In this document: positions 1 through 64,000 of the stretch, one piece after another
Layout of the letters: every line of letters begins with the position of its first letter
Numbering within the stretch: the stretch's first letter is position 1
DNA from: Octopus sinensis
Taxonomy: Eukaryota
Assembly (NCBI RefSeq): GCF_006345805.1
Contig: NW_021836306.1
Coordinates: forward strand, 3,243 to 67,242
Reading direction: 5' to 3'
DNA: 64,000 nt
Notes under the pieces: model-generated
Told to the model about the DNA's origin: nothing
Database searches by the model: none
Seen by the model: the letters and a program-made list of their open reading frames with translations, nothing else
Made by a program: the position numbers and the translations under genes

Positions 1-570
1 TTGTCTCATTCAATTGAGCACTTCTATAGCAGTCCTATTAAACATTTTGTTCCTGATAAGAAACAATCACTGTATTATTGACACATATATATATGCATAC
101 ATATATACACACACACGCACACAGATATATATATACATATATACATATATATAGTTAATCCAAACAAGAAAACACAAAAAAACACAGCAACGCGAGGACG
201 TGGAACAAATAAAGTATTATTGGACGCTCAGGAAAGAAGGGAATATATATATATATATATACACATACACACATACATGTATATATACACACATACACAT
301 ATATATATGTGTGTGTGTAAGTGACACACTCACCAGTAAAATTTCCACTTATTTCTTATTTTTATTTTCTAAAATTTTCGTTGCGTCTTGAAACCTTTTC
401 AATAGTTTTGACTCTGTCCGTTATTTACACTGCGACCCCTTTTGTTTGTTTGTGCGCATGTGTGAGGGTCAGTGGGTCAGTATGTGTGTGTGCCTATACA
501 TGCATGCATGTACGTATGTATGTGTGTATGTGTTTGCATGTTTATGTATGTATGTATATATGTGTGTGAA

Positions 571-905
571 GGCACGTGGCTCAGTGGTTAGAGCGTCGAG
601 CTTACGATCGTGAGGTTGTGAGCTCGAATCCCGGACCGGGTTGCATGTTGTGTTCTTGAGCAAGATACTCTATTTCCCGTTGCTCCAGTTAACTCACCTG
701 TAGAAATGAGTTGCGACGCCACAGGTGCCAACCTGTATCGGCCCCTTTGCCTTTCCCTTGGATAACACTGGTGGCGTGGAGAGGGGAGGCTGGTATGCAT
801 GGGCGACTGCTGGTCTTCCATAAACCACCTTGCCCGGACTTGTCCCTGGGAGGGTAACTTTCTAGGTGCAATCCCATGGTCAGTGTCATGACCGAAGGGG
901 GTCCT
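571..905 (+). mobile_element. tRNA-derived SINE (V/CORE-like central domain)
   Basis: A-box GGCTCAGTGGTTAG and B-box-like GCTCGAATCCC head, then TGTGTTCTTGAGCAAG...GCTCCAG body, between (TG/TA)n tracts; a related fragment lies near 9995-10050. Confidence 0.8.
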
Positions 906-1521
906 GATCCCGATATATGTGTGTGTATGCATATGTGTATATGTATGTGTGTGCATCTGTATGTACGTATCCTGCACATTTATGTGCTTGCCTGTCCGTG
1001 TTTGTGTATATATGCACCTCTGTCCCCTTGTGCGTGCATGTCTGTGTGTGTGTGTGTGTTATGTAACTATGTACCATGTTTGTATGTATGGATGTGCATC
1101 TTTATATGTGTGGATCCGTGTCTCCATATGTGTCTGTTCATATAGTCTACATACCTATCCGTCTGTATATTGATCTGTATATTGATAACAACTTGTTATC
1201 ACACACACATATCTTTTTTTTACTATGTGAATAAATTTATGTTTACAAGTTATTTTCTGAACGGAATGGAGTTTAAAAAGCAACCTGTGTCCAGGTAAAC
1301 TATGTGAATGCCAGGTAAGAATCTACTAAAGTGGCTGAAGTGGTTGGCATAAGGAAGGGCATCTGGCTGTAAAATAATATCTCAAAAGGGTAACCACGAT
1401 GTGTATGGTTACTGTCAGGGGTTAAATGATTATTGTTAAGAGCACAAAGGTTAAGCCATGATTTGACAGGGGAAACAGATTTAAATATTGGGTCTTCCAA
1501 TGGATTTTGACAATGATACAA

Positions 1522-2133
1522 TCATATTTTCCCATGGATAGCTGCATGTGTAGTTAAGTTCCTTCTTCGAAAAAATGATTTACCGCAGATATCACAGTGA
1601 AACTGTCTCTCGCCTGTATGAGTACGTTTGTGACTAGTCAAGGTCCAGTTGTCAGAGAATGATTTACCACAGGTAATACAGTGAAATGGCTTTTCTCCTG
1701 TATGAATATATGTGTGTGTAGTTAATTCACTGTTTTGAGAGAATGATTTGCCACAGGTAACACAGTGATACAGTTTCTCTCCTGTATGAAAACGTTTGTG
1801 TCGATTTAAGTGACTGTTTTGAGAGAATGACTTACCACAGGTATCACAGTGAAATGGCTTTTCACCTGTATGAACACGTTTGTGATTAGTTAAGGCACTG
1901 TTTTGAGAAAATGATTTACCACAGGTAACATAGTGAAATGGCTTTTATCCTGTATGGATACGTATGTGTGTAGTTAATTCACTGTTTTGAGAGAATGATT
2001 TACCGCAGGTAACACAATGAAGTGGCTTCTCACCTGTATGAACACGAATGTGATTAATTAAGTTACTGCTTGTAGAGAATGATTTACCACAGATTTCACA
2101 ACTATGTTGTGATTTTCCTAATTCTTTTGACAT
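1522..2133 (-). pseudogene. C2H2 zinc-finger gene ZNF-A (7 fingers), in-frame TAA at 1945-1947
   Basis: ATG at 2133 (MSKELGK). The frame continues past GGA TAA AAG with five more fingers to TGA at 1522-1524; finger 3 has Cys>Tyr. Close paralog of the gene at 12653. Confidence 0.85.
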
Positions 2134-2580
2134 TTCCCTAAGGGATACAAACAGACCCAACCATTGAAGTTTCTCACAGTATTAAATTTTCCCCTTATCT
2201 TTCGTCTCTCACCACAGAATGTAATTTTCTTATTCTCGTTCTTGTAATTTATTCCCCAGAAATATTTCAAATCCTATCAACCTTGATTTTATTGATATCC
2301 AAAATTCTGCAAACTTCTTTGTAAATATATTCAAGAATAATTAGAATGCAAAAGTACCAGATAAGGAGATGGAGAAATGTTGCTATGAATTGTTGCTCAG
2401 AGCAAATATTTCACAGTAATTCAATCCCAGATTTATAGCAGTTGGGTTATTATATCTGTTCTCTAAAACGTTTTCATTTCGTCTTCAAAAAAACATGGTA
2501 AATATTCCAGATGTATCCAATGAACAAAAGATGTTTGGTGCCAATGTCATCTGTGAATCTGAAATAATAAAGAAACAGTT
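2134..2580 (-). promoter_or_regulatory. Splice acceptor (CAG at 2559-2561) and 5' leader of ZNF-A
   Basis: TGTTTCTTTATTATTTCAG|ATTCACAG, nearly identical to 12215-12240 in reverse orientation. Confidence 0.75.
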
Positions 2581-2739
2581 TTAGATAGAGAGGAGAGATC
2601 AAAATGGAAGTGTTACAACATTTCTATATTGATTAACAAATGATATCAAATAACATTGGGTGGAATCTAAAAATATGTAAACTACAACTACACTTTCACA
2701 CAGTGTAACATTACACACACATATATGTATATATATGTA

Positions 2740-3945
2740 TATATATATCAATCAGGTCATCCCATAAGTTCTGTCTGAAATTTGAATAAAGAAAACAAGT
2801 GATCAAACTGCATCTAACCAGACTCTCTCCCTAATTAGTTGGGCTATGACCCTCTCCGTGACCATCACCTGATCCAACACTTTGATACCCCTGTAGTTAT
2901 TTCTATCTAAAGCATCACCTTTACCCTTGTAGCAGTTGACTAAGGGGCTGCTATGCCAGTCATTGGGTATGACTCCATCATGAACTACCTGGTTTACAAA
3001 ACAGGTGACTTGGCCATAGCTCAGACCACCAGATATTTTAAGCATCTCAGCAATGATTCCTGATGGACCGGGGGCTTTTTCTGGCTTCATACTCTTAATT
3101 GCTTTATCTACCAGGGTGCAATCTATTCGGGTAGCTGGTCCTTTTACTGGGTCAACATTTGGCAGGCTTTCCTCCTCCCATTCATTCTCCATGTTCAGCA
3201 GTCTTTCATAATGGCTTCTCCAAGCCTCTTTCTTTTCAGAATCATTAAAAGCAAGGGCACCATCATCCATGCAGACACATTTCTCTCCTGTAACATCACA
3301 ATTTTCTCCCACACACTGTCTTGCAATCTGAAATACTTCAGTTCTTTGGTCCCCACGTCACAGGACATTGGCAACTTCCTTCTTTTCTACTTCACCCTTG
3401 GCTATGTATACAGGTCGCCCAGCCCCTCTTCTGGCTATCTGGTACACTCCCCCCCTACCCTCACCCTTCCAGGTTTGTTTCTTTGCTTTGATGGCTTTGC
3501 CTATCATATTATTCCACCCCCACATTACTCTAGGTCTGGAAGGGACTTTGCACAGACTTGCTCTGTGGCACTCAGTAAACTTGCTCCATAAGGATATCCA
3601 GCAGCCTTCTATTTCTTGATGAGGAGGTCCCTAAATCTCTGACCATGTGAAGGGTTCATTAGCTTCCAAATCCTTCTTTTCTGGATTGGTCTGCTTCTGG
3701 ACATCCTTCTGGCCTCAAGTCTAAAGTCACCAATGATAATGATTAGTCTATGCTGGGGGTTATATTCTTCACTCGGGAGGGTCTTTGTATTTAAGAGCAA
3801 CCCTGCATCCTGCTGTCTGTTGAGGATGAAATCAATCTGGCTAGCAGAGTCCCCTGATTGGTAGGTTATAAGGTAGCTGTCTGCTTTCCTGAAGTTAGTG
3901 TTGCAGATTAAAAGGTTGCATGCATCACAGAACTCCAGAAGCCCG
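2740..3945 (-). mobile_element. RTE-clade LINE fragment (endonuclease end to RT start), decayed
   Basis: LLEFCDACNLLICNTNFRK...QIDFIL...QHRL, then EKKEAWRSHYERLLN...KAPGPSGI...YKGKGDALDRNNYRGIK. Confidence 0.9.
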
Positions 3946-4040
3946 GTTCCCTCACTGTATCAAGTATTGGTGGTGGGGGGCAGGAGAGGACGAGCACACC
4001 GCGAACAAAGTTTAATTTGGGAGATGGTACGAGGAACGAA

Positions 4041-4077
<37 letters not shown>

Positions 4078-4380
4078 TACATTCAAAGTGTTCATGGGGG
4101 ATGAGAAATTAAACAAACCAGGGAACAAGTAATTATCTTAACGAAATTACATGAGATGAAGAGGGTATATATTGAGGTATATATCAGTTGAAATGGTTAG
4201 CTTCTGAAAACTAGCTGTTAGTAAGTAATACATTTAAAGAGTTAATAGTGTTAATTAATGTATTAATTAATGTGTTAATGGCGAATGAATGCATGAAAGA
4301 TTGAAAAAAATGAGAGAATCTTAACTTAGCAATGCATCATCATTTGGCGACTATTTAAGTTAATTATTATATAATTTTGT

Positions 4381-4745
4381 AGCTTGCTTACCAACCACAT
4401 GGTTCCGGGTTCAGTCCCACTGTGTGGCACCTTGGGCAAGTGTTTCAACTATAGCCTCGGGCCGACCAAAGCCTTGTAAGTGGATTTGGTAGACGGAAAC
4501 TGAAAGAAGCCCATTGTATATGTGTATATATATGTGTGTCTGTGTTTGTCCCCCTAGCATTGCTTGACAACCAATGCTGGTGTGTTCATGTCCCCCTTAC
4601 TTAGCGGTTCGGCAAAAGTGACCGATAGAATAAGTACTAGGCTTACAAAGAATAAGTCCTGGGGTCGATTTCCTCGACTAAAGGCGGTGCTCCAACATGG
4701 CCACAGTCACATGACTGAAACAAGTAAAAGATTAAAGAGCAAAAG
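4381..4745 (+). mobile_element. CORE-type tRNA SINE with internal (TA/TG)n, head truncated
   Basis: GCACCTTGGGCAAGTG core and GAAACAAGTAAAAGA tail; same family as 5675-6108. Confidence 0.9.
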
Positions 4746-5239
4746 AGTAAGTCAGTTATTTCTTTGTGGCCCGATAGCAAACCATTCATGAACCAGTACC
4801 AGCTGTGGCCTGGGGGTTATGGACCTCTCATATACAAGATTACATTGTCTGTCCTGTGTCCATTCATGGTTCTAGAAGATATTTTATATTTATGGTTACA
4901 TAAGATACATATTTTGAGAAGCAATTTCGACATAGTATTTGTACCCAGTTTAGAACAGAAGTGGAAACAGATAGAATCCCATCTCCCTGTCTGTTGCCAG
5001 GGGCTACAAACAGAGAAACAGGTAAAAGAAGAAAAGAATATATTCAGCTGAATTTTATTTGTTTATCAATATTTTCTTTTTGTTTGATCAATATATGGTC
5101 ACTTCACCTGCTAGAAACAACAGCTAAATTCTATGCAATTTAAACCTTCTGGTCCTGAAAACTAGAGATTACTTGCTGATTTAACGCTGGATAAAGAACG
5201 TTAGAAAAAAAACAAAAAACAGGAGAGTCATGGATGGAA

Positions 5240-5476
5240 TATATATTTCTTTATTGCCCACAGGGGGTTAAACATAGAGGGGACAAACAAAGACAGACAA
5301 ACGGATTAAGTCGATTACATCGACCCCAGTGCGTAACTGGTACTTTATTTATCGACCCCGAAAGGATGAAAGGCAAAGTCGACCTCTGCGGAATTTGAAC
5401 TCACAACGTAACGACAGACAAAATAGAGCTACGCATTTCGCCCGGCGTGCTAATGTTTCTGCCAGCTCGCCGCCTT
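5240..5476 (-). mobile_element. tRNA SINE with Meta/MESC-like central domain
   Basis: Head GGCGGCGAGCTGGCAGAA...GAGTTCAAATTCC, core CTTTCATCCTTTCGGGGTCGATAAATAAAGTACCAG, tail AATAAAGAAAT; domain name from recall. Confidence 0.8.
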
Positions 5477-5674
5477 AATATAGCAACCATACCAGCATGA
5501 ATGTCCATGGGACCCAAACCCTTTCTCTGCAAGTACTTGATGCCAAATTTTATCCATTTTCAAGAGATGTTGCTACTAGTTGCTTCCAGAGTCTTCTTTG
5601 AACAGTCTTTGTTCTTTGGAAAGAAATGATGCAGTTTTTAATAAGAAGTGTTGAAATTATTACATGCAAGAAAT

Positions 5675-5838
5675 GGCACAGGAGTGGCTGTGTGGTAAGA
5701 AGCTTGCTTACCAACCACATGGTTCCGGTTCAGTCCCACTGCGTGGCACCTTGGGCAAGTGCTTTCTACTATAGCCTCGGGCCGACCAATGCCTTGTGAG
5801 TGGATTTGGTAGACGGAAACTGAAAGAAGCCTGTCGTA

Positions 5839-5888
<50 letters not shown>

Positions 5889-6108
5889 TGTGTGTGTGTT
5901 TGTGTGTCTGTGTTTGTCCCCCTATCATTGCTTGACAACCGATGCTGGTGTGTTTACGTCCCCGTCACTTAGCGGTTCGGCAAAAGAGACCGATAGAATA
6001 AGTACTGGGCTTACAAAGAATAAGTCCCAGGGTCGATTTGCTCGACTGAAGGCGGTACTCCAGCATGGCCGCATTCAAATGACTGAAACAAGTAAAAGAG
6101 TAAAGAGA
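5675..6108 (+). mobile_element. Full-length CORE-type tRNA SINE with internal (TA)n
   Basis: GGCACAGGAGTGGCTGTGTGGTAAG head through AAGTAAAAGAGTAAAGAG tail. Confidence 0.9.
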
Positions 6109-6286
6109 GCAAGATTTCAAAGTTCTAGCATCCCTCCTTCATAGTAAGCCTATAAACCTTTTAGACCAGCCTCATAGCCATTTCCCTGAATGATTTATCA
6201 TATACATCCAGCATATTTTTGAGCTTAGCTGAGGTTCATCTTTCAGCAAATGACTCACCACAGACATCACAATGAAATGGCTTCTT

Positions 6287-7468
6287 TCAAGTGTGAATAC
6301 GTTTGTGTCTAGTTAACTTCCTTCCTACAGAGAAAGACTGACCGCAGATATCACAGTGATAAGGTCTCTCTCCAGTGTGAATGTGCCTGTGTGTAATTAA
6401 GTGGTCATTTCGAGAGAATGATTGACCACAGATATCACACTGATAAGGTTTCTCTCCCGTATGAATGCGTTGGTGTTTTGTTAAGATATGACTTTGAGAG
6501 AATGATTGACCACAGATATCACACTGATAAGGTTTCTCCCCTGTGTGAATACGTTTGTGCTTAGTTAGGGAACGTCCCTCAGCATATGACTGACCACAGA
6601 CGTCACAATGAAAAGGCTTCTCTCCAGTATGAACACGTTTGTGTCTGGTCAATGTACTCCCTTCAGAGAACGACTGACCACAGATAACGCACTGATATGG
6701 TTTCTCTCCTGTATGAATGCGTCTGTGATTAGTTAAGACAAAATTCTGAGAGAAGGATTTACCACAGATGTCACAGTCATATGGTTTTTCACCTGTATGA
6801 ACGTGTTTGTGTTTACTTAAGTAATTAGGCCGAGAGAATGATTTGCCACAGGTATCACAGTGAAATGGCTTCTCACCTGTATGAATACGTTTGTGCTTAG
6901 TTAAGTGATCGGACTGGGAGAAGGATTTACTACAGGTATCACACTGATAAGGTTTCTCACCTGTATGGATACGTTTGTGCTTAGTTAAGGTCCCTCCATC
7001 ACAGAATGACTGGCCACAGAAAACACACTGATATGGTCTCTCTCCTGTATGAATGCGTATATGTGTAGTCAAGCCATGATTTTGAGAGAATGATTTACCA
7101 CAGACATCACAGTGATATGGTCTCCCTCCTGTATGAATGCGTTTGTGAGTAGTTAAGTGGTAATTCTGAGTGAATGATTTACCACAGATATCACAGTGGT
7201 AGGGCCTCTCCCCTGTATGAATACGCTTGTGGGCAGTTAAGTGTTTATTTTGAGATAATGATTTTCCACAGATATCACAGCGATATGGTTTCTCTCCTGT
7301 ATGACTACGTTTGTGAACCGTGAGGCTTTCTTTCCGAGTAAATGACTTTTTACAGATATCACAGTTGTGAGATGTTTTTCCTCTATCTTTTGGCACCTCC
7401 TCAATAAAGTCAAGACTTTCCGTCAGCATTTTACATTTCACATTGTCCTCACGCAATTCACTTTCCAT
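6287..7468 (-). CDS. C2H2 zinc-finger protein ZNF-B, 393 aa, 13 fingers
   Basis: Intact ORF with TGEKPY linkers; acceptor TCTCTCTTATTTCAG near 7750; a remnant 14th finger follows the TGA. Confidence 0.92.
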
Positions 7469-8130
7469 AATTTATATTTTCTCACCACAATATGCAGATG
7501 TTTACACACTTCATTCCTATAAAATTTCTTATCTTGGTCAATATCTGCAGAAGCTGCCAGCTCTTTTGTAATCCAAGGTTAATAGGAATGCAAAATCCTC
7601 ATTGAAGAAGAAATATTGCTGCAGTCGCAAGAAATATTTCACACAAAATTTACCTTCTTTCTATAAACAGGGATCTCTTTGTTCTGTGTCACAGCTTTAT
7701 TTAATCTTTCAAAAATGATAAATCCATTAATCCAATGTTATCCCGTAATCTGAAATAAGAGAGAAACAACAGAAATTACAGAGGATACTTGATAAAACAA
7801 CAGAGACTACACAGTGGAAGATTTTACCTGTTATATTCATGACTATGGGAAGATATTTTTTTCATCTTTCACTTGTTTGACTGTGGCCATGCTGGGGCAC
7901 AGCATTGAAGGGCTTAGATACACAAACCAACACTAATACTTAGTTTTTTAAGAGACTCTATTAGTCTCTGGCAAAACTGCTAGGTCAGAAGGATGTAAAC
8001 AAACCTACTCCAGTTGTGATGCAGTCATGGGGGACAAATGCAACAGAAATACTCACACACACACATATGTAATGAAAGGGACTTCCTAAATCACAAAAGC
8101 AACAGAAATACATACATCAACATCATTTAA

Positions 8131-8342
8131 CCCTTTCGTTACAGTATTTATTTTGAGATGCTCTGTGTTCAATTTTAAATATAACAAAGAATTTAGTAAA
8201 ATAACTTCGTTATCATTAAGCTAGTGTTAGGAATATAAATTGTGACTAAGGTTTGGTGGAAGATTTTAATTCAGAACTTATGTAAACAAGACATTTGTAC
8301 TCAGAACCAGAGCCAGTTTCAGCCGGGTTGGTAACGAAAGGG
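8131..8342. mobile_element. piggyBac-type MITE (212 bp)
   Basis: TTAA|CCCTTTCGTTAC ... GTAACGAAAGGG|TTAA: 12-bp TIR with TTAA TSD. Confidence 0.9.
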
Positions 8343-8346
8343 TTAA

Positions 8347-8900
8347 TGTCTGCTTTCCATACTGGCATGGGTCACACAGTTTGACCGGAGCCGATGAGCC
8401 GGAGAGCTACACCAGGTTCCAGTGTGATTTGGCATGGTTTCTATGGCTGGATGCCCTTCCTAACACCAACCACCCCAGGGGTGTAGTGGGTGCTTTTATA
8501 CACTACCGGCAAGGGTGCCGTTTACATGACACCGGCAACAACCAGGACTACGATTCAAGGCAATGACTATGATGCAAGGGTGTCGTTTACACGGCACTAG
8601 CGGCACCCACGATGACTCATGAGTCCTATTTCCATGACTCTGGTGACCACTATGACTCACAGGTGCAATTTACATGGCATTTGCACTGACCACGATTCCC
8701 AGGTGCCAATGTACATGGCACCATCAATGACCATGGCTATGATGCACAGCACTAGCATTCATCATCATCATCGTCATCATCGTTTAACGTCCGTTCTCCA
8801 TGCTAGCACGGGTTGGACAGTTCGACCGGGGTCTGGGAAGCCAGGAGGCTGCACCAGGCTCCAGTCTGATCTGGCAGTGTTTCTACAGCTGGATGCCAAG
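8347..8900 (-). mobile_element. Two RTE 3'-end fragments with (GAT)n tail
   Basis: GGCTGGATGCCCTTCCTAAC motif; (CAT)n at about 8757-8782 followed by TTTAACGTCC; same family as 20915-21080 and 33370-33540. Confidence 0.75.
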
Positions 8901-9699
8901 AGGGGCATAAAACCTGCTTCCAGGAGATACCCCTCTTTAATGAGAGGCCCACCTCCGCCATTTACAAAGTCATCCCTCAACATCCTACTGGGGTAAAAAG
9001 AATTGAAGGCACAATGAGTTTTTGGGACCCTACACACTTAAAAAGTATACAAGAAGCCTTTTTGGTAAAAAAAAAATACACATTTTCTGACAAAAAGATT
9101 TAAGGGAGATATGGCTGTTGTTTCTAGCATATCCTGTGACTGGTAAGGTTTCGGGTTGATAAAAAATAATTTCTTAATAGCATAAATGGGTTTATGATAC
9201 TGATGGGGAGAATATATTGAAAATCATCAGAGTGAGAAAGACACGAGGAAGGTCATGAGATATGCTAGACACAGCAGCCAAATCGCCATTCAATACGAGA
9301 TCTACCGCGCACTATCTGTAGTCTATGCTGTGAAATAACCTCATCTGTTTTTCTCAATTTTCATCCTATGAATGTATTACTGGGATTAGGATTAGGGTTG
9401 GATTGAGCTTTTCCCCAGTCACACCTTCATCGTATTTGCTAGAAAGTAGTGAGAAAAGATGCTGCCGATTCGTTTGTGGGTTTCCTAAAAGAAATACGAA
9501 GCATCATCGTTAAAGGATTCAAGTGTAAATTCTGTCAGCAGTTCCGTCTGTCATTAAGAATAAATAATTATTCAATATTATTCAACTTGATTTTATAATC
9601 GTGCAGTATAAATGGTTGTGGTGGAAGTAGACGGCACACAAAAGTGACATAGAATTAATTGGCGGCCGGAAATGAGTGTAGAGCGAAATATTTCGATAT

Positions 9700-9965
9700 T
9701 TTGGTCTTACCTCGGTCTTAATCAGTCGTTTTTCCTCTGCCAGGTCGTGTCAGGACGTCGACGAAGAACAAGAGAAACGACAGAACCTAATTTACAACTC
9801 AAATAAACAGACATTCGCTTTCCGTTTACCATAAGAGATGGAGGAGGAAGAAACAAGGTTCGAACACGCTTCGTTTCTCTCTAAATTACAAAAAAAAAAA
9901 AAAACCCACGCCTTCTTCTGCTCCAGCCACATCTTTAGGGGCCGCCTGGTGACGTCACGTCCGCT
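9700..9965 (-). promoter_or_regulatory. CpG-rich promoter / candidate non-coding first exon of ZNF-B
   Basis: Palindromic CRE TGACGTCA at 9950-9957; minus-strand donor AG|GTAAG with intron starting at 9710; locally CpG-rich. Confidence 0.55.
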
Positions 9966-10261
9966 TTCCCTATCAGACAATCAATGTCCCCCGATGCGGT
10001 TTCGATTCCCGGACCGGGCGATGCGTTGTGTTTATTAAGCAAAACACTTCGGATCTTTTTAGCCCCTTGCATAGGAGAATGGAAGAAGCACCCGCGTACA
10101 AGGCGAAAGACTACGCCCGTGTAGCCAGCAGCCTGGGAGAAGCAACTTCTGCTCAATGTTCTTGCTATTTGTGAGTAAATCTAAGAAGAAAAAAAAACAG
10201 AACCAAAGCCTTAAAATTGTGATACCTGTGCAGGTGGCACGTAAAAAGTATTCCCGGATTA

Positions 10262-10430
10262 CTGTAAGCCAGGTAAGAGATCCGGCACGTACGATAGATC
10301 GATAGATAGGTGTGGATATCTTACCCGTTATGCTTTACAAATCAATATTTAGCGTGAAAATATATTTACTCACATCAAAATCTCCGTGAAGACATACAAA
10401 AACACGTTATGGTTCTTCTGCCGATTCCAG
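10262..10430. promoter_or_regulatory. Bidirectional splice-donor module, copy A
   Basis: CAG|GTAAGA on + (10273) and GAT|GTGAGT on - (10373); inverted paralog of 11575-11735. Confidence 0.6.
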
Positions 10431-10584
10431 AGACAGCAGAGAAAGGTTCCCGCTGGATGCGATCGAAGAGGGACAAAAATCGACTTCGAAACTCTTTGAA
10501 GACAAAATTTTTGCGTCTTTAGCGCGAAGGGAAGTAACTCTGGGCATGTCTTTCTGGTGGCATTGACCTTTCACTGCCACAAGA

Positions 10585-11322
10585 ACCTATTTCTTTTACT
10601 ACCCCCAAGGGGCCAAACGCAGAGAGGACAAACAAGGATAGACGAACGGATTAAGTCGATTATATCGACCCAGTGCCGTAACTGGTACTTATTTCTTTAT
10701 TTCTACTTCTATATAAATAAGTTTAACAGGGTGCCAGGGAGTCTTTCCGGATCTTTTCCGTTTGACCGGCAGTTTTTTAAAATAATTTCCACGAAACTAA
10801 AAACTTTTAAACTTCGTATTCTGGTAGAATGTGTTTATAAAACATCATTTTCTCTTGGCTTTATTGAGAAAATTCTATATTTTGTAAGATATTTATTGCT
10901 GTTTTTTCTTTAATTTCTGCAATTTCAACCAATCAATGACCTCTATTGAGGTGAAAACATCCTGTGCCGTATGAATATGTCCCTCGTTTAAGAAACAGAT
11001 TGGGTTTATTTACATTTGTGAAGAAAAAAAGATACCCTTCCCCCGGGTCGTCTAAAACCTTGTCACTAGACTCGCATGATGGAATCTTTGTAGAAGCCTT
11101 TTTGTGTATGGTGCAGCCTTCCAGCTCGCCATTCCTCTTCAAACCGTCGAACCCATGCCAGCAGTAGGGTTAGGGTTAAATTATGATATTTATATATTGG
11201 AAATATTTCAGTGGTATTTACTTCATTGACCACCAAAAACGAATTTGAACTCAACGTAAAACGGTCAAAATACCGCCAAGGATTTCGTCCAACGAGCAAA
11301 CGGTTCTGCCAGCTCGCCAACT
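10585..11322 (-). mobile_element. Meta-type SINE split by a dispersed DNA repeat (about 10757-11150)
   Basis: SINE tail and core at 10585-10690, head at 11240-11322; the inserted repeat also occurs at 19727-20080, 35255-35305 and 60950-61050. Confidence 0.6.
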
Positions 11323-11574
11323 GAAGTAACCTTAATCACCATGAAGTATAAACTATGTCTTTTTCAACATTACCAGCAAGGCCGCTGCTGACAATAATGA
11401 AGATTCGTTTATCATAGCGAGATGCTAACCACAGTAACCATGGTGATTGGCATCAAACTATTGCAAGTTCCCGCTTTATGATAACATTCTTGGTTTTATT
11501 CATTAGAGAGCGTTGGGTTTATTGTTGTCACATGACACACCGTACTTCCGTTTCTTCTGCAACCTGCTTCAATG

Positions 11575-11735
11575 GACAGAAGAACAGAAAAGGGTTTTTC
11601 GTTGTCTTCACGGAGATTTTGATGTGAGTAAATATATTTTCACTCTAAATATTGATTTGTGTAGCATAACAAGTAAGATATACACACCTATCTATCGATC
11701 GATCGTACGTGCCGGATCTCTTACCTGGCTTCCAG
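11575..11735. promoter_or_regulatory. Bidirectional splice-donor module, copy B (candidate first-exon end of ZNF-C)
   Basis: GAT|GTGAGT on + (11624) and CAG|GTAAGA on - (11724); 610 nt upstream of the acceptor at 12233-12234. Confidence 0.6.
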
Positions 11736-11837
11736 AAATCCGGCAATACTTATACCGTGTATTGAGTATTCGGTTCCGCCCTTCCCGTCTCGGAATTTCT
11801 CCGTCGTGGCAGGGAGTTTTCCGATATTTTTTTCTTT

Positions 11838-11875
<38 letters not shown>

Positions 11876-12613
11876 TTTTTCGTTTCTTACACACAGTCCT
11901 ATTCCACCAGTTTTCCCCTTTTCCTAACCAATTTCGGTCCATTTTCTGGGCATGATGCACTTGGAAAAAAGTAGGAGAAACCTTTTTGGTAAAAAAAGAA
12001 TTAAAAGTAGATATTTTCAGAAGTAAAGGTGTGTGATTTAATGGTGATTTGGCTGTTATGTCTAGCATATCCCATAACCACATTCCCCGATTCTTTCTCA
12101 CTCAGGCAAGTTTACAGATTTTTAGATTCCACCCAATGTTATTTGATGTCATTTGTTAATCAATGTAGAAATGTTGTAACACTTCCAATTTGATCTCTCC
12201 TCTCTATCTAAATACTGTTTCTTTATTATTTCAGATTCACAGATGACATTGGCACAAAACGACTTTTGTACATTGGATACATCTGGAATATTTACCATGT
12301 TTTCTTGAAGACGAAATGAAAACGTTTTAGAGAACAGATATAATAACCCAACTGCTATAAATCCAAGATTGAATTACTGTGAAATATTTGCCCTGAGCAA
12401 CAATTCATAGCAACATTTCTCCATCTCCTTACCTGGTGCTTTTGCATTCTAATTAAACTTGAATATATTTACAAAGGAGTTTGCAGCCTCTTTAGATATC
12501 AATAAAAGAGCAGTGGAAATACTTCTAAGAAATAAACTATAACAAGAAGAAGAAGAAGGAAATTACATGCTGAGGTGAGAGAAGAAAGATAAGGGGAAAA
12601 TTTAATACTGTGA

Positions 12614-13434
<821 letters not shown>

Positions 13435-13677
13435 CACTGTGATATCCGTTGGAAATCATTCTCTGTGTGGAAGGGCTTAACTAGTGACAAACATATTCAA
13501 AAGACAAGGAAATCTTGTTCCTTACACTATCAACAAGAAGCACAAGTTTGCGGATAAACCATTTCTCGAATCTAGGAAGTGTTTCATGAAAAAGTATCAA
13601 CCTAGGGGCCTTACCCAGGAAGAGAAGCTGGATATTCTGTGTGTAGAAGTGAAATTTTATCATAGACATGTGGTGCT

Positions 13678-14505
13678 GCACAGTAATAAGAGACCCGGGT
13701 GAATGAAGAAGAATGCAAATGCCATGAATGTATTATGAATGCCCTCGATTGATGCAAGAAGCTCTGCAATGACATCTGGACCCAATGTTGAGACTGGAGA
13801 AGTTTCAGAGCAGAAGTTGACTGGAAAGGAAATCCAAAATTCAGTAATAAGAGACCGGGTGAATGAAGAAGAATGCAAATGCATGAATTGTATATGAATG
13901 CCCTCGATTGATGCAAGAAGCTTGCAATGACATCTGGACCCAATTTGTTGAGACTGGAGAAGTTTCAGAGCAGAAGTTGACTGGAAATGGAAATCCAAAA
14001 TCTTCAGTAATAAGAGACCCGGGTGAATGAAGAAGAATGCAAATGCCATGAATTGTATTATGAATGCCCTCGATTGATGCAAGAAGCTCTGCAATGACAC
14101 TGGACCCAATTTGTTGAGACTGGAGAAGTTTCAGAGCAGAAGTTGACTGGAAATGAAATCCAAAATCTTCAGTAATAAGAGACCCGGTGAATGAAGAAGA
14201 ATGCAAATGCCATGAATTGTATTATGAATGCCCTCGATTGATGCAAGAAGCTCTGCAATGACATCTGGACCCAATTTGTTGAGACTGGAGAAGTCAGAGC
14301 AGAAGTTGACTGGAAATGGAAATCCAAAATCTTCAGTAATAAGAGACCCGGGTGAATGAAGAAGAATGCAAATGCCATGAATTGTATTATGAATGCCCTC
14401 GATTGATGCAAGAAGCTCTGCAATGACATCTGGACCCAATTTGTTGAGACTGGAGAAGTTTCAGAGCAGAAGTTGACTGGAAATGGAAATCCAAAATCTT
14501 CAGTA
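13678..14505. repeat. Tandem repeat, about 167-bp unit x5
   Basis: CTTCAGTAATAAGAGACCC recurs at about 13678, 13839, 14002, 14167, 14331 and 14498. Confidence 0.95.
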
Positions 14506-15045
14506 AATCCTGATCTTCATCTAAATCTTAATTTGGTGATTCAATACTGTTGATCTTTTAATATTTACTGAGATTATTTTTCTCTGGAGGATATATATAT
14601 ATATATTCTTTTTTCCCCACGATCTTAGACCCCTCCTTGGAGTCAGCATCCTGTCCAGCAGACCCCAAAAATTCTTTTCTTCTTCTTCCCTCTCCCTTCC
14701 CCTCTTTTTCTTTAGCACTCATCCCAAAATACAAAAACACACACACACATGCTCTCTCTCTCACTTTCTCCTCATCCTTCTCACCCTCTTGTACTGTCTT
14801 ATATTCCTCCCGACCACTACAAACTCAATACCACTATAAAATGGTCCAAACTCTTCAGCCAGGAACTTAGTTTGATTTGGAAAACCCACTGGAATGGGAG
14901 AAAGTGCTAATACATGATCTAAGTTATATGATGTATAAAAACATGTAATATACAAATAAATATCTGTAAATATAAACCATCCGATTTTCTGAGTACCTCA
15001 TTTCTTCTAATATAAAATACCTGTACATCATCTCCAAACCTCCCA

Positions 15046-15080
<35 letters not shown>

Positions 15081-15349
15081 ATATTATATATATATATATG
15101 TGTATGTATATATATACCACTGATAGTGTTTAGAAGACCTTGTATCTTCTGTGATGGTGTTAATACATGGGACCAATGCCAAGACAGACATTCATCTCAG
15201 TGGAATCTCCTCCTTTCCCCTGGACTGTCCCTTATTAGGGTGTGTACTATGTCTTCTCCCCCCACCCCCACTACACCTCATCATCCACTACAATCCCTAC
15301 AAGTCCATGTTTGGCGGACAGTTTAACATTTATTTTTCTCTCTGTCTGC

Positions 15350-18300
15350 CGAGGATGGGTGGTAGTGGCACCGCGGTACTTTTTCACAAGAGCCTGGATC
15401 TCGAAGTCAAGACAATATTCGTAGACCCGGAGGGCAGACTGGTCGTTCTGGATGTTGACGGCAGCAATGGGTGCGCTTTTCGACTCGTATCAGACTACGC
15501 ACCGCCTTTAACAGGTTGGCTGGATTTCTTTCGACGCTTAGAAGTATTCCTGGGAACGTCTCGTCCTTTACTTTTAGGGGGGGATTGGAATGCTACCTTA
15601 GACATGCATCTAGACTATGTGGGGAGAGACAAAAACAGAAGGGGATGCAAATGCCTCAGAGACCTGCTCAGACGATTCCAACTGTCTGACAGGTACCGAC
15701 TCGACCACCCAAATGCACCAACGTGGACATGGAGCAACCGCAGTGGGTCGTCGAGATCGTATCTAGATAGGATACTGTGTAGGACAGTAGACAGGGATAG
15801 CTTAGGATGTCCACAATTCCACACAGTCAGCTACACGGATCACAAATTCATGACGTGTACGCTAGACTTAGATAAGGCACATAGACAAGGCCCTGGTTAC
15901 TGGAAACTGAACGCATCATTCCCGTCCGGACAAGTTTACAGAGACAGAATCAACACGTTAGTAAAAAGGGCTTTAACGGGAGCCATTGTCAACAACAAAT
16001 GGTGGTTCGCCCTCAAGAGATCAGTAAAAGTGGAAGCAATTAGATATAGCAAGGCACTAGCCGTAGATAGGAATGGAGTAGAGGGTGAGTTAGTTAAGAA
16101 GTTAGAAGAGGCAATAAGAAGCGGCATCGCATCCAACGTTTTTGCGGCAAGGTTGGCCCTTGACCAACACTTCAACGCCAAACACGAAGGGTGTGCTGTC
16201 AGGGCTAGGATGCGTGCTCTAAGGATGGAAGGTGTTGGAGCTGCGAGGGAGGCCCGGGTGGTGGAGGCGCTGCAGGGCAACAAACCCACCATTCGGTCTC
16301 TGGTAGATGAACAAGGGTGCGAATTGCTCGAGCCCAGCAATATGTGCGAGACATTTCAGCGGCACTTTGCTCGACTGTACGGGACGAGTGGTGAGCGTGA
16401 ATGCAGGGTGGACTTCAGTGCCTACCTGCACAGTCTACCACGACTCTCGGCAACAGAGGCAGAGTGCTGCGAAGGTGCCATCACGGCGGCGGAAGTGCGG
16501 GACGCAATAGCAGAATGCTCGAGGGACAAATCGCCGGGTTTTGATGGTCTGCCCTACGAGTTTTACAATTGAATGCCAGACTTGTTTGGAGACGTCTTGG
16601 CAGCGGTATACTGCAACTGGCAGCAAAACGGGAGCATACCCGGTTTTGTGAGTCGAGAGCCGTAACGCTGCTGAAGAAAGATCCAAACAAGGGGAACATT
16701 ATAGATAACTTTAGACCAATCACTCTGCTCAATGCAGACCTGAAAATTTTGACAAAGATGTTAGCCAAGAGGTTGGCGCTTGTCATCGAGAAACTGGTCG
16801 ACAACGCACAAACGTGCGCCATGCCGGGCCGGAGCATCCATGACAACCTCCATCTGATGCGCTACATCATAGACAGGGTAGTTAACGAACCTGGCATGGG
16901 TGGGGCCCTGATCAACTTGGAAGCCTTCGATAGGGTAGACCATCGATACTTGGAGGCAGTCCTGAGAGCAGCTGGTTTCGGTCCCATCTACCGCGGCTGG
17001 ATAGCTGCCTTGTACAGAGGCATCCGTTCGGTAATTCGCGTAAATGGACATCTATCGAGACCTTTCGACATTGCACGTTCGGTCCGTCAGGGATGCCCCC
17101 TCTCGGCGCTTCTATACGTATTGACTCTTGAGCCACTACTGCAGAAGCTGGCGACTCTGAGGGGCATCCCGCGAGAATTGGGATGCGGGACTAGCGTGTC
17201 TGCATACGCGGACGACGTCACCGTCATAGTGTCAAGACACGAACACTGGTCGGCGAAACACTAAAAGACTACGAAGCGGTGACAGGAGCAAAAATCAACC
17301 GGGAAAAGTCAGTGGGCTTGCGGCTCGGCACCTGGAGAAGCAAGCCCATGCCATCCACCAGTACCTCCGTCGTGGGATGCTGGACAGACGGCCTGGTTGA
17401 GTTGCTCGGGGTCTGGTTCGGTCCGGACCTCCAAATGGAGAAAAACTGGAACGAGATAACGAGTAGGGTGGTCACTCTCGCCCAGCAATGGGCCGAGAGG
17501 AAACTGTCCCTAAAAGGTCGGGCGGAGGTGGCGAACACGTACATCGCGTCCGTAATCTACTACCGCCTGACCGTCGTACCTTGTCCCGACCCTACCATCA
17601 CCAAACTAGAACGCATTCTCTTCCGCTTCTTGTGGAAAGGATGCATCTCGATGGTCAGGCAATCCATTTTCTGTCAACACCCGTTAAAAGGAGGGCTGGG
17701 TATGCCATGGTTGATGATGCGCAGACACGCGCTGAGACTGCGACATCTCCGGCTCTATGTAGACGACGGTGAACAGGTGTGGTCGCGTTTTGTGAGGCAC
17801 GCGTTCCCGTAGCTCGTCTCCATGACCGAACTGCAGTCGTGGATCAAAAAGAGGCCGAGGAAGGGCGTATGGCACCGCGGGTCGACCTTGAGTGACTTCA
17901 ACACGACCAAAGCATTCTATAGGGGATTCGTGGAGGGGAGGTACGACGACGATCTTGGGGCAAACCTGGGCGTCGACGAGGAATACCTGACCCACCTGTT
18001 TGAAAAAACTTTCGGGCCAGGACCTATGGACAACTTCCAGAGATCCCTAGCCTGGCGGTGCTACCGTTCGGGATAAACTCTATAGGCATGGCTTGAGAAA
18101 CACGGGGCCGACCTGCCCGAGATGCGGGCAGAGCGACGAAACCGCTCTGCACACAATCGTGCAGTGTCCAACAATCTCCGACCTGTGGGCTTATGTCGAA
18201 CGACTGCTGTCACGTGTGGGACGTGTCGGTTTATCAGCCGAGTCTATCGTTAATATCGTCACGCCTCCTTCCTTCAAACGGGAAGGAAGAGCTATTTTTA

Positions 18301-18898
18301 TCATACTTGTGGCTATGGCGAAAGAATGTATCTGGTGGACGCCTCTGAAAGGATTAGAGACAAACACTTTCCTCTCTGGTCAATCTCTCATCAACTTCTT
18401 CAAGTATAACTTGAAGAGGAAAGTGAGAGTAGAGAGGCAAATTTTGTCTAGTGAATGTTTTAAAAAAAGATGGGTGAATGTAGCAAGGATGGCACGTATG
18501 AATGACGAAGCCACCTTGACTATGATTCTATGAACCGTAAAAATTAATACAGAGAGTTGCTTATTTGCAAAAAAAAAAAAGAAATATAACATGTGACTTC
18601 ATTGACCGAGGTTACCGTGGTCTTTTCCGTAGGCTTTTCTTTCCACAGGTAAACCTCACCTTTCCTCCCCTTTACACTTCATATTGACATTTCTGTGATA
18701 ATGATCCCTATTGATCAAATTTTTTTTCCTTCCCCCCACATTTTTTTTTATTTTATCCCCCCCTTTTTTGTCCTCTTTCTTTCCATTTACGATCCCTTTT
18801 GATCGAAAACCAAACCCCCTTCTTTTACCCTCAAAAGAAAAGCTCTACCTTGTAATATTGTCCTGTCTGTGTGCAGCCCTGTGTGGCTAATAAAGAAA
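15350..18898 (+). mobile_element. Tx1/L1-clade LINE, 5'-truncated ORF2 (APE endonuclease, RT, C-terminal Cys domain) plus 3' UTR
   Basis: GGDWN, SYLDRI, TDHK, GYWKLN, KSPGFDGLP, QGCPLS, YADD, TCPRC motifs across ORFs 15151-18533 with stops and frameshifts; ends at AATAAAGAAAC. Confidence 0.93.
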
Positions 18899-18899
18899 C

Positions 18900-18935
18900 A
18901 TCTCTATCTATCTACCTATCTATCTACCTATCTAC

Positions 18936-18965
<30 letters not shown>
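18900..18965. repeat. (TATC/TACC)n microsatellite at the LINE 3' junction
   Basis: Direct reading. Confidence 0.95.
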
Positions 18966-18966
<1 letters not shown>

Positions 18967-19179
18967 GAAAACGCATGTTATAATTGGAAGAGTTGGTTTC
19001 TTCTGGATTCGCGTTCAAATCTATGATGAGGCAGAGATGGAGAAGGAAAAATATTTACTTATATATATTTCTATATTGGGTAGAAGGGGTTGTCACACAT
19101 CTACCCATCGGCACAAATAGGACGGATGTCTCTTTCCACAACTGAATTAAGTGTGTGTGTGTGTGTGTTAGATTATTTG

Positions 19180-19495
19180 CATGTGTCTTCTGCTATAGCC
19201 CTGGGCCGACTAATGCCTTGTGAGTGGATTTTGCAGACGGAAACTGAAAGAAGCCTGTCGTATATATGTGTGCGTGTGTGTGTTTTTGTCTGTGTTTGTT
19301 CCCTTAGCATTGCTTGACAACCGATGCTGGTGTGTTTACGTCTCGTCACCTAGCGGTTCGGCAAAAAAAGACCGATAGAATAAGTACTGGGCTTACAAAA
19401 AGAATAAGTCCCGGGGTTCGAGTTGCTCGACTAAAGGCGGTGCCCCAGCATGGCCGCGGTCAAATGACTGAAACAAACAAAAAGGGTAAAAGAGT
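19180..19495 (+). mobile_element. CORE-type SINE, 5'-truncated
   Basis: CTATAGCCCTGGGCCGAC...GAAACAAACAAAAAGGGTAAAAGAG. Confidence 0.88.
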
Positions 19496-19726
19496 ATGTG
19501 TGTTTGTGAGTGTGTGTCTTGAGGGTTCAGTGGTAGAATGGGAGGCTTAAACACTCCAAGGATTCTGCCCTGTTACACATAGCACTTCCATAAAGAACAA
19601 AACCCCAGACACTAGTACAGAATAGGGGTTCTTGCTGCTGTAGTGGTTGTTGTAGATTAATACAGAGAAAGAGAGAAGGAGTAAAAGACACACACACACA
19701 CACACACATATATATGTGTGTGTGTG

Positions 19727-20080
19727 TCGGTTTGAACGGCAGTTTTTTCTAGCGGTGTCATATGAAATTGTCACCCATAATTATGACCCTAGAATCGATC
19801 TATTGCATTTCAATCTCTTTTAGGGTTAGGGGTGGGGGGAAGGGTATCTTTTTTTTCTTCACAAATATAAATAAACCCAATCTGTTTCTTAAACGAGGGA
19901 CATATTCATACGGCACAGAATGTTTTTTTTTACCTCAATAGACGTCATTGATTCGTTGAAATTGCAGAAATTTAAGAAAAAATAACAACAAATATCTTAC
20001 AAACTATAGAATTTTCTCAATAAAGCCAAGAGAAAAAGATGTTTTATAAACACATTCTACCAGTATGCGACGTTTAAAAG
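19727..20080 (-). repeat. Dispersed DNA-transposon-like repeat
   Basis: Reverse-complement match to about 10800-11045. Confidence 0.7.
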
Positions 20081-20084
20081 TGTT

Positions 20085-20290
20085 TAGTTACTCTTTACTC
20101 TTTTACTTGTTTCAGTCATTTGACTGCGGCCATGCTGGAGCACCGCCTTTAGTTGAGCAAATCGACCCTGGGACTTATTCTTTGTAAGCCTAGTACTTAT
20201 TCTCTCGGTCTCCTCCGCCGAACCGCTAAGTGACGGGGACGTAAACACACCAGCATTGGTTGTCAAGCGATGTTGGGGGCACAAACACAG
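20085..20290 (-). mobile_element. CORE-type SINE 3' half
   Basis: CTCTTTTACTTGTTTCAGTCATTTGACTGCGGCC...GGTTGTCAAGC. Confidence 0.88.
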
Positions 20291-20299
20291 ACACGCAAG

Positions 20300-20341
<42 letters not shown>

Positions 20342-20731
20342 AATATTGTTATTGTTTTTGTTGAATAAAATTTGTTGAAAAATAGCCGCAATAATTATAC
20401 ACCGACTCAATATCTCATAGATATACACATAATATGGCCACAAGCAGAGAGACGTACACACATGTTTTGTATATGACTGTGTACTTGTGGCTGCATGTGT
20501 TTATATTGGTGAATGTATGTATAAAACGCGTGTTATAATTCTGCGAGTTGGTTTCCTGTGGATTCGCGTTCAAATCCATGACAAGGCAGAGGTAGAGAAG
20601 GAAATCTATTTCCTTATTTCTCTTTCTATATTGAGTAAAAGGATTGCCTCACACCTACACATCTGCACAAATAGGACGGACGTCCCTTTCCATCACTGAA
20701 CGACGTGGGTGTGTACGTGTTGGATTGTTTG

Positions 20732-20783
<52 letters not shown>

Positions 20784-20914
20784 TTGAGGACTCAGTAGTA
20801 GAATGGGAGGCTGAAACACTCCTTGTTAAACATACCACTTCCATAAACAACCAAACCCCAGACACTGGTACAGAGTGGAGGTAGTTGTAAATAAAGACAG
20901 AATGAGAGAGTCAA

Positions 20915-22545
20915 ATCATCATCATCATCATCATTGTTTAGCGTCTGCTTTCCATGCTAGCATGGGTTGGACGGGTCAACTGGGGTCTGTGAAGCTGGAA
21001 GGCTTCGTCAGGCCCAGTCAGATCTGGCAGTGTTTCTATGGCTGGATGCCCTTCCTAACGCCAACCACTCCGCGAGTGTAGTGGGTGTTTTTTACGTGCC
21101 ACTTGCACAGGTGCCAGACAGAGCTGGCGAACGGCCACGAACGGACGGTGATTTTATGTGTCACCGGCACGGGGGCCAGCCGAGGCTGGAAACGGACGCG
21201 AACGGATGGTGCTTTTACGTGCCACCGACACGGTTGCCAGACAGAGCTGGCAAACGGCCACGAGCGGACGGTGCTTTTACGTGTCACCGGCACGGGGGCC
21301 AGCCGAGGCTGGCAACGGACACGGACGCATGGTGCTTTTACGTGCCACCGACACGGGGCCAGACAGAGCTGGCAAACGGCCACGAACGGATGGTGCTTTT
21401 ACGTGTCACCGGCACGGGGGCCAGCCGAGGCTGGCAACGGACGCGAACGGATGGTGCTTTTACGTGCCACCAACACGGTTGCCAGACAGAGCTGGCAAAC
21501 GGCCACGAGCGGATGGTGCTTTTACGTGTCACCGGCACGGGGGCCAGCCGAGGCTGGCAACGGACACGGACGCATGGTGCTTTTACGTGCCACCGACACG
21601 GGGCCAGACAGAGCTGGCAAACGGCCACGAACGGATGGTGCTTTTACATGCCACCGACACGGGGCCAGACAGAGCTGGCAAACGGCCACGAACGGACGGT
21701 GCTTTTACGTGTCACCGGCACGGGGCCAGGCGAGGCTTGCAACGAACACGAACAGATGGTGCTTTTACGTGCCACCGACACGGGGCCAGGCAGAGCTGGC
21801 AAACGGCCATGAGCGAATGGTGCTTTTACGTATCACTGGCACGGGTGCCAGACGAGGCTGACAGCGGACACGAACGGATGGGTCACTTAACCCCTGCTTT
21901 CTGATATATGATTTGATTTTGATTGTTCTCACTAGTCTTGCCGGGTCTTCTCACGCACAGCATACTTCCATAGGTCTCGGTCTCTGGTCATTTCCTTGGT
22001 GAGACCTAGAGTTCGAAGGTCGTGCTTCACCACCTCGACCCAGGTTTTCCTGGGTCTACCTCTTCCACAGGTCCCCTCAACTGCCAGGGTGTGGCACTTT
22101 TTCACACACCTATCTTCATCCATTCTCACCACATGACCATACCAACGCAATTGTCTCTCTTGCACACAACATCTGATTCCTCTTAGGTCCAACTTTTCTC
22201 TCAAGGTACTTACACTCTGTCGACTATGAACACTGACATTACACATCCAACGGAGCATACTAGCTTCATTTCTCGCAAGCTTACGCATGTCCTCAGCAGT
22301 CACGGCCCATGTTTCACTGCCATGTAGCATGGCTGTTCATACACATGCATCATACAGTCTGCCTTTTACTCTGAGCGAGAGGCCTTTAGTCACCAACAGA
22401 GGTAAGAGCTCCCTAAACTTTGCCCAGGCTATTCTTAAGCCGTTACACTTTCAGCACACCCACCCCCACTACTGACTTGGTCACCAAGATAACGGAAGCT
22501 ATCAACTACTTCTAGTTTTTCCCCCTGGAAAGTGACGGAATACAG
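20915..22545 (-). mobile_element. RTE LINE 3' fragment (end of ORF2, expanded 3' UTR, (GAT)n tail)
   Basis: LHGSETWAV...RLRWYGHV...GRGRPRKTW, stop at 21932; tail at about 20915-20935. Confidence 0.88.
21085..21880. repeat. GC-rich minisatellite, about 61-bp unit x13, alternating A/B variants
   Basis: GGTGCTTTTACGTG recurs about every 61 nt; GCCACCGACAC and GTCACCGGCAC variants alternate in the first two-thirds. Confidence 0.93.
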
Positions 22546-23681
22546 ACACATATATATATATATATATGCCGGAGTAAACACATAAATGTAAAACAAGGTG
22601 GAAAAAAGAGTACTTGGCGATGTTTCGCATGTCGTAGCACAAGTTTCCGTCGATTTTCGTAAAAAACTTCTATTTTTTTACATAAGTAATGAGAGCGAAA
22701 GAGACTAAGAGGAAGCGATTTTATGACGAGGAAGTTTCTCTTTGAAGTGCGCGTGTGTGTGTTTGATGGGGTGTGGGAGACAGACAGTATGTTGTGTAAG
22801 TGAAGTGCTTCTGTTAGTGTGTGTGAAGAGACAGAGAGAGTAATGTGTGAAAGAGAGAGATAACTGATTTTTTACTCGGTGTATGTGTATATGTATGTAT
22901 GCATGTATGTGTGTGTGTATGTATCTATGTATGTGTGTGTGTGTAAGTATGTGTGTATGTATGTATGTATGGCCGATTCATCGTAATTACGATGAATCAG
23001 CCATACATACATACACACATACTTTTTCCTTTCTTTTTCACGTCCAAATTAATTATAATTCCTAATTAATGACTTAATTGTGACACATTTTATGTCATTT
23101 AACATTATTTAATTCATAAAAATACTGACAATGTCTCTTTGATTTTAAATAAATAATTTAGACAAAGTTTTTGTCTAAATTTCCCGCCTTTTTCTCCACG
23201 TTTTTTGTCATTCAAATTAGCGTTGCTAGGAAACAAATAGAAACAATTGAACGGGAAGCAGCTGAAGTTATAGAGAGACTCCAGACTGGGCGGTTTGTGT
23301 GATACCAGACCCGAAATATCACCAGATACCCTTAAGCATGGGTTGTCACAGATGGATTTATGTGTGTGCAAGAAGGCTACGTATAATAATGTATAATTAT
23401 ATCTATATATATCTGTAGGTGTATATATATCTGAGTTTGTATATGAATATGCATGTATATATAATATTCTGCTTTGCTGTGCGTATAATTATGATGTATA
23501 TTTATATTCCTATATAAATGTATCGGCAATCCTATACAATAGAGTCAGAAATTATCCAATACCTCAAATATTCCAACATCTTTTGATATTTCTGTTTTAA
23601 ACTTGTACATATACATGAATAAATGTATACACAAACACACATACATATAATATATATATATACACACCTACATTTCTACAG

Positions 23682-23730
<49 letters not shown>

Positions 23731-25239
23731 CCTGTGGATAAATCCCAGCAAGAATCTTCTCAGGCTCTCCAATATTTTACAATTATATAAAGAGAAAGAA
23801 TCGGGGGCCAGGAAGTGGGGCTAAAAATAATCAGAGATTTTAAAAATGTTCTTTTTATTTTTTATAACATAAATGTGTTTCAGAGGGAAAAAATGAGAAA
23901 AAAAAGAAGACAAGGAGGGTGGTGTGCTAGAAACAACAGCCAAATCTACCTTAAATCACACACTTTTTCCCTCGACCCCTTACAAAAAATTTTGCCAACA
24001 AATTTCTTTTTAATCGTAATCTACATCGTTTGAAAGTTATTTCTATAAAATTTCATTCAAAAATACCCATTTTTCTGAAATTTATGAGAAGGGAAAATGT
24101 CTGGTCGTGTGAATTTTGCGAAACTCCTTTCCGCAAACCCTTCAGAAAATGTTTTTCCAACAAATCCTTACAAAAACTCAGTCTACAGGATCTAAGCGAT
24201 TATTTGTTGAAAGTTTCCTTCAAAAAATATCCATTTTTCTGCAAGTTATGAGGAAACAAAGTCGGTGGGGTATATATCTGTAGTTATGCCGAATTTGCTT
24301 CCTCACAACTTTCGCAAAATTAAATATTTTTTAATGAAATTTTCAACAAATATTCTTCAGATGGTTTAGATTCCGATTAAATCGGAATTCATTGTGAAAA
24401 CCGTTTGTCCCTGGGTGGGAAAAGCAGTTTTAGAAAATTAACAAGATTCGCCTTTGTTATGAAAGAAAAAAAGTTTTTCCAATAAATCCCCATAGAATCG
24501 GAATCTACACCATCTGAAGCATATGTGTAGGAAATTCCATGAAAAATATCCATTTCTCTGCAAGTTATTAGGGAAGAAGCATATACATCATCAAGGAATA
24601 TTTATACACATGTATATTTATATATACTTACATATACACACATGTCTTTGCTATGTTTTTTAAACACATAAAACTCATAGATGCATACTTTTATATTTTA
24701 CACTTAAACCGCCACAGGACAATATTTTCAGAGTTGCTTCTTAAAGAGTCCTTCACTTTTTTGATGACAAACGATACAAATTTCAGAGTATTTGGCTGTT
24801 ATTTCTAGCATGATATTAGGCCATCTATAGGACAATATTTGACATGGATGGTTTGTAAATTGTCCTTGGATTTTTATTTGTGATGAAACAAAAATGTGAA
24901 GGTTTAGGTGGCTCTTTCTAGCATTAAATGAGACCATATACAGGTCAATTTTATTTATGAATGCTTCTTATCTGTCCTTCAAATTTTATATGAAAAATAA
25001 AGTGGTTTCTATTTCTAGCATGAAAAATGACCAGCTATGGGAAAGCTTTTACTGAATGCTTCTTAAAGTGTCCTTCTCTTTTTTTATGAACCCCCAACAA
25101 CAACAACAACAACAACCCTACGAGGACGAAAGGCAATGTTTGTGCGTGTGTGCAGTTGGAATGTCACTGCAACAACAACAACAACAATCTATTCTTATTA
25201 AACGTTAAAAACTGCCAGATGCAGACTGCACACACGCCC

Positions 25240-25325
25240 ACACAACGCTGATGACGACGACGATGATGACGATGATTATGATGATGATGATGATGACGAT
25301 GATGATGATGATTATGACGATGGAG
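25240..25325. repeat. (GAT/GAC)n microsatellite with flanking (CAA)n and (GTT)n tracts
   Basis: Direct reading. Confidence 0.9.
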
Positions 25326-26279
25326 GCAGTGGCAGTGGTCGTCTGCTGCTGTTGTTGTTGTTGGTCGATTTAATGGAGAATCAATGATTTTGAAACTCTC
25401 TGGTTTCGGACCAGACATTCCTATACATACATGCTTGCATATATATATATATATATATATATTCAGCCACTTGTCTTCCTCTATCTCTCTCTCTCTCACT
25501 CCTCCTCATCTTTGTCACTGCTAGCCTAAACTACTTCCTTTTACACGCAGCCTTCAAACTGTAAAGACACATTTGTGTTCCCATGCGCTGCCAGAATCTC
25601 CTTCGTCTCAGCCAGAAAAGGCCTTTTCGTTTGTTTCTCTTGTTTGTTTTCTTCTTTATTTCATTTCTCGTATTGTATTTTCTTGTACATGTATTTTTAT
25701 CTTTTATTTTTTTTTAAAGTTTTATTCGTATCGTTTTTACATCCTGTTTGTGTTACATTTTTTTGTTTGTTTTTACCCCTCTGTGAGGTAATTTTATTTT
25801 AATTCTCTCGCAGGAAGGACTAGTTTGGCGAGTCGTGTTCTGTCATGCCTTCGAAACATGCTAGAGTCTAACTAGTGACAACTGATGATAAGGGATTTTT
25901 CCTTGTGTAGTATGTCCTGTACTCTGTTTTTCTGTTGTAAAAAAATGATTTTTCCAGTTTCGTTTCTCGTTGAGTTCTACGTCTAGTTGTGGTGTCCTGT
26001 ACTCACGTATATATATTTATATATGCATAAACATACATACTTATAGCCTTATTTCTATACATACATTCCTAAATATGTGTGTATATATATAAACACATGT
26101 ATATATACTGTATATAAATATACACACACACACAAAGAGAGAGTGGTGAGGAATGTTACAACGATAAGTGTTAGTGTGTAGAATGCAATGTATGCGATGC
26201 AGGTTCGATTCCCAGCGAAGCCATTTACAACAACAACAACAACAAGAAGAAAATTGAAGTTTAATATTTCTGGAAATAT

Positions 26280-29200
26280 TTATTTGTCAAAATAAAAGAA
26301 AGCAAAAGATTGACGTCCAGGAATAATTCCAAAAACCATCAAAGAATTGTCTGAAACATCCAAACCAAGAACTTCATAGACTTCATTATCATCCTCTCTG
26401 AGGAGTAAATATTTTGGATTATCTTTTAATCCCAGGATTTCATCATCCTCAGATGTTTCCTCTTCAATATGTTGAGGTATTTCGTACATATTGCTTCTTA
26501 TATCTGTTATATAAACACATTCACCAATTATGGTTAGAAGAGGTCTTGGAATATAATATCCCGGATCAAAAAATATTCCTTCTTCTATTCTTATCCTCCT
26601 CACCAAAGACTTTTCCCTGAACCATTCCACAAAACAATAAACTTCCCAAATTCCAGACTCCTTCATCTCCCTCCTCAAAACAAGAACATCACCAAAAGAT
26701 GTGACTCCCACACCATCCACCCCTTCATCTCCCTCCAACCTTCCCCGTCTCCACATATTCCCACGACACACTTCATCTTTAAATTTCCCATCTTTGATAT
26801 CAACCACATCCACATAATAAGGGTCAAAGATGTCAAGGTCCATGCAATAATAGTAATACTTGTTGTTTCTCCATATTCTTTCGTATTTCTTTTGTCTCTC
26901 TTCTTGAGTTATGTCTCTAATATAATGACCACCGCACACGAGTTGATTGTCATTGTATTTATAAATCCTGCTGTAGTATTTCTCAGTTCTGATGGTTTTT
27001 AAACGACGGAGATCCCTGTTGAAGACCCTCATTTCTCTCCCAAAGGTGACAACAAAACATTCCTCTGTCCACCGACATATGTCCAGTGCTGGTCGTTGTT
27101 GTTGTTCATGTTGAAGTATGTCCACTGTTGTTGTTGTTGTTCTGATTAATGTGACACTTTCTCGAAATATCAACACACTCACATTCTCATCTAACTTAAT
27201 TAGTTTACTGTTCTGGTCCCTAATGTCCCTATAATCATAATTAACAGGTTCCTCAAATGCAGGAATGGAAAAAGGGACCATTGCTGTCCTATATGGAAGT
27301 CTCCTCACTGATATTTCATCAATTCCTGAATTATTAATCTCCGCTATGTAATTACCACATCTCACCTTTAATCTACCTTTACCAATTATTTCACCTGATT
27401 TACCTCTTCTTCTTCCTCCTCCATCTCCTCCTCTGTATTCCAATTTGTTAATTAATTCATTACTGAATATTTCCTTGTTCGTTTCAGATGTAATGGAAGG
27501 GAAACGAAGACCAGAATCAAGATTTAATAACGACACAGATTCCAGAATGTTCACTTGGTTCCCATCAAACTTTATGCAATGACATTCAATCAATTCATTA
27601 TGTACACACCAGTAAATACACGCCACTTTTCTCCATATTACACCATAAGGGATGAGACTCGACCAAACTTGATATGTCTGCAAATCTTCTCCATTCAGTT
27701 GTAATATTTCTTTCCTTTTAGGAACCGTGGCCATTATGTGTGATTCTTGTGCAAAACACACACCACCAACTAAACTTGCAACATTTCTGTGACATAGCAA
27801 CTGGCCGTCTTCATCGAATATTTTAACATTTCCATTATTGACTTTTTCACACACAACTGTCTTTCCTTCCTCAGAGACATCAAAATCTTTTACTTGAACA
27901 GGACATTCGTCTGTTTGTAAACGAGCAACCGGGAAGCTGTCTCGATTCACCATAAACAACCCTTCAACATACATTTCATTCTCTCTTCTCAATTTGGGGC
28001 TTCCAACAAACCTTGGCCCTTTACAGTCTATACTGGAGAAATCTACTTCATCTTTATAAATTCTTTTATTTAAAAATATTCTCTTGTATTCCCCATTCTG
28101 GGTCAAACACAAAATGTTTCGATATTCAGATAAACCAAAACATTTCTCCCACTCACCATAAATGTACAAAAAACTGTCATCAATTGTCATCCTGTCATCA
28201 CCAAAATAATCCTCCATGTAGTGTCTGACTGAATGTAAATATTGACCACCACTGTTGAAGAAGATGATGAATCTTTCGTTGAAGACAATGATGACATCTT
28301 CATCAGTAACTTTAATATCATGGATTCTATCAGAATAATCTCCATCTTCGTTTCTCCATATTAATGGTTCAGGTATGTCTATTTTATTTATTTCCTTCAC
28401 ACTCGAATGTATTTCATCAATATCAACAAAATGCAAATGTCTTCTATCTCCCGATTCACTCAAAACCAGTTGATTATTTGATAAAGAACCCACACATTTA
28501 TAATTATTTCTCGTTTGGTAAATTACCAACGACAATGGAAATTCCCCTTTTAATGTCAACAGTTGGTATTTATTATGATAACGATCCCAATTCGTAATGA
28601 CCAGTGTGTTTGACTGCCATCGACACATTTTAATATAATAATAAACATTCACTTTGATTGAATCCATAAGGTGACCATCCAATGTGAATATCTTAATGTT
28701 TCCATTCTCCCCGTCCCATCCTGCAATCAGATTATTTTCAGTAAGAACCAAAGAATCAATCCTCGCTGGTCCTTTGTCTCCCAAATGTTCAGGGAGAGGA
28801 ATATGTCTGGCTTTATCAGAAACTGTGAGGTCCTGTAGATATAAAGTGGAAGACAACATTTCACTGAGAGAAATGTGTCTGGAAAATACATCCACCAGGT
28901 CGATATAATAATTAAGTTGATTATTAGTAACGAGATCATTAACCAACAAATTCTGATCGTTTATGGCAAACATACGGCTTCTGTCTATCAGATAAACAGA
29001 TGTTTGGTCAATAGATCCACCTTGGAGACTGAGGGGACGTTTCACTTGGGACATTAAAACACTGGGGACCATCTGACGACCTCCATGACCACCACCACCT
29101 ATTCTAGTGTTGTACTGAAAAGCTTTTTCCTTAGTAACAAGTAATAGCTTTTCTGTTTTCTTGTCTATTGATAAGGATTTCACAAACACAGGGATATTAA

Positions 29201-31323
29201 TTGTCTTAATTACTTCGACTTGATTATAATAATTGATGGCTAAAATGTCAAAATGTGATGGTTTATCACAATAACAAACAATTTCACATTCACCCATCTT
29301 ACACACCCGTACATAAGGCTGCCTTAATGATACACTTCTCACTGTCTTTGATAGGTTTCCGATGACCCTTAATTGTTTCTGTAGGGGTAATGTGACCCCT
29401 ATATGATTAGAATCCCATCGACATATATCTGTGGCTGTAGACGGCAGAGATAATCTGGACACAATGTCTCCTTCCTCAGAAACGTACAACAAGCAATCAT
29501 GCTTGATGTCGGACACCACCAACTGTCCATTGGACAGATTACATATTTCGCCAATGACAAGTTTTTGGTCATTCTCCTTTTCTTTGAGTCGTAGATTTAG
29601 ATTTCTGATATAAGGATTTTTAATGGGTAAAAGACAGCCAGATGACCGGTCTTGATACTTGTAAAGAAGAACCCTGTTGAGTTGAGTGTCCGGGACATAA
29701 AGAGTTCCTTGGAAAACAGCAATGTGAGGGTGAACAGGGAAAGGCAGTTCCCACTGCCTTCATTTGTCCATATAGATCGTAACATCTGAGAATAGAGTGT
29801 CTCCTGAAGAGGACATAGAAATAAACATTATCAGAGTAGATGTGATGAGGGTGGCCATAGAATGGAAGGTATTTTTGAAAAAGTTCTTCACCACATGTGG
29901 AATAAAATACCATTTTATTTTCGTTTCCATCTACGACTACAAAATTAATTGGAGTTGCAGCAATGCTGACATTATGATGTCCCAGAGAAATTCTTTCTGC
30001 AATGTCAACTTTATCTTCGTTGATCAAGAAGATATGGACCTCGCTTTTGTTTCCACTTGTGGTTAGAGCTAAACACTTATTTGATACAACATGACATAGT
30101 TCAATGTAATCAGTATGGACTTTCATTAAAGGGCCTTTCATTAGCCCAGGGCATGTGATACACTGAAATTCTTTGTTTTCACGGTAAAACACCAGAAATC
30201 CTTTAGAATTCATTCTACAAAAGCAAGAAGGAATCTCAGGGAAAGTTGAATTATTTTGGTTAATTATTTCTCCAGTCTCAGTGATTAATATAGCTTTATT
30301 ATTCCTGTAGAATATTAATATAGAAGATGTAGACATAGGTAGAATATTAGTAACGTTGTAGCAATCCTCAATATAAATATAGCTGTTCAATGTTGGGGTC
30401 CATAGCTGGAGGTTATATGACTGCCTGAGCCAAAAGTCTTCATTTGTTCCAATGATATGAAGGACATCAAAATAATCGGTTACAAAAATGTTTTCTTTGC
30501 CAACAGAAATATGGCGGCATTTCATGCCAATTTCTCTTGTTGTCACAGCACCTGTACCTGATATCCGATAAATAATATGTCCCTGAAGGACATAAAAATG
30601 GTTTTGGTACACAGAGATGTGGCTTGGAATGTCCAGGGAATTGGTATCCACCTCAAATAACTGCTGGCCATCCACATTGTAACAGGTAACCCTGTTAATA
30701 TTGGAAAAGGATACTAAGAGTTTATTTTGTGCTCCTACAGCAATATCTGAAGGTGTTTCTTTCGTTATGAATTCGTATTTTATTCTATTCTCTTCCCAGT
30801 CAATGACGTATATGGTCTGACCAAACATTTCTACACCTATAAGCATAGAATGTTCCAAATAAGAAACCAAGATTAATCCTAGCTGAATTCTTTTGATTTC
30901 AAAACTTAAAGGGTTGATAATAAGAATCATCTTTCGAAAGGGGAGGGTGGCCAGGACTGTGTCTTGACTGATTCTTGTAAAATCAGTGACAGAAGATGAG
31001 CAATGAACTTCATTTCTGTTGCCGTCTCTTGTTATACAACATATTGTCATACAGTGGTGGGAATATGTTACAATACCCCCTTGTATGACAACAATATTGG
31101 ATATTGGGTTGCTTAAGTCTTCACCAGATTCTTCAATCACTACTTCTCTGGTCACAACTGGCCGAAGAGGCCGAAATTTTGTGGTTACTTTTGGTGGTTC
31201 AATGGTCTTGTGGTTGTATGGGTTACAGGTGACATAAATGTCAAAGAGTCTTTGTTGAAACCAATCAAGATTTTGGTGAACAAAATCATTATTTTGTTCT
31301 GCAAATTCCAGAAATCTTGGCAT
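26280..31323 (-). CDS. Large intronless tandem beta-propeller (NHL/YWTD-like) protein, about 1,680 aa when the 567-aa and 1080-aa ORFs are joined at a 1-nt frameshift near 29757
   Basis: The frame of the 1080-aa ORF stays open up to 29759 and reads QWELPFPVHPHIAVFQGTLYVPDTQLNRVLLYKY; recurring blade motifs DFTRISQDTVLATLP, DICRWDSNHIGVTLP, DICRWTEECFVVTFG, PSDIAVG, PSHISVY; fold assignment is by pattern only. Confidence 0.75.
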
Positions 31324-31347
31324 TTTACATTTGATATTACGTAAAAT

Positions 31348-31662
31348 TCAAGATCCATTTAAACCCAGAGAGTCCATGTGATTGCATTTATCCTTTACAT
31401 AATCTATAAACGTATTGATGTGGTCTGTTTTGATTAGTGTTTGGTAACATGTCACAATATGAAGGAAACTTGGTAACATGGACTTTTCCTGTTCTTTAGA
31501 TTTCTTTGTGTCTTTTCTTTCCTGTTCTTCTGTTTTCTTTGTGTTTTGTGTATGTAATATTTGGGTAAGAATTGGTGTAGTTTCCTTATAAATTGCTGTT
31601 GTATCACAGACTGTGGCAGGAATGAGAGCCAACATTTTGTTTCCTTCATTAATCTTCTCCAT
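31348..31662 (-). CDS. 104-aa ORF in frame with the propeller ORF (N-terminal extension broken by one TGA, or an in-frame uORF)
   Basis: Same frame; only TGA plus 8 sense codons separate it from ATG 31323; candidate acceptor TTCATTTTATTTCAG ends at 31780. Confidence 0.45.
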   Translation of the reverse strand: MEKINEGNKMLALIPATVCDTTAIYKETTPILTQILHTQNTKKTEEQERKDTKKSKEQEKSMLPSFLHIVTCYQTLIKTDHINTFIDYVKDKCNHMDSLGLNGS

Positions 31663-34206
31663 TTTATGAATATAGAATTATTATCTTTTTCTGTTAAATA
31701 TATTCTTTTCTGTGGATTTTGTTTTCTTCCTTTGGAATACAATTTATCTCTTCAAAATTCACTAATTTTTACATGAAAGCTGAAATAAAATGAAAACTTT
31801 ATTAGTTTTGTGAAAAGCTTTTGGTAAAATAATATTTACTTGATTCATTCAAAGAATTTCAAGGAAAACACACATTTCATTAAATATATTAAACAAATTG
31901 TTTATTTGACAGTGAAGTTAAACATTTAAACTGTTTACAATGGAATAATCATTAGAAATAAAACTTGAAGATATAAATACACCATTATCTTTATTGACTG
32001 AATATAAGTGATGGTGAAAAGTTTTGTAGTAAGAAGGAATATAAATATTTTGTTGAGGTTATTTTTACAGATATTATCGGTTGAAATTATAGCCAGGACT
32101 GATTTCCTGCTACAACATTTCATATCGAAATGTCAGACGGAAACAAACAATGAGATCAAAGAGAAAAACATCTGTTGTTTGTTCTCATTGTTTATCTCAT
32201 TGTTTGTTTACATCTGACATCTCGATAGGAAAGGTTTTAGCAAAAAATCAGAGCCAACTATAATTTCTATGGAATATCAATAGAATAATGTGAAAAACAC
32301 TGCTAACAAAGTAGAATGTGGTGTTGACTTCTAAAACGATTTAATATATTTTACAGGAATTTATGGTTGCATAATGAAATACCACGTCCCTACAAATCAG
32401 GAATATAAGTATTATTAATAATTATATGCACTGGAAATGATGGACAGTCATGGTTGGCTTGGTTTCCATCATATTTACCTGGATTCACAGATACCAATAA
32501 AGCTGGAGATGAAACTGTTCTTAACCTGACAAATGCTGTAAATCTCTCGACATTTCAATATAATCCACACAATTATCATACACAACATTGATTAACTCGG
32601 AAAGCTTATCCAAAGATGGGCTTTCATATAATCACACTGATAGACAGCATGTTGAGAGGATCGTTATTATTTGTTGCTGATTGAGATCATAAAGATTGGT
32701 TAATGAATTAGCCCAATTAATGAAAGGTAGGTTCATCTTAATTATCTTTAATATAAGGGACAATGTTTGGGTAGCAATGAGAAAGGTGTGTTTGTATGAA
32801 AAAGGGGTTTGGCAGGTGAAGTGTGTTTTGTTTTGTGTTAGGTGAGGAGTTATAACTTGGTGTAGTTTATTATGAAGTATTGGGGGTTTAATGAGGTGGA
32901 TTAGGAAATATTGGTGGGGTGTTTAATGACATTGTGGTTACCCATCATCATCAGAATGATCCTCCACCGCCTCCTTGACCCCAGGAGGAATGAAAAGTAA
33001 AAGAGACCTTCTTCAGGATGTCAGCTCTTTGAATATACATGGACTAAACAACAACATATTTTTTGGGAAAAGCTGGATAAGGCTATGTTGTTGTTATTGC
33101 TGTTGTTGTTGACAACAAAGTTTATACAGAGAAAAGCAGATAATTGCAAATATTTCTATTGTAAAATTAAATTGGAATGAATGTTTATGTTTCACTTGGT
33201 TTATTTTGGGGAAGAAAAACCTACAAAACCCCTCATAATAATTAGTCTTTAATCTAATTGTAGATGTATGTATATACACATGCATACATATATATGAATG
33301 AATGTGTATAATATATACACAAGGATGCACATTTGTATATTTATACATCCATACGTCTGTATGTATGTATGATCATCATTTTACCCCCACTCTTCATGCT
33401 GGAATGGGTTGGATGGTTCAAAGAATATCTTGCCTGAAGTTACATTTTCTGGTTTTCTTTCTGCAGCTGGATGCTCTTCCTGACACCAACCACTGCACAA
33501 TGTGCACTGGGTGCATCTTATGGCACCATCGCTAGAGACAATCGCCATGACCTTGACAAAACTAAAGGTTCCCCTCAATCTCTGGGTGTGACATATACCT
33601 TGGGATGGGTGAGAGATCTAGGGTAATAAATATATGAAAAGGAGTGGTTTGGGTTTTAGGGAGAGACCCAGGTAGGTCCAGTAACATCCCTAGTTTCATT
33701 GGAAGAATGGTGAAGAGAAGAGATTTACTGCCAATCTTTGTCACAGCAATAAGATAGAGTAAAAAGAAGAAGAGAGAGTGATTGAGAGATGAAAGATAGA
33801 AAGATACTTCTGCTAATTATTAATAAGTATATGTATATATACACACACATACATACATACACATATATAGACAGACACATTTTGAATGACTTCTGACTCC
33901 ATCAAAAGAGGATAGGTCTCTTTATTTTTCACATTTAATCACAGATATCTTTATTCTGATGTATAATTTTATATTTTATATTTGACATTCTATACTTGAC
34001 TTTCTAAGTTTGATAAATGTATGCTAATTTATACTTATAATTTATAATCTATCATTTTTAATTCTTAATTTTGTAAAGTTTAATTTTTTAATTTTATATT
34101 TTTAATGTTTAATTTAATGCTTAGTTTTAAGGTGATGTAAAATTAGGTTAACAATATTTTGAAAAAGAACCTGAAGATGGTAGAATTGTAAATCTTATGA
34201 TTACAC

Positions 34207-34241
<35 letters not shown>

Positions 34242-34269
34242 CACACTCACACACACACACACATATAGC

Positions 34270-34896
34270 ATTACATGGAAAAATGTGAGCATGAAAAGTA
34301 ATATTATTAAGATTATAAACCTGGAAAAGTACAGGACAAGTTATTACACCTGTAAAAGTACAGGACAAGTTATTACACCTGTAAAAGTACAGGACAAGTT
34401 ATTACACCTGTAAAAGTATAGGACAAGTTATTACACCTGTAAAAGTATAGGACAAGTTATTACTTCAAGTAAAGAATAAGAAAGTCTTTACTTAAAATAT
34501 TGCAGCCAAGAATTCCAGTTCTTCTAATTTACCACTCTTTACAGTTCTCATCTTTTAAATTTATTGTACAAAACTGTTCAGCTAATTTGTAAGTTTGTCT
34601 AATTAGTCACTTTTTTCTGTATTTAAGGTAGTAAATTAGCTAAATTCTACTTAAATAAGTATAGTGTTATTTGTAAACTATAATAAGTTTTAATATTCAA
34701 ATTTTTATTTTAGCTGCAATATTTTAAGTAAAAAGTTTCTTAATCTTTACTTTACTTGAAGTAATAGCTTGTCCTAAACTTTTACAGGTGAAATCGCTTG
34801 TCCTAAACTTTTACAGGTGTAATAACTTGTCCTGTACTTTTCCAGGTTTATAATCTTAAGAATATTACTTTTCATGCTCACATTTTTCCATGTAAT
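34270..34896. mobile_element. Foldback MITE (about 627 bp) with internal 29-30-bp tandem subrepeats
   Basis: ATTACATGGAAAAATGTGAGC... mirrored at 34896; unit AAAAGTACAGGACAAGTTATTACACCTGT x4 left, x2-3 right; no clear TSD. Confidence 0.85.
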
Positions 34897-35349
34897 CCAT
34901 GATTCTTCCAGGCATTGCTGTTATAACATAATTAATGATGTGTCAATTAATAATTTAGGATTTTACCTTATAAAATACTGGGTAGGGGGATACATTGACT
35001 GCTATTTTTAGCATGTTGAGCGACCAGATAGAGGCTCTTTCATTGGTTTGATTGTGGGATGAGATTTTTTTTACAATCTATGTATAATATTCATATATAT
35101 ATCATCGGCAGAAGTTAGAGAGTAAGTCAAAAGCTGAGAGTTTCATGTATTGGCGCTTATCAAACACAAATTTGTCCATTGTCACTCAGTAACTTGTGAC
35201 GAAATAACTTCTAAAATACAAAATTTTGTCAAAAACGTTAAGAGTAAACCCTGTTGTATGTGACACATTCTACCAGTATTGGAAGTTTGAAAGTGTTTAG
35301 TTAAAAAAAAGTTAATTAAATAATCTGGACGTCAAATTGAATAGATCCG

Positions 35350-37278
35350 GGTTAATATAGGGCGTAACAAATATCAGAAAATCAAAAAAAAAATGTGTGT
35401 AATAGGTGTAAAACAACTTCCTATGAACGAATATGAAAAAAAAAATTCGCGCACGCGAAAGGGGGGTGGGGGAGAGGCCTCGGAAAATTCACATCGGGAA
35501 GTTCCGAAAGCGTCTGAGGAGCTGACCCGGGCACCAAAACAAAAAAAAAATAGTGTAATATGTGTAAAACAACTTGCTCTAAACGAATATGAAAAATAAA
35601 ATGCGCTCTCGCGAAAGAGGGGTGGGGGAGAGGCCTCGGAATATTTATATCGGGAATTTCCGAAAGCGTCTGAACCGGGCACAAAAACAAAAACAAAAAC
35701 AGCGTAATAGGTGTAAAACAACTTGCTCTAAACGACTATCATGAAAAAAATGCGCGCTCGCGAAAGGGGGGGGGGGGAGAGGCTTCGGAAATTTCACATC
35801 TTCAGTCCACGGCCTTTAAACTAAGAAAAAATAGTGTAATTGGTGTAAAACTACTTGTTCTAAACGAGTATCAAGAACACACACTCACACATGAATCATA
35901 AACTCCGTATTTCGCCAAAAAAAAAAAAATAAAGAGAAGAAATTCTGGAAAAAGTGAAGAAATGTTGGATCTCATTCCTTGGTTAAAGCTATTTTAAACA
36001 TTAAATTTATGCTTTTCTTTGAAATAGTTCAGATATATGCAATTCTTTTCACTTATTAAGATGCATTTATCAGAAAAAAAGAGACAGAAAAAATTATTAT
36101 TTTGTGTCAATCCTTCCCTAATTATCCTTTATTAATTAGTTTTGGCGTGTATTTTTTTCCCAAATTTATTCTTTCACCTTTACAACACTGTTTAGTAAAG
36201 CAATTAATTATCTTTATAATTTGCATATTTGACTTATTAATCAAAATTCTCTAGATGTAATATATACTAAGTAATGCATCCTTCATTTATGTGTTCCGTT
36301 CTGTATTATGCATGCGTGACTGTTTGTATGTAAGTGTGTTTAACTGTGCACATGAATGTGAATATTAAAGAACATATTTATTTACTATGATTGTTATTTT
36401 CAGAACAAATAAATCTTTTGGCTGTTATGTTATTGATGTTATTATTATTGCTAGTTAAAGGGTGGTGACTTGGCTGAATATTTTGAGTCTTGTAGTATGT
36501 AGTTGTGTTAGTCAATATTCTGAGTTCAAATCCAACTCATTTCTTTATCATCATTATCGATGGACCACTCAAAGAGGTATGTATACATTATCATTTTCGT
36601 AACATAATTTCTGTAGTATTTCAAGATGTTTCTGACACGTATTTTGATTCACATGGCGGAGATCCAACATTTCTTCACTTTTTCCAGAATTTCTTCTCTT
36701 TATTTTTTTTTTTTGCGAAATACGGAGTTTATGATTCATGTGTGAGTGTGTTCTTGATACTCGTTTAGAACAAGTAGTTTTACACCAATTACACTATTTT
36801 TTCTTAGTTTAAAGGCCGTGGACTGAAGATGTGAAATTTCCGAAGCCTCTCCCCCACCCCCCTTTCGCGAGCGCGCATTTTTTTCATGATAGTCGTTTAG
36901 AGCAAGTTGTTTTACACCTATTACGCTGTTTTTGTTTTTGTTTTTGTGCCCGGTTCAGACGCTTTCGGAAATTCCCGATATAAATATTCCGAGGCCTCTC
37001 CCCCACCCCTCTTTCGCGAGAGCGCATTTTATTTTTCATATTCGTTTAGAGCAAGTTGTTTTACACATATTACACTATTTTTTTTTTGTTTTGGTGCCCG
37101 GGTCAGCCCCTCAGACGCTTTCGGAACTTCCCGATGTGAATTTTCCGAGGCCTCTCCCCCACCCCCCTTTCGCGTGCGCGAATTTTTTTTTTCATATTCG
37201 TTCATAGGAAGTTGTTTTACACCTATTACACACATTTTTTTTTTGATTTTCTGATATTTGTTACGCCCTATATTAACC
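35350..37278. mobile_element. Non-autonomous foldback DNA transposon, 1,929 bp, about 620-bp TIRs, 8-bp TSD TAGATCCG
   Basis: Arms 35350-35974 and 36659-37278 are nearly identical; TAGATCCG at 35342-35349 and 37279-37286; about 120-bp subrepeats inside the arms. Confidence 0.93.
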
Positions 37279-39114
37279 TAGATCCGAAATGGATAAAAAG
37301 CAAATTTGACCTCAGTGGAATTTGAACTCAAAATGTAAACAAAGGCGAAATACCCGTAAGCATTTCGCCCTGTGCTAATGTTTCTGCCAGCTCACTCCCT
37401 TGGAACAGAAACATTCATTTTAGCAATATATTCTTTAATATTCTTATAGCTGAAGCATTACTTCCTTCTCTCTTACTGACACGAAATTTCCTGGCATTTC
37501 ACCCCATGACTTTTCTTCTACGAATTTTTGTTCAGTGCAACTAACGACTCTGAATTCCTCATACATTTTTCTCTCATTTAAGCCTAAGAAAAGTATACTT
37601 TTATTTTAAAATTAAAAAGTTTATGTTAATTGAAGGTGAATAGGTGCCTTACTGCCCCCACCCCTCTATAGGTCCCAGATATTTTGATGTAACTTTTTTT
37701 CCACTGAACCAAATCTAAAACTATTTATGCCAAAGTGTAGCCGAGGAGGTGTCCTCTTTAAGACTGTTAACAGTTGGCAATTTAGTTGAGAACTGAATTA
37801 GTGGTGAAGCTTGGATTGACGGAATGGTGAACTTAAGAATATATTCAACCACTACCATGGTTGAATGATAACCTTCCAATACTGAAACACGTGTAGTTCA
37901 TTCCTAATGACAATTTTAACTTCAGTAGGAGGTAATTAAGGAAGTATATTGTATACCCTGCTGGTGTACTACTGGTTTCATCCTTAAAGTATTAATTCTT
38001 GATGTGCATACAATCTGACCCTACTATACTGTGTAGTCGACAAAATCAAAAACAACCAACCATTATGTGTGTACGAAATTAGAAATATAAAAGAGCGACA
38101 ATTTACCCATCGCAGCCTGTATGTGACGAGTGTGTGCATATATGATAATACAAATAAGTTATAAAACATATGGAAGCAGCTATTTTCCACATGAGATGTG
38201 TTAAGACAGAGCTCAATAAATATGCAATGAATTCCTGTTGGGATCGATAATATAATGAAAGATAATGATGTCCAAAACTGATGGACATGAGAAATTAAAA
38301 CCATGAGAAACATTTTAAGGTGAAAACAAACCTTACCGTCCCGTACCAAATCCTTGCTCCACGTCACACCTCCTTGCTACTCCACCACCACCATACTTCT
38401 CCACATTGGTCCTCCCCATCCCGTTACACAACCCTCTTCTCACGCCACTATGTTGGATGTTTGTGGGTGGGTGTGAGAAAGAGAGAGAGAGAGAGAGAGT
38501 ACCTGTTTATACACACAACTATTTGAATGTATATGCGTATGAATAATACGTGTGTGTGTGTGTGTTGGCTGTATATGAGTAAGTATGTAGTTGTGTTGCG
38601 TTGTGTCTGGTGCTTGGTAACAAAGCATACAGTTTGGCTGTCTGCAGTTTGTTAGGCCAGAGAAGATATTAGCTTGCTTGGAAATAGAGCATCTATCCAT
38701 AGAAAAAACTGCCTCAATGAAGTCTCAGTTGACCGGGGGAAGCAGAGAAAAAGTGACCCTTAAAAACGATCGTGCGCATGTATATATTTAATACCCTTTC
38801 TTGGGGCCCTGAACAACTAATGGAGTTGAAAGAGTATCCATGGGACATACAGTGTGTTTAGGGTGTTTTAAATCTGGAAGATCCCTTCTCTCTACATGCG
38901 TAACCCCTGTCAATGTCTTCCACGGAGAAAGAAAGAAGTAGTTGAGGAGGAAGTGGAAGAACAACGATGACAAATCTTTTGTCTCCTGTGAAAATATACA
39001 GAGTGTATCAAATACATATTTGAGAGTCTGCATAATGATGGGAGGAAATAAATACAAACGTGAATGTGACTGTGTGTGCATGAATATAAGCATTCTTTTA
39101 TTCTTTTCTATGTA

Positions 39115-39240
39115 TGATGGGCTTCTTTCAGTTTCCGTCTACCAAATCCATCCATAAGGCTTTGGTTGGCCCGAGGCTATAGTAGGAGACACTTCCCCAA
39201 GGTGCCACACAGTGGGACTGAACCCAGAACAACGTGGTTG
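39115..39240 (-). mobile_element. CORE-type SINE head fragment
   Basis: CTTCTTTCAGTTTCCGTCTACC...CCCAAGGTGCCAC. Confidence 0.8.
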
Positions 39241-39467
39241 CATAATGCAGGGAAACGGTCGTATAATCAAGTTCCTGCATACCTGGAGAACTACATTGCG
39301 CAGAAACAATTGTAGTGAATGAAAAGAAATGTCCAACCATGTTTCTTCTTGTTGATCCCAATTTTTTTTTCAATTATATATTCACGCACGACAGATGCCC
39401 AAACGCAAACCTGGAAGTACGTTCAATATTACTACTGGATAATGAGTTGCTAACAGAATATACCATA

Positions 39468-39507
<40 letters not shown>

Positions 39508-39513
<6 letters not shown>

Positions 39514-39641
39514 GGAGTAAACACATAAATGTGAAACAAGGTGGAAAAAAGAGTACTCAAATACCAGTGGTAGAATAATATGCTTTATTTTAAGCAGCAG
39601 AAAATTCAATTGAATTGAATTTTCTGCTGCTTAAAATAAAG
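39508..39641. repeat. Dispersed repeat fragment ending in a perfect 29-bp-arm palindrome
   Basis: CCGGAGTAAACACATAAATG also at about 22568; palindrome arms 39583-39611 and 39613-39641. Confidence 0.85.
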
Positions 39642-40679
39642 TATATATATATATATATATATAGACAGACAGACAGACAGACAGATAGATAGATAGATAG
39701 ATAGATAGATATATAGTTCCCGTCATTCAAACATACTGTAAATGTGTTAGTACTCTCAATTCAATTAAAATATCTGGTATATTTCCTAACCTAGCAGTTC
39801 GACAATTAGATACAGTTAAAATATTTACCAGACTGAAAAAGTAATACTGCAGTTATCCTAAGGTATTTATTCTGGGTTCAAATCCTGGCAAGGTTTAATA
39901 GCTTCTCGTGTATAATATACTGCTTGAAAATAAAATAATTTTCTGTAGAAGAGTATATTTATGTTTGAAATAGGTCTAATGAATATTTAACAAAGTAAAT
40001 GTGTTACTAAATTGTTAATTAAAATAATTATCACAAGATGACTTACCAAAGTCAATAATTGCGTTTGAATCTCAGCCTGAAGTCTTGGCCTCTGTGTTCA
40101 GTTCGTTCAAAGTGTAGCAAAAATGTAAAAAGAAAAGTCACGAGACAGGAAAAAGTGGGCGTTAACGGTTCGAGTGTGTGTTTAGTGTGTGTGCGTGCGT
40201 AGTGTGTGTGTGTGTGTGTGTGTGTTTAGTGTGTGTAGTGTGTGTGTGTAGTGTGAAACTAGCACACAATCTGTTATGTATTTGATCATGTAGACAAATG
40301 GCAAGTCCTTGACACCAATTATTCTGACAGTGAATGCCAGGAATGTGTGTGTGTGTATGCCCATATATATGCGTGTGTGTGTGTGTGTTTGTGAGTGTGC
40401 TAGGTTTCCGCTAGAGGTACAAAAAGAAACATACTTAAAAGCACACATACGGACACATATATAAACGTACATACATTTATCTATCTGTGCGTAGATAGAT
40501 GCATAATATATATGTATATACTTAATACACACACACACTATATATATCATTATATATATATATATAATATATTTAATGTGTGTGTGTGTGTCTGCCAGGG
40601 TGTATGTATGCCATTTGTGTATGTGTGTATACGCACACACACACACAAATATACACACATATATATAAATAATAGACAC

Positions 40680-40825
40680 AGCGTGGCTCTGTGTTAAGAA
40701 GCTTGGTTCCCACCCGCATGGCTCTGGGTTCAATCCCATTGAAAACAGAGTGTCTTCTACTATCGCTTTAGGTTGACCAAAGCCTTGTCAGTGGATTTGG
40801 TAGATGGAAACTGAAATGAAGCCCG

Positions 40826-40868
<43 letters not shown>

Positions 40869-41035
40869 TCTGTTGATGTGTTTACATTCCTGTAACTTAG
40901 CGGTTTGACAAAATATACCAATAGAAAAACTACCAGGCTTACAAAGAATAAGTCCTGGAATTGCTTTGTTCGATTAAAGGCAGTACTCCAGTCTGGCCAC
41001 AGTCAAATGACTGAAACAAGTAAAAGAATAAAGGG
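40680..41035 (+). mobile_element. CORE-type SINE, diverged
   Basis: Head, (TA)n interior and GAAACAAGTAAAAGAATAAAG tail. Confidence 0.82.
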
Positions 41036-41180
41036 GTATAAATATATGGGTGTGTGTGTGTGTGTGTGTATTTAAACAAAATTATTAATTTTGATAAAAA
41101 TTAACTATAAGGTTTTTATTCCCATACTGGCCACTTGATGTGATCGGTATTTTAAATAACGATCTGAACCTGATATATAA

Positions 41181-41215
<35 letters not shown>

Positions 41216-41524
41216 GAGATTTTACATGTTTTGGTTCTTGATAAAACGAACCTTATCAAAAATACTTTTAAAAGTTAAGTGTAATAAAAAAGTTCATAAT
41301 TGTTTCTTACAAGTCTCAACAGAGTCCACGTTGTGGTGTTTCGTGGGTGGTGGGAGCATAATGGCTGTCTTGTGCGTTGCCTAGATTCGTTGGCTGTAAT
41401 TCGGCCACTGGTTATTTTCACAATTACAGCCAACGAATCTAGTCAACACACAAGTCAGCCACTATGCTCCCCCCACCTACAAATCACCACAACGTGGACT
41501 CTGTTGAGACTAGTAAGAAACAAT

Positions 41525-41900
41525 TACTCTCTTACTTGTTTCAGTCATTTCACTGTGGCCATGCTGGAGCACCGCCTTTAGTCGAGTAAATCGACCGCAG
41601 GACTTATTCTTTGTAAGCCCAGTACTTATTCTATCGATCTCTTTTGCCGAACCTCTAGGTGACGGGGACGTAAACACACCAGCATCGGTTGTCAAGCAAT
41701 GCTAGGGGGACAAACACAGACACACAAACACACACACGCACATACATATATACATATATACGACAGGCTTCTTTCAGTTTCTACCAAATCCACTCACAAG
41801 GCATTGGTCGGCCTGGGGCTATAGCAGAAGACACTTGCCCAAGATGCCACGCAGTGGGACTGAACCCAGAACCATGTGGTTGGTTAGCAAGCTACTTACC
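41525..41900 (-). mobile_element. CORE-type SINE, nearly full length
   Basis: Reverse-complement match to 5675-6108. Confidence 0.9.
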
Positions 41901-42165
41901 AATGAACTTTTTTATTACACTTAACTTTTAAAAATATTTTTGATAAGGTTCGCTTTATCAAGAAGAACCGAAACATGTAAAATCTCTAAGAAAATTAAAA
42001 TCTATCTTATATAGGTGCGTTTTCAAACTTCTTTTTTATAAATATATACCCACTCGTATACCACCTACACTTTATATAAATATATATGTATATATTTGTA
42101 TGTATGTATATATATATATATGTATATATATGTATATGTATATATACATATATATATATACATAC

Positions 42166-42202
<37 letters not shown>

Positions 42203-42203
<1 letters not shown>

Positions 42204-43225
42204 GAGGGGCGTTCAATAAGTAATGCCCCTGATCCACTTCCCATAGCAGTAGAGCAACGAAACTTGGAACAGTTATTAGTCTTTTTCTACATAGGAACAA
42301 CCCAGAGTTACGCATTTCTCCCATCGTTTGATGCAGCTCTGAAGACCGTTTTTGTAGAAGACACTAGCTTGGTCCTCCAACCACGACGTGACTTCAGAAA
42401 TCAAGGCTGCATCATCTGGGAAACGCTTTCCTTTCAAAAACAACTTCATGGCTGGGAAGAGGTGAAAATCAGAGGGTGCAAGGTCTGGAGGGTAGGGGGA
42501 TGGGGGAAGAGTTCATAGCCGCACGCCTGTGCTTCTGATCTGGCGACACGCGAGTTGTGGACCGGAGCGTTGTCCTGCAAGAGGAGGATGCCTTTGCTGA
42601 TCTTGCCCCGCCTTTTGGTTTTGATAGCTTCTCTTAATTTCCTCAAAAGTGAAGCATGATAGGCTCCTGTAATTGTGGTACCCTTTGCCAGGAAATCGGT
42701 CATCACTACTCCGTCCTGGTCCCAGAAGACTGTGAGCATGACCTTGCTAGCGGAGGGCTGCACCCTTGCCTTCTTTGGAGGAGGTGAGTCATGGTGCTTC
42801 CACTGCATTGACTGGGCTTTGGTCTCTGGATCATAGTGATGGACCCAGGTCTCATCCTGTGTAATCAGTCTTTTGAAAAATTTTGACTCATCTTCTTGGC
42901 ACATCCCTAAATTCATCCTCGAGCACTCGACGCGTTCTTGCTTCTGGAAAAGTGTGAGCAACCTGGGAATCCATCTGGCAGACACCTTTTGCGTATGCAA
43001 ATGGTCATGAATGATAGTTTCCACAGACCCGGTACTAATCTTGACCTCATGGGCTATTTGGCGAATAGTTATGCGTCGATCTTTCAAAATGGCAGCCTCA
43101 ACTTGACAGACAGATGCCTCATCAATGGCAGAAAGGGTGCGACCAGATCTGGGAGCTGTTTCCACAGAGTTCCGACCATGTTTGAATTCACGATGCCAGC
43201 ATTTTACAAGGTCATATGATGCTCT
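42203..43225 (-). mobile_element. Mariner (DD34D) transposon remnant, one TIR retained, transposase N-terminus missing
   Basis: TA|CGAGGGGCGTTCAATAAG TIR; ITQDETWVH, LLQDNAPVH and frameshifted [11 protein letters not shown]; stop at 42276-42278. Confidence 0.93.
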
Positions 43226-43289
43226 GGTTGTGGTTGATTTTGTTGTTGCTGCTGTTGCTGTTCCGCCTCCTCCACGGGAGTGGCATGGG

Positions 43290-43595
43290 GGAGACACAAT
43301 CGTCGGTTGTGGAGGCATGCAGGCCTGACACTGAAAAGTCCAAGATTTAAGCTGGACCATCTTCCAGAGTCCATCCATCATAGCATTATGATGGCTCTTT
43401 TTTTTGGCCTGGGATCTTCTGAAAGTCCGTGGCACATTGGAGTCAGACAGAGACGAGACATGTCCCACATTCGACCCAGCGATTACGGAACGTATTTTCG
43501 GGTTCCGTACAGATGTGGCAGGTGTGATTTTCTGGGCAGTGTTCTATTTTGGAGCAGCGACCAGTCTTATCGCACGCCGCTATGGATTCCACCAT
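43290..43595 (-). pseudogene. Decayed PHD-finger-like coding segment abutting the mariner
   Basis: GCC ATG G at 43595: ...TCHICTEPENTFRNRWVECGTCLVSV*LQCA..., then WTFQCQAC after a 1-nt shift in an A8 run. Confidence 0.4.
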
Positions 43596-43862
43596 GGCGA
43601 TTTTGTTGCTTCTGCTCATCCGTGGAGACAGAAAATGTAAACAACAATACGATAAAAGTAAAATGTTTGTTTTTGATTCGTTCTTTTTTTGTGTATATTC
43701 CTTTTTTTCTTAAATATTGCGTGTGTATATATAAAGGGATTTGTGCGTATCTTTAGTGTAGACACGGAGAGAGTTTGTAAACAGAAATGAAATCAGTGAT
43801 TTTTTATTTTTTGCAGTGTAGTCCGTCACATTAAATAGTGTGATTTATTTTCACTCTGCACG

Positions 43863-43902
<40 letters not shown>

Positions 43903-44238
43903 CTACAAGTATCTATGTATGTATGTATGTTGCTGCTTTATAAATTTTGGATGTACTTAATGTCGTTCAACGTTTTCTTTTACCCTCAACTACACGTGGT
44001 GAATTCTTCCATTGTAGATCTGTGGTGGTTATCTTCGTAATATTTTCTCTTTAGTTTCTTTGCCAAATTGATTATACCCTAATCAAACCATTTGTTTGTC
44101 TACTTGTGAATGTGTCTTTGTTTTTATAACATTGTATTTTCCTCCTTTTCCTTTTTCATTCCCATATTATATGGAACTTCGGTGGACAGCTACTCTAAGA
44201 CTCCAGTTGCCAGCTCGCCATCTAGAGGAAACTGATGA

Positions 44239-44310
<72 letters not shown>

Positions 44311-44984
44311 TAACAAAGCAAAACAGATTTCAACAAAAGACAAAATTTCCTGTAAAACTCAAATCTGACAAGTTCCAATGAATGAGATGAAAACACTAAT
44401 AACGAATTATCCAAAATTCTCACAAACTCCCATTTTTAAAGCATAAAATCTGTACATCACTACAAACAGTCTATCTATTTATCTATCGATGTATCTATCT
44501 GTCTATCTACCTATCGATATATCTATCTGTCTCTCTCTCTATCCATCCATCTGTCTGTCTGTGTGTGTGTATATATGCTGTCTTGACCGAGCTAATTTTC
44601 TGTTAATGGTATATGAATGGTTATCTCCCTTTAGTTGAATGTCTCTGCGTTACTCCATCCGTGTGCGTAGTTAGGTGGGTAGGTATGTGTATACAGGGGT
44701 TGATGAAAAGTACCCGGCATGACCACTGCTGCAGAGGACTGGCTGGAGACCGAACCAGCTGTGTTCTTTTTCCCAGGGCTAAGAAAAACTGAAGGGCCAC
44801 TGCAACAAGTGTGTGAATGTGAGAGGGGAGAATATGTTGAATAGAATGCTAATGAAGTGATTCGTCTCTATTTTGTTTTACCTGAAGCCAGAAACATTTC
44901 AATACTCCCTCGTCTGTAGACACACATACACACACACACGCATGTACACATACACAAACGCATACATATACACGCACATGACAG

Positions 44985-46520
44985 GTGGACCCTTTCAGGC
45001 TGACCCGAACAGTGTTGGGACATGGGAGGACCAAATCAGGGAAATGGACCAGCTCCAGAGAAGAGGTAGAAGCTTTTCTGGGTGGAGGGGGAGAGATCTA
45101 CAACCATAACCTCAGAAATCAAGCTCCTAATGTTAACCCAAAAGTCTGTAGAACTGAAATACCAGGAAATGAGTTCAACGTCAGTTGTCCATTCTGGAAA
45201 GAAGTGGGACGAGTGGTTGTGAAAGGGGCCAGATCAGGATCAGCTCCTGTCCAAGTGGTGTACCTTATAAAGTATACAAGAAATGCCCATGGCTCCTTCA
45301 GAGGCTGTGGACACTATTCTGAATGATCTGGACAAATGGTATCATTCCACCGAAAGGAAGTTTTGTGCTGCCAAAGGAAGAAAACTCATCAGCCATTAAC
45401 AAATTCAGGACCATTCTCCTTCCTGAGTGTTGAGGGAAAAACCTTCTGTACTGACCAAAAAAGGGTGACCTCATACAATGAGTATATAAACACCTCTATC
45501 CAGAAAGGTAGGGGTCTCAGGTTTCTCGGGCTGTCTGGAACACAACCAGCTGATTCGGGAGGCCAAAAGAAGTAAAGGTGACATGAAAGTGGTTTGGCTG
45601 GGTCTGGAAAATGCATTTGGATCAATTCCTCACAGCCTCATATATGCAGCCCTTGACTGTTACCATATTCCTCACCTGTTGAGGGAATAATCAGCAATCA
45701 CTTTGGAGGCATCGAGTTATGTTTCAGAACAGCCCACTTCACAAGTCAGTGGCAAGACCTTGAGAAAGGATTCATAACTGGTTGCACAATCTCCCTCATT
45801 CTTTTCATCATGGCTATGAATCTCCTCGTGTCAGCTGCTGAAAATGAAGGCCAAGGACCAACAATGGAATCAGGCAGCTGTCAGCAGCCAATAAGGGGTT
45901 TCATGGATGATATCACGGTAACAACTACAACCCATGTGGAGGCAGAAATGGTGCTGACCTCATTTGAACACATGGTAATATTCGTTAGAAAGAAGTTTAG
46001 GCCTCCCAAATATAGGGGTATGGTAACCAGAGGAGGTAAAGTAACAAACAAAATTAAGCTACAAGTGCAAGGAGAAGCCATACCATCAACAGAGGAAAAT
46101 CTGATTAAATGTCTTGGAAAGATGTTTGAGAAGTCGCTCTGTCAGAAGCAATGTCGCCAATTCTGTGAAGCAAGCAGAAGAGTGGCTGAGGAGGACTGAA
46201 AGATAAGGGTTTCCAGAAAAATACAGGGCATGGCTCTACCGACATGGTCTAGGGTGGAAAGGAAGGTAAATACCTCCAAAGATGGCAAGATGTTCCCTCA
46301 AGCTTCACTTCAATAGGTCTGTATATAAGATCTGAACAATCACAACTTCCCCTGTCATCTGTCGTGGAGGAATTCAAAGTAGTAAAATGTCATGTTGTAA
46401 TGATGTTCAGGGAGTTGAAGAATGAGCTTGTCAGACATGCAAATATTACGACAAGATCTGGGTGAAAGTGGGTAGCTAGCACTATGAAATCTGGCAGTAT
46501 GTATAATACTACTGCTGGGT
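44985..46520 (+). mobile_element. Decayed R2-group (HERO/NeSL-like) non-LTR reverse transcriptase
   Basis: Fragmented PYKVYKKCP, LLSVEGK, NAFGSIPH, TGCTIS, PIRGFMDDIT, IKCLGK motifs across frames. Confidence 0.75.
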
Positions 46521-46775
46521 GGCACTGGGTAAAATCTGAAAGTGGATGAGCTTCATACTGTTCTCTACTACGTCCCTAACAGAATATACCATAACTAAAG
46601 ATACATATATATATATATACACACACATTATTTACAATGCCCGATAGAGCTCCTACAGAAAATTTGTCTCTTAGGGAGAGCAAGGATTATCAGGAGGGTC
46701 CTAAACTCTTGAAAGACTGCTGAAAACTTGAGGATACCTAAGGTCACAGGTAGTAACCATAGTAACCATAGCATA

Positions 46776-47820
46776 TCATAAAAACCCATGTAATTTATGC
46801 ACTTTTTTCTCGCAAAAATGAAAATAAATTTTAGGGGCTGCATGAATTACATGAGTAGATTGTTTCCAGAATTCATTTTGAAATTTCTTTTATTGGAAAA
46901 AGATGTACGAAACGTAAACATTTGTTCCGGAAGTTGACTCATTTAATGTCAGAATAGTTTTTTACAGAGAAAATAATGGCTTAAATACGCATAATGAAGT
47001 TGACTTCTGTTTATGCTGGACGGTATAATGCTTACTTTTTCTGTATAAATTTACTAAAACCATTAAATGGTTAACTAGTTTTTGAAGTCTGACGTTCATG
47101 CTGGTAAACACGGTCCGGGCCATATTTTACATTGCTTGGAGCTTCTATCTATCGCAATGGAGCACATATTTAATTTCTCCTTTGCAGCAAACGATTCATA
47201 AGTTCTGCCCATACTGACAATAAAAGTAATGACAAATGTTTAAGTTTGCTTGACATTTTATAAGTGTGAAAGGGATTAAAATTTCGATCCTCCATATCAA
47301 AGGTTCTGACTAGACTCTGCAGAAAAGAATTCTGTTTCCATCATCAGTTTGATTGGTCACCTTCCTTTGTCGGTTGAGTAAAGTGTCATCCAAGCTGATG
47401 TTTATTGCTAATTAAACTTAATTTGCAACACTTTATCCGCTTTGTTTTTGTTGATAATTCTTATCAAAAACTTTTCCTGTGATCCTGATTTGAGAAGACA
47501 TACAAAAGTATGCTAAAGATCGGACATAATCTCTCGTGGCCAAGAAATGTAAAATAAAGTTTATTATAAACAACACAAATACTTTGTAATTTAACAGATT
47601 TCAATGTGATACCTGTTAATTAGAAATTATTCTTATTTAAAGAAAATTTAATATAATCTAATCATAAGTGAAATTATGCTAAATACAACTAAATTGAAAA
47701 CCTTTTACCCCTGGCCATATTGGTAATTCTGAAAACTTTGGGTGCTTTTTTTAACAATTTTTATCCTGGAAATCACCTGCATAAATTACACAGGTGCGCA
47801 AATTACATGGGTTTTTACAG
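46776..47820. mobile_element. Tc1/mariner-type MITE (1,045 bp), TA TSD
   Basis: TA|TCATAAAAACCCATGTAATTTATGCAC ... GTGCGCAAATTACATGGGTTTTTACAG|TA. Confidence 0.78.
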
Positions 47821-47849
47821 TAATAATTTTACCTTGTCCTTACCCTTAG

Positions 47850-48390
47850 TGCAAGTTTTGAAGAGTGCAGTTCATTTTTAACAGCTATTTTTTCAAAGTT
47901 ATAATGGAAGTGACAAAGGAGCATATTCGGCATATTTTGTTTTATGAGTTCAATCAAGGCAACAACACAACGGAAAATGCGAGGAATATTAATGCAGTGT
48001 ATGGGGATTGGACAATAAGTGTAAGCCAGTGTCAACGGTGGTTCCAGAAATTCCGAGTCAGAAACTATAGCCTAGAAGACGAGTTTTGTCCTGGAAGATC
48101 TGTAGAGCTTGATGAGGACATCCTGCAAACCCTAGTGGAACAAAATCCCATTGTAACTGTTGAGGAGCTAGCAGAAACTTGGATTTAGTTACTCAACCAT
48201 TCATCAACACCTGCGTGCCATTGAAAAAGTCAACAAATAGAGTCAATGGGTTCCTCACAAATTTTCCAAGTCTAATTGCACGCAGTGAGTGAATGTGTGC
48301 TCTTCTTTGCTGTCACATCTCACGAACGAACCATTTTTGGACTGAATAGTGACTGGAGATGAGAAATGGGTTCTCTATAAAAATGTATAT
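47850..48390 (+). mobile_element. Mariner transposase remnant (N-terminal HTH to first catalytic Asp)
   Basis: MEVTKEHIRHILFYEF...RWFQKFR...TVEELA, then WVPH and IVTGDEKWVLY with stops. Confidence 0.9.
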
Positions 48391-48552
48391 AAAATAATGC
48401 CAAATCTGCGAAATCCATAGTTTACTGATTGGATCAACATATGATTTGATCCGATGTTCTACATGTAAAAAGGACACAAAAATAATTTAAGAATAAACCA
48501 GCTTTATTTAGATTTCATAATGTCTTCAGAGAGAAATGATGTAAAAAGTAAA

Positions 48553-49337
48553 GATTATAGGCCACACAGTCAAGAAGATAAGTGATTGAGAAGACAGAGG
48601 GACAGATTCAGAGATAGAAAGACAGACAGGCTCTGACATACAGACAGATGGCTACAGTAGGCAGGAGAGGGACAACACAAGCAACATGATGTTGGAAAAT
48701 TTGCAGGAACAGGTGGGGAAGAGTGGGGCAGGCATGATGGAATACATACAAGCGTAGTGAATTTTATTAGAAACTAGAATGACCTGACATTTATTGATGT
48801 AAATTATAGGCCACGCAGTCAAGACGATATATAATTGAGAAGGCAGAAAGACAGACAGACACTGACAAATAGATTCTCAGATCGGACTGAGACAAACAGA
48901 CTGAGGGAGAGATAGAGAAACTGAGAGAAGAGTAGTAAAGCTGTGACAGCTGAATTGAGAAGAGGAGGGAAGGATCATGAGGAATCTCATGGAAAGAGAT
49001 AAACATAGGGGTGATGAGGTGTTAGAGTTGACCTTCAAAGTACAAGAATGAGTGGAGCAGAGGGAAGAAAAGTGTGGGACAGTTGGTGGAGGGGTGGGCG
49101 ATTGTGGAAGGGTGAAGATATGGCAAGTAGACAACCTGCAATGATGCAAGACACATAGGGGAGTAGGAAGTGACTGAGAATTCAAAGCAGCAGAAGAGTA
49201 ATGATGACACAGTAGACAAGAGAGGGATGACAGAAGCGACATGATGTTGGATAATTTACAGGAACAGGTGGGGAAGAGTGGGGCAGGCATGATGGAATAC
49301 ATACAAGCGTAGTGAATAAAGGATTTTTATTAGAAAT
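48553..49337. repeat. Local duplication carrying two minus-strand AATAAA signals
   Basis: GGAACAGGTGGGGAAGAGTGGGGCAGGCATGATGGAATACATACAAGCGTAGTGAA occurs twice; TTTATT at 48763 and 49326. Confidence 0.75.
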
Positions 49338-49699
49338 ACTACAGCAGTAAGTTACCACAATTATGTCGACACAGTAGTAGTTATATGTAAAATAATAGCA
49401 TTATATTTTGTTTCCTTTGAGAATGCATTGATGATTATATAAGTTATCATAGAATGAACTGTGACAAACACTGCATCTTGGTTTTACAGCACATGTATGG
49501 CATGCCCTGCCTATGGAATGTAAAAGGTGATTAAACGGCTGGCATCAGGAAAAGCATTTAGCTTTAAAAGATTATTTCAAAATGGGGAAACAAAATGAGA
49601 TGAGTGATTAGGAAGAGTCGAGGGTAGATATTGCTTCAGCGAATAAAAAAATTGTCTTGAGAGGTTTATCATTGTGTGAGGTAACGAATTTGGACCAAT

Positions 49700-50600
49700 A
49701 ATACAGTTGTACTTCCTAAGTGAATAGCTAAATGGGGAGATAATTCCATTTTGTCAGGGAATGATTTCTCAGAGACATCACAATGCTGTGACTTTCCTCC
49801 TGTCTGAACACATTTGTGAGAATGTAAAACGTTTGCTTGAGAAAAGGATACAGCACAGATGTCACAGTGATATGGTTTATCTCCCATATGAATGCATATA
49901 TGAGTAGTTAAATGAAACCTTCACGTGAATGATTTACCACGGATATCACAGCTATATTGATTTCTTGTATGAATATGTTTGTAACTAAGGTATTTAAATT
50001 ACAGAATGATATACCACAGATATCACAATGGTATGGCCTCCTTTGTGTATGAATATGTTTGTGTCTATTCAAAGCACCAGTTATATAGAATGATTTACTA
50101 CCGATATCACAATGGTATGGCCTCCTTTGTGTATGAATATGTTTGTGTCTATTCAAGGCACCAGTTATATAGAATGATTTACTACCGATATCACAATGGT
50201 ATGGCCTCCTTTGTGTATGAATATGTTTGTGTCTATTCAAGGCACCAGTTATATAGAATGATTTACTACCGATATCACAATGGTATGGCCTCCTTTGTGT
50301 ATGAATATGTTTGTGTCTATTCAAAGCACCAGTTATATAGAATGATTTACTACCGATATCACAATGGTATGGCCTCCTTTGTGTATGAATATGTTTGTGT
50401 CTATTCAAAGCACCAGTTATATAGAATGATTTACAATGGATATCACAGTGATATGACTTTCTCATGTATGAACACATTTGTGTTTAGTAAAGTCAGTTGA
50501 GAGAAGGATTCACTACAGATATCAGTCATAAAAGCTTCTCTGTATGAATGTGCTTAGATTTAGTTAAATGAGTATTTTCAGAAAAATATCCAACACACTG
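49700..50600 (-). pseudogene. Degenerate zinc-finger tail downstream of the ZNF-D stop, including an 84-bp x5 array
   Basis: HCDIGSKSFYITGALNRHKHIHTQRRPY repeats lack the second Cys; frameshifts and stops on both sides. Confidence 0.85.
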
Positions 50601-50606
50601 ATATAG

Positions 50607-51554
50607 TTAATCCCCTGTATGGGTCCGTTTGTGTTTAGTTAAGTTACCAGACTGTGAGAATGATTTACCACAGACATCACAGTGATATGGCTTCAGACCC
50701 ATATGAATACGTTTATGATTAGTGAGACCATCATTCCTAGAGAATGATTTACTGCAGATGTCACAGTGATATGGTTTCTCTCCTGTATGAGTACGTTTAT
50801 GTTTAGTCAAGTGACCAGATTCAGAAAAATATTTACCACAGATATCACAGTGATATGGTCTTTCTCCTGTATGAGTACGTTTGTGGTAAGTCAAGTGAAC
50901 AGATTCAGAGAATGATTTACCACAGATATCACAATGATGTGGTTTCTCTCCTGTGTGAACACGTTTCTGACTAGTGACACCATCATTCCTAGAGAATGAT
51001 TCACCACAGATGTCACACTGATATGGTTTCTCACCTGTATGAATACAGATGTGCCTGGTTAAGTTGTGAGTATCAGTGAATGATTTACCACAGATATCAC
51101 AGTGATAAGGATTCTCACGTGCATGAATACATTTATGCGTAGTCAAGAGACTACTTCTAGAGAATGATTTACCACAAATATCACAGTGATATGGTTTCTC
51201 TCCTGTATGAGTACGTTTATGGTTACTTAAGTGACCAAATTCTGAGAATGATTTACCACAGATATCACAATGATATGGCTTCTCTCCTGTATGAGTACGT
51301 TTATGTCTAGTGAGACCATCATTTTTAGAGAATGATTTACCACAGATGTCACACTGATATGCTTTTTCTCCTGTGTGAATACGTATGTGGACAGTTAAAC
51401 TAAACCTTTTAGAGAATGATTCCCCACAAATATCACAGGGATATGGTTTCTCACCTCTATTAATACATTTGTGTTTAATAAGGTTACTTTCCAGAGAAAA
51501 TGGTTTCTTACACACACCACAATGGTATGACGATTTTTCAGTCACTTTCTGCAT
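50607..51554 (-). CDS. C2H2 zinc-finger protein ZNF-D, 315 aa, 11 fingers (two degenerate)
   Basis: Intact ORF from ATG 51554; acceptor TCTCTCTTATTTCAG near 51935. Confidence 0.92.
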
Positions 51555-53229
51555 CTCTTCAACAAAATAATAAATGAATCCTTTAAGTCTGTAACATTAT
51601 CCATTGTTTCAATAGTTTTCTCTTCTCCCAGAACAATATAAATTTATTTCCTTCTTTCACTTTTTATTGTTCATTTATTTCAAATGTTTTACAGCTATTT
51701 TCTCATCAACTCTGATTTTCATCCAAATTTAATTACAAGTAAGCAAATTCATCTTGTACATACTGCAGACTGTAGAGTAGGGAAACGCTGCCATTAATCT
51801 CCGTTCAGAAGAAATATTTCACAGAGTTTATATATTTGTCGCATGTAACGTTTTTCTTTGGTCTTTAAAAGATAACAGATGTTGATGATGAATCTTATGA
51901 AAGCAATTCTTTGATGTCACAGTTGTCTGATATTCTGAAATAAGAGAGAAACAACAGCATAAGATACAAGAGGATATTTTAATAGCAGACATGCAACAGT
52001 GCAACTCTTACTACATGTCTACAGAGAGAAATTCTAGAAGTAAACAACTGAACTTTTCTTTTCAATTTCTTATTAAACTGTCCTTACTTTCGAAGTGTGG
52101 AGTAATGAAGAAGGGACAACTGAAGAAGGGGAATATTCCATGCGTTGTATGTCTCGTTTCTCTGGGGGTTTTTTCTGTTGTTTACAAAAAAAGATCGTTT
52201 CTATATTTTTGTTTTTATGTTTTTGTTTCTCATTGTGTTCAACATTTTTTTGATATCCTGTATCCATATATGCATGTATATAAACATATAGATGTAGGTA
52301 TGTACATATATGTATGTATATATGCATATATATGTAGGTATGCACATATATGTATGTATATATGTATGTATATATGCATGTATGTATGTATATATACACC
52401 CCTCTGTTCCTTAGTCTCTCATCCCATCTATGCTTTGATCCCTGCTCCTTGCATGTATACCCTGGTCCTTCGTTGCCTTCTCTCTCCTACTCTCTTGTTG
52501 TCCCCTAATCTCCCTCTTTTGCTCTTTCCTTGACTGGCTATGTACCTCTTCTACAGTTTCTGCCCTCATTCTTAATCTCTCTCTCCATTCTTCTCTTGCT
52601 CTTATCTCTGGAGATAAGGAGAAGAGGCTTGAATCCCCTACTCCAATATGGGTCTCACCAGCGTGACATAGAGCGGTAGGAATATGGCCAGGTAACCATG
52701 TATCTATCTTCTTTACAATTGCTCCTGGCGTCTTTCATGTTAACTCTCTCTCTCTCCCTCAGGATAACCGCACCTCGTCTTCAGCAACGTACCTGTTCCT
52801 GCCCTCTTTCTTGAGCAGCCTCTCTCTTTCTCTTGATCTTCTTTCCGGCTAGATAACCAGGCATCCCCTCTTTCTTGTTAAACTCTCTCTTCCTGTCTGG
52901 CTCACAAGTCCAGAAAAAGGGACCGATAGATGGGGAGGGTATTGGGAATGAAGTCGAAACAAATAACATGTTGAGAACGAATGTATGCGTGCACAGACAC
53001 ACATATAGAGACAGGGAAAACGAACTGTGGGATGCGGTGGCAGAGATGGGCTTCATTGCAAACTAAACCGGAAGTTCTCTTACAGGGACATGACAAAAAT
53101 AATTATACTGATTTTACAATAAAAATTAAGGAAGCCACTTTACTCTTGTAGTGGATGTGTGGATGTATTAATAAATACATAAGTTGTTTTGTAATAAATT
53201 AAAGATTTATTTTCACTACATCAATTTGT

Positions 53230-53410
53230 AAGCAATGCTGTCTTTGAGATGTCTGCAGGTTCGACTGGGATTTGGTTGTATGCTCGCACCAGGTCGATTT
53301 TTGAAAAGATGCGAGATCCATGCAGCGAGCTCGAAAAGTCCTGAAGAAAAGGCACCGGATAGGCATCACTGATAGTGCTTTTATTCAGTGATCGATAATC
53401 GCCGCAAACC
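53230..53410 (-). mobile_element. Ty3/gypsy reverse transcriptase fragment
   Basis: CGDYRSLNKSTISDAYPVP...FSKIDLVRAYNQIPV...KTA. Confidence 0.9.
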
Positions 53411-53411
53411 C

Positions 53412-54387
53412 GCGACTTGCGTATGCAAATGAGCTGATTGGCAAAACAATTAGAAGCTTTGAAAAAAAAGCAAAACAACCTTAAGGACAGTCAAACCCTT
53501 TTTTTTTTCAAAGTAGACCACTACAGGCGACAATTCACTTGGGTTTCCTTTGAATAGCTACAGCAAACTGCAGCATGAAAATTGAAAAAAAAGGTTTTAA
53601 AAAATTGGCTTAACCCCTCCCCAACCAGGTAATTTTACTGTAGGCTTCAACAGGGAAATCGGTTCCTGGTGACAAGCCAACAACAAGGTGGGGTCAGAAT
53701 TTAGTTGCCTCGTATGAAATGGTTCCCTGCGTTAACTTATGAGGCTCCTGTCAACGACCAACTCTCTTCAATGTAAACTTATAGTAACCAAAGGGTTACT
53801 TTACGTCTGGTTAAAAGTAAACTCCTTTGATCAGGTCTGCACGACCAGGGCAGTCTTGGGACTGGGAACTGTTCAGCTGAAGTTAAAGACGAGAGTTCAG
53901 TTGGGTCTTTGGAGAAACTGAAAACAAGGAGCAAACACAGACCTTGTACAACTTCGGTCAAGAGATATCTTCCACTCAGCTGTTAGAAATAGCAGCCGAG
54001 TTTTGTTTTAAAGTCAAACTGAACAATGCAGTATTGGATTTACAACAAAGCGGGATGGCCACGACCAGAATGTCTAATAATTTAGGGTTGGTCAGGGGTT
54101 AAATTCCAGTTGAAAGAGAACGAGCATAGCTGAATGGTTAACGAAGTTTGCCGTAGCTATTCAAAGGAAACACAAGTGAATTGTCGCCTGTAGGGGTCTA
54201 CTTTGAAAAAAGAAATGTTTTTCAATGCTTCTAATTGTTTTGTAACGAAAAAAAAAAACGCAATTGTCTTTAAAATAATATACACCGTATATCGTTGGAA
54301 AATATTTCCTAAGCTCCAGTAGGGGCTCGCTATTAACTTAGTTTTTGCAGTGTTGCGCCAATCAGCTCATTTGCATACGCAGGTCGC
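53412..54387. mobile_element. Foldback-like element (about 980 bp) with long imperfect TIRs
   Basis: GCGACTTGCGTATGCAAATGAGCTGATTGGC mirrored at 54357-54387; second arm block 53505-53575 mirrored at 54140-54215; no TSD seen. Confidence 0.75.
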
Positions 54388-54582
54388 TGTAGGACCGACT
54401 ACCTACGACGGGCTAGCGCGGATGCGCATCTGCGCGCACCGTGTCCAGTCTACGCGACTAGTACCAAGAAACATTCGGTAAATAATAATAAAGTATTGGT
54501 TTCTCAACATTTCAGCGGTTGGGGTGTATTTGAGAATATTTCTCAAAACACAACAAACACGGCAACGATGGAGGATGTGGCT

Positions 54583-54890
54583 TCCATAGCTAGAAATAGC
54601 AGCCAAATCTCGCATAAATAATAGACATCTCTCATCCATAGCTAGAAATAGCAGCCAGATATCGCACTAATCATAGACATTTCTCTTCCATAGCTAGAAA
54701 TAGCAGCCAAATCTCGCACAAATTATGGACATCTCATCCATTGCTAGAAATAGCAGCCAAATCTGGCACGGAACATAGTGATTTCTCTTCCATAACTAGA
54801 AACAGCAACCAGATCTCGCTTAAATCATAGATAACTCTCTTCCATAGCTAGAAATAGCAGCCAAATCTTGTACAATTCATAGACATCTCT
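54583..54890. repeat. 52-bp minisatellite x6 (CTAGAAATAGCAGCCAAATCT family)
   Basis: CTAGAAA at 54590, 54642, 54694, 54744, 54796, 54848. Confidence 0.92.
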
Positions 54891-55299
54891 GATACATAAA
54901 AAATTGGAGAAACACAACCAATCGAAAAGTCAAATACTGAACGTCTACTGATGAAATACTCACGGAAAAGTTTCATAAAGGATAACGTTGTTATAAGTGC
55001 ATTTGTAATAGATGAGAAATGTATTAAAAGTTAAGGAATAGAAATTCATTCAACCAACAATTCAATTAATGTCAAGATGGAAATGGAAATATATCTCGTG
55101 CGTGGGTTTTACAGAAACCACGGTAGCTGACTCTTGTTACCATCTTTCTGTTCCTGGGGACCTCAACTTTGGCCGATAATTTGTTGGAAGGCATGCGAAA
55201 AACGTCAGACGTCTAAAATATTCTAAAAACTTCTTGGTATTATTTGAATGAACTGTCTGTGTCCCTCAGTAGATTGTCCTGTAGGGACTTCCAGTTGTC

Positions 55300-56120
55300 C
55301 AATATGCTATACATCTCTATTTTAAATGCTTCAAATAGAATTTTACAAAATTTCTTACTGTTTTTGTTGAGTGTTTGAATTTATATATTGTCGTTTTCTG
55401 GAATGACCTATTTCTCGGAAACCTTCTAGCTCTAAGTTTCAAATCACAAACCACTAACCTATGTTGAGTTGTACATTCATCACCATGGAAAGACTTCACA
55501 TTCACAAGTATCTCATTTTCAAGTAAGAATGAAGTCAATCCAGTAAGAATCAAGTCATATCAATCAAGGCCATCTCCTTGAAGAAATTAGTGACTTGTCT
55601 GCTTTCCTACATGCTAGGTCTATGGGTTTTGCTAAATTAAGTCTAAGGCCCTCCAATTGCAGACGCTGCATCCACACCTTATATTCATTCTCTAACTCTT
55701 GTAGAAATTCCGCTATAAGAACAAGGTTATCATCATAGTGGAGCTCTCAAGGGCATCCAGTCTTAAATTCCTCTGCTATGGCTAGAAGGTCTATGATAAA
55801 TAAGAGGGGAGTGAGAATTGATCCTTCGGGAACTCCTACTTGCTTACTAAATCCATTGCTACACACATTACCAACTTTCATCTTACTGACAGCATCCCTG
55901 TACACAGTTTGTATGGCTCACACCAACAACTCTATCCCTAGCTTCTGCATTAACCACTGAATAAGGAAGTGGGGGAACCTGTCAAAGGCTTTCTCAATGT
56001 CAAGTATAGAGGTTTAATTTTTACTAAATCCTTCTCAGTACTCGTCTTACAAAGAAGAAAACATCAGTAGTGCTTCTACATAACACAAAGCCAAACTGCA
56101 TCTGTTTCTCTCTCTTCCTA
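55300..56120 (-). mobile_element. Highly decayed RTE LINE fragments
   Basis: VGVPEGSILTPLLFII...ELHYDDNLVLIAE (RT) and ECTTQHRLVVCDL (endonuclease end). Confidence 0.75.
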
Positions 56121-56735
56121 ATTAGCTGAGCTATGAGCCTCACAAAAAGAGGGGGGCGTCAAGAACGGTCAGAATCTCATACAAAAAATTTCATTCCTCA
56201 ATTTTAGTAAGGTAATTGTAGTCTAGACCCTCAAACACTTATCTCTGCAAAATTTAATTTAAACAACGATAAGTAGGTTATGAGTAGACAGTCTGTTGTG
56301 GGGCACTAAACTATTGTTATGAGGAATATTCTTCTCTTGTGGTTTCTTCCATTTTGTACAGGAGGTCATTGTTTATGTATATATTTGACAACTTTACTGC
56401 ATCCGTGTGTTTGAAAAAGCCATGACTTGTGCTACCATTAACATATTTGAGAAGCATCTAAAAGCTAATAAAAAACAAATAAATATATATAGTAAATTGG
56501 GGAAGTGGTATTCAACAAAGAACAATGTGTAGGGTTGAAGGAGGAGAAGTTTCAGTATAGGGGTCCCTACATCATGGGAAATGAAAAGAGCATGGAAGTG
56601 AGGCTTGTGTGAAAAGGTATGAAAGACAAAATTAAAAAACTGGAATTTTGGGAAATTCTTTATTTTCAGAATTGTAATTTCCATTACATGAAAAACAGGA
56701 ATATTAAGAAAAAGAACCGAAGAAACAATTAGAAA

Positions 56736-59478
56736 TTAGTCTTTTCCTTTCTCTTCTCTCTGAATACATTTGTGTGCAGTTAAATTACTACATTTAGTGA
56801 ATGATTTACCACAGACATTACAATAATATGGCTTCTCTCCTGTATGAGTACGTTTGTGTGAAGTTACGCTATAACTTTGAGAGAATGATTTACCACAGAT
56901 ATCACAGTGATATGGTCTCTCTCCTGAATGAAGACGTCTGTGTTTAGTTAAGCCACTATTTTGTGAGAATGATTTACCACAGATATCACAGTGATATGGT
57001 CTCTCTCCTGAATGAAGACGTCTGTGTTTAGTTAAGTCACTATTTTGTGAGAATGATTTACCACAGATATCACAGTGATATGGTCTCTCTCCTGAATGAA
57101 GACGTCTGTGTTTAGTTAAGCCACTATTTTGTGAGAATGATTTACCACAGATATCACAGTGATATGGTCTCTCTCCTGAATGAAGACGTCTGTGTTTAGT
57201 TAAGCCACTATTTTGTGAGAATGATTTACACAGATATCACAGTGATATGGTCTCTCTCCTGAATGAAGACGTCTGTGTTTAGTTAAGCCACTATTTTGTG
57301 AGAATGATTTACCACAGATATCACAGTGATATGGTCTCTCTCCTGAATGAAGACGTCTGTGTTTAGTTAAGCCACTATTTTGTGAGAATGATTTACCACA
57401 GATATCACAGTGATATGGTCTCTCTCCTGAATGAAGACGTCTGTGTTTAGTTAAGTTACTATTTTGTGAGAATGATTACCACAGATATCACAGTGATATG
57501 GTCTCTCTACTGAATGAAGACGTCTGTGTTTAGTTAAGTCACTATTTTGTGAGAATGATTTACCACAGATATCACAGTGATATGGTCTCTCTCCTGAATG
57601 AAGACGTCTGTGTTTAGTTAAGCCACTATTTTGTGAGAATGATTTACCACAGATATCACAGTGATATGGTCTCTCTCCTGAATGAAGACGTCTGTGTTTA
57701 GTTAAGCCACTATTTTGTGAGAATGATTTACCACAGATATCACAGTGATATGGTCTCTCTCCTGAATGAAGACGTCTGTGTTTAGTTAAGCCACTATTTT
57801 GTGAGAATGATTTACCACAGATATCACAGTGATATGGTCTCTCTACTGAATGAAGACGTCTGTGTTTAGTTAAGTCACTATTTTGTGAGAATGATTTACA
57901 ACAGATATCACAGTGATACGGTCTTTCGCCTGAGTGAAAACGTTTGTGTTTAGTTAAGCCACTATTATCAGGGAATGATATACCACAGATATCACAATGA
58001 TAAGGTTTCTCTCCTGTATGAATACGTTTATGTCTAGTTACGTCATTATTGCGGATGAAAGATTTACCACAGATATCACAATGATATGGCTTCTCTCCTG
58101 TATGAATACGTTTGTGTTTAGTTAATTTACCATTTTCAAAGAAAGATTTACCACAGATATCACAATGATATGGCTTCTCTCCTGTATGAATATGCCTGTG
58201 TGCAGTTAATTTACCATTTTCAAAGAAAGATTTACCACAGATATCACAGTGATATGGCTTCTCCCCAGTAGGAATACGAATGTGCTTATTTAAGTCAGAA
58301 TTTTGAGAAAATGATTTGTCACAGACATTACAGTGATATGGCTTCTCTCCTGTATGAATACATTTGTGTTTAGTTACGTTATGATTGCGGATGAAAGATT
58401 TACCACAGATATCACAGTGATATGGTTTCTCTCCTGTATGAATACGTATGTGTATTGTTAGGGCAGTACTTCCAGAGAAAGATTTACCACAGATATCACA
58501 GTGATATGGCTTTTCCCCTGTATGAATACGTTTATGTCTAGTTACGTCATGCTTGCGGATGAAAGATTTACCACAGATATCACAGTGATATGGCTTTTCC
58601 CCTGTATGGATACGTATGTGTATTGTTAGGGCAGTACTTCCAGAGAAAGATTTACCACAGATATCACAGTGATATGGCTTTCCCCCTGTATGGATACGTT
58701 TATGTCTAGTTACGTCATTATTACGGATGAAAGATTTACCACAGATATCACAGTCATATGGCTTCTCCCCAGTATGAATACGTAAGTGTATTGTTAGGGC
58801 AGAACTTCCAGAGAATGATTTACCACAGATATCACTGTGATATGGCTTCTCCTCAGTATGAATACGTAAGTGTATTGTTAGGGCAGTACTTCCAGAGAAA
58901 GATTTACCACAGATATCACTGTGATATGGCTTCTCCTCAGTATGAATACGTAAGTGTATTGTTAGGGCAGAACTTCCAGAGAATGATTTACCACAGATAT
59001 CACTGTGATATGGCTTCTCCTCAGTATGAATACGTAAGTGTATTGTTAGGGCAGTACTTCCAGAGAAAGATTTACCACAGATATCACTGTGATATGGCTT
59101 CTCCTCAGTATGAATACGTAAGTGTATTGTTAGGGCAGTACTTCCAGAGAATGATTTACCACAGATATCACTGTGATATGGCTTCTCCTCAGTATGAATA
59201 CGTAAGTGTATTGTTAGGGCAGAACTTCCAGAGAATGATTTACCACAGATATCACAGTGATATCGCTTTTCCCCTGTATGAATACGTTTATGTCTAGTTA
59301 CGTCATGCTTGCGGATGAAAGATTTACCACAGATATCACAGTGATATGGCTTTTCCCCTGTATGGATACGTTTGTGAGTAATTAATTGACTATTTGCAGA
59401 GAATGATTGACCACAGACATCACAGTGATACGGTCTTTCTCCTCTATCTATTTCTATAATTTTCTCACTCTTTTCCAT
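56736..59478 (-). CDS. C2H2 zinc-finger protein ZNF-E, about 914 aa and 32 fingers if two 1-nt deletions (near 57477 and 57230) are corrected
   Basis: ATG 59478; 680-aa ORF ends at the first deletion; 84-bp units continue with two 83-bp spacings to TAA at 56736-56738; acceptor TTTATTAGTTCAG near 59820. Confidence 0.88.
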
Positions 59479-60074
59479 TATTATTTCTCTCAAATCACAA
59501 TGTAAATATACTTTTCTTGTTTTTCTTCTTATCGTTTAATCTCACAAATACTTCCACTCCTGATTTTCTCTCCATTGTTTCCCTGCTCTAATAACATTTA
59601 TGTAAATGTATCCAAGCACACAAACTCATCTTCTCGGCACTGCAGACAGTGATGTGCAAAACTTTTGCTAATCACATCAGATTAGAACAAATATTTCACA
59701 GAAATTCACAGCATATATATAGAAAGTGTTATAGAATTTGTATAGAATTTTCTTTCAGTTTCAAAAGATGATAAATACTGAGAATAGATCTTCTGTTATT
59801 CCAATGTCATCCGATATTCTGAACTAATAAAGAAACAACAGTGTAAGATAAAGAAGCTGCTTTCAAAATACAGATTCAACAGTGGAAAATTGACAACATT
59901 TCTACAGAGATAAACTTTAGAAATAAGCATTTACCCGAACAACTGAACTTTTTAATGTATTAAAATTTACATCCCAGAATCTTGTGTGTAGCTTACATAT
60001 TTGTAAACCACAGCTACACCTTCACATTGTGTAAGATTATTTGGATTAAACTGCAGAAGAGCAGGTAATAACAT

Positions 60075-60322
60075 CCATAGCTAGAAATAGCAGCCGAATC
60101 TCGCACAAAACAAAGACATCTCTCTTACATTGCTAGAAATAGCAGCCAAATCTCGCACAAAACAAAGACATCTCTCTTACATTGCTAGAAATAGCAGCCA
60201 AATCTCGGACAAATCATAAACATCTCTCTTCCATTGCTAGAAATAGCAGCCAAATCTCGCACAAAACAAAGACATCTCTCTTTACATTTCTAGAAATAGC
60301 AGCCAAATCTCGCACAAATCAT
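60075..60322. repeat. 52-bp minisatellite x5, same family as 54583
   Basis: CTAGAAA at 60081, 60133, 60185, 60237, 60290. Confidence 0.92.
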
Positions 60323-60327
60323 GGATA

Positions 60328-60526
60328 GGTACTACTTAAGAAGAGTGGTCCCGGTGCAGGCACTCGCGCTAGCTAGTCGTGACTAGTCGATCCTTACTTT
60401 GTGTTTTATTTCCTTTGTTTAAAAAAAAATTATTTATTTACTTTGCTATGTAGTCGTAGGATCGACTAGTCACGTGTAGCTAGCGTGGATGCGCGCGCAC
60501 CGGGACCCCTGTTCGCTAGTAGTACC
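60328..60526. repeat. GC-rich imperfect inverted repeat (about 200 bp) with an AT-rich spacer
   Basis: GGTACTACT..GGTCCCGGTGC..CGTGACTAGTCGATCCT mirrored; candidate minus-strand donor AAA|GTAAGG near 60388. Confidence 0.75.
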
Positions 60527-61071
60527 GACTATACACTGAATTTTATGGAATTCATAAAAGACATTTCTGAAGTGGTGAATTAAGCAGTATAATACTGTCT
60601 AATGGATTTTCTCTTAAACTGTGATTGCGCCTGCAAGCCGGACGTTTTCACATCATTCCTTCGGACGTTCCTTTCCTCGGTGTCAGGAACGTCCAGTCGT
60701 TGTAGCACTCGGATGAATTTCGTATTCGTCCCACAGACGCAAGGAATTCCATAATCGATGTCATGCTATTTGTTATGACTCGAATCTCACTAAGAATATA
60801 GTTTCTTTGTGTCAAGTCACGAACAGCAATGACCGAATCAACTATCTGACACCGATTTCCCATTCGGAAATCTAATGCAGAAATAATTCTAGAAATAGCA
60901 GCCAAGGATCTTTTCCTTTTGAACGGCACTTTGTAACATAATTTCTAGGTAACTAAACACTTTTAAACTTCGTATACTGGTAGAATGTGTTTATAAAACA
61001 TCATTTTCTCTTGGCTTTATTGAGAAAATTCTATAGTTTGTAAGATATTTCGTATGAAATTTCGAGCATTT

Positions 61072-61320
61072 CGGCAAATCTCGAACAGATCGTGAACGTC
61101 TCTCATCCGCAGCTAGAAATAGCAGCCAAATCTCGAACAGATCGTGAACATCTCTCATCCGCAGCTAGAAATAGCAGCCAAATCTCGAACAGATCGTGAA
61201 CGTCTCTCATCCGCAGCTAGAAATAGCAGCCAAATCTCGAACAGATCGTGAACGTCTCTCATCCGCAGCTAGAAATAGCAGCCAAATCCCGCACAAATCA
61301 AAGATGTCTCTCTTCCCTAA
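61072..61320. repeat. 52-bp minisatellite x4-5, same family
   Basis: CTAGAAA at 61113, 61165, 61217, 61269. Confidence 0.92.
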
Positions 61321-61539
61321 AACACAGAAGCGACACGATCGTCTACAGATTTAAAAACATTGAATTTAAAAACATTGAATATTTTCCGAGTTTAATACTT
61401 AGGGAAATCTTCTTCTTTATAAAGGATGAAGTTGTTGTAAGTGTGTGTGTGGTGGTTGAGCCATGTTATTATAAATGTGTAATTGTAAATATTACAAAAT
61501 ATTGATGACAAGAACACTTTTCAGCTGATGACGGAAACG

Positions 61540-61665
61540 GAAGTATGATTGTGCGCATGCGGTATTTCGTCTGTCTGTTTTGAGTTCAAATCCCGCCAAG
61601 GACGACTTTTCCTTTCATCCTTTCGGAGTCGATACATTAAATACAAGTTGTGTACGGTGGTCGAT
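61540..61665 (+). mobile_element. Meta-type SINE fragment
   Basis: GAGTTCAAATCCC...CTTTCATCCTTTCGGAGTCGATA. Confidence 0.7.
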
Positions 61666-61840
61666 CTAAAAAAATTTCGGGCCTTGTGCCTAGAGAAGAA
61701 AAGAAGGAAAGACTTCCCCCCGTATCTACCTCCATTTTCTCCCATTTTTTTTCCTTATTTTTTTGCCAAAAACCCCCGTTTTCGGATAAGGAAATTCTGG
61801 AAAATTGCCAATAATTGGCATTCTTAAATTTATATATTGT

Positions 61841-62330
61841 ACTAGCAGTATCGCCCGGCGTTGCTCGGGTTTGTAAGGGAAATAACTATATAAGCATTTT
61901 TAGATGCCAATTCGGGCTTTCTTAGCCATTTTTGTTTTGGTGTCTTCAAGCGATGAAGTCGTTGTTCTAAAAGAACGCTGGTCTCCTTCACAACGCATTA
62001 CGACGTTGATTTCTTTACACTCCCTTCCCCACAGCTTCACGAGGGAGGGAAGGGGGAGAAGCAAACAGGTGCAGCTGTGAGCGTGGACGCCAACTCCGCC
62101 GCCATCGACACACGATGCATTTTATGCATTAAAATGGAATAAAAAATGATGTTAAATTATTTTTAAAATCGTAGACTCATCGTTGACGCGCGCTAATAGT
62201 CAGACGGGCTCGATATGAATCACGACTATAAGATACCCGAATTTGGTTAAACTGCACCGCAAAATGTAGGAGGAGTTAGGAATCTAAATCGAAGGGGACA
62301 GACACTCACACAACTAGAGTTTTATATAGA
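61841..62330 (+). mobile_element. Non-autonomous Helitron-like repeat, copy 1
   Basis: 5' ACTAGCAGTATCGCCCGGCGTTGCTC and 3' GACAGACA...TTTTATATAGAT, resembling Lep1/HINE-type ends; no TSD. Confidence 0.6.
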
Positions 62331-62517
62331 TATATATATTATATATTGTATATATATATATATAATGATGCATCAGTACTGTTTTATATGTATGTGTGTG
62401 TATGTATGTATGTATGTATGTATGTATGTATGTATGTATGTATGTATGTATGTATGTATAGGTTCGTTTATAGAAATACATAAACCCGAAGGAGAACCGC
62501 GCTCTAAGTTAATATTA

Positions 62518-62714
62518 TAGTGGGGTAGGCTGGTTTATAAGGTTACCCTGGGTTTCTCGCTCATAAGGGTTTTAACCTCACGGCGTATCTTCAGACCCCA
62601 AACACAGCTGGCCTGAGACCTCTTTAAGTTATTCTGGGGCCTGAAGATACGCTGTGAGGCTGAGCCCTTTATGAGCGAGAAAAGCGAGTGTACCCCATAA
62701 AACGGCCAGTCCCA

Positions 62715-62717
<3 letters not shown>
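62518..62717. mobile_element. 200-bp foldback MITE
   Basis: TAGTGGG...CCCACTA ends with nested arms TCTCGCTCATAAGGG and CCTCACGGCGTATCTTCAG. Confidence 0.8.
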
Positions 62718-62755
<38 letters not shown>

Positions 62756-62756
<1 letters not shown>

Positions 62757-63140
62757 CTAGCAGTATCGCCCGGCGTTGCTCAGCTTTGTAAGGGAAATAA
62801 CTATAAAGCATTTTTAGAGAGTTATAGCCAAAAAATAGCAAAAAAAATGGGAAAAAAATTATGGTAAATTTTTTTTTGAGAGTTAAAAAAGGTCGAGTTG
62901 TGTCCCCTAGACAGTCTGTGGTTTGTGTTTCTGATTCTCGACCCCATGTCGAATTTATCGATTTTTTTCAGAACTGGGGAAACTTTTTAAAATTTTCGCT
63001 GCGTTAGTTTTGAATTATTACATTGGGCTATGTGTGTGTCAAGTTTCATCAGAATCGGTTGAAAGCAGTGGTCAGGGAGAGGGTACAACCAAACAGACAC
63101 ACAGAAACACACACAGACAAACTGCCGTTTATATAGAGAG
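62756..63140 (+). mobile_element. Non-autonomous Helitron-like repeat, copy 2 (different body)
   Basis: Same first about 55 nt as 61841; ends CACAGACAAACTGCCGTTTATATAGAGAGAGAT. Confidence 0.6.
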
Positions 63141-63281
63141 AGATATATATATAAATATATATATACATACATATATATATATATATTATATATATATATA
63201 TATATATATCTATATATATATATATATACACATACAGACAGACAGACAGACATAAATATGTACGTATATATATACATACAT

Positions 63282-63450
63282 AGGCGCAGGAGTGGCTGTG
63301 TGGTAAGTAGCTTGTTTACGAACCACATGGTTCCGGGTTCAGTCCCACTGCGTGGCACCTTCGGCAAGTGTCTTCTACTATAGTTCGGGCCGACCAAAGC
63401 CTTGTGAGTGGATTTGGTAGACGGAAACTGAAAGAAGCCCGTCGTATACA
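63282..63450 (+). mobile_element. CORE-type SINE 5' half
   Basis: AGGCGCAGGAGTGGCTGTGTGGTAAG...GAAAGAAGCCCGTCG. Confidence 0.9.
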
Positions 63451-63539
63451 AACACACACACGCATATATATATATATATATATATATATACGCATATGTA
63501 TACTACCCACATCATACCCCGTGTAAGGGAAGGAGTGAG

Positions 63540-63692
63540 AGTGGAAGTGGGAGTGAGAATAGAAGTGGAAGTGGGAGGGGAAAGCGCGTGTTAAGTGTCA
63601 CGTGACTTTCAGAGCAGACGACATCTTCTCAAAACTTGCAAAGATTTTCAAATGGCGACCGAGGAAAGAGGCAACAAATAATTAAGGTAAGC
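63540..63692 (+). promoter_or_regulatory. Candidate promoter and first exon of a gene that continues beyond the window
   Basis: GGAAGT repeats, GTCACGTGAC (63597-63606), AAATGGCG (ATG 63652), donor AAG|GTAAGC at 63687. Confidence 0.6.
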
Positions 63693-64000
63693 CTTTTATT
63701 TTATTCTTCTTTTCCAGAATTTCTCAAATTTTTGTTCCTTCCCATTTCAAAGGAATTTTTTGTTTTCTTTTCATGAGTATAAACCCTACACAGCTTTATT
63801 TACGATCTCATATCGAGAAGACTTGCAGCATTTTATTGAGAAAAATGAGCGCCAATTAAGTTTGTGTAAAGTGATTTTTATTTCGATGAACTGTTTCATG
63901 AAACTGCAAAATGGAAGAAAGTATCTCGAATACCAACAGAGAATAGTTTGTGTGGATATGTGTGTACATACATACATGTATGTATATATATATATATATA

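What the first reader, a model, noticed from the sequence alone, without database searches (positions are those of the whole stretch)
26280..31780. Giant single-exon tandem beta-propeller gene (about 1,680-1,790 aa) embedded in a zinc-finger cluster
Seen: 5.0-5.4 kb of nearly continuous coding sequence with no intron, SINE or microsatellite, in DNA otherwise saturated with them. The ORF track splits it, but the 80 codons between the 567-aa and 1080-aa ORFs are open and read as a further blade (HPHIAVFQGTLYVPDTQLNRVLLY). Blade-like motifs recur roughly every 250-300 aa (DFTRISQDTVLATLP, DICRWDSNHIGVTLP, KMCRWQSNTLVIT, GGVCFAQESHIMATVP, DICRWTEECFVVTF). Known: molluscs have expanded B-box/TRIM proteins that usually carry one C-terminal NHL-like propeller. 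Inference: this protein concatenates about 5-6 highly diverged propellers with no RING or B-box visible, an architecture I do not recognise. It could be a multivalent RNA-binding or immune-recognition protein.
Basis: partly seen in the sequence, partly recalled or inferred. Interest (0 to 1): 0.82.

Follow-up and report, generated by a model that had tools for sequence, protein, structure and literature searches.

The report
Broken copy of hypervariable six-propeller octopus gene
This is a recently disabled copy of an undescribed, octopus-only gene family whose giant proteins string together six beta-propeller domains; two of these carry a fast-changing surface of the kind seen in immune or other recognition receptors.

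Summary
On the minus strand, 31662..26283 is one 1,792-codon reading frame with no repeat inside, flanked by C2H2 zinc-finger genes. In this window it is broken twice: an in-frame TGA (31348-31350) and a 2-bp deletion (about 29758/29759).

It belongs to a family found only in octopods (Octopus vulgaris, O. sinensis, O. bimaculoides, Argonauta hians). The family has at least 42 clusters at 90% identity, all unnamed and without any Pfam domain. Intact paralogs are encoded by one coding exon.

Profile comparison shows six homologous modules of about 240-310 aa after a basic, helical N-terminus. AlphaFold models the best ones as six-bladed propellers. Foldseek returns only multi-propeller proteins. 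The weak sequence links are to NHL and WD40 blades. There is no RING, B-box or NACHT.

New result: among close paralogs, propellers 1-3 show purifying selection (dN/dS 0.2-0.6; propeller 5 is low but less clear). Propellers 4 and 6 have dN/dS above 1. In propeller 4 all 44 hypervariable sites lie in alternate loops (P = 2e-10), inferred to be the B-C and D-A loops of the top face.

Best reading: an intracellular, birth-and-death family of variable-surface recognition proteins. The ligand and the output are unknown.

The parts
26283..31662 (-). Whole reading frame of the six-propeller gene copy (1,792 codons; two lesions)
   Evidence: ORFs and frames. It aligns end to end with intact paralogs of 1,798-1,870 aa at 84-90% identity. 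DNA is 94.7% identical to the P0002 locus over 7,568 bp.
26280..26282 (-). Stop codon, shared with the paralogs (...FFYFDK*)
31348..31350 (-). Lesion 1: in-frame TGA where paralogs have CAA (Gln; P0002 DNA) or Arg
   Evidence: DNA alignment with L001. Paralog N-termini read GLNGSQ/R-ILRN.
29757..29760 (-). Lesion 2: 2-bp deletion (frameshift) inside propeller 2; not in a homopolymer run
   Evidence: Window GAA--GGCAG versus L001 GAAATGGCAG. The frame change is seen.
31132..31662 (-). N-terminal region (about aa 1-177): Lys/Arg-rich start, predicted helices, conserved GLD...FL...WF..LFDIY..NPY.HK.I..PK...KFRPL motif; no match to any known domain
   Evidence: Helices 53-146 at low confidence. 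Family alignment. No PDB sequence match. No signal peptide or transmembrane segment.
30373..31131 (-). Propeller 1 (about aa 178-430), conserved
   Evidence: The AF2 model of paralog P0035 has 23 strands over residues 189-405 (about six blades) at pLDDT 77-88. hhalign of module 1 against module 2 gives 93% probability. dN/dS is 0.3.
29574..30372 (-). Propeller 2 (about aa 431-695), conserved; holds the frameshift
   Evidence: AF2 strands 437-639, pLDDT 55-79. hhalign against modules 3 and 4 gives 89-90%. dN/dS is 0.3-0.5.
28794..29573 (-). Propeller 3 (about aa 696-955), highly conserved among close paralogs; poorly modelled; contains a Gly-rich insert
   Evidence: hhalign against modules 4 and 6 gives 92-94%. 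Column entropy is about 0.1-0.25. The ratio is 0.44, with P for a ratio below 1 of 3e-6. AF2 pLDDT is below 50 for much of it.
27924..28793 (-). Propeller 4 (about aa 956-1245): hypervariable on one face
   Evidence: 24 strands make six blades, pLDDT about 70-89. dN/dS is 1.5-2.4 pairwise and 1.48 with eight sequences, P = 0.007. All 44 hypervariable columns lie in the 12 odd-numbered loops and none in the 11 even ones, P = 2e-10.
27204..27923 (-). Propeller 5 (about aa 1246-1485), nearly invariant among close paralogs; contains an RGG/Gly-Arg-rich insert
   Evidence: Entropy is about 0.1. dN/dS is 0.2-0.4 among intact paralogs and 0.76, not significantly below 1, with eight sequences. hhalign against module 4 gives 94%. 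AF2 confidence is low.
26283..27203 (-). Propeller 6 (about aa 1486-1792): hypervariable on one face, with variable-length loops
   Evidence: pLDDT about 70-92. dN/dS is 2.4-4.0 among intact paralogs, P = 0.004-0.02. 26 of 28 hypervariable loop positions lie in alternate loops, P = 1e-4. The alignment of 15 paralogs shows discrete multi-allelic positions in an invariant framework.
31663..33474 (-). Upstream flank duplicated together with the gene (putative promoter/5' UTR); possible 3' splice acceptor ttttatttcag at 31780-31782
   Evidence: The same 94.7% identity block with L001 runs to 33474. The flank shared with other paralogs is 0.66-2.1 kb. Sequence. Paralog P0005 has a small 5' exon spliced just upstream of its start codon.
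26026..26279 (-). Downstream flank within the same duplicated block
   Evidence: Patchy homology continues to about 20340.

Best explanation
The locus is a recently inactivated member of an octopod-restricted, birth-and-death multigene family. The proteins are about 1,700-1,900 aa, lack a signal peptide or membrane segment, and so are presumably intracellular. Each has a short basic/helical N-terminal region followed by six tandem, homologous, six-bladed beta-propellers of the NHL/WD40 blade type.

Shown: the six-module architecture; the propeller fold of the well-modelled modules; the restriction to octopods; spread by segmental duplication in zinc-finger-rich parts of one small chromosome; purifying selection on propellers 1-3 (propeller 5 is nearly invariant among close paralogs, but its ratio is not significantly below 1 in the eight-copy count); an excess of amino-acid-changing substitutions in propellers 4 and 6, concentrated in every second loop; and mosaic divergence that points to exchange between paralogs.

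Inferred: the alternate loops are the B-C and D-A loops, that is, the canonical ligand-binding top face. Propellers 4 and 6 would then be variable recognition surfaces that paralogs diversify against fast-changing ligands, such as pathogen, virus or mobile-element products, or other rapidly evolving partners. The conserved propellers and the N-terminus would form the constant scaffold or output part. In logic this resembles the variable WD40 propeller of fungal HET-E/HET-D receptors or the variable loops of TRIM5alpha.

The window copy itself most likely makes no full-length protein.
For: Family and distribution: 42 clusters, all from Octopus, at 48-90% identity, all 'uncharacterized'. An exhaustive phmmer over 1.84 billion representatives found only 28 clusters; the five looked up, including the most distant, are all Octopus or Argonauta hians. 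Two profile searches reached nothing outside Octopus.

Gene structure: five paralog models are single exons of exactly 3 x (aa + 1) nt.

Architecture: module-to-module hhalign gives 88-95% probability over 193-246 columns, linking all six, and the motif aligns in register.

Fold: AF2 gives 24-strand and 23-strand modules at pLDDT 70-90. The top 50 Foldseek PDB hits are all multi-propeller proteins, at E 1e-12 to 1e-18. A single-domain hit to an NHL-repeat protein has TM 0.69. The module profile reaches the TRIM3, TRIM2 and Brat NHL domains at 1e-7 to 1e-5 and WD40 designs at 1e-9.

Constraint: the O. bimaculoides / O. sinensis ortholog pair has dN/dS 0.40. Six of the seven indels against P0002 are in frame. 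All 8 loci are open over about 1,150 codons.

Diversification: per-module dN/dS; hypervariable columns confined to propellers 4 and 6; the odd/even loop asymmetry of 44:0 and 26:2. With eight sequences, Nd:Sd is 360:45 in these loops against 137:74 in the conserved modules, Fisher P = 4e-12. Hypervariable sites are enriched in Trp, Arg, Pro, Gly, Glu and Tyr and depleted in Ile, Val, Leu and Cys.

Exchange between paralogs: dS is 0.72 in propeller 1 of P0004 against about 0.05 in the rest of the gene.

Pseudogene status of this copy: TGA plus a 2-bp deletion. Copy P0017 is split in a similar way.
Against: No expression, binding or phenotype data exist, and no paper mentions these genes.

No recognisable effector or signalling domain was found, so the output half of the model is conjecture.

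AF2 confidence is low for propellers 3 and 5 and for the N-terminus (mean pLDDT 53-58), and the alignments behind the models are shallow and come from a single genus.

The face assignment rests on a predicted strand order and on alignment to WD40/NHL blades, not on coordinates or a solved structure.

Region-wide dN/dS is only 1.5-1.9 with eight sequences. It was computed with counting methods on paralogs that exchange sequence; no likelihood site model was run.

The two lesions could in principle be assembly errors or a polymorphism. Private substitutions in this copy (15) are no higher than in other paralogs (5-28).
Confidence: 0.55

Rival explanations
1. Multivalent RNA-binding regulators in the manner of the TRIM-NHL proteins (Brat, LIN-41/TRIM71, Mei-P26). 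The propeller top faces would bind RNA motifs, and the variable propellers would retune RNA specificity, for example towards viral or transposon RNAs.
For: The weak profile matches include TRIM2, TRIM3, Brat, Thin, Mei-P26 and TRIM71 NHL domains. From established knowledge of Brat and LIN-41, the NHL top face is the RNA-binding face, which is the face inferred here to be variable. Arg is enriched twofold at hypervariable sites. Gly/Arg-rich (RGG-like) inserts sit in propellers 3 and 5.
Against: The Pfam NHL model is not matched. Propellers 4 and 6 carry net negative charge (-11 and -12). Glu is enriched at the variable sites as well as Arg. Known TRIM-NHL RNA binders are conserved single-copy genes, not diversifying families. 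No RING, B-box or coiled coil is present.
Confidence: 0.15
2. Scaffold or substrate-adaptor proteins of a multi-subunit complex, comparable to DDB1 or to WD40/Kelch substrate receptors of ubiquitin ligases. The variable propellers would track fast-evolving endogenous partners, possibly the co-clustered, rapidly expanding C2H2 zinc-finger proteins.
For: The best Foldseek hits are DDB1, Trm734, IFT-A and Utp21 tandem-propeller scaffolds. The genes sit among C2H2 zinc-finger genes in the window and in paralog loci. One annotated model (P0007) fuses zinc fingers to the propeller protein.
Against: The Foldseek matches are generic (8-12% identity, TM below 0.25) and reflect only 'several propellers in a row'. 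The fusion model may be an annotation artefact. Co-location may merely reflect a duplication-prone region. No ligase-docking motif was identified.
Confidence: 0.15
3. The family is functionless or decaying, and the elevated dN/dS in propellers 4 and 6 is relaxed constraint plus alignment noise rather than adaptive diversification.
For: About two thirds of the O. vulgaris models are truncated or split. The window copy and P0017 are broken. Whole-gene dN/dS between close paralogs is 0.6-0.9. Loop regions contain indels.
Against: Neutral decay would not hold propellers 1-3 at 0.2-0.5, nor keep 8 of 8 copies open over about 1,150 codons, nor make nearly all indels in frame. It would not push the ratio significantly above 1, nor confine variability to alternate loops at 44:0. 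Family members are present in Argonauta and have close counterparts in three Octopus species.
Confidence: 0.07
4. The ORF belongs to a transposable element or an endogenous virus, which would explain its copy number and its lack of introns.
For: It is multi-copy and has a single coding exon. One paralog model (P0014) is fused to a DUF4371 domain, which from my own knowledge is hAT-transposase-related. Transposons lie nearby in the window.
Against: No transposase, reverse transcriptase, integrase or capsid domain is found in any member. Viral fold hits are only generic propellers. The homology shared with different paralogs ends at different places (0.66-2.1 kb upstream, 2-11 kb downstream), so there are no common termini. 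The copies looked up lie at about 9.6-10.4 and 22.2-22.8 Mb of one chromosome. Divergent family members (P0052, P0044) have close counterparts in three species on large chromosomes.
Confidence: 0.03

Closest known systems
TRIM-NHL proteins (Brat, TRIM71/LIN-41, TRIM2/3, Mei-P26, Thin): NHL six-bladed propeller
   Same: The module size (about 250-300 aa) and the six four-stranded blades are the same. The blade motif is also similar: a hydrophobic strand, then an x-D/N-x-N-x-(I/L)-K-(I/V)-F strand, then D-G-x-L. The family profile reaches their solved NHL domains at E 1e-7 to 3e-2. A single-domain structural match to an NHL-repeat protein has TM 0.69.
   Different: There is no RING, B-box or coiled coil. 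There are six propellers instead of one. The Pfam NHL model is not matched. The octopus proteins form a lineage-specific, diversifying multigene family rather than conserved regulators.
Fungal HNWD/NWD NOD-like receptors (Podospora HET-E, HET-D, HET-R)
   Same: In both, a propeller domain has a few positions per blade on the interaction face under positive diversifying selection. Both show exchange of sequence between paralogs and have pseudogenised members (PMC1805685 abstract; compare).
   Different: The octopus proteins have no NACHT NTPase and no HET or other death-effector domain. Their blades are highly diverged from each other rather than near-identical repeats under concerted evolution. 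They are animal proteins and carry six propellers.
Tandem-propeller scaffolds (DDB1, Trm734, IFT-A subunits, Utp21, LRP4/LRP2 YWTD arrays)
   Same: Several propellers follow each other in one chain, and these are the best Foldseek matches.
   Different: Identity is only 8-12% and global TM is low. Those proteins are conserved and mostly single-copy, and have 7-bladed WD40 or YWTD-EGF units. None shows one-sided hypervariability.
TRIM5alpha/TRIM22 PRY-SPRY variable loops (functional analogy only; from my own knowledge)
   Same: These are intracellular proteins whose recognition domain carries patches of positively selected surface loops on a conserved beta scaffold, in duplicated gene clusters.
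   Different: The fold is unrelated (SPRY, not a propeller), they have a RING/B-box effector, and they occur in vertebrates.

Membership tests
NHL-repeat propeller (Pfam PF01436; NHL domain of TRIM-NHL proteins) | Six-bladed propeller, each blade a four-stranded antiparallel sheet of about 40-45 residues | tested here: met
   Propeller 4 has 24 strands at pLDDT about 70-89. Propeller 1 of P0035 has 23 strands at pLDDT 77-88. TM is 0.69 to a 262-aa NHL-repeat protein. Propellers 3 and 5 are poorly modelled.
NHL-repeat propeller (Pfam PF01436; NHL domain of TRIM-NHL proteins) | Sequence match to the curated NHL repeat model | tested here: not met
   PF01436 is not listed at E <= 1 for either window ORF or among the 25 families listed for the 30-member scan. 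Only sub-threshold DUF4934, DUF5711 and WDR90 propeller hits appear.
NHL-repeat propeller (Pfam PF01436; NHL domain of TRIM-NHL proteins) | Profile-level homology to solved NHL domains | tested here: inconclusive
   TRIM3 scores 1.5e-7, TRIM2 1.2e-6 and Brat 1e-5 for whole sequences, but with zero or one stretch significant on its own. Designed WD40 proteins score better, at 1e-9.
TRIM (tripartite motif) proteins | N-terminal RING, B-box and coiled coil | tested here: not met
   No RING or B-box hit appears in the window ORFs or among the families listed for the 30-member scan. The N-terminal profile has no PDB match. The N-terminal region is helical at low confidence only.
WD40-repeat proteins | Match to the WD40 repeat model, with GH...WD signature; usually 7 blades | tested here: not met
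   No PF00400 hit is listed; only sub-threshold ANAPC4_WD40, WDR90 and CFAP43 hits in one to six members. The modules have six blades. The blade register nevertheless aligns with WD40 designs.
NOD-like / STAND receptors with a propeller sensor (fungal HNWD type) | Central NACHT/NB-ARC NTPase domain | tested here: not met
   No NTPase domain is listed by Pfam for the window ORFs or the 30-member scan. The only non-propeller part is about 177 aa long.
NOD-like / STAND receptors with a propeller sensor (fungal HNWD type) | Positions on the propeller interaction face under positive diversifying selection | tested here: met
   The ratio is above 1 in propellers 4 and 6, and hypervariable sites lie in alternate loops (44:0 and 26:2). 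The face assignment is inferred from the blade register.
Transposable-element or viral ORF | Transposase, reverse transcriptase, integrase or capsid domain, and common element termini in all copies | tested here: not met
   No such domain is present. Flank homology ends at different points for each paralog pair.
Pseudogene (this window's copy only) | Disabling mutations relative to intact paralogs | tested here: met
   There is a TGA at 31348-31350 and a 2-bp deletion at about 29758/29759, while P0002, P0003 and P0004 are open throughout.
Pseudogene (this window's copy only) | Excess of private substitutions at otherwise invariant sites (long-standing relaxed constraint) | tested here: not met
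   The window has 15 private changes against 5-28 in 14 paralogs. Inactivation is therefore recent, or the lesions are errors or polymorphisms.

The most novel reading that the evidence does not exclude
Octopods evolved their own class of intracellular variable receptors. These are giant six-propeller proteins in which two propellers present hypervariable top faces, diversified by duplication, exchange between paralogs and positive selection. They would serve innate immunity or genome defence, possibly in functional partnership with the co-clustered expanded C2H2 zinc-finger genes. That would be an animal counterpart of the fungal WD40-NLR repertoires, built without a NACHT or TRIM module.
Probability: 0.3. 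Interest if true: 0.85.

Novelty: new variant of a known kind. Interest (0 to 1): 0.66.

Why it matters
From general knowledge, cephalopods lack antibody-type adaptive immunity, and their innate recognition repertoire is poorly known. Their genomes are known for lineage-specific expansions such as protocadherins, C2H2 zinc fingers and GPCRs (titles and abstracts). This family adds an unannotated, domain-less, octopod-only expansion with the molecular signature of a recognition arms race: a conserved scaffold, one hypervariable face, birth and death of copies, and mosaic exchange. If it is functional, it provides defined candidate receptors and defined candidate binding surfaces to test for pathogen, virus or transposon recognition. 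It would also be a second, independent case of hypervariable propellers used as recognition modules. For annotation, it shows that many 'hypothetical proteins' on O. vulgaris chromosome OX597841.1 are one family, and it explains why their models are fragmented.

Tried and rejected
- Self-BLASTP of the protein found no internal repeats. Only profile-profile comparison revealed them.
- Pfam scans of the window ORFs and of 30 family members gave nothing above threshold.
- PDB sequence searches with the whole-family profile and with the N-terminal profile gave nothing significant.
- Three searches beyond the first homolog search (family profile; single-module profile; exhaustive phmmer) reached no homolog outside Octopoda.
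- Foldseek on whole multi-domain models returns only generic multi-propeller hits with low TM. It could not discriminate NHL, WD40 and YWTD types, because the tool cannot search single domains.
- An exact-sequence look-up of seven window ORFs, meant to identify the source assembly, found none. The species of the window is therefore inferred only as an Octopus close to O. vulgaris.
- Searches for LOC identifiers, the assembly accession and topic terms found no description of the family.
- The transposon or virus reading was rejected for lack of domains and of shared termini.
- An old pseudogene was rejected by the private-substitution count.
- Assembly error is considered unlikely, because there are two independent lesions and neither is a homopolymer slip. 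It is not excluded.

Full report
**1. What is in the sequence**

On the minus strand there are three consecutive ORFs: 31662..31348 (104 aa), 31323..29620 (567 aa) and 29522..26280 (1080 aa). A three-frame translation shows that the frame of the last ORF is open from 29759 (1159 codons) and the frame of the middle one from 31347 to 29623. The two overlap in different frames.

The N-terminal 200 residues of the closest relatives align at 88-96% to 31662..31060 without a break. The gene therefore starts at the ATG at 31662 and runs 1,792 codons to 26283.

A DNA alignment with the intact paralog P0002 shows exactly two disabling differences:
- a TGA at 31348-31350, where P0002 has CAA and other paralogs have Arg;
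- a 2-bp deletion at about 29758/29759.

The six other indels within the ORF are 3 or 6 bp long. Tandem Repeats Finder reports no array between 25323 and 34000, and no second copy lies in the window. C2H2 zinc-finger ORFs, a non-LTR retrotransposon and a mariner-type transposase surround the gene.

It needs the addition that this copy is broken twice.

**2. What it belongs to**

The joined protein finds 42 protein clusters, all from Octopus vulgaris (27), O. sinensis (8) and O. bimaculoides (7). Identities are 48-90%, and all are called hypothetical or uncharacterized.

An exhaustive phmmer search of 1.84 billion cluster representatives finds only 28 clusters. The five looked up, including the most distant, are Octopus paralogs on other, large chromosomes (P0052 at 34% identity and P0044 at 48%, each clustered at 90% identity with counterparts in three Octopus species) and two Argonauta hians proteins at 41%. 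Profile searches with the whole family and with a single-module profile reach nothing outside Octopus. No paper in the searchable library mentions the genes.

Five paralog gene models are single exons whose length is exactly 3 x (aa + 1). One paralog (P0005) has a 31-aa 5' exon spliced immediately upstream of the main exon. The window has a plausible acceptor at 31780.

The seven O. vulgaris copies that were looked up lie at about 9.57-10.43 Mb and 22.17-22.83 Mb of the 29.2-Mb chromosome OX597841.1, next to zinc-finger genes.

The window shares 94.7% DNA identity with the P0002 locus over 7.6 kb, including 1.8 kb upstream, and patchy homology up to about 6 kb further downstream, to window 20340. 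The shared flank differs from one paralog pair to the next, and only the coding region aligns with distant paralogs. This is segmental duplication, not transposition.

About two thirds of the O. vulgaris models are truncated or split. P0017 is split into 465-aa and 1304-aa ORFs, much like the window copy. The window copy has 15 private substitutions at otherwise invariant sites, within the range of 5-28 seen in paralogs. Its inactivation is therefore recent, or the lesions are errors or polymorphisms.

**3. Architecture and fold**

Plain self-BLAST sees no repeats. Profile-profile self-comparison gives offsets of about 260-290 and about 517 aa. When the family alignment is cut into six modules, pairs 1-2, 2-3, 2-4, 3-4, 3-6, 4-5 and 4-6 align over 193-246 columns at 88-95% probability, which links all six. 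V-T-L-P) in register in every module.

AlphaFold2 with the family alignment gave only moderate global confidence (mean pLDDT 57.6 and 52.7). Several modules were modelled well:
- propeller 4, with 24 strands (six four-stranded blades) at pLDDT about 70-89;
- propeller 6, at about 70-92;
- propeller 1 of P0035, with 23 strands at 77-88;
- propeller 2, at 55-79.

Propellers 3 and 5 and the helical N-terminus are poorly modelled.

The top 50 Foldseek hits in the PDB are all multi-propeller proteins (DDB1, Trm734, IFT-A, Utp21, LRP2/LRP4) at E 1e-12 to 1e-18. Identity is 8-12% and global TM is low. The viral library gives only generic propellers, plus one clean single-domain match to an NHL-repeat protein (TM 0.69, rmsd 4.9 Å).

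Pfam gives nothing above threshold in the window ORFs or in 30 family members. There are only recurrent sub-threshold hits to propeller families of unknown function. A profile built from the six modules reaches designed WD40 proteins (1e-9) and the solved NHL domains of TRIM3, TRIM2, Brat, Thin, Mei-P26 and TRIM71 (1.5e-7 to 3e-2), through sums of weak blade matches.

There is no RING, B-box or NACHT, and no signal peptide or hydrophobic segment. The N-termini are rich in Lys and Arg.

**4. Selection**

The O. bimaculoides / O. sinensis ortholog pair P0039/P0040 has dN/dS 0.40. All eight loci examined are open over the last about 1,150 codons. The family is therefore constrained coding sequence.

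Among the intact O. vulgaris paralogs P0002, P0003 and P0004, the ratio differs sharply by module:
- N-terminus: 0.4-0.95;
- propellers 1, 2, 3 and 5: 0.2-0.5;
- propeller 4: 1.5-2.4;
- propeller 6: 2.4-4.0 (binomial P 0.004-0.02).

In an alignment of 15 close paralogs, columns with four or more different residues are essentially confined to aa 961-1230 and 1591-1770. By contrast, aa 511-960 and 1231-1590 are almost invariant.

When these columns are mapped on the predicted strand order, all 44 hypervariable positions of propeller 4 fall in the 12 odd-numbered loops and none in the 11 even-numbered loops (length-adjusted P = 2e-10). In propeller 6 the split is 26 to 2 (P = 1e-4). In an antiparallel meander, alternate loops lie on the same face.

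The alignment to WD40 blades puts strand A at IDSLVL, B at LIAGWD, C at NIKIFT and D at LMDSIK. The variable loops are then B-C and D-A, which by convention form the top, ligand-binding face. This last step is inference.

With eight coding sequences, changes were counted against the column consensus. The ratios are:
- propeller 2 (tail) plus 3: 0.44 (P for a ratio below 1 = 3e-6);
- propeller 5: 0.76, not significantly below 1 (P = 0.16);
- propeller 4: 1.48 (P = 0.007). Its variable loops give 1.79 (P = 0.0017) and the rest of the module 0.74;
- propeller 6: 1.49 (P = 0.013). Its variable loops give 1.85 (P = 0.006).

Non-synonymous to synonymous counts are 360:45 in the variable loops against 137:74 in the conserved modules (Fisher P = 4e-12).

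Variable sites are enriched in Trp, Arg, Pro, Gly, Glu and Tyr and depleted in Ile, Val, Leu, Cys and Thr, as expected for exposed interface residues.

Synonymous divergence is mosaic: it is 0.72 in propeller 1 of P0004 against about 0.05 elsewhere, and it is raised in propeller 2 of the window copy. This points to exchange between paralogs.

**5. Interpretation**

The best-supported reading is a lineage-specific, birth-and-death family of intracellular proteins with a constant scaffold (N-terminus and propellers 1-3 and 5). It also has two variable recognition surfaces (the top faces of propellers 4 and 6), diversified between paralogs by positive selection and recombination. The pattern is that of genes engaged with fast-changing ligands.

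The closest functional parallel is the WD40 propeller of the fungal HET-E/HET-D NOD-like receptors. There, four positions per repeat on the interaction surface are under positive diversifying selection and repeats are exchanged among paralogs (PMC1805685).

The nature of the ligand (protein or RNA; pathogen, transposon or endogenous partner) and the signalling output are not known. RNA binding in the TRIM-NHL manner and an adaptor or scaffold role, perhaps linked to the neighbouring zinc-finger genes, remain open rivals. A transposon or viral origin and simple decay are poorly supported.

The copy in this window is most likely a young pseudogene.

**6. Novelty and score**

The fold and the evolutionary logic are both known. 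What appears undescribed is the combination: six tandem NHL/WD40-like propellers without any known effector domain, restriction to octopods, one coding exon, and two one-sidedly hypervariable propellers. I rate it a new variant of a known kind, with interest 0.66.

The main weaknesses are the absence of expression or functional data, the moderate model confidence, and the use of counting rather than likelihood methods on recombining paralogs.

Noticed in passing
window 57451-59493 (-): A 680-aa C2H2 zinc-finger ORF contains a run of near-identical 28-aa finger units (…[17 protein letters not shown][ST][10 protein letters not shown]… repeated about 5 times). In these units the first zinc-binding Cys is replaced by Ser. 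This looks like a recent intragenic amplification of a finger that probably cannot bind zinc. The antisense 179-aa ORF is a by-product of the repeat.
   Followed up: partly
window 49908-50477 (-): A 189-aa ORF is made of five identical copies of a degenerate finger unit (RRPYHCDIGSKSFYITGALNRHKHIHTQ) in which the second Cys is lost. It lies directly downstream of an intact 315-aa zinc-finger ORF (50607-51554). It looks like a decayed, recently amplified tail of a zinc-finger gene.
   Followed up: partly
window 15151-18533 (+): A G+C-rich (0.54) non-LTR retrotransposon has an endonuclease (PF03372) and a reverse transcriptase (PF00078). It is split into at least four ORFs by frame changes. Further possible retrotransposon ORF fragments at 2803-3312 and 21932-22330 on the minus strand had no Pfam match.
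   Followed up: partly
window 21090-21881: A G+C-rich tandem array with a 61/122/245-bp period (about 13 copies of 61 bp) is open in all three plus-strand frames. This produces three overlapping spurious ORFs of about 250-280 aa.
   Followed up: partly
window 42446-43468 (-): A 340-aa ORF carries a mariner-type transposase DDE domain (PF01359, E 2e-24). It is probably a Tc1/mariner element copy.
   Followed up: partly
L004 20137-22950: About 4.5 kb downstream of the intact paralog P0003 lies a second, degenerate partial copy of the propeller gene (45-95% protein identity in pieces, in shifting frames). It overlaps an annotated 414-aa gene model that has zinc-finger Pfam hits. The model may be a chimera of a zinc-finger gene and a propeller-gene relic.
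   Followed up: no
L007 1517-6915: Paralog P0017 is annotated as two adjacent ORFs (465 aa and 1304 aa) on the same strand. This is much the same way the window copy is split, and it suggests that many 'partial' family models are frameshifted copies.
   Followed up: no
L005 (P0004) propeller 1; window propeller 2 (29574-30372): Synonymous divergence is strongly mosaic along the gene. It is 0.72 in propeller 1 of P0004 against about 0.05 elsewhere, and 0.14-0.17 in propeller 2 of the window copy against 0.02-0.06 elsewhere. This indicates recombination or gene conversion between diverged paralogs.
   Followed up: partly
proteins P0007 and P0014 (O. vulgaris): Two annotated models fuse the propeller protein to other domains: N-terminal C2H2 zinc fingers in P0007, and DUF4371 plus PF27073 in P0014 (DUF4371 is hAT-transposase-related to my knowledge; not checked here). 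These are probably read-through annotation artefacts, but real chimeras were not excluded.
   Followed up: no
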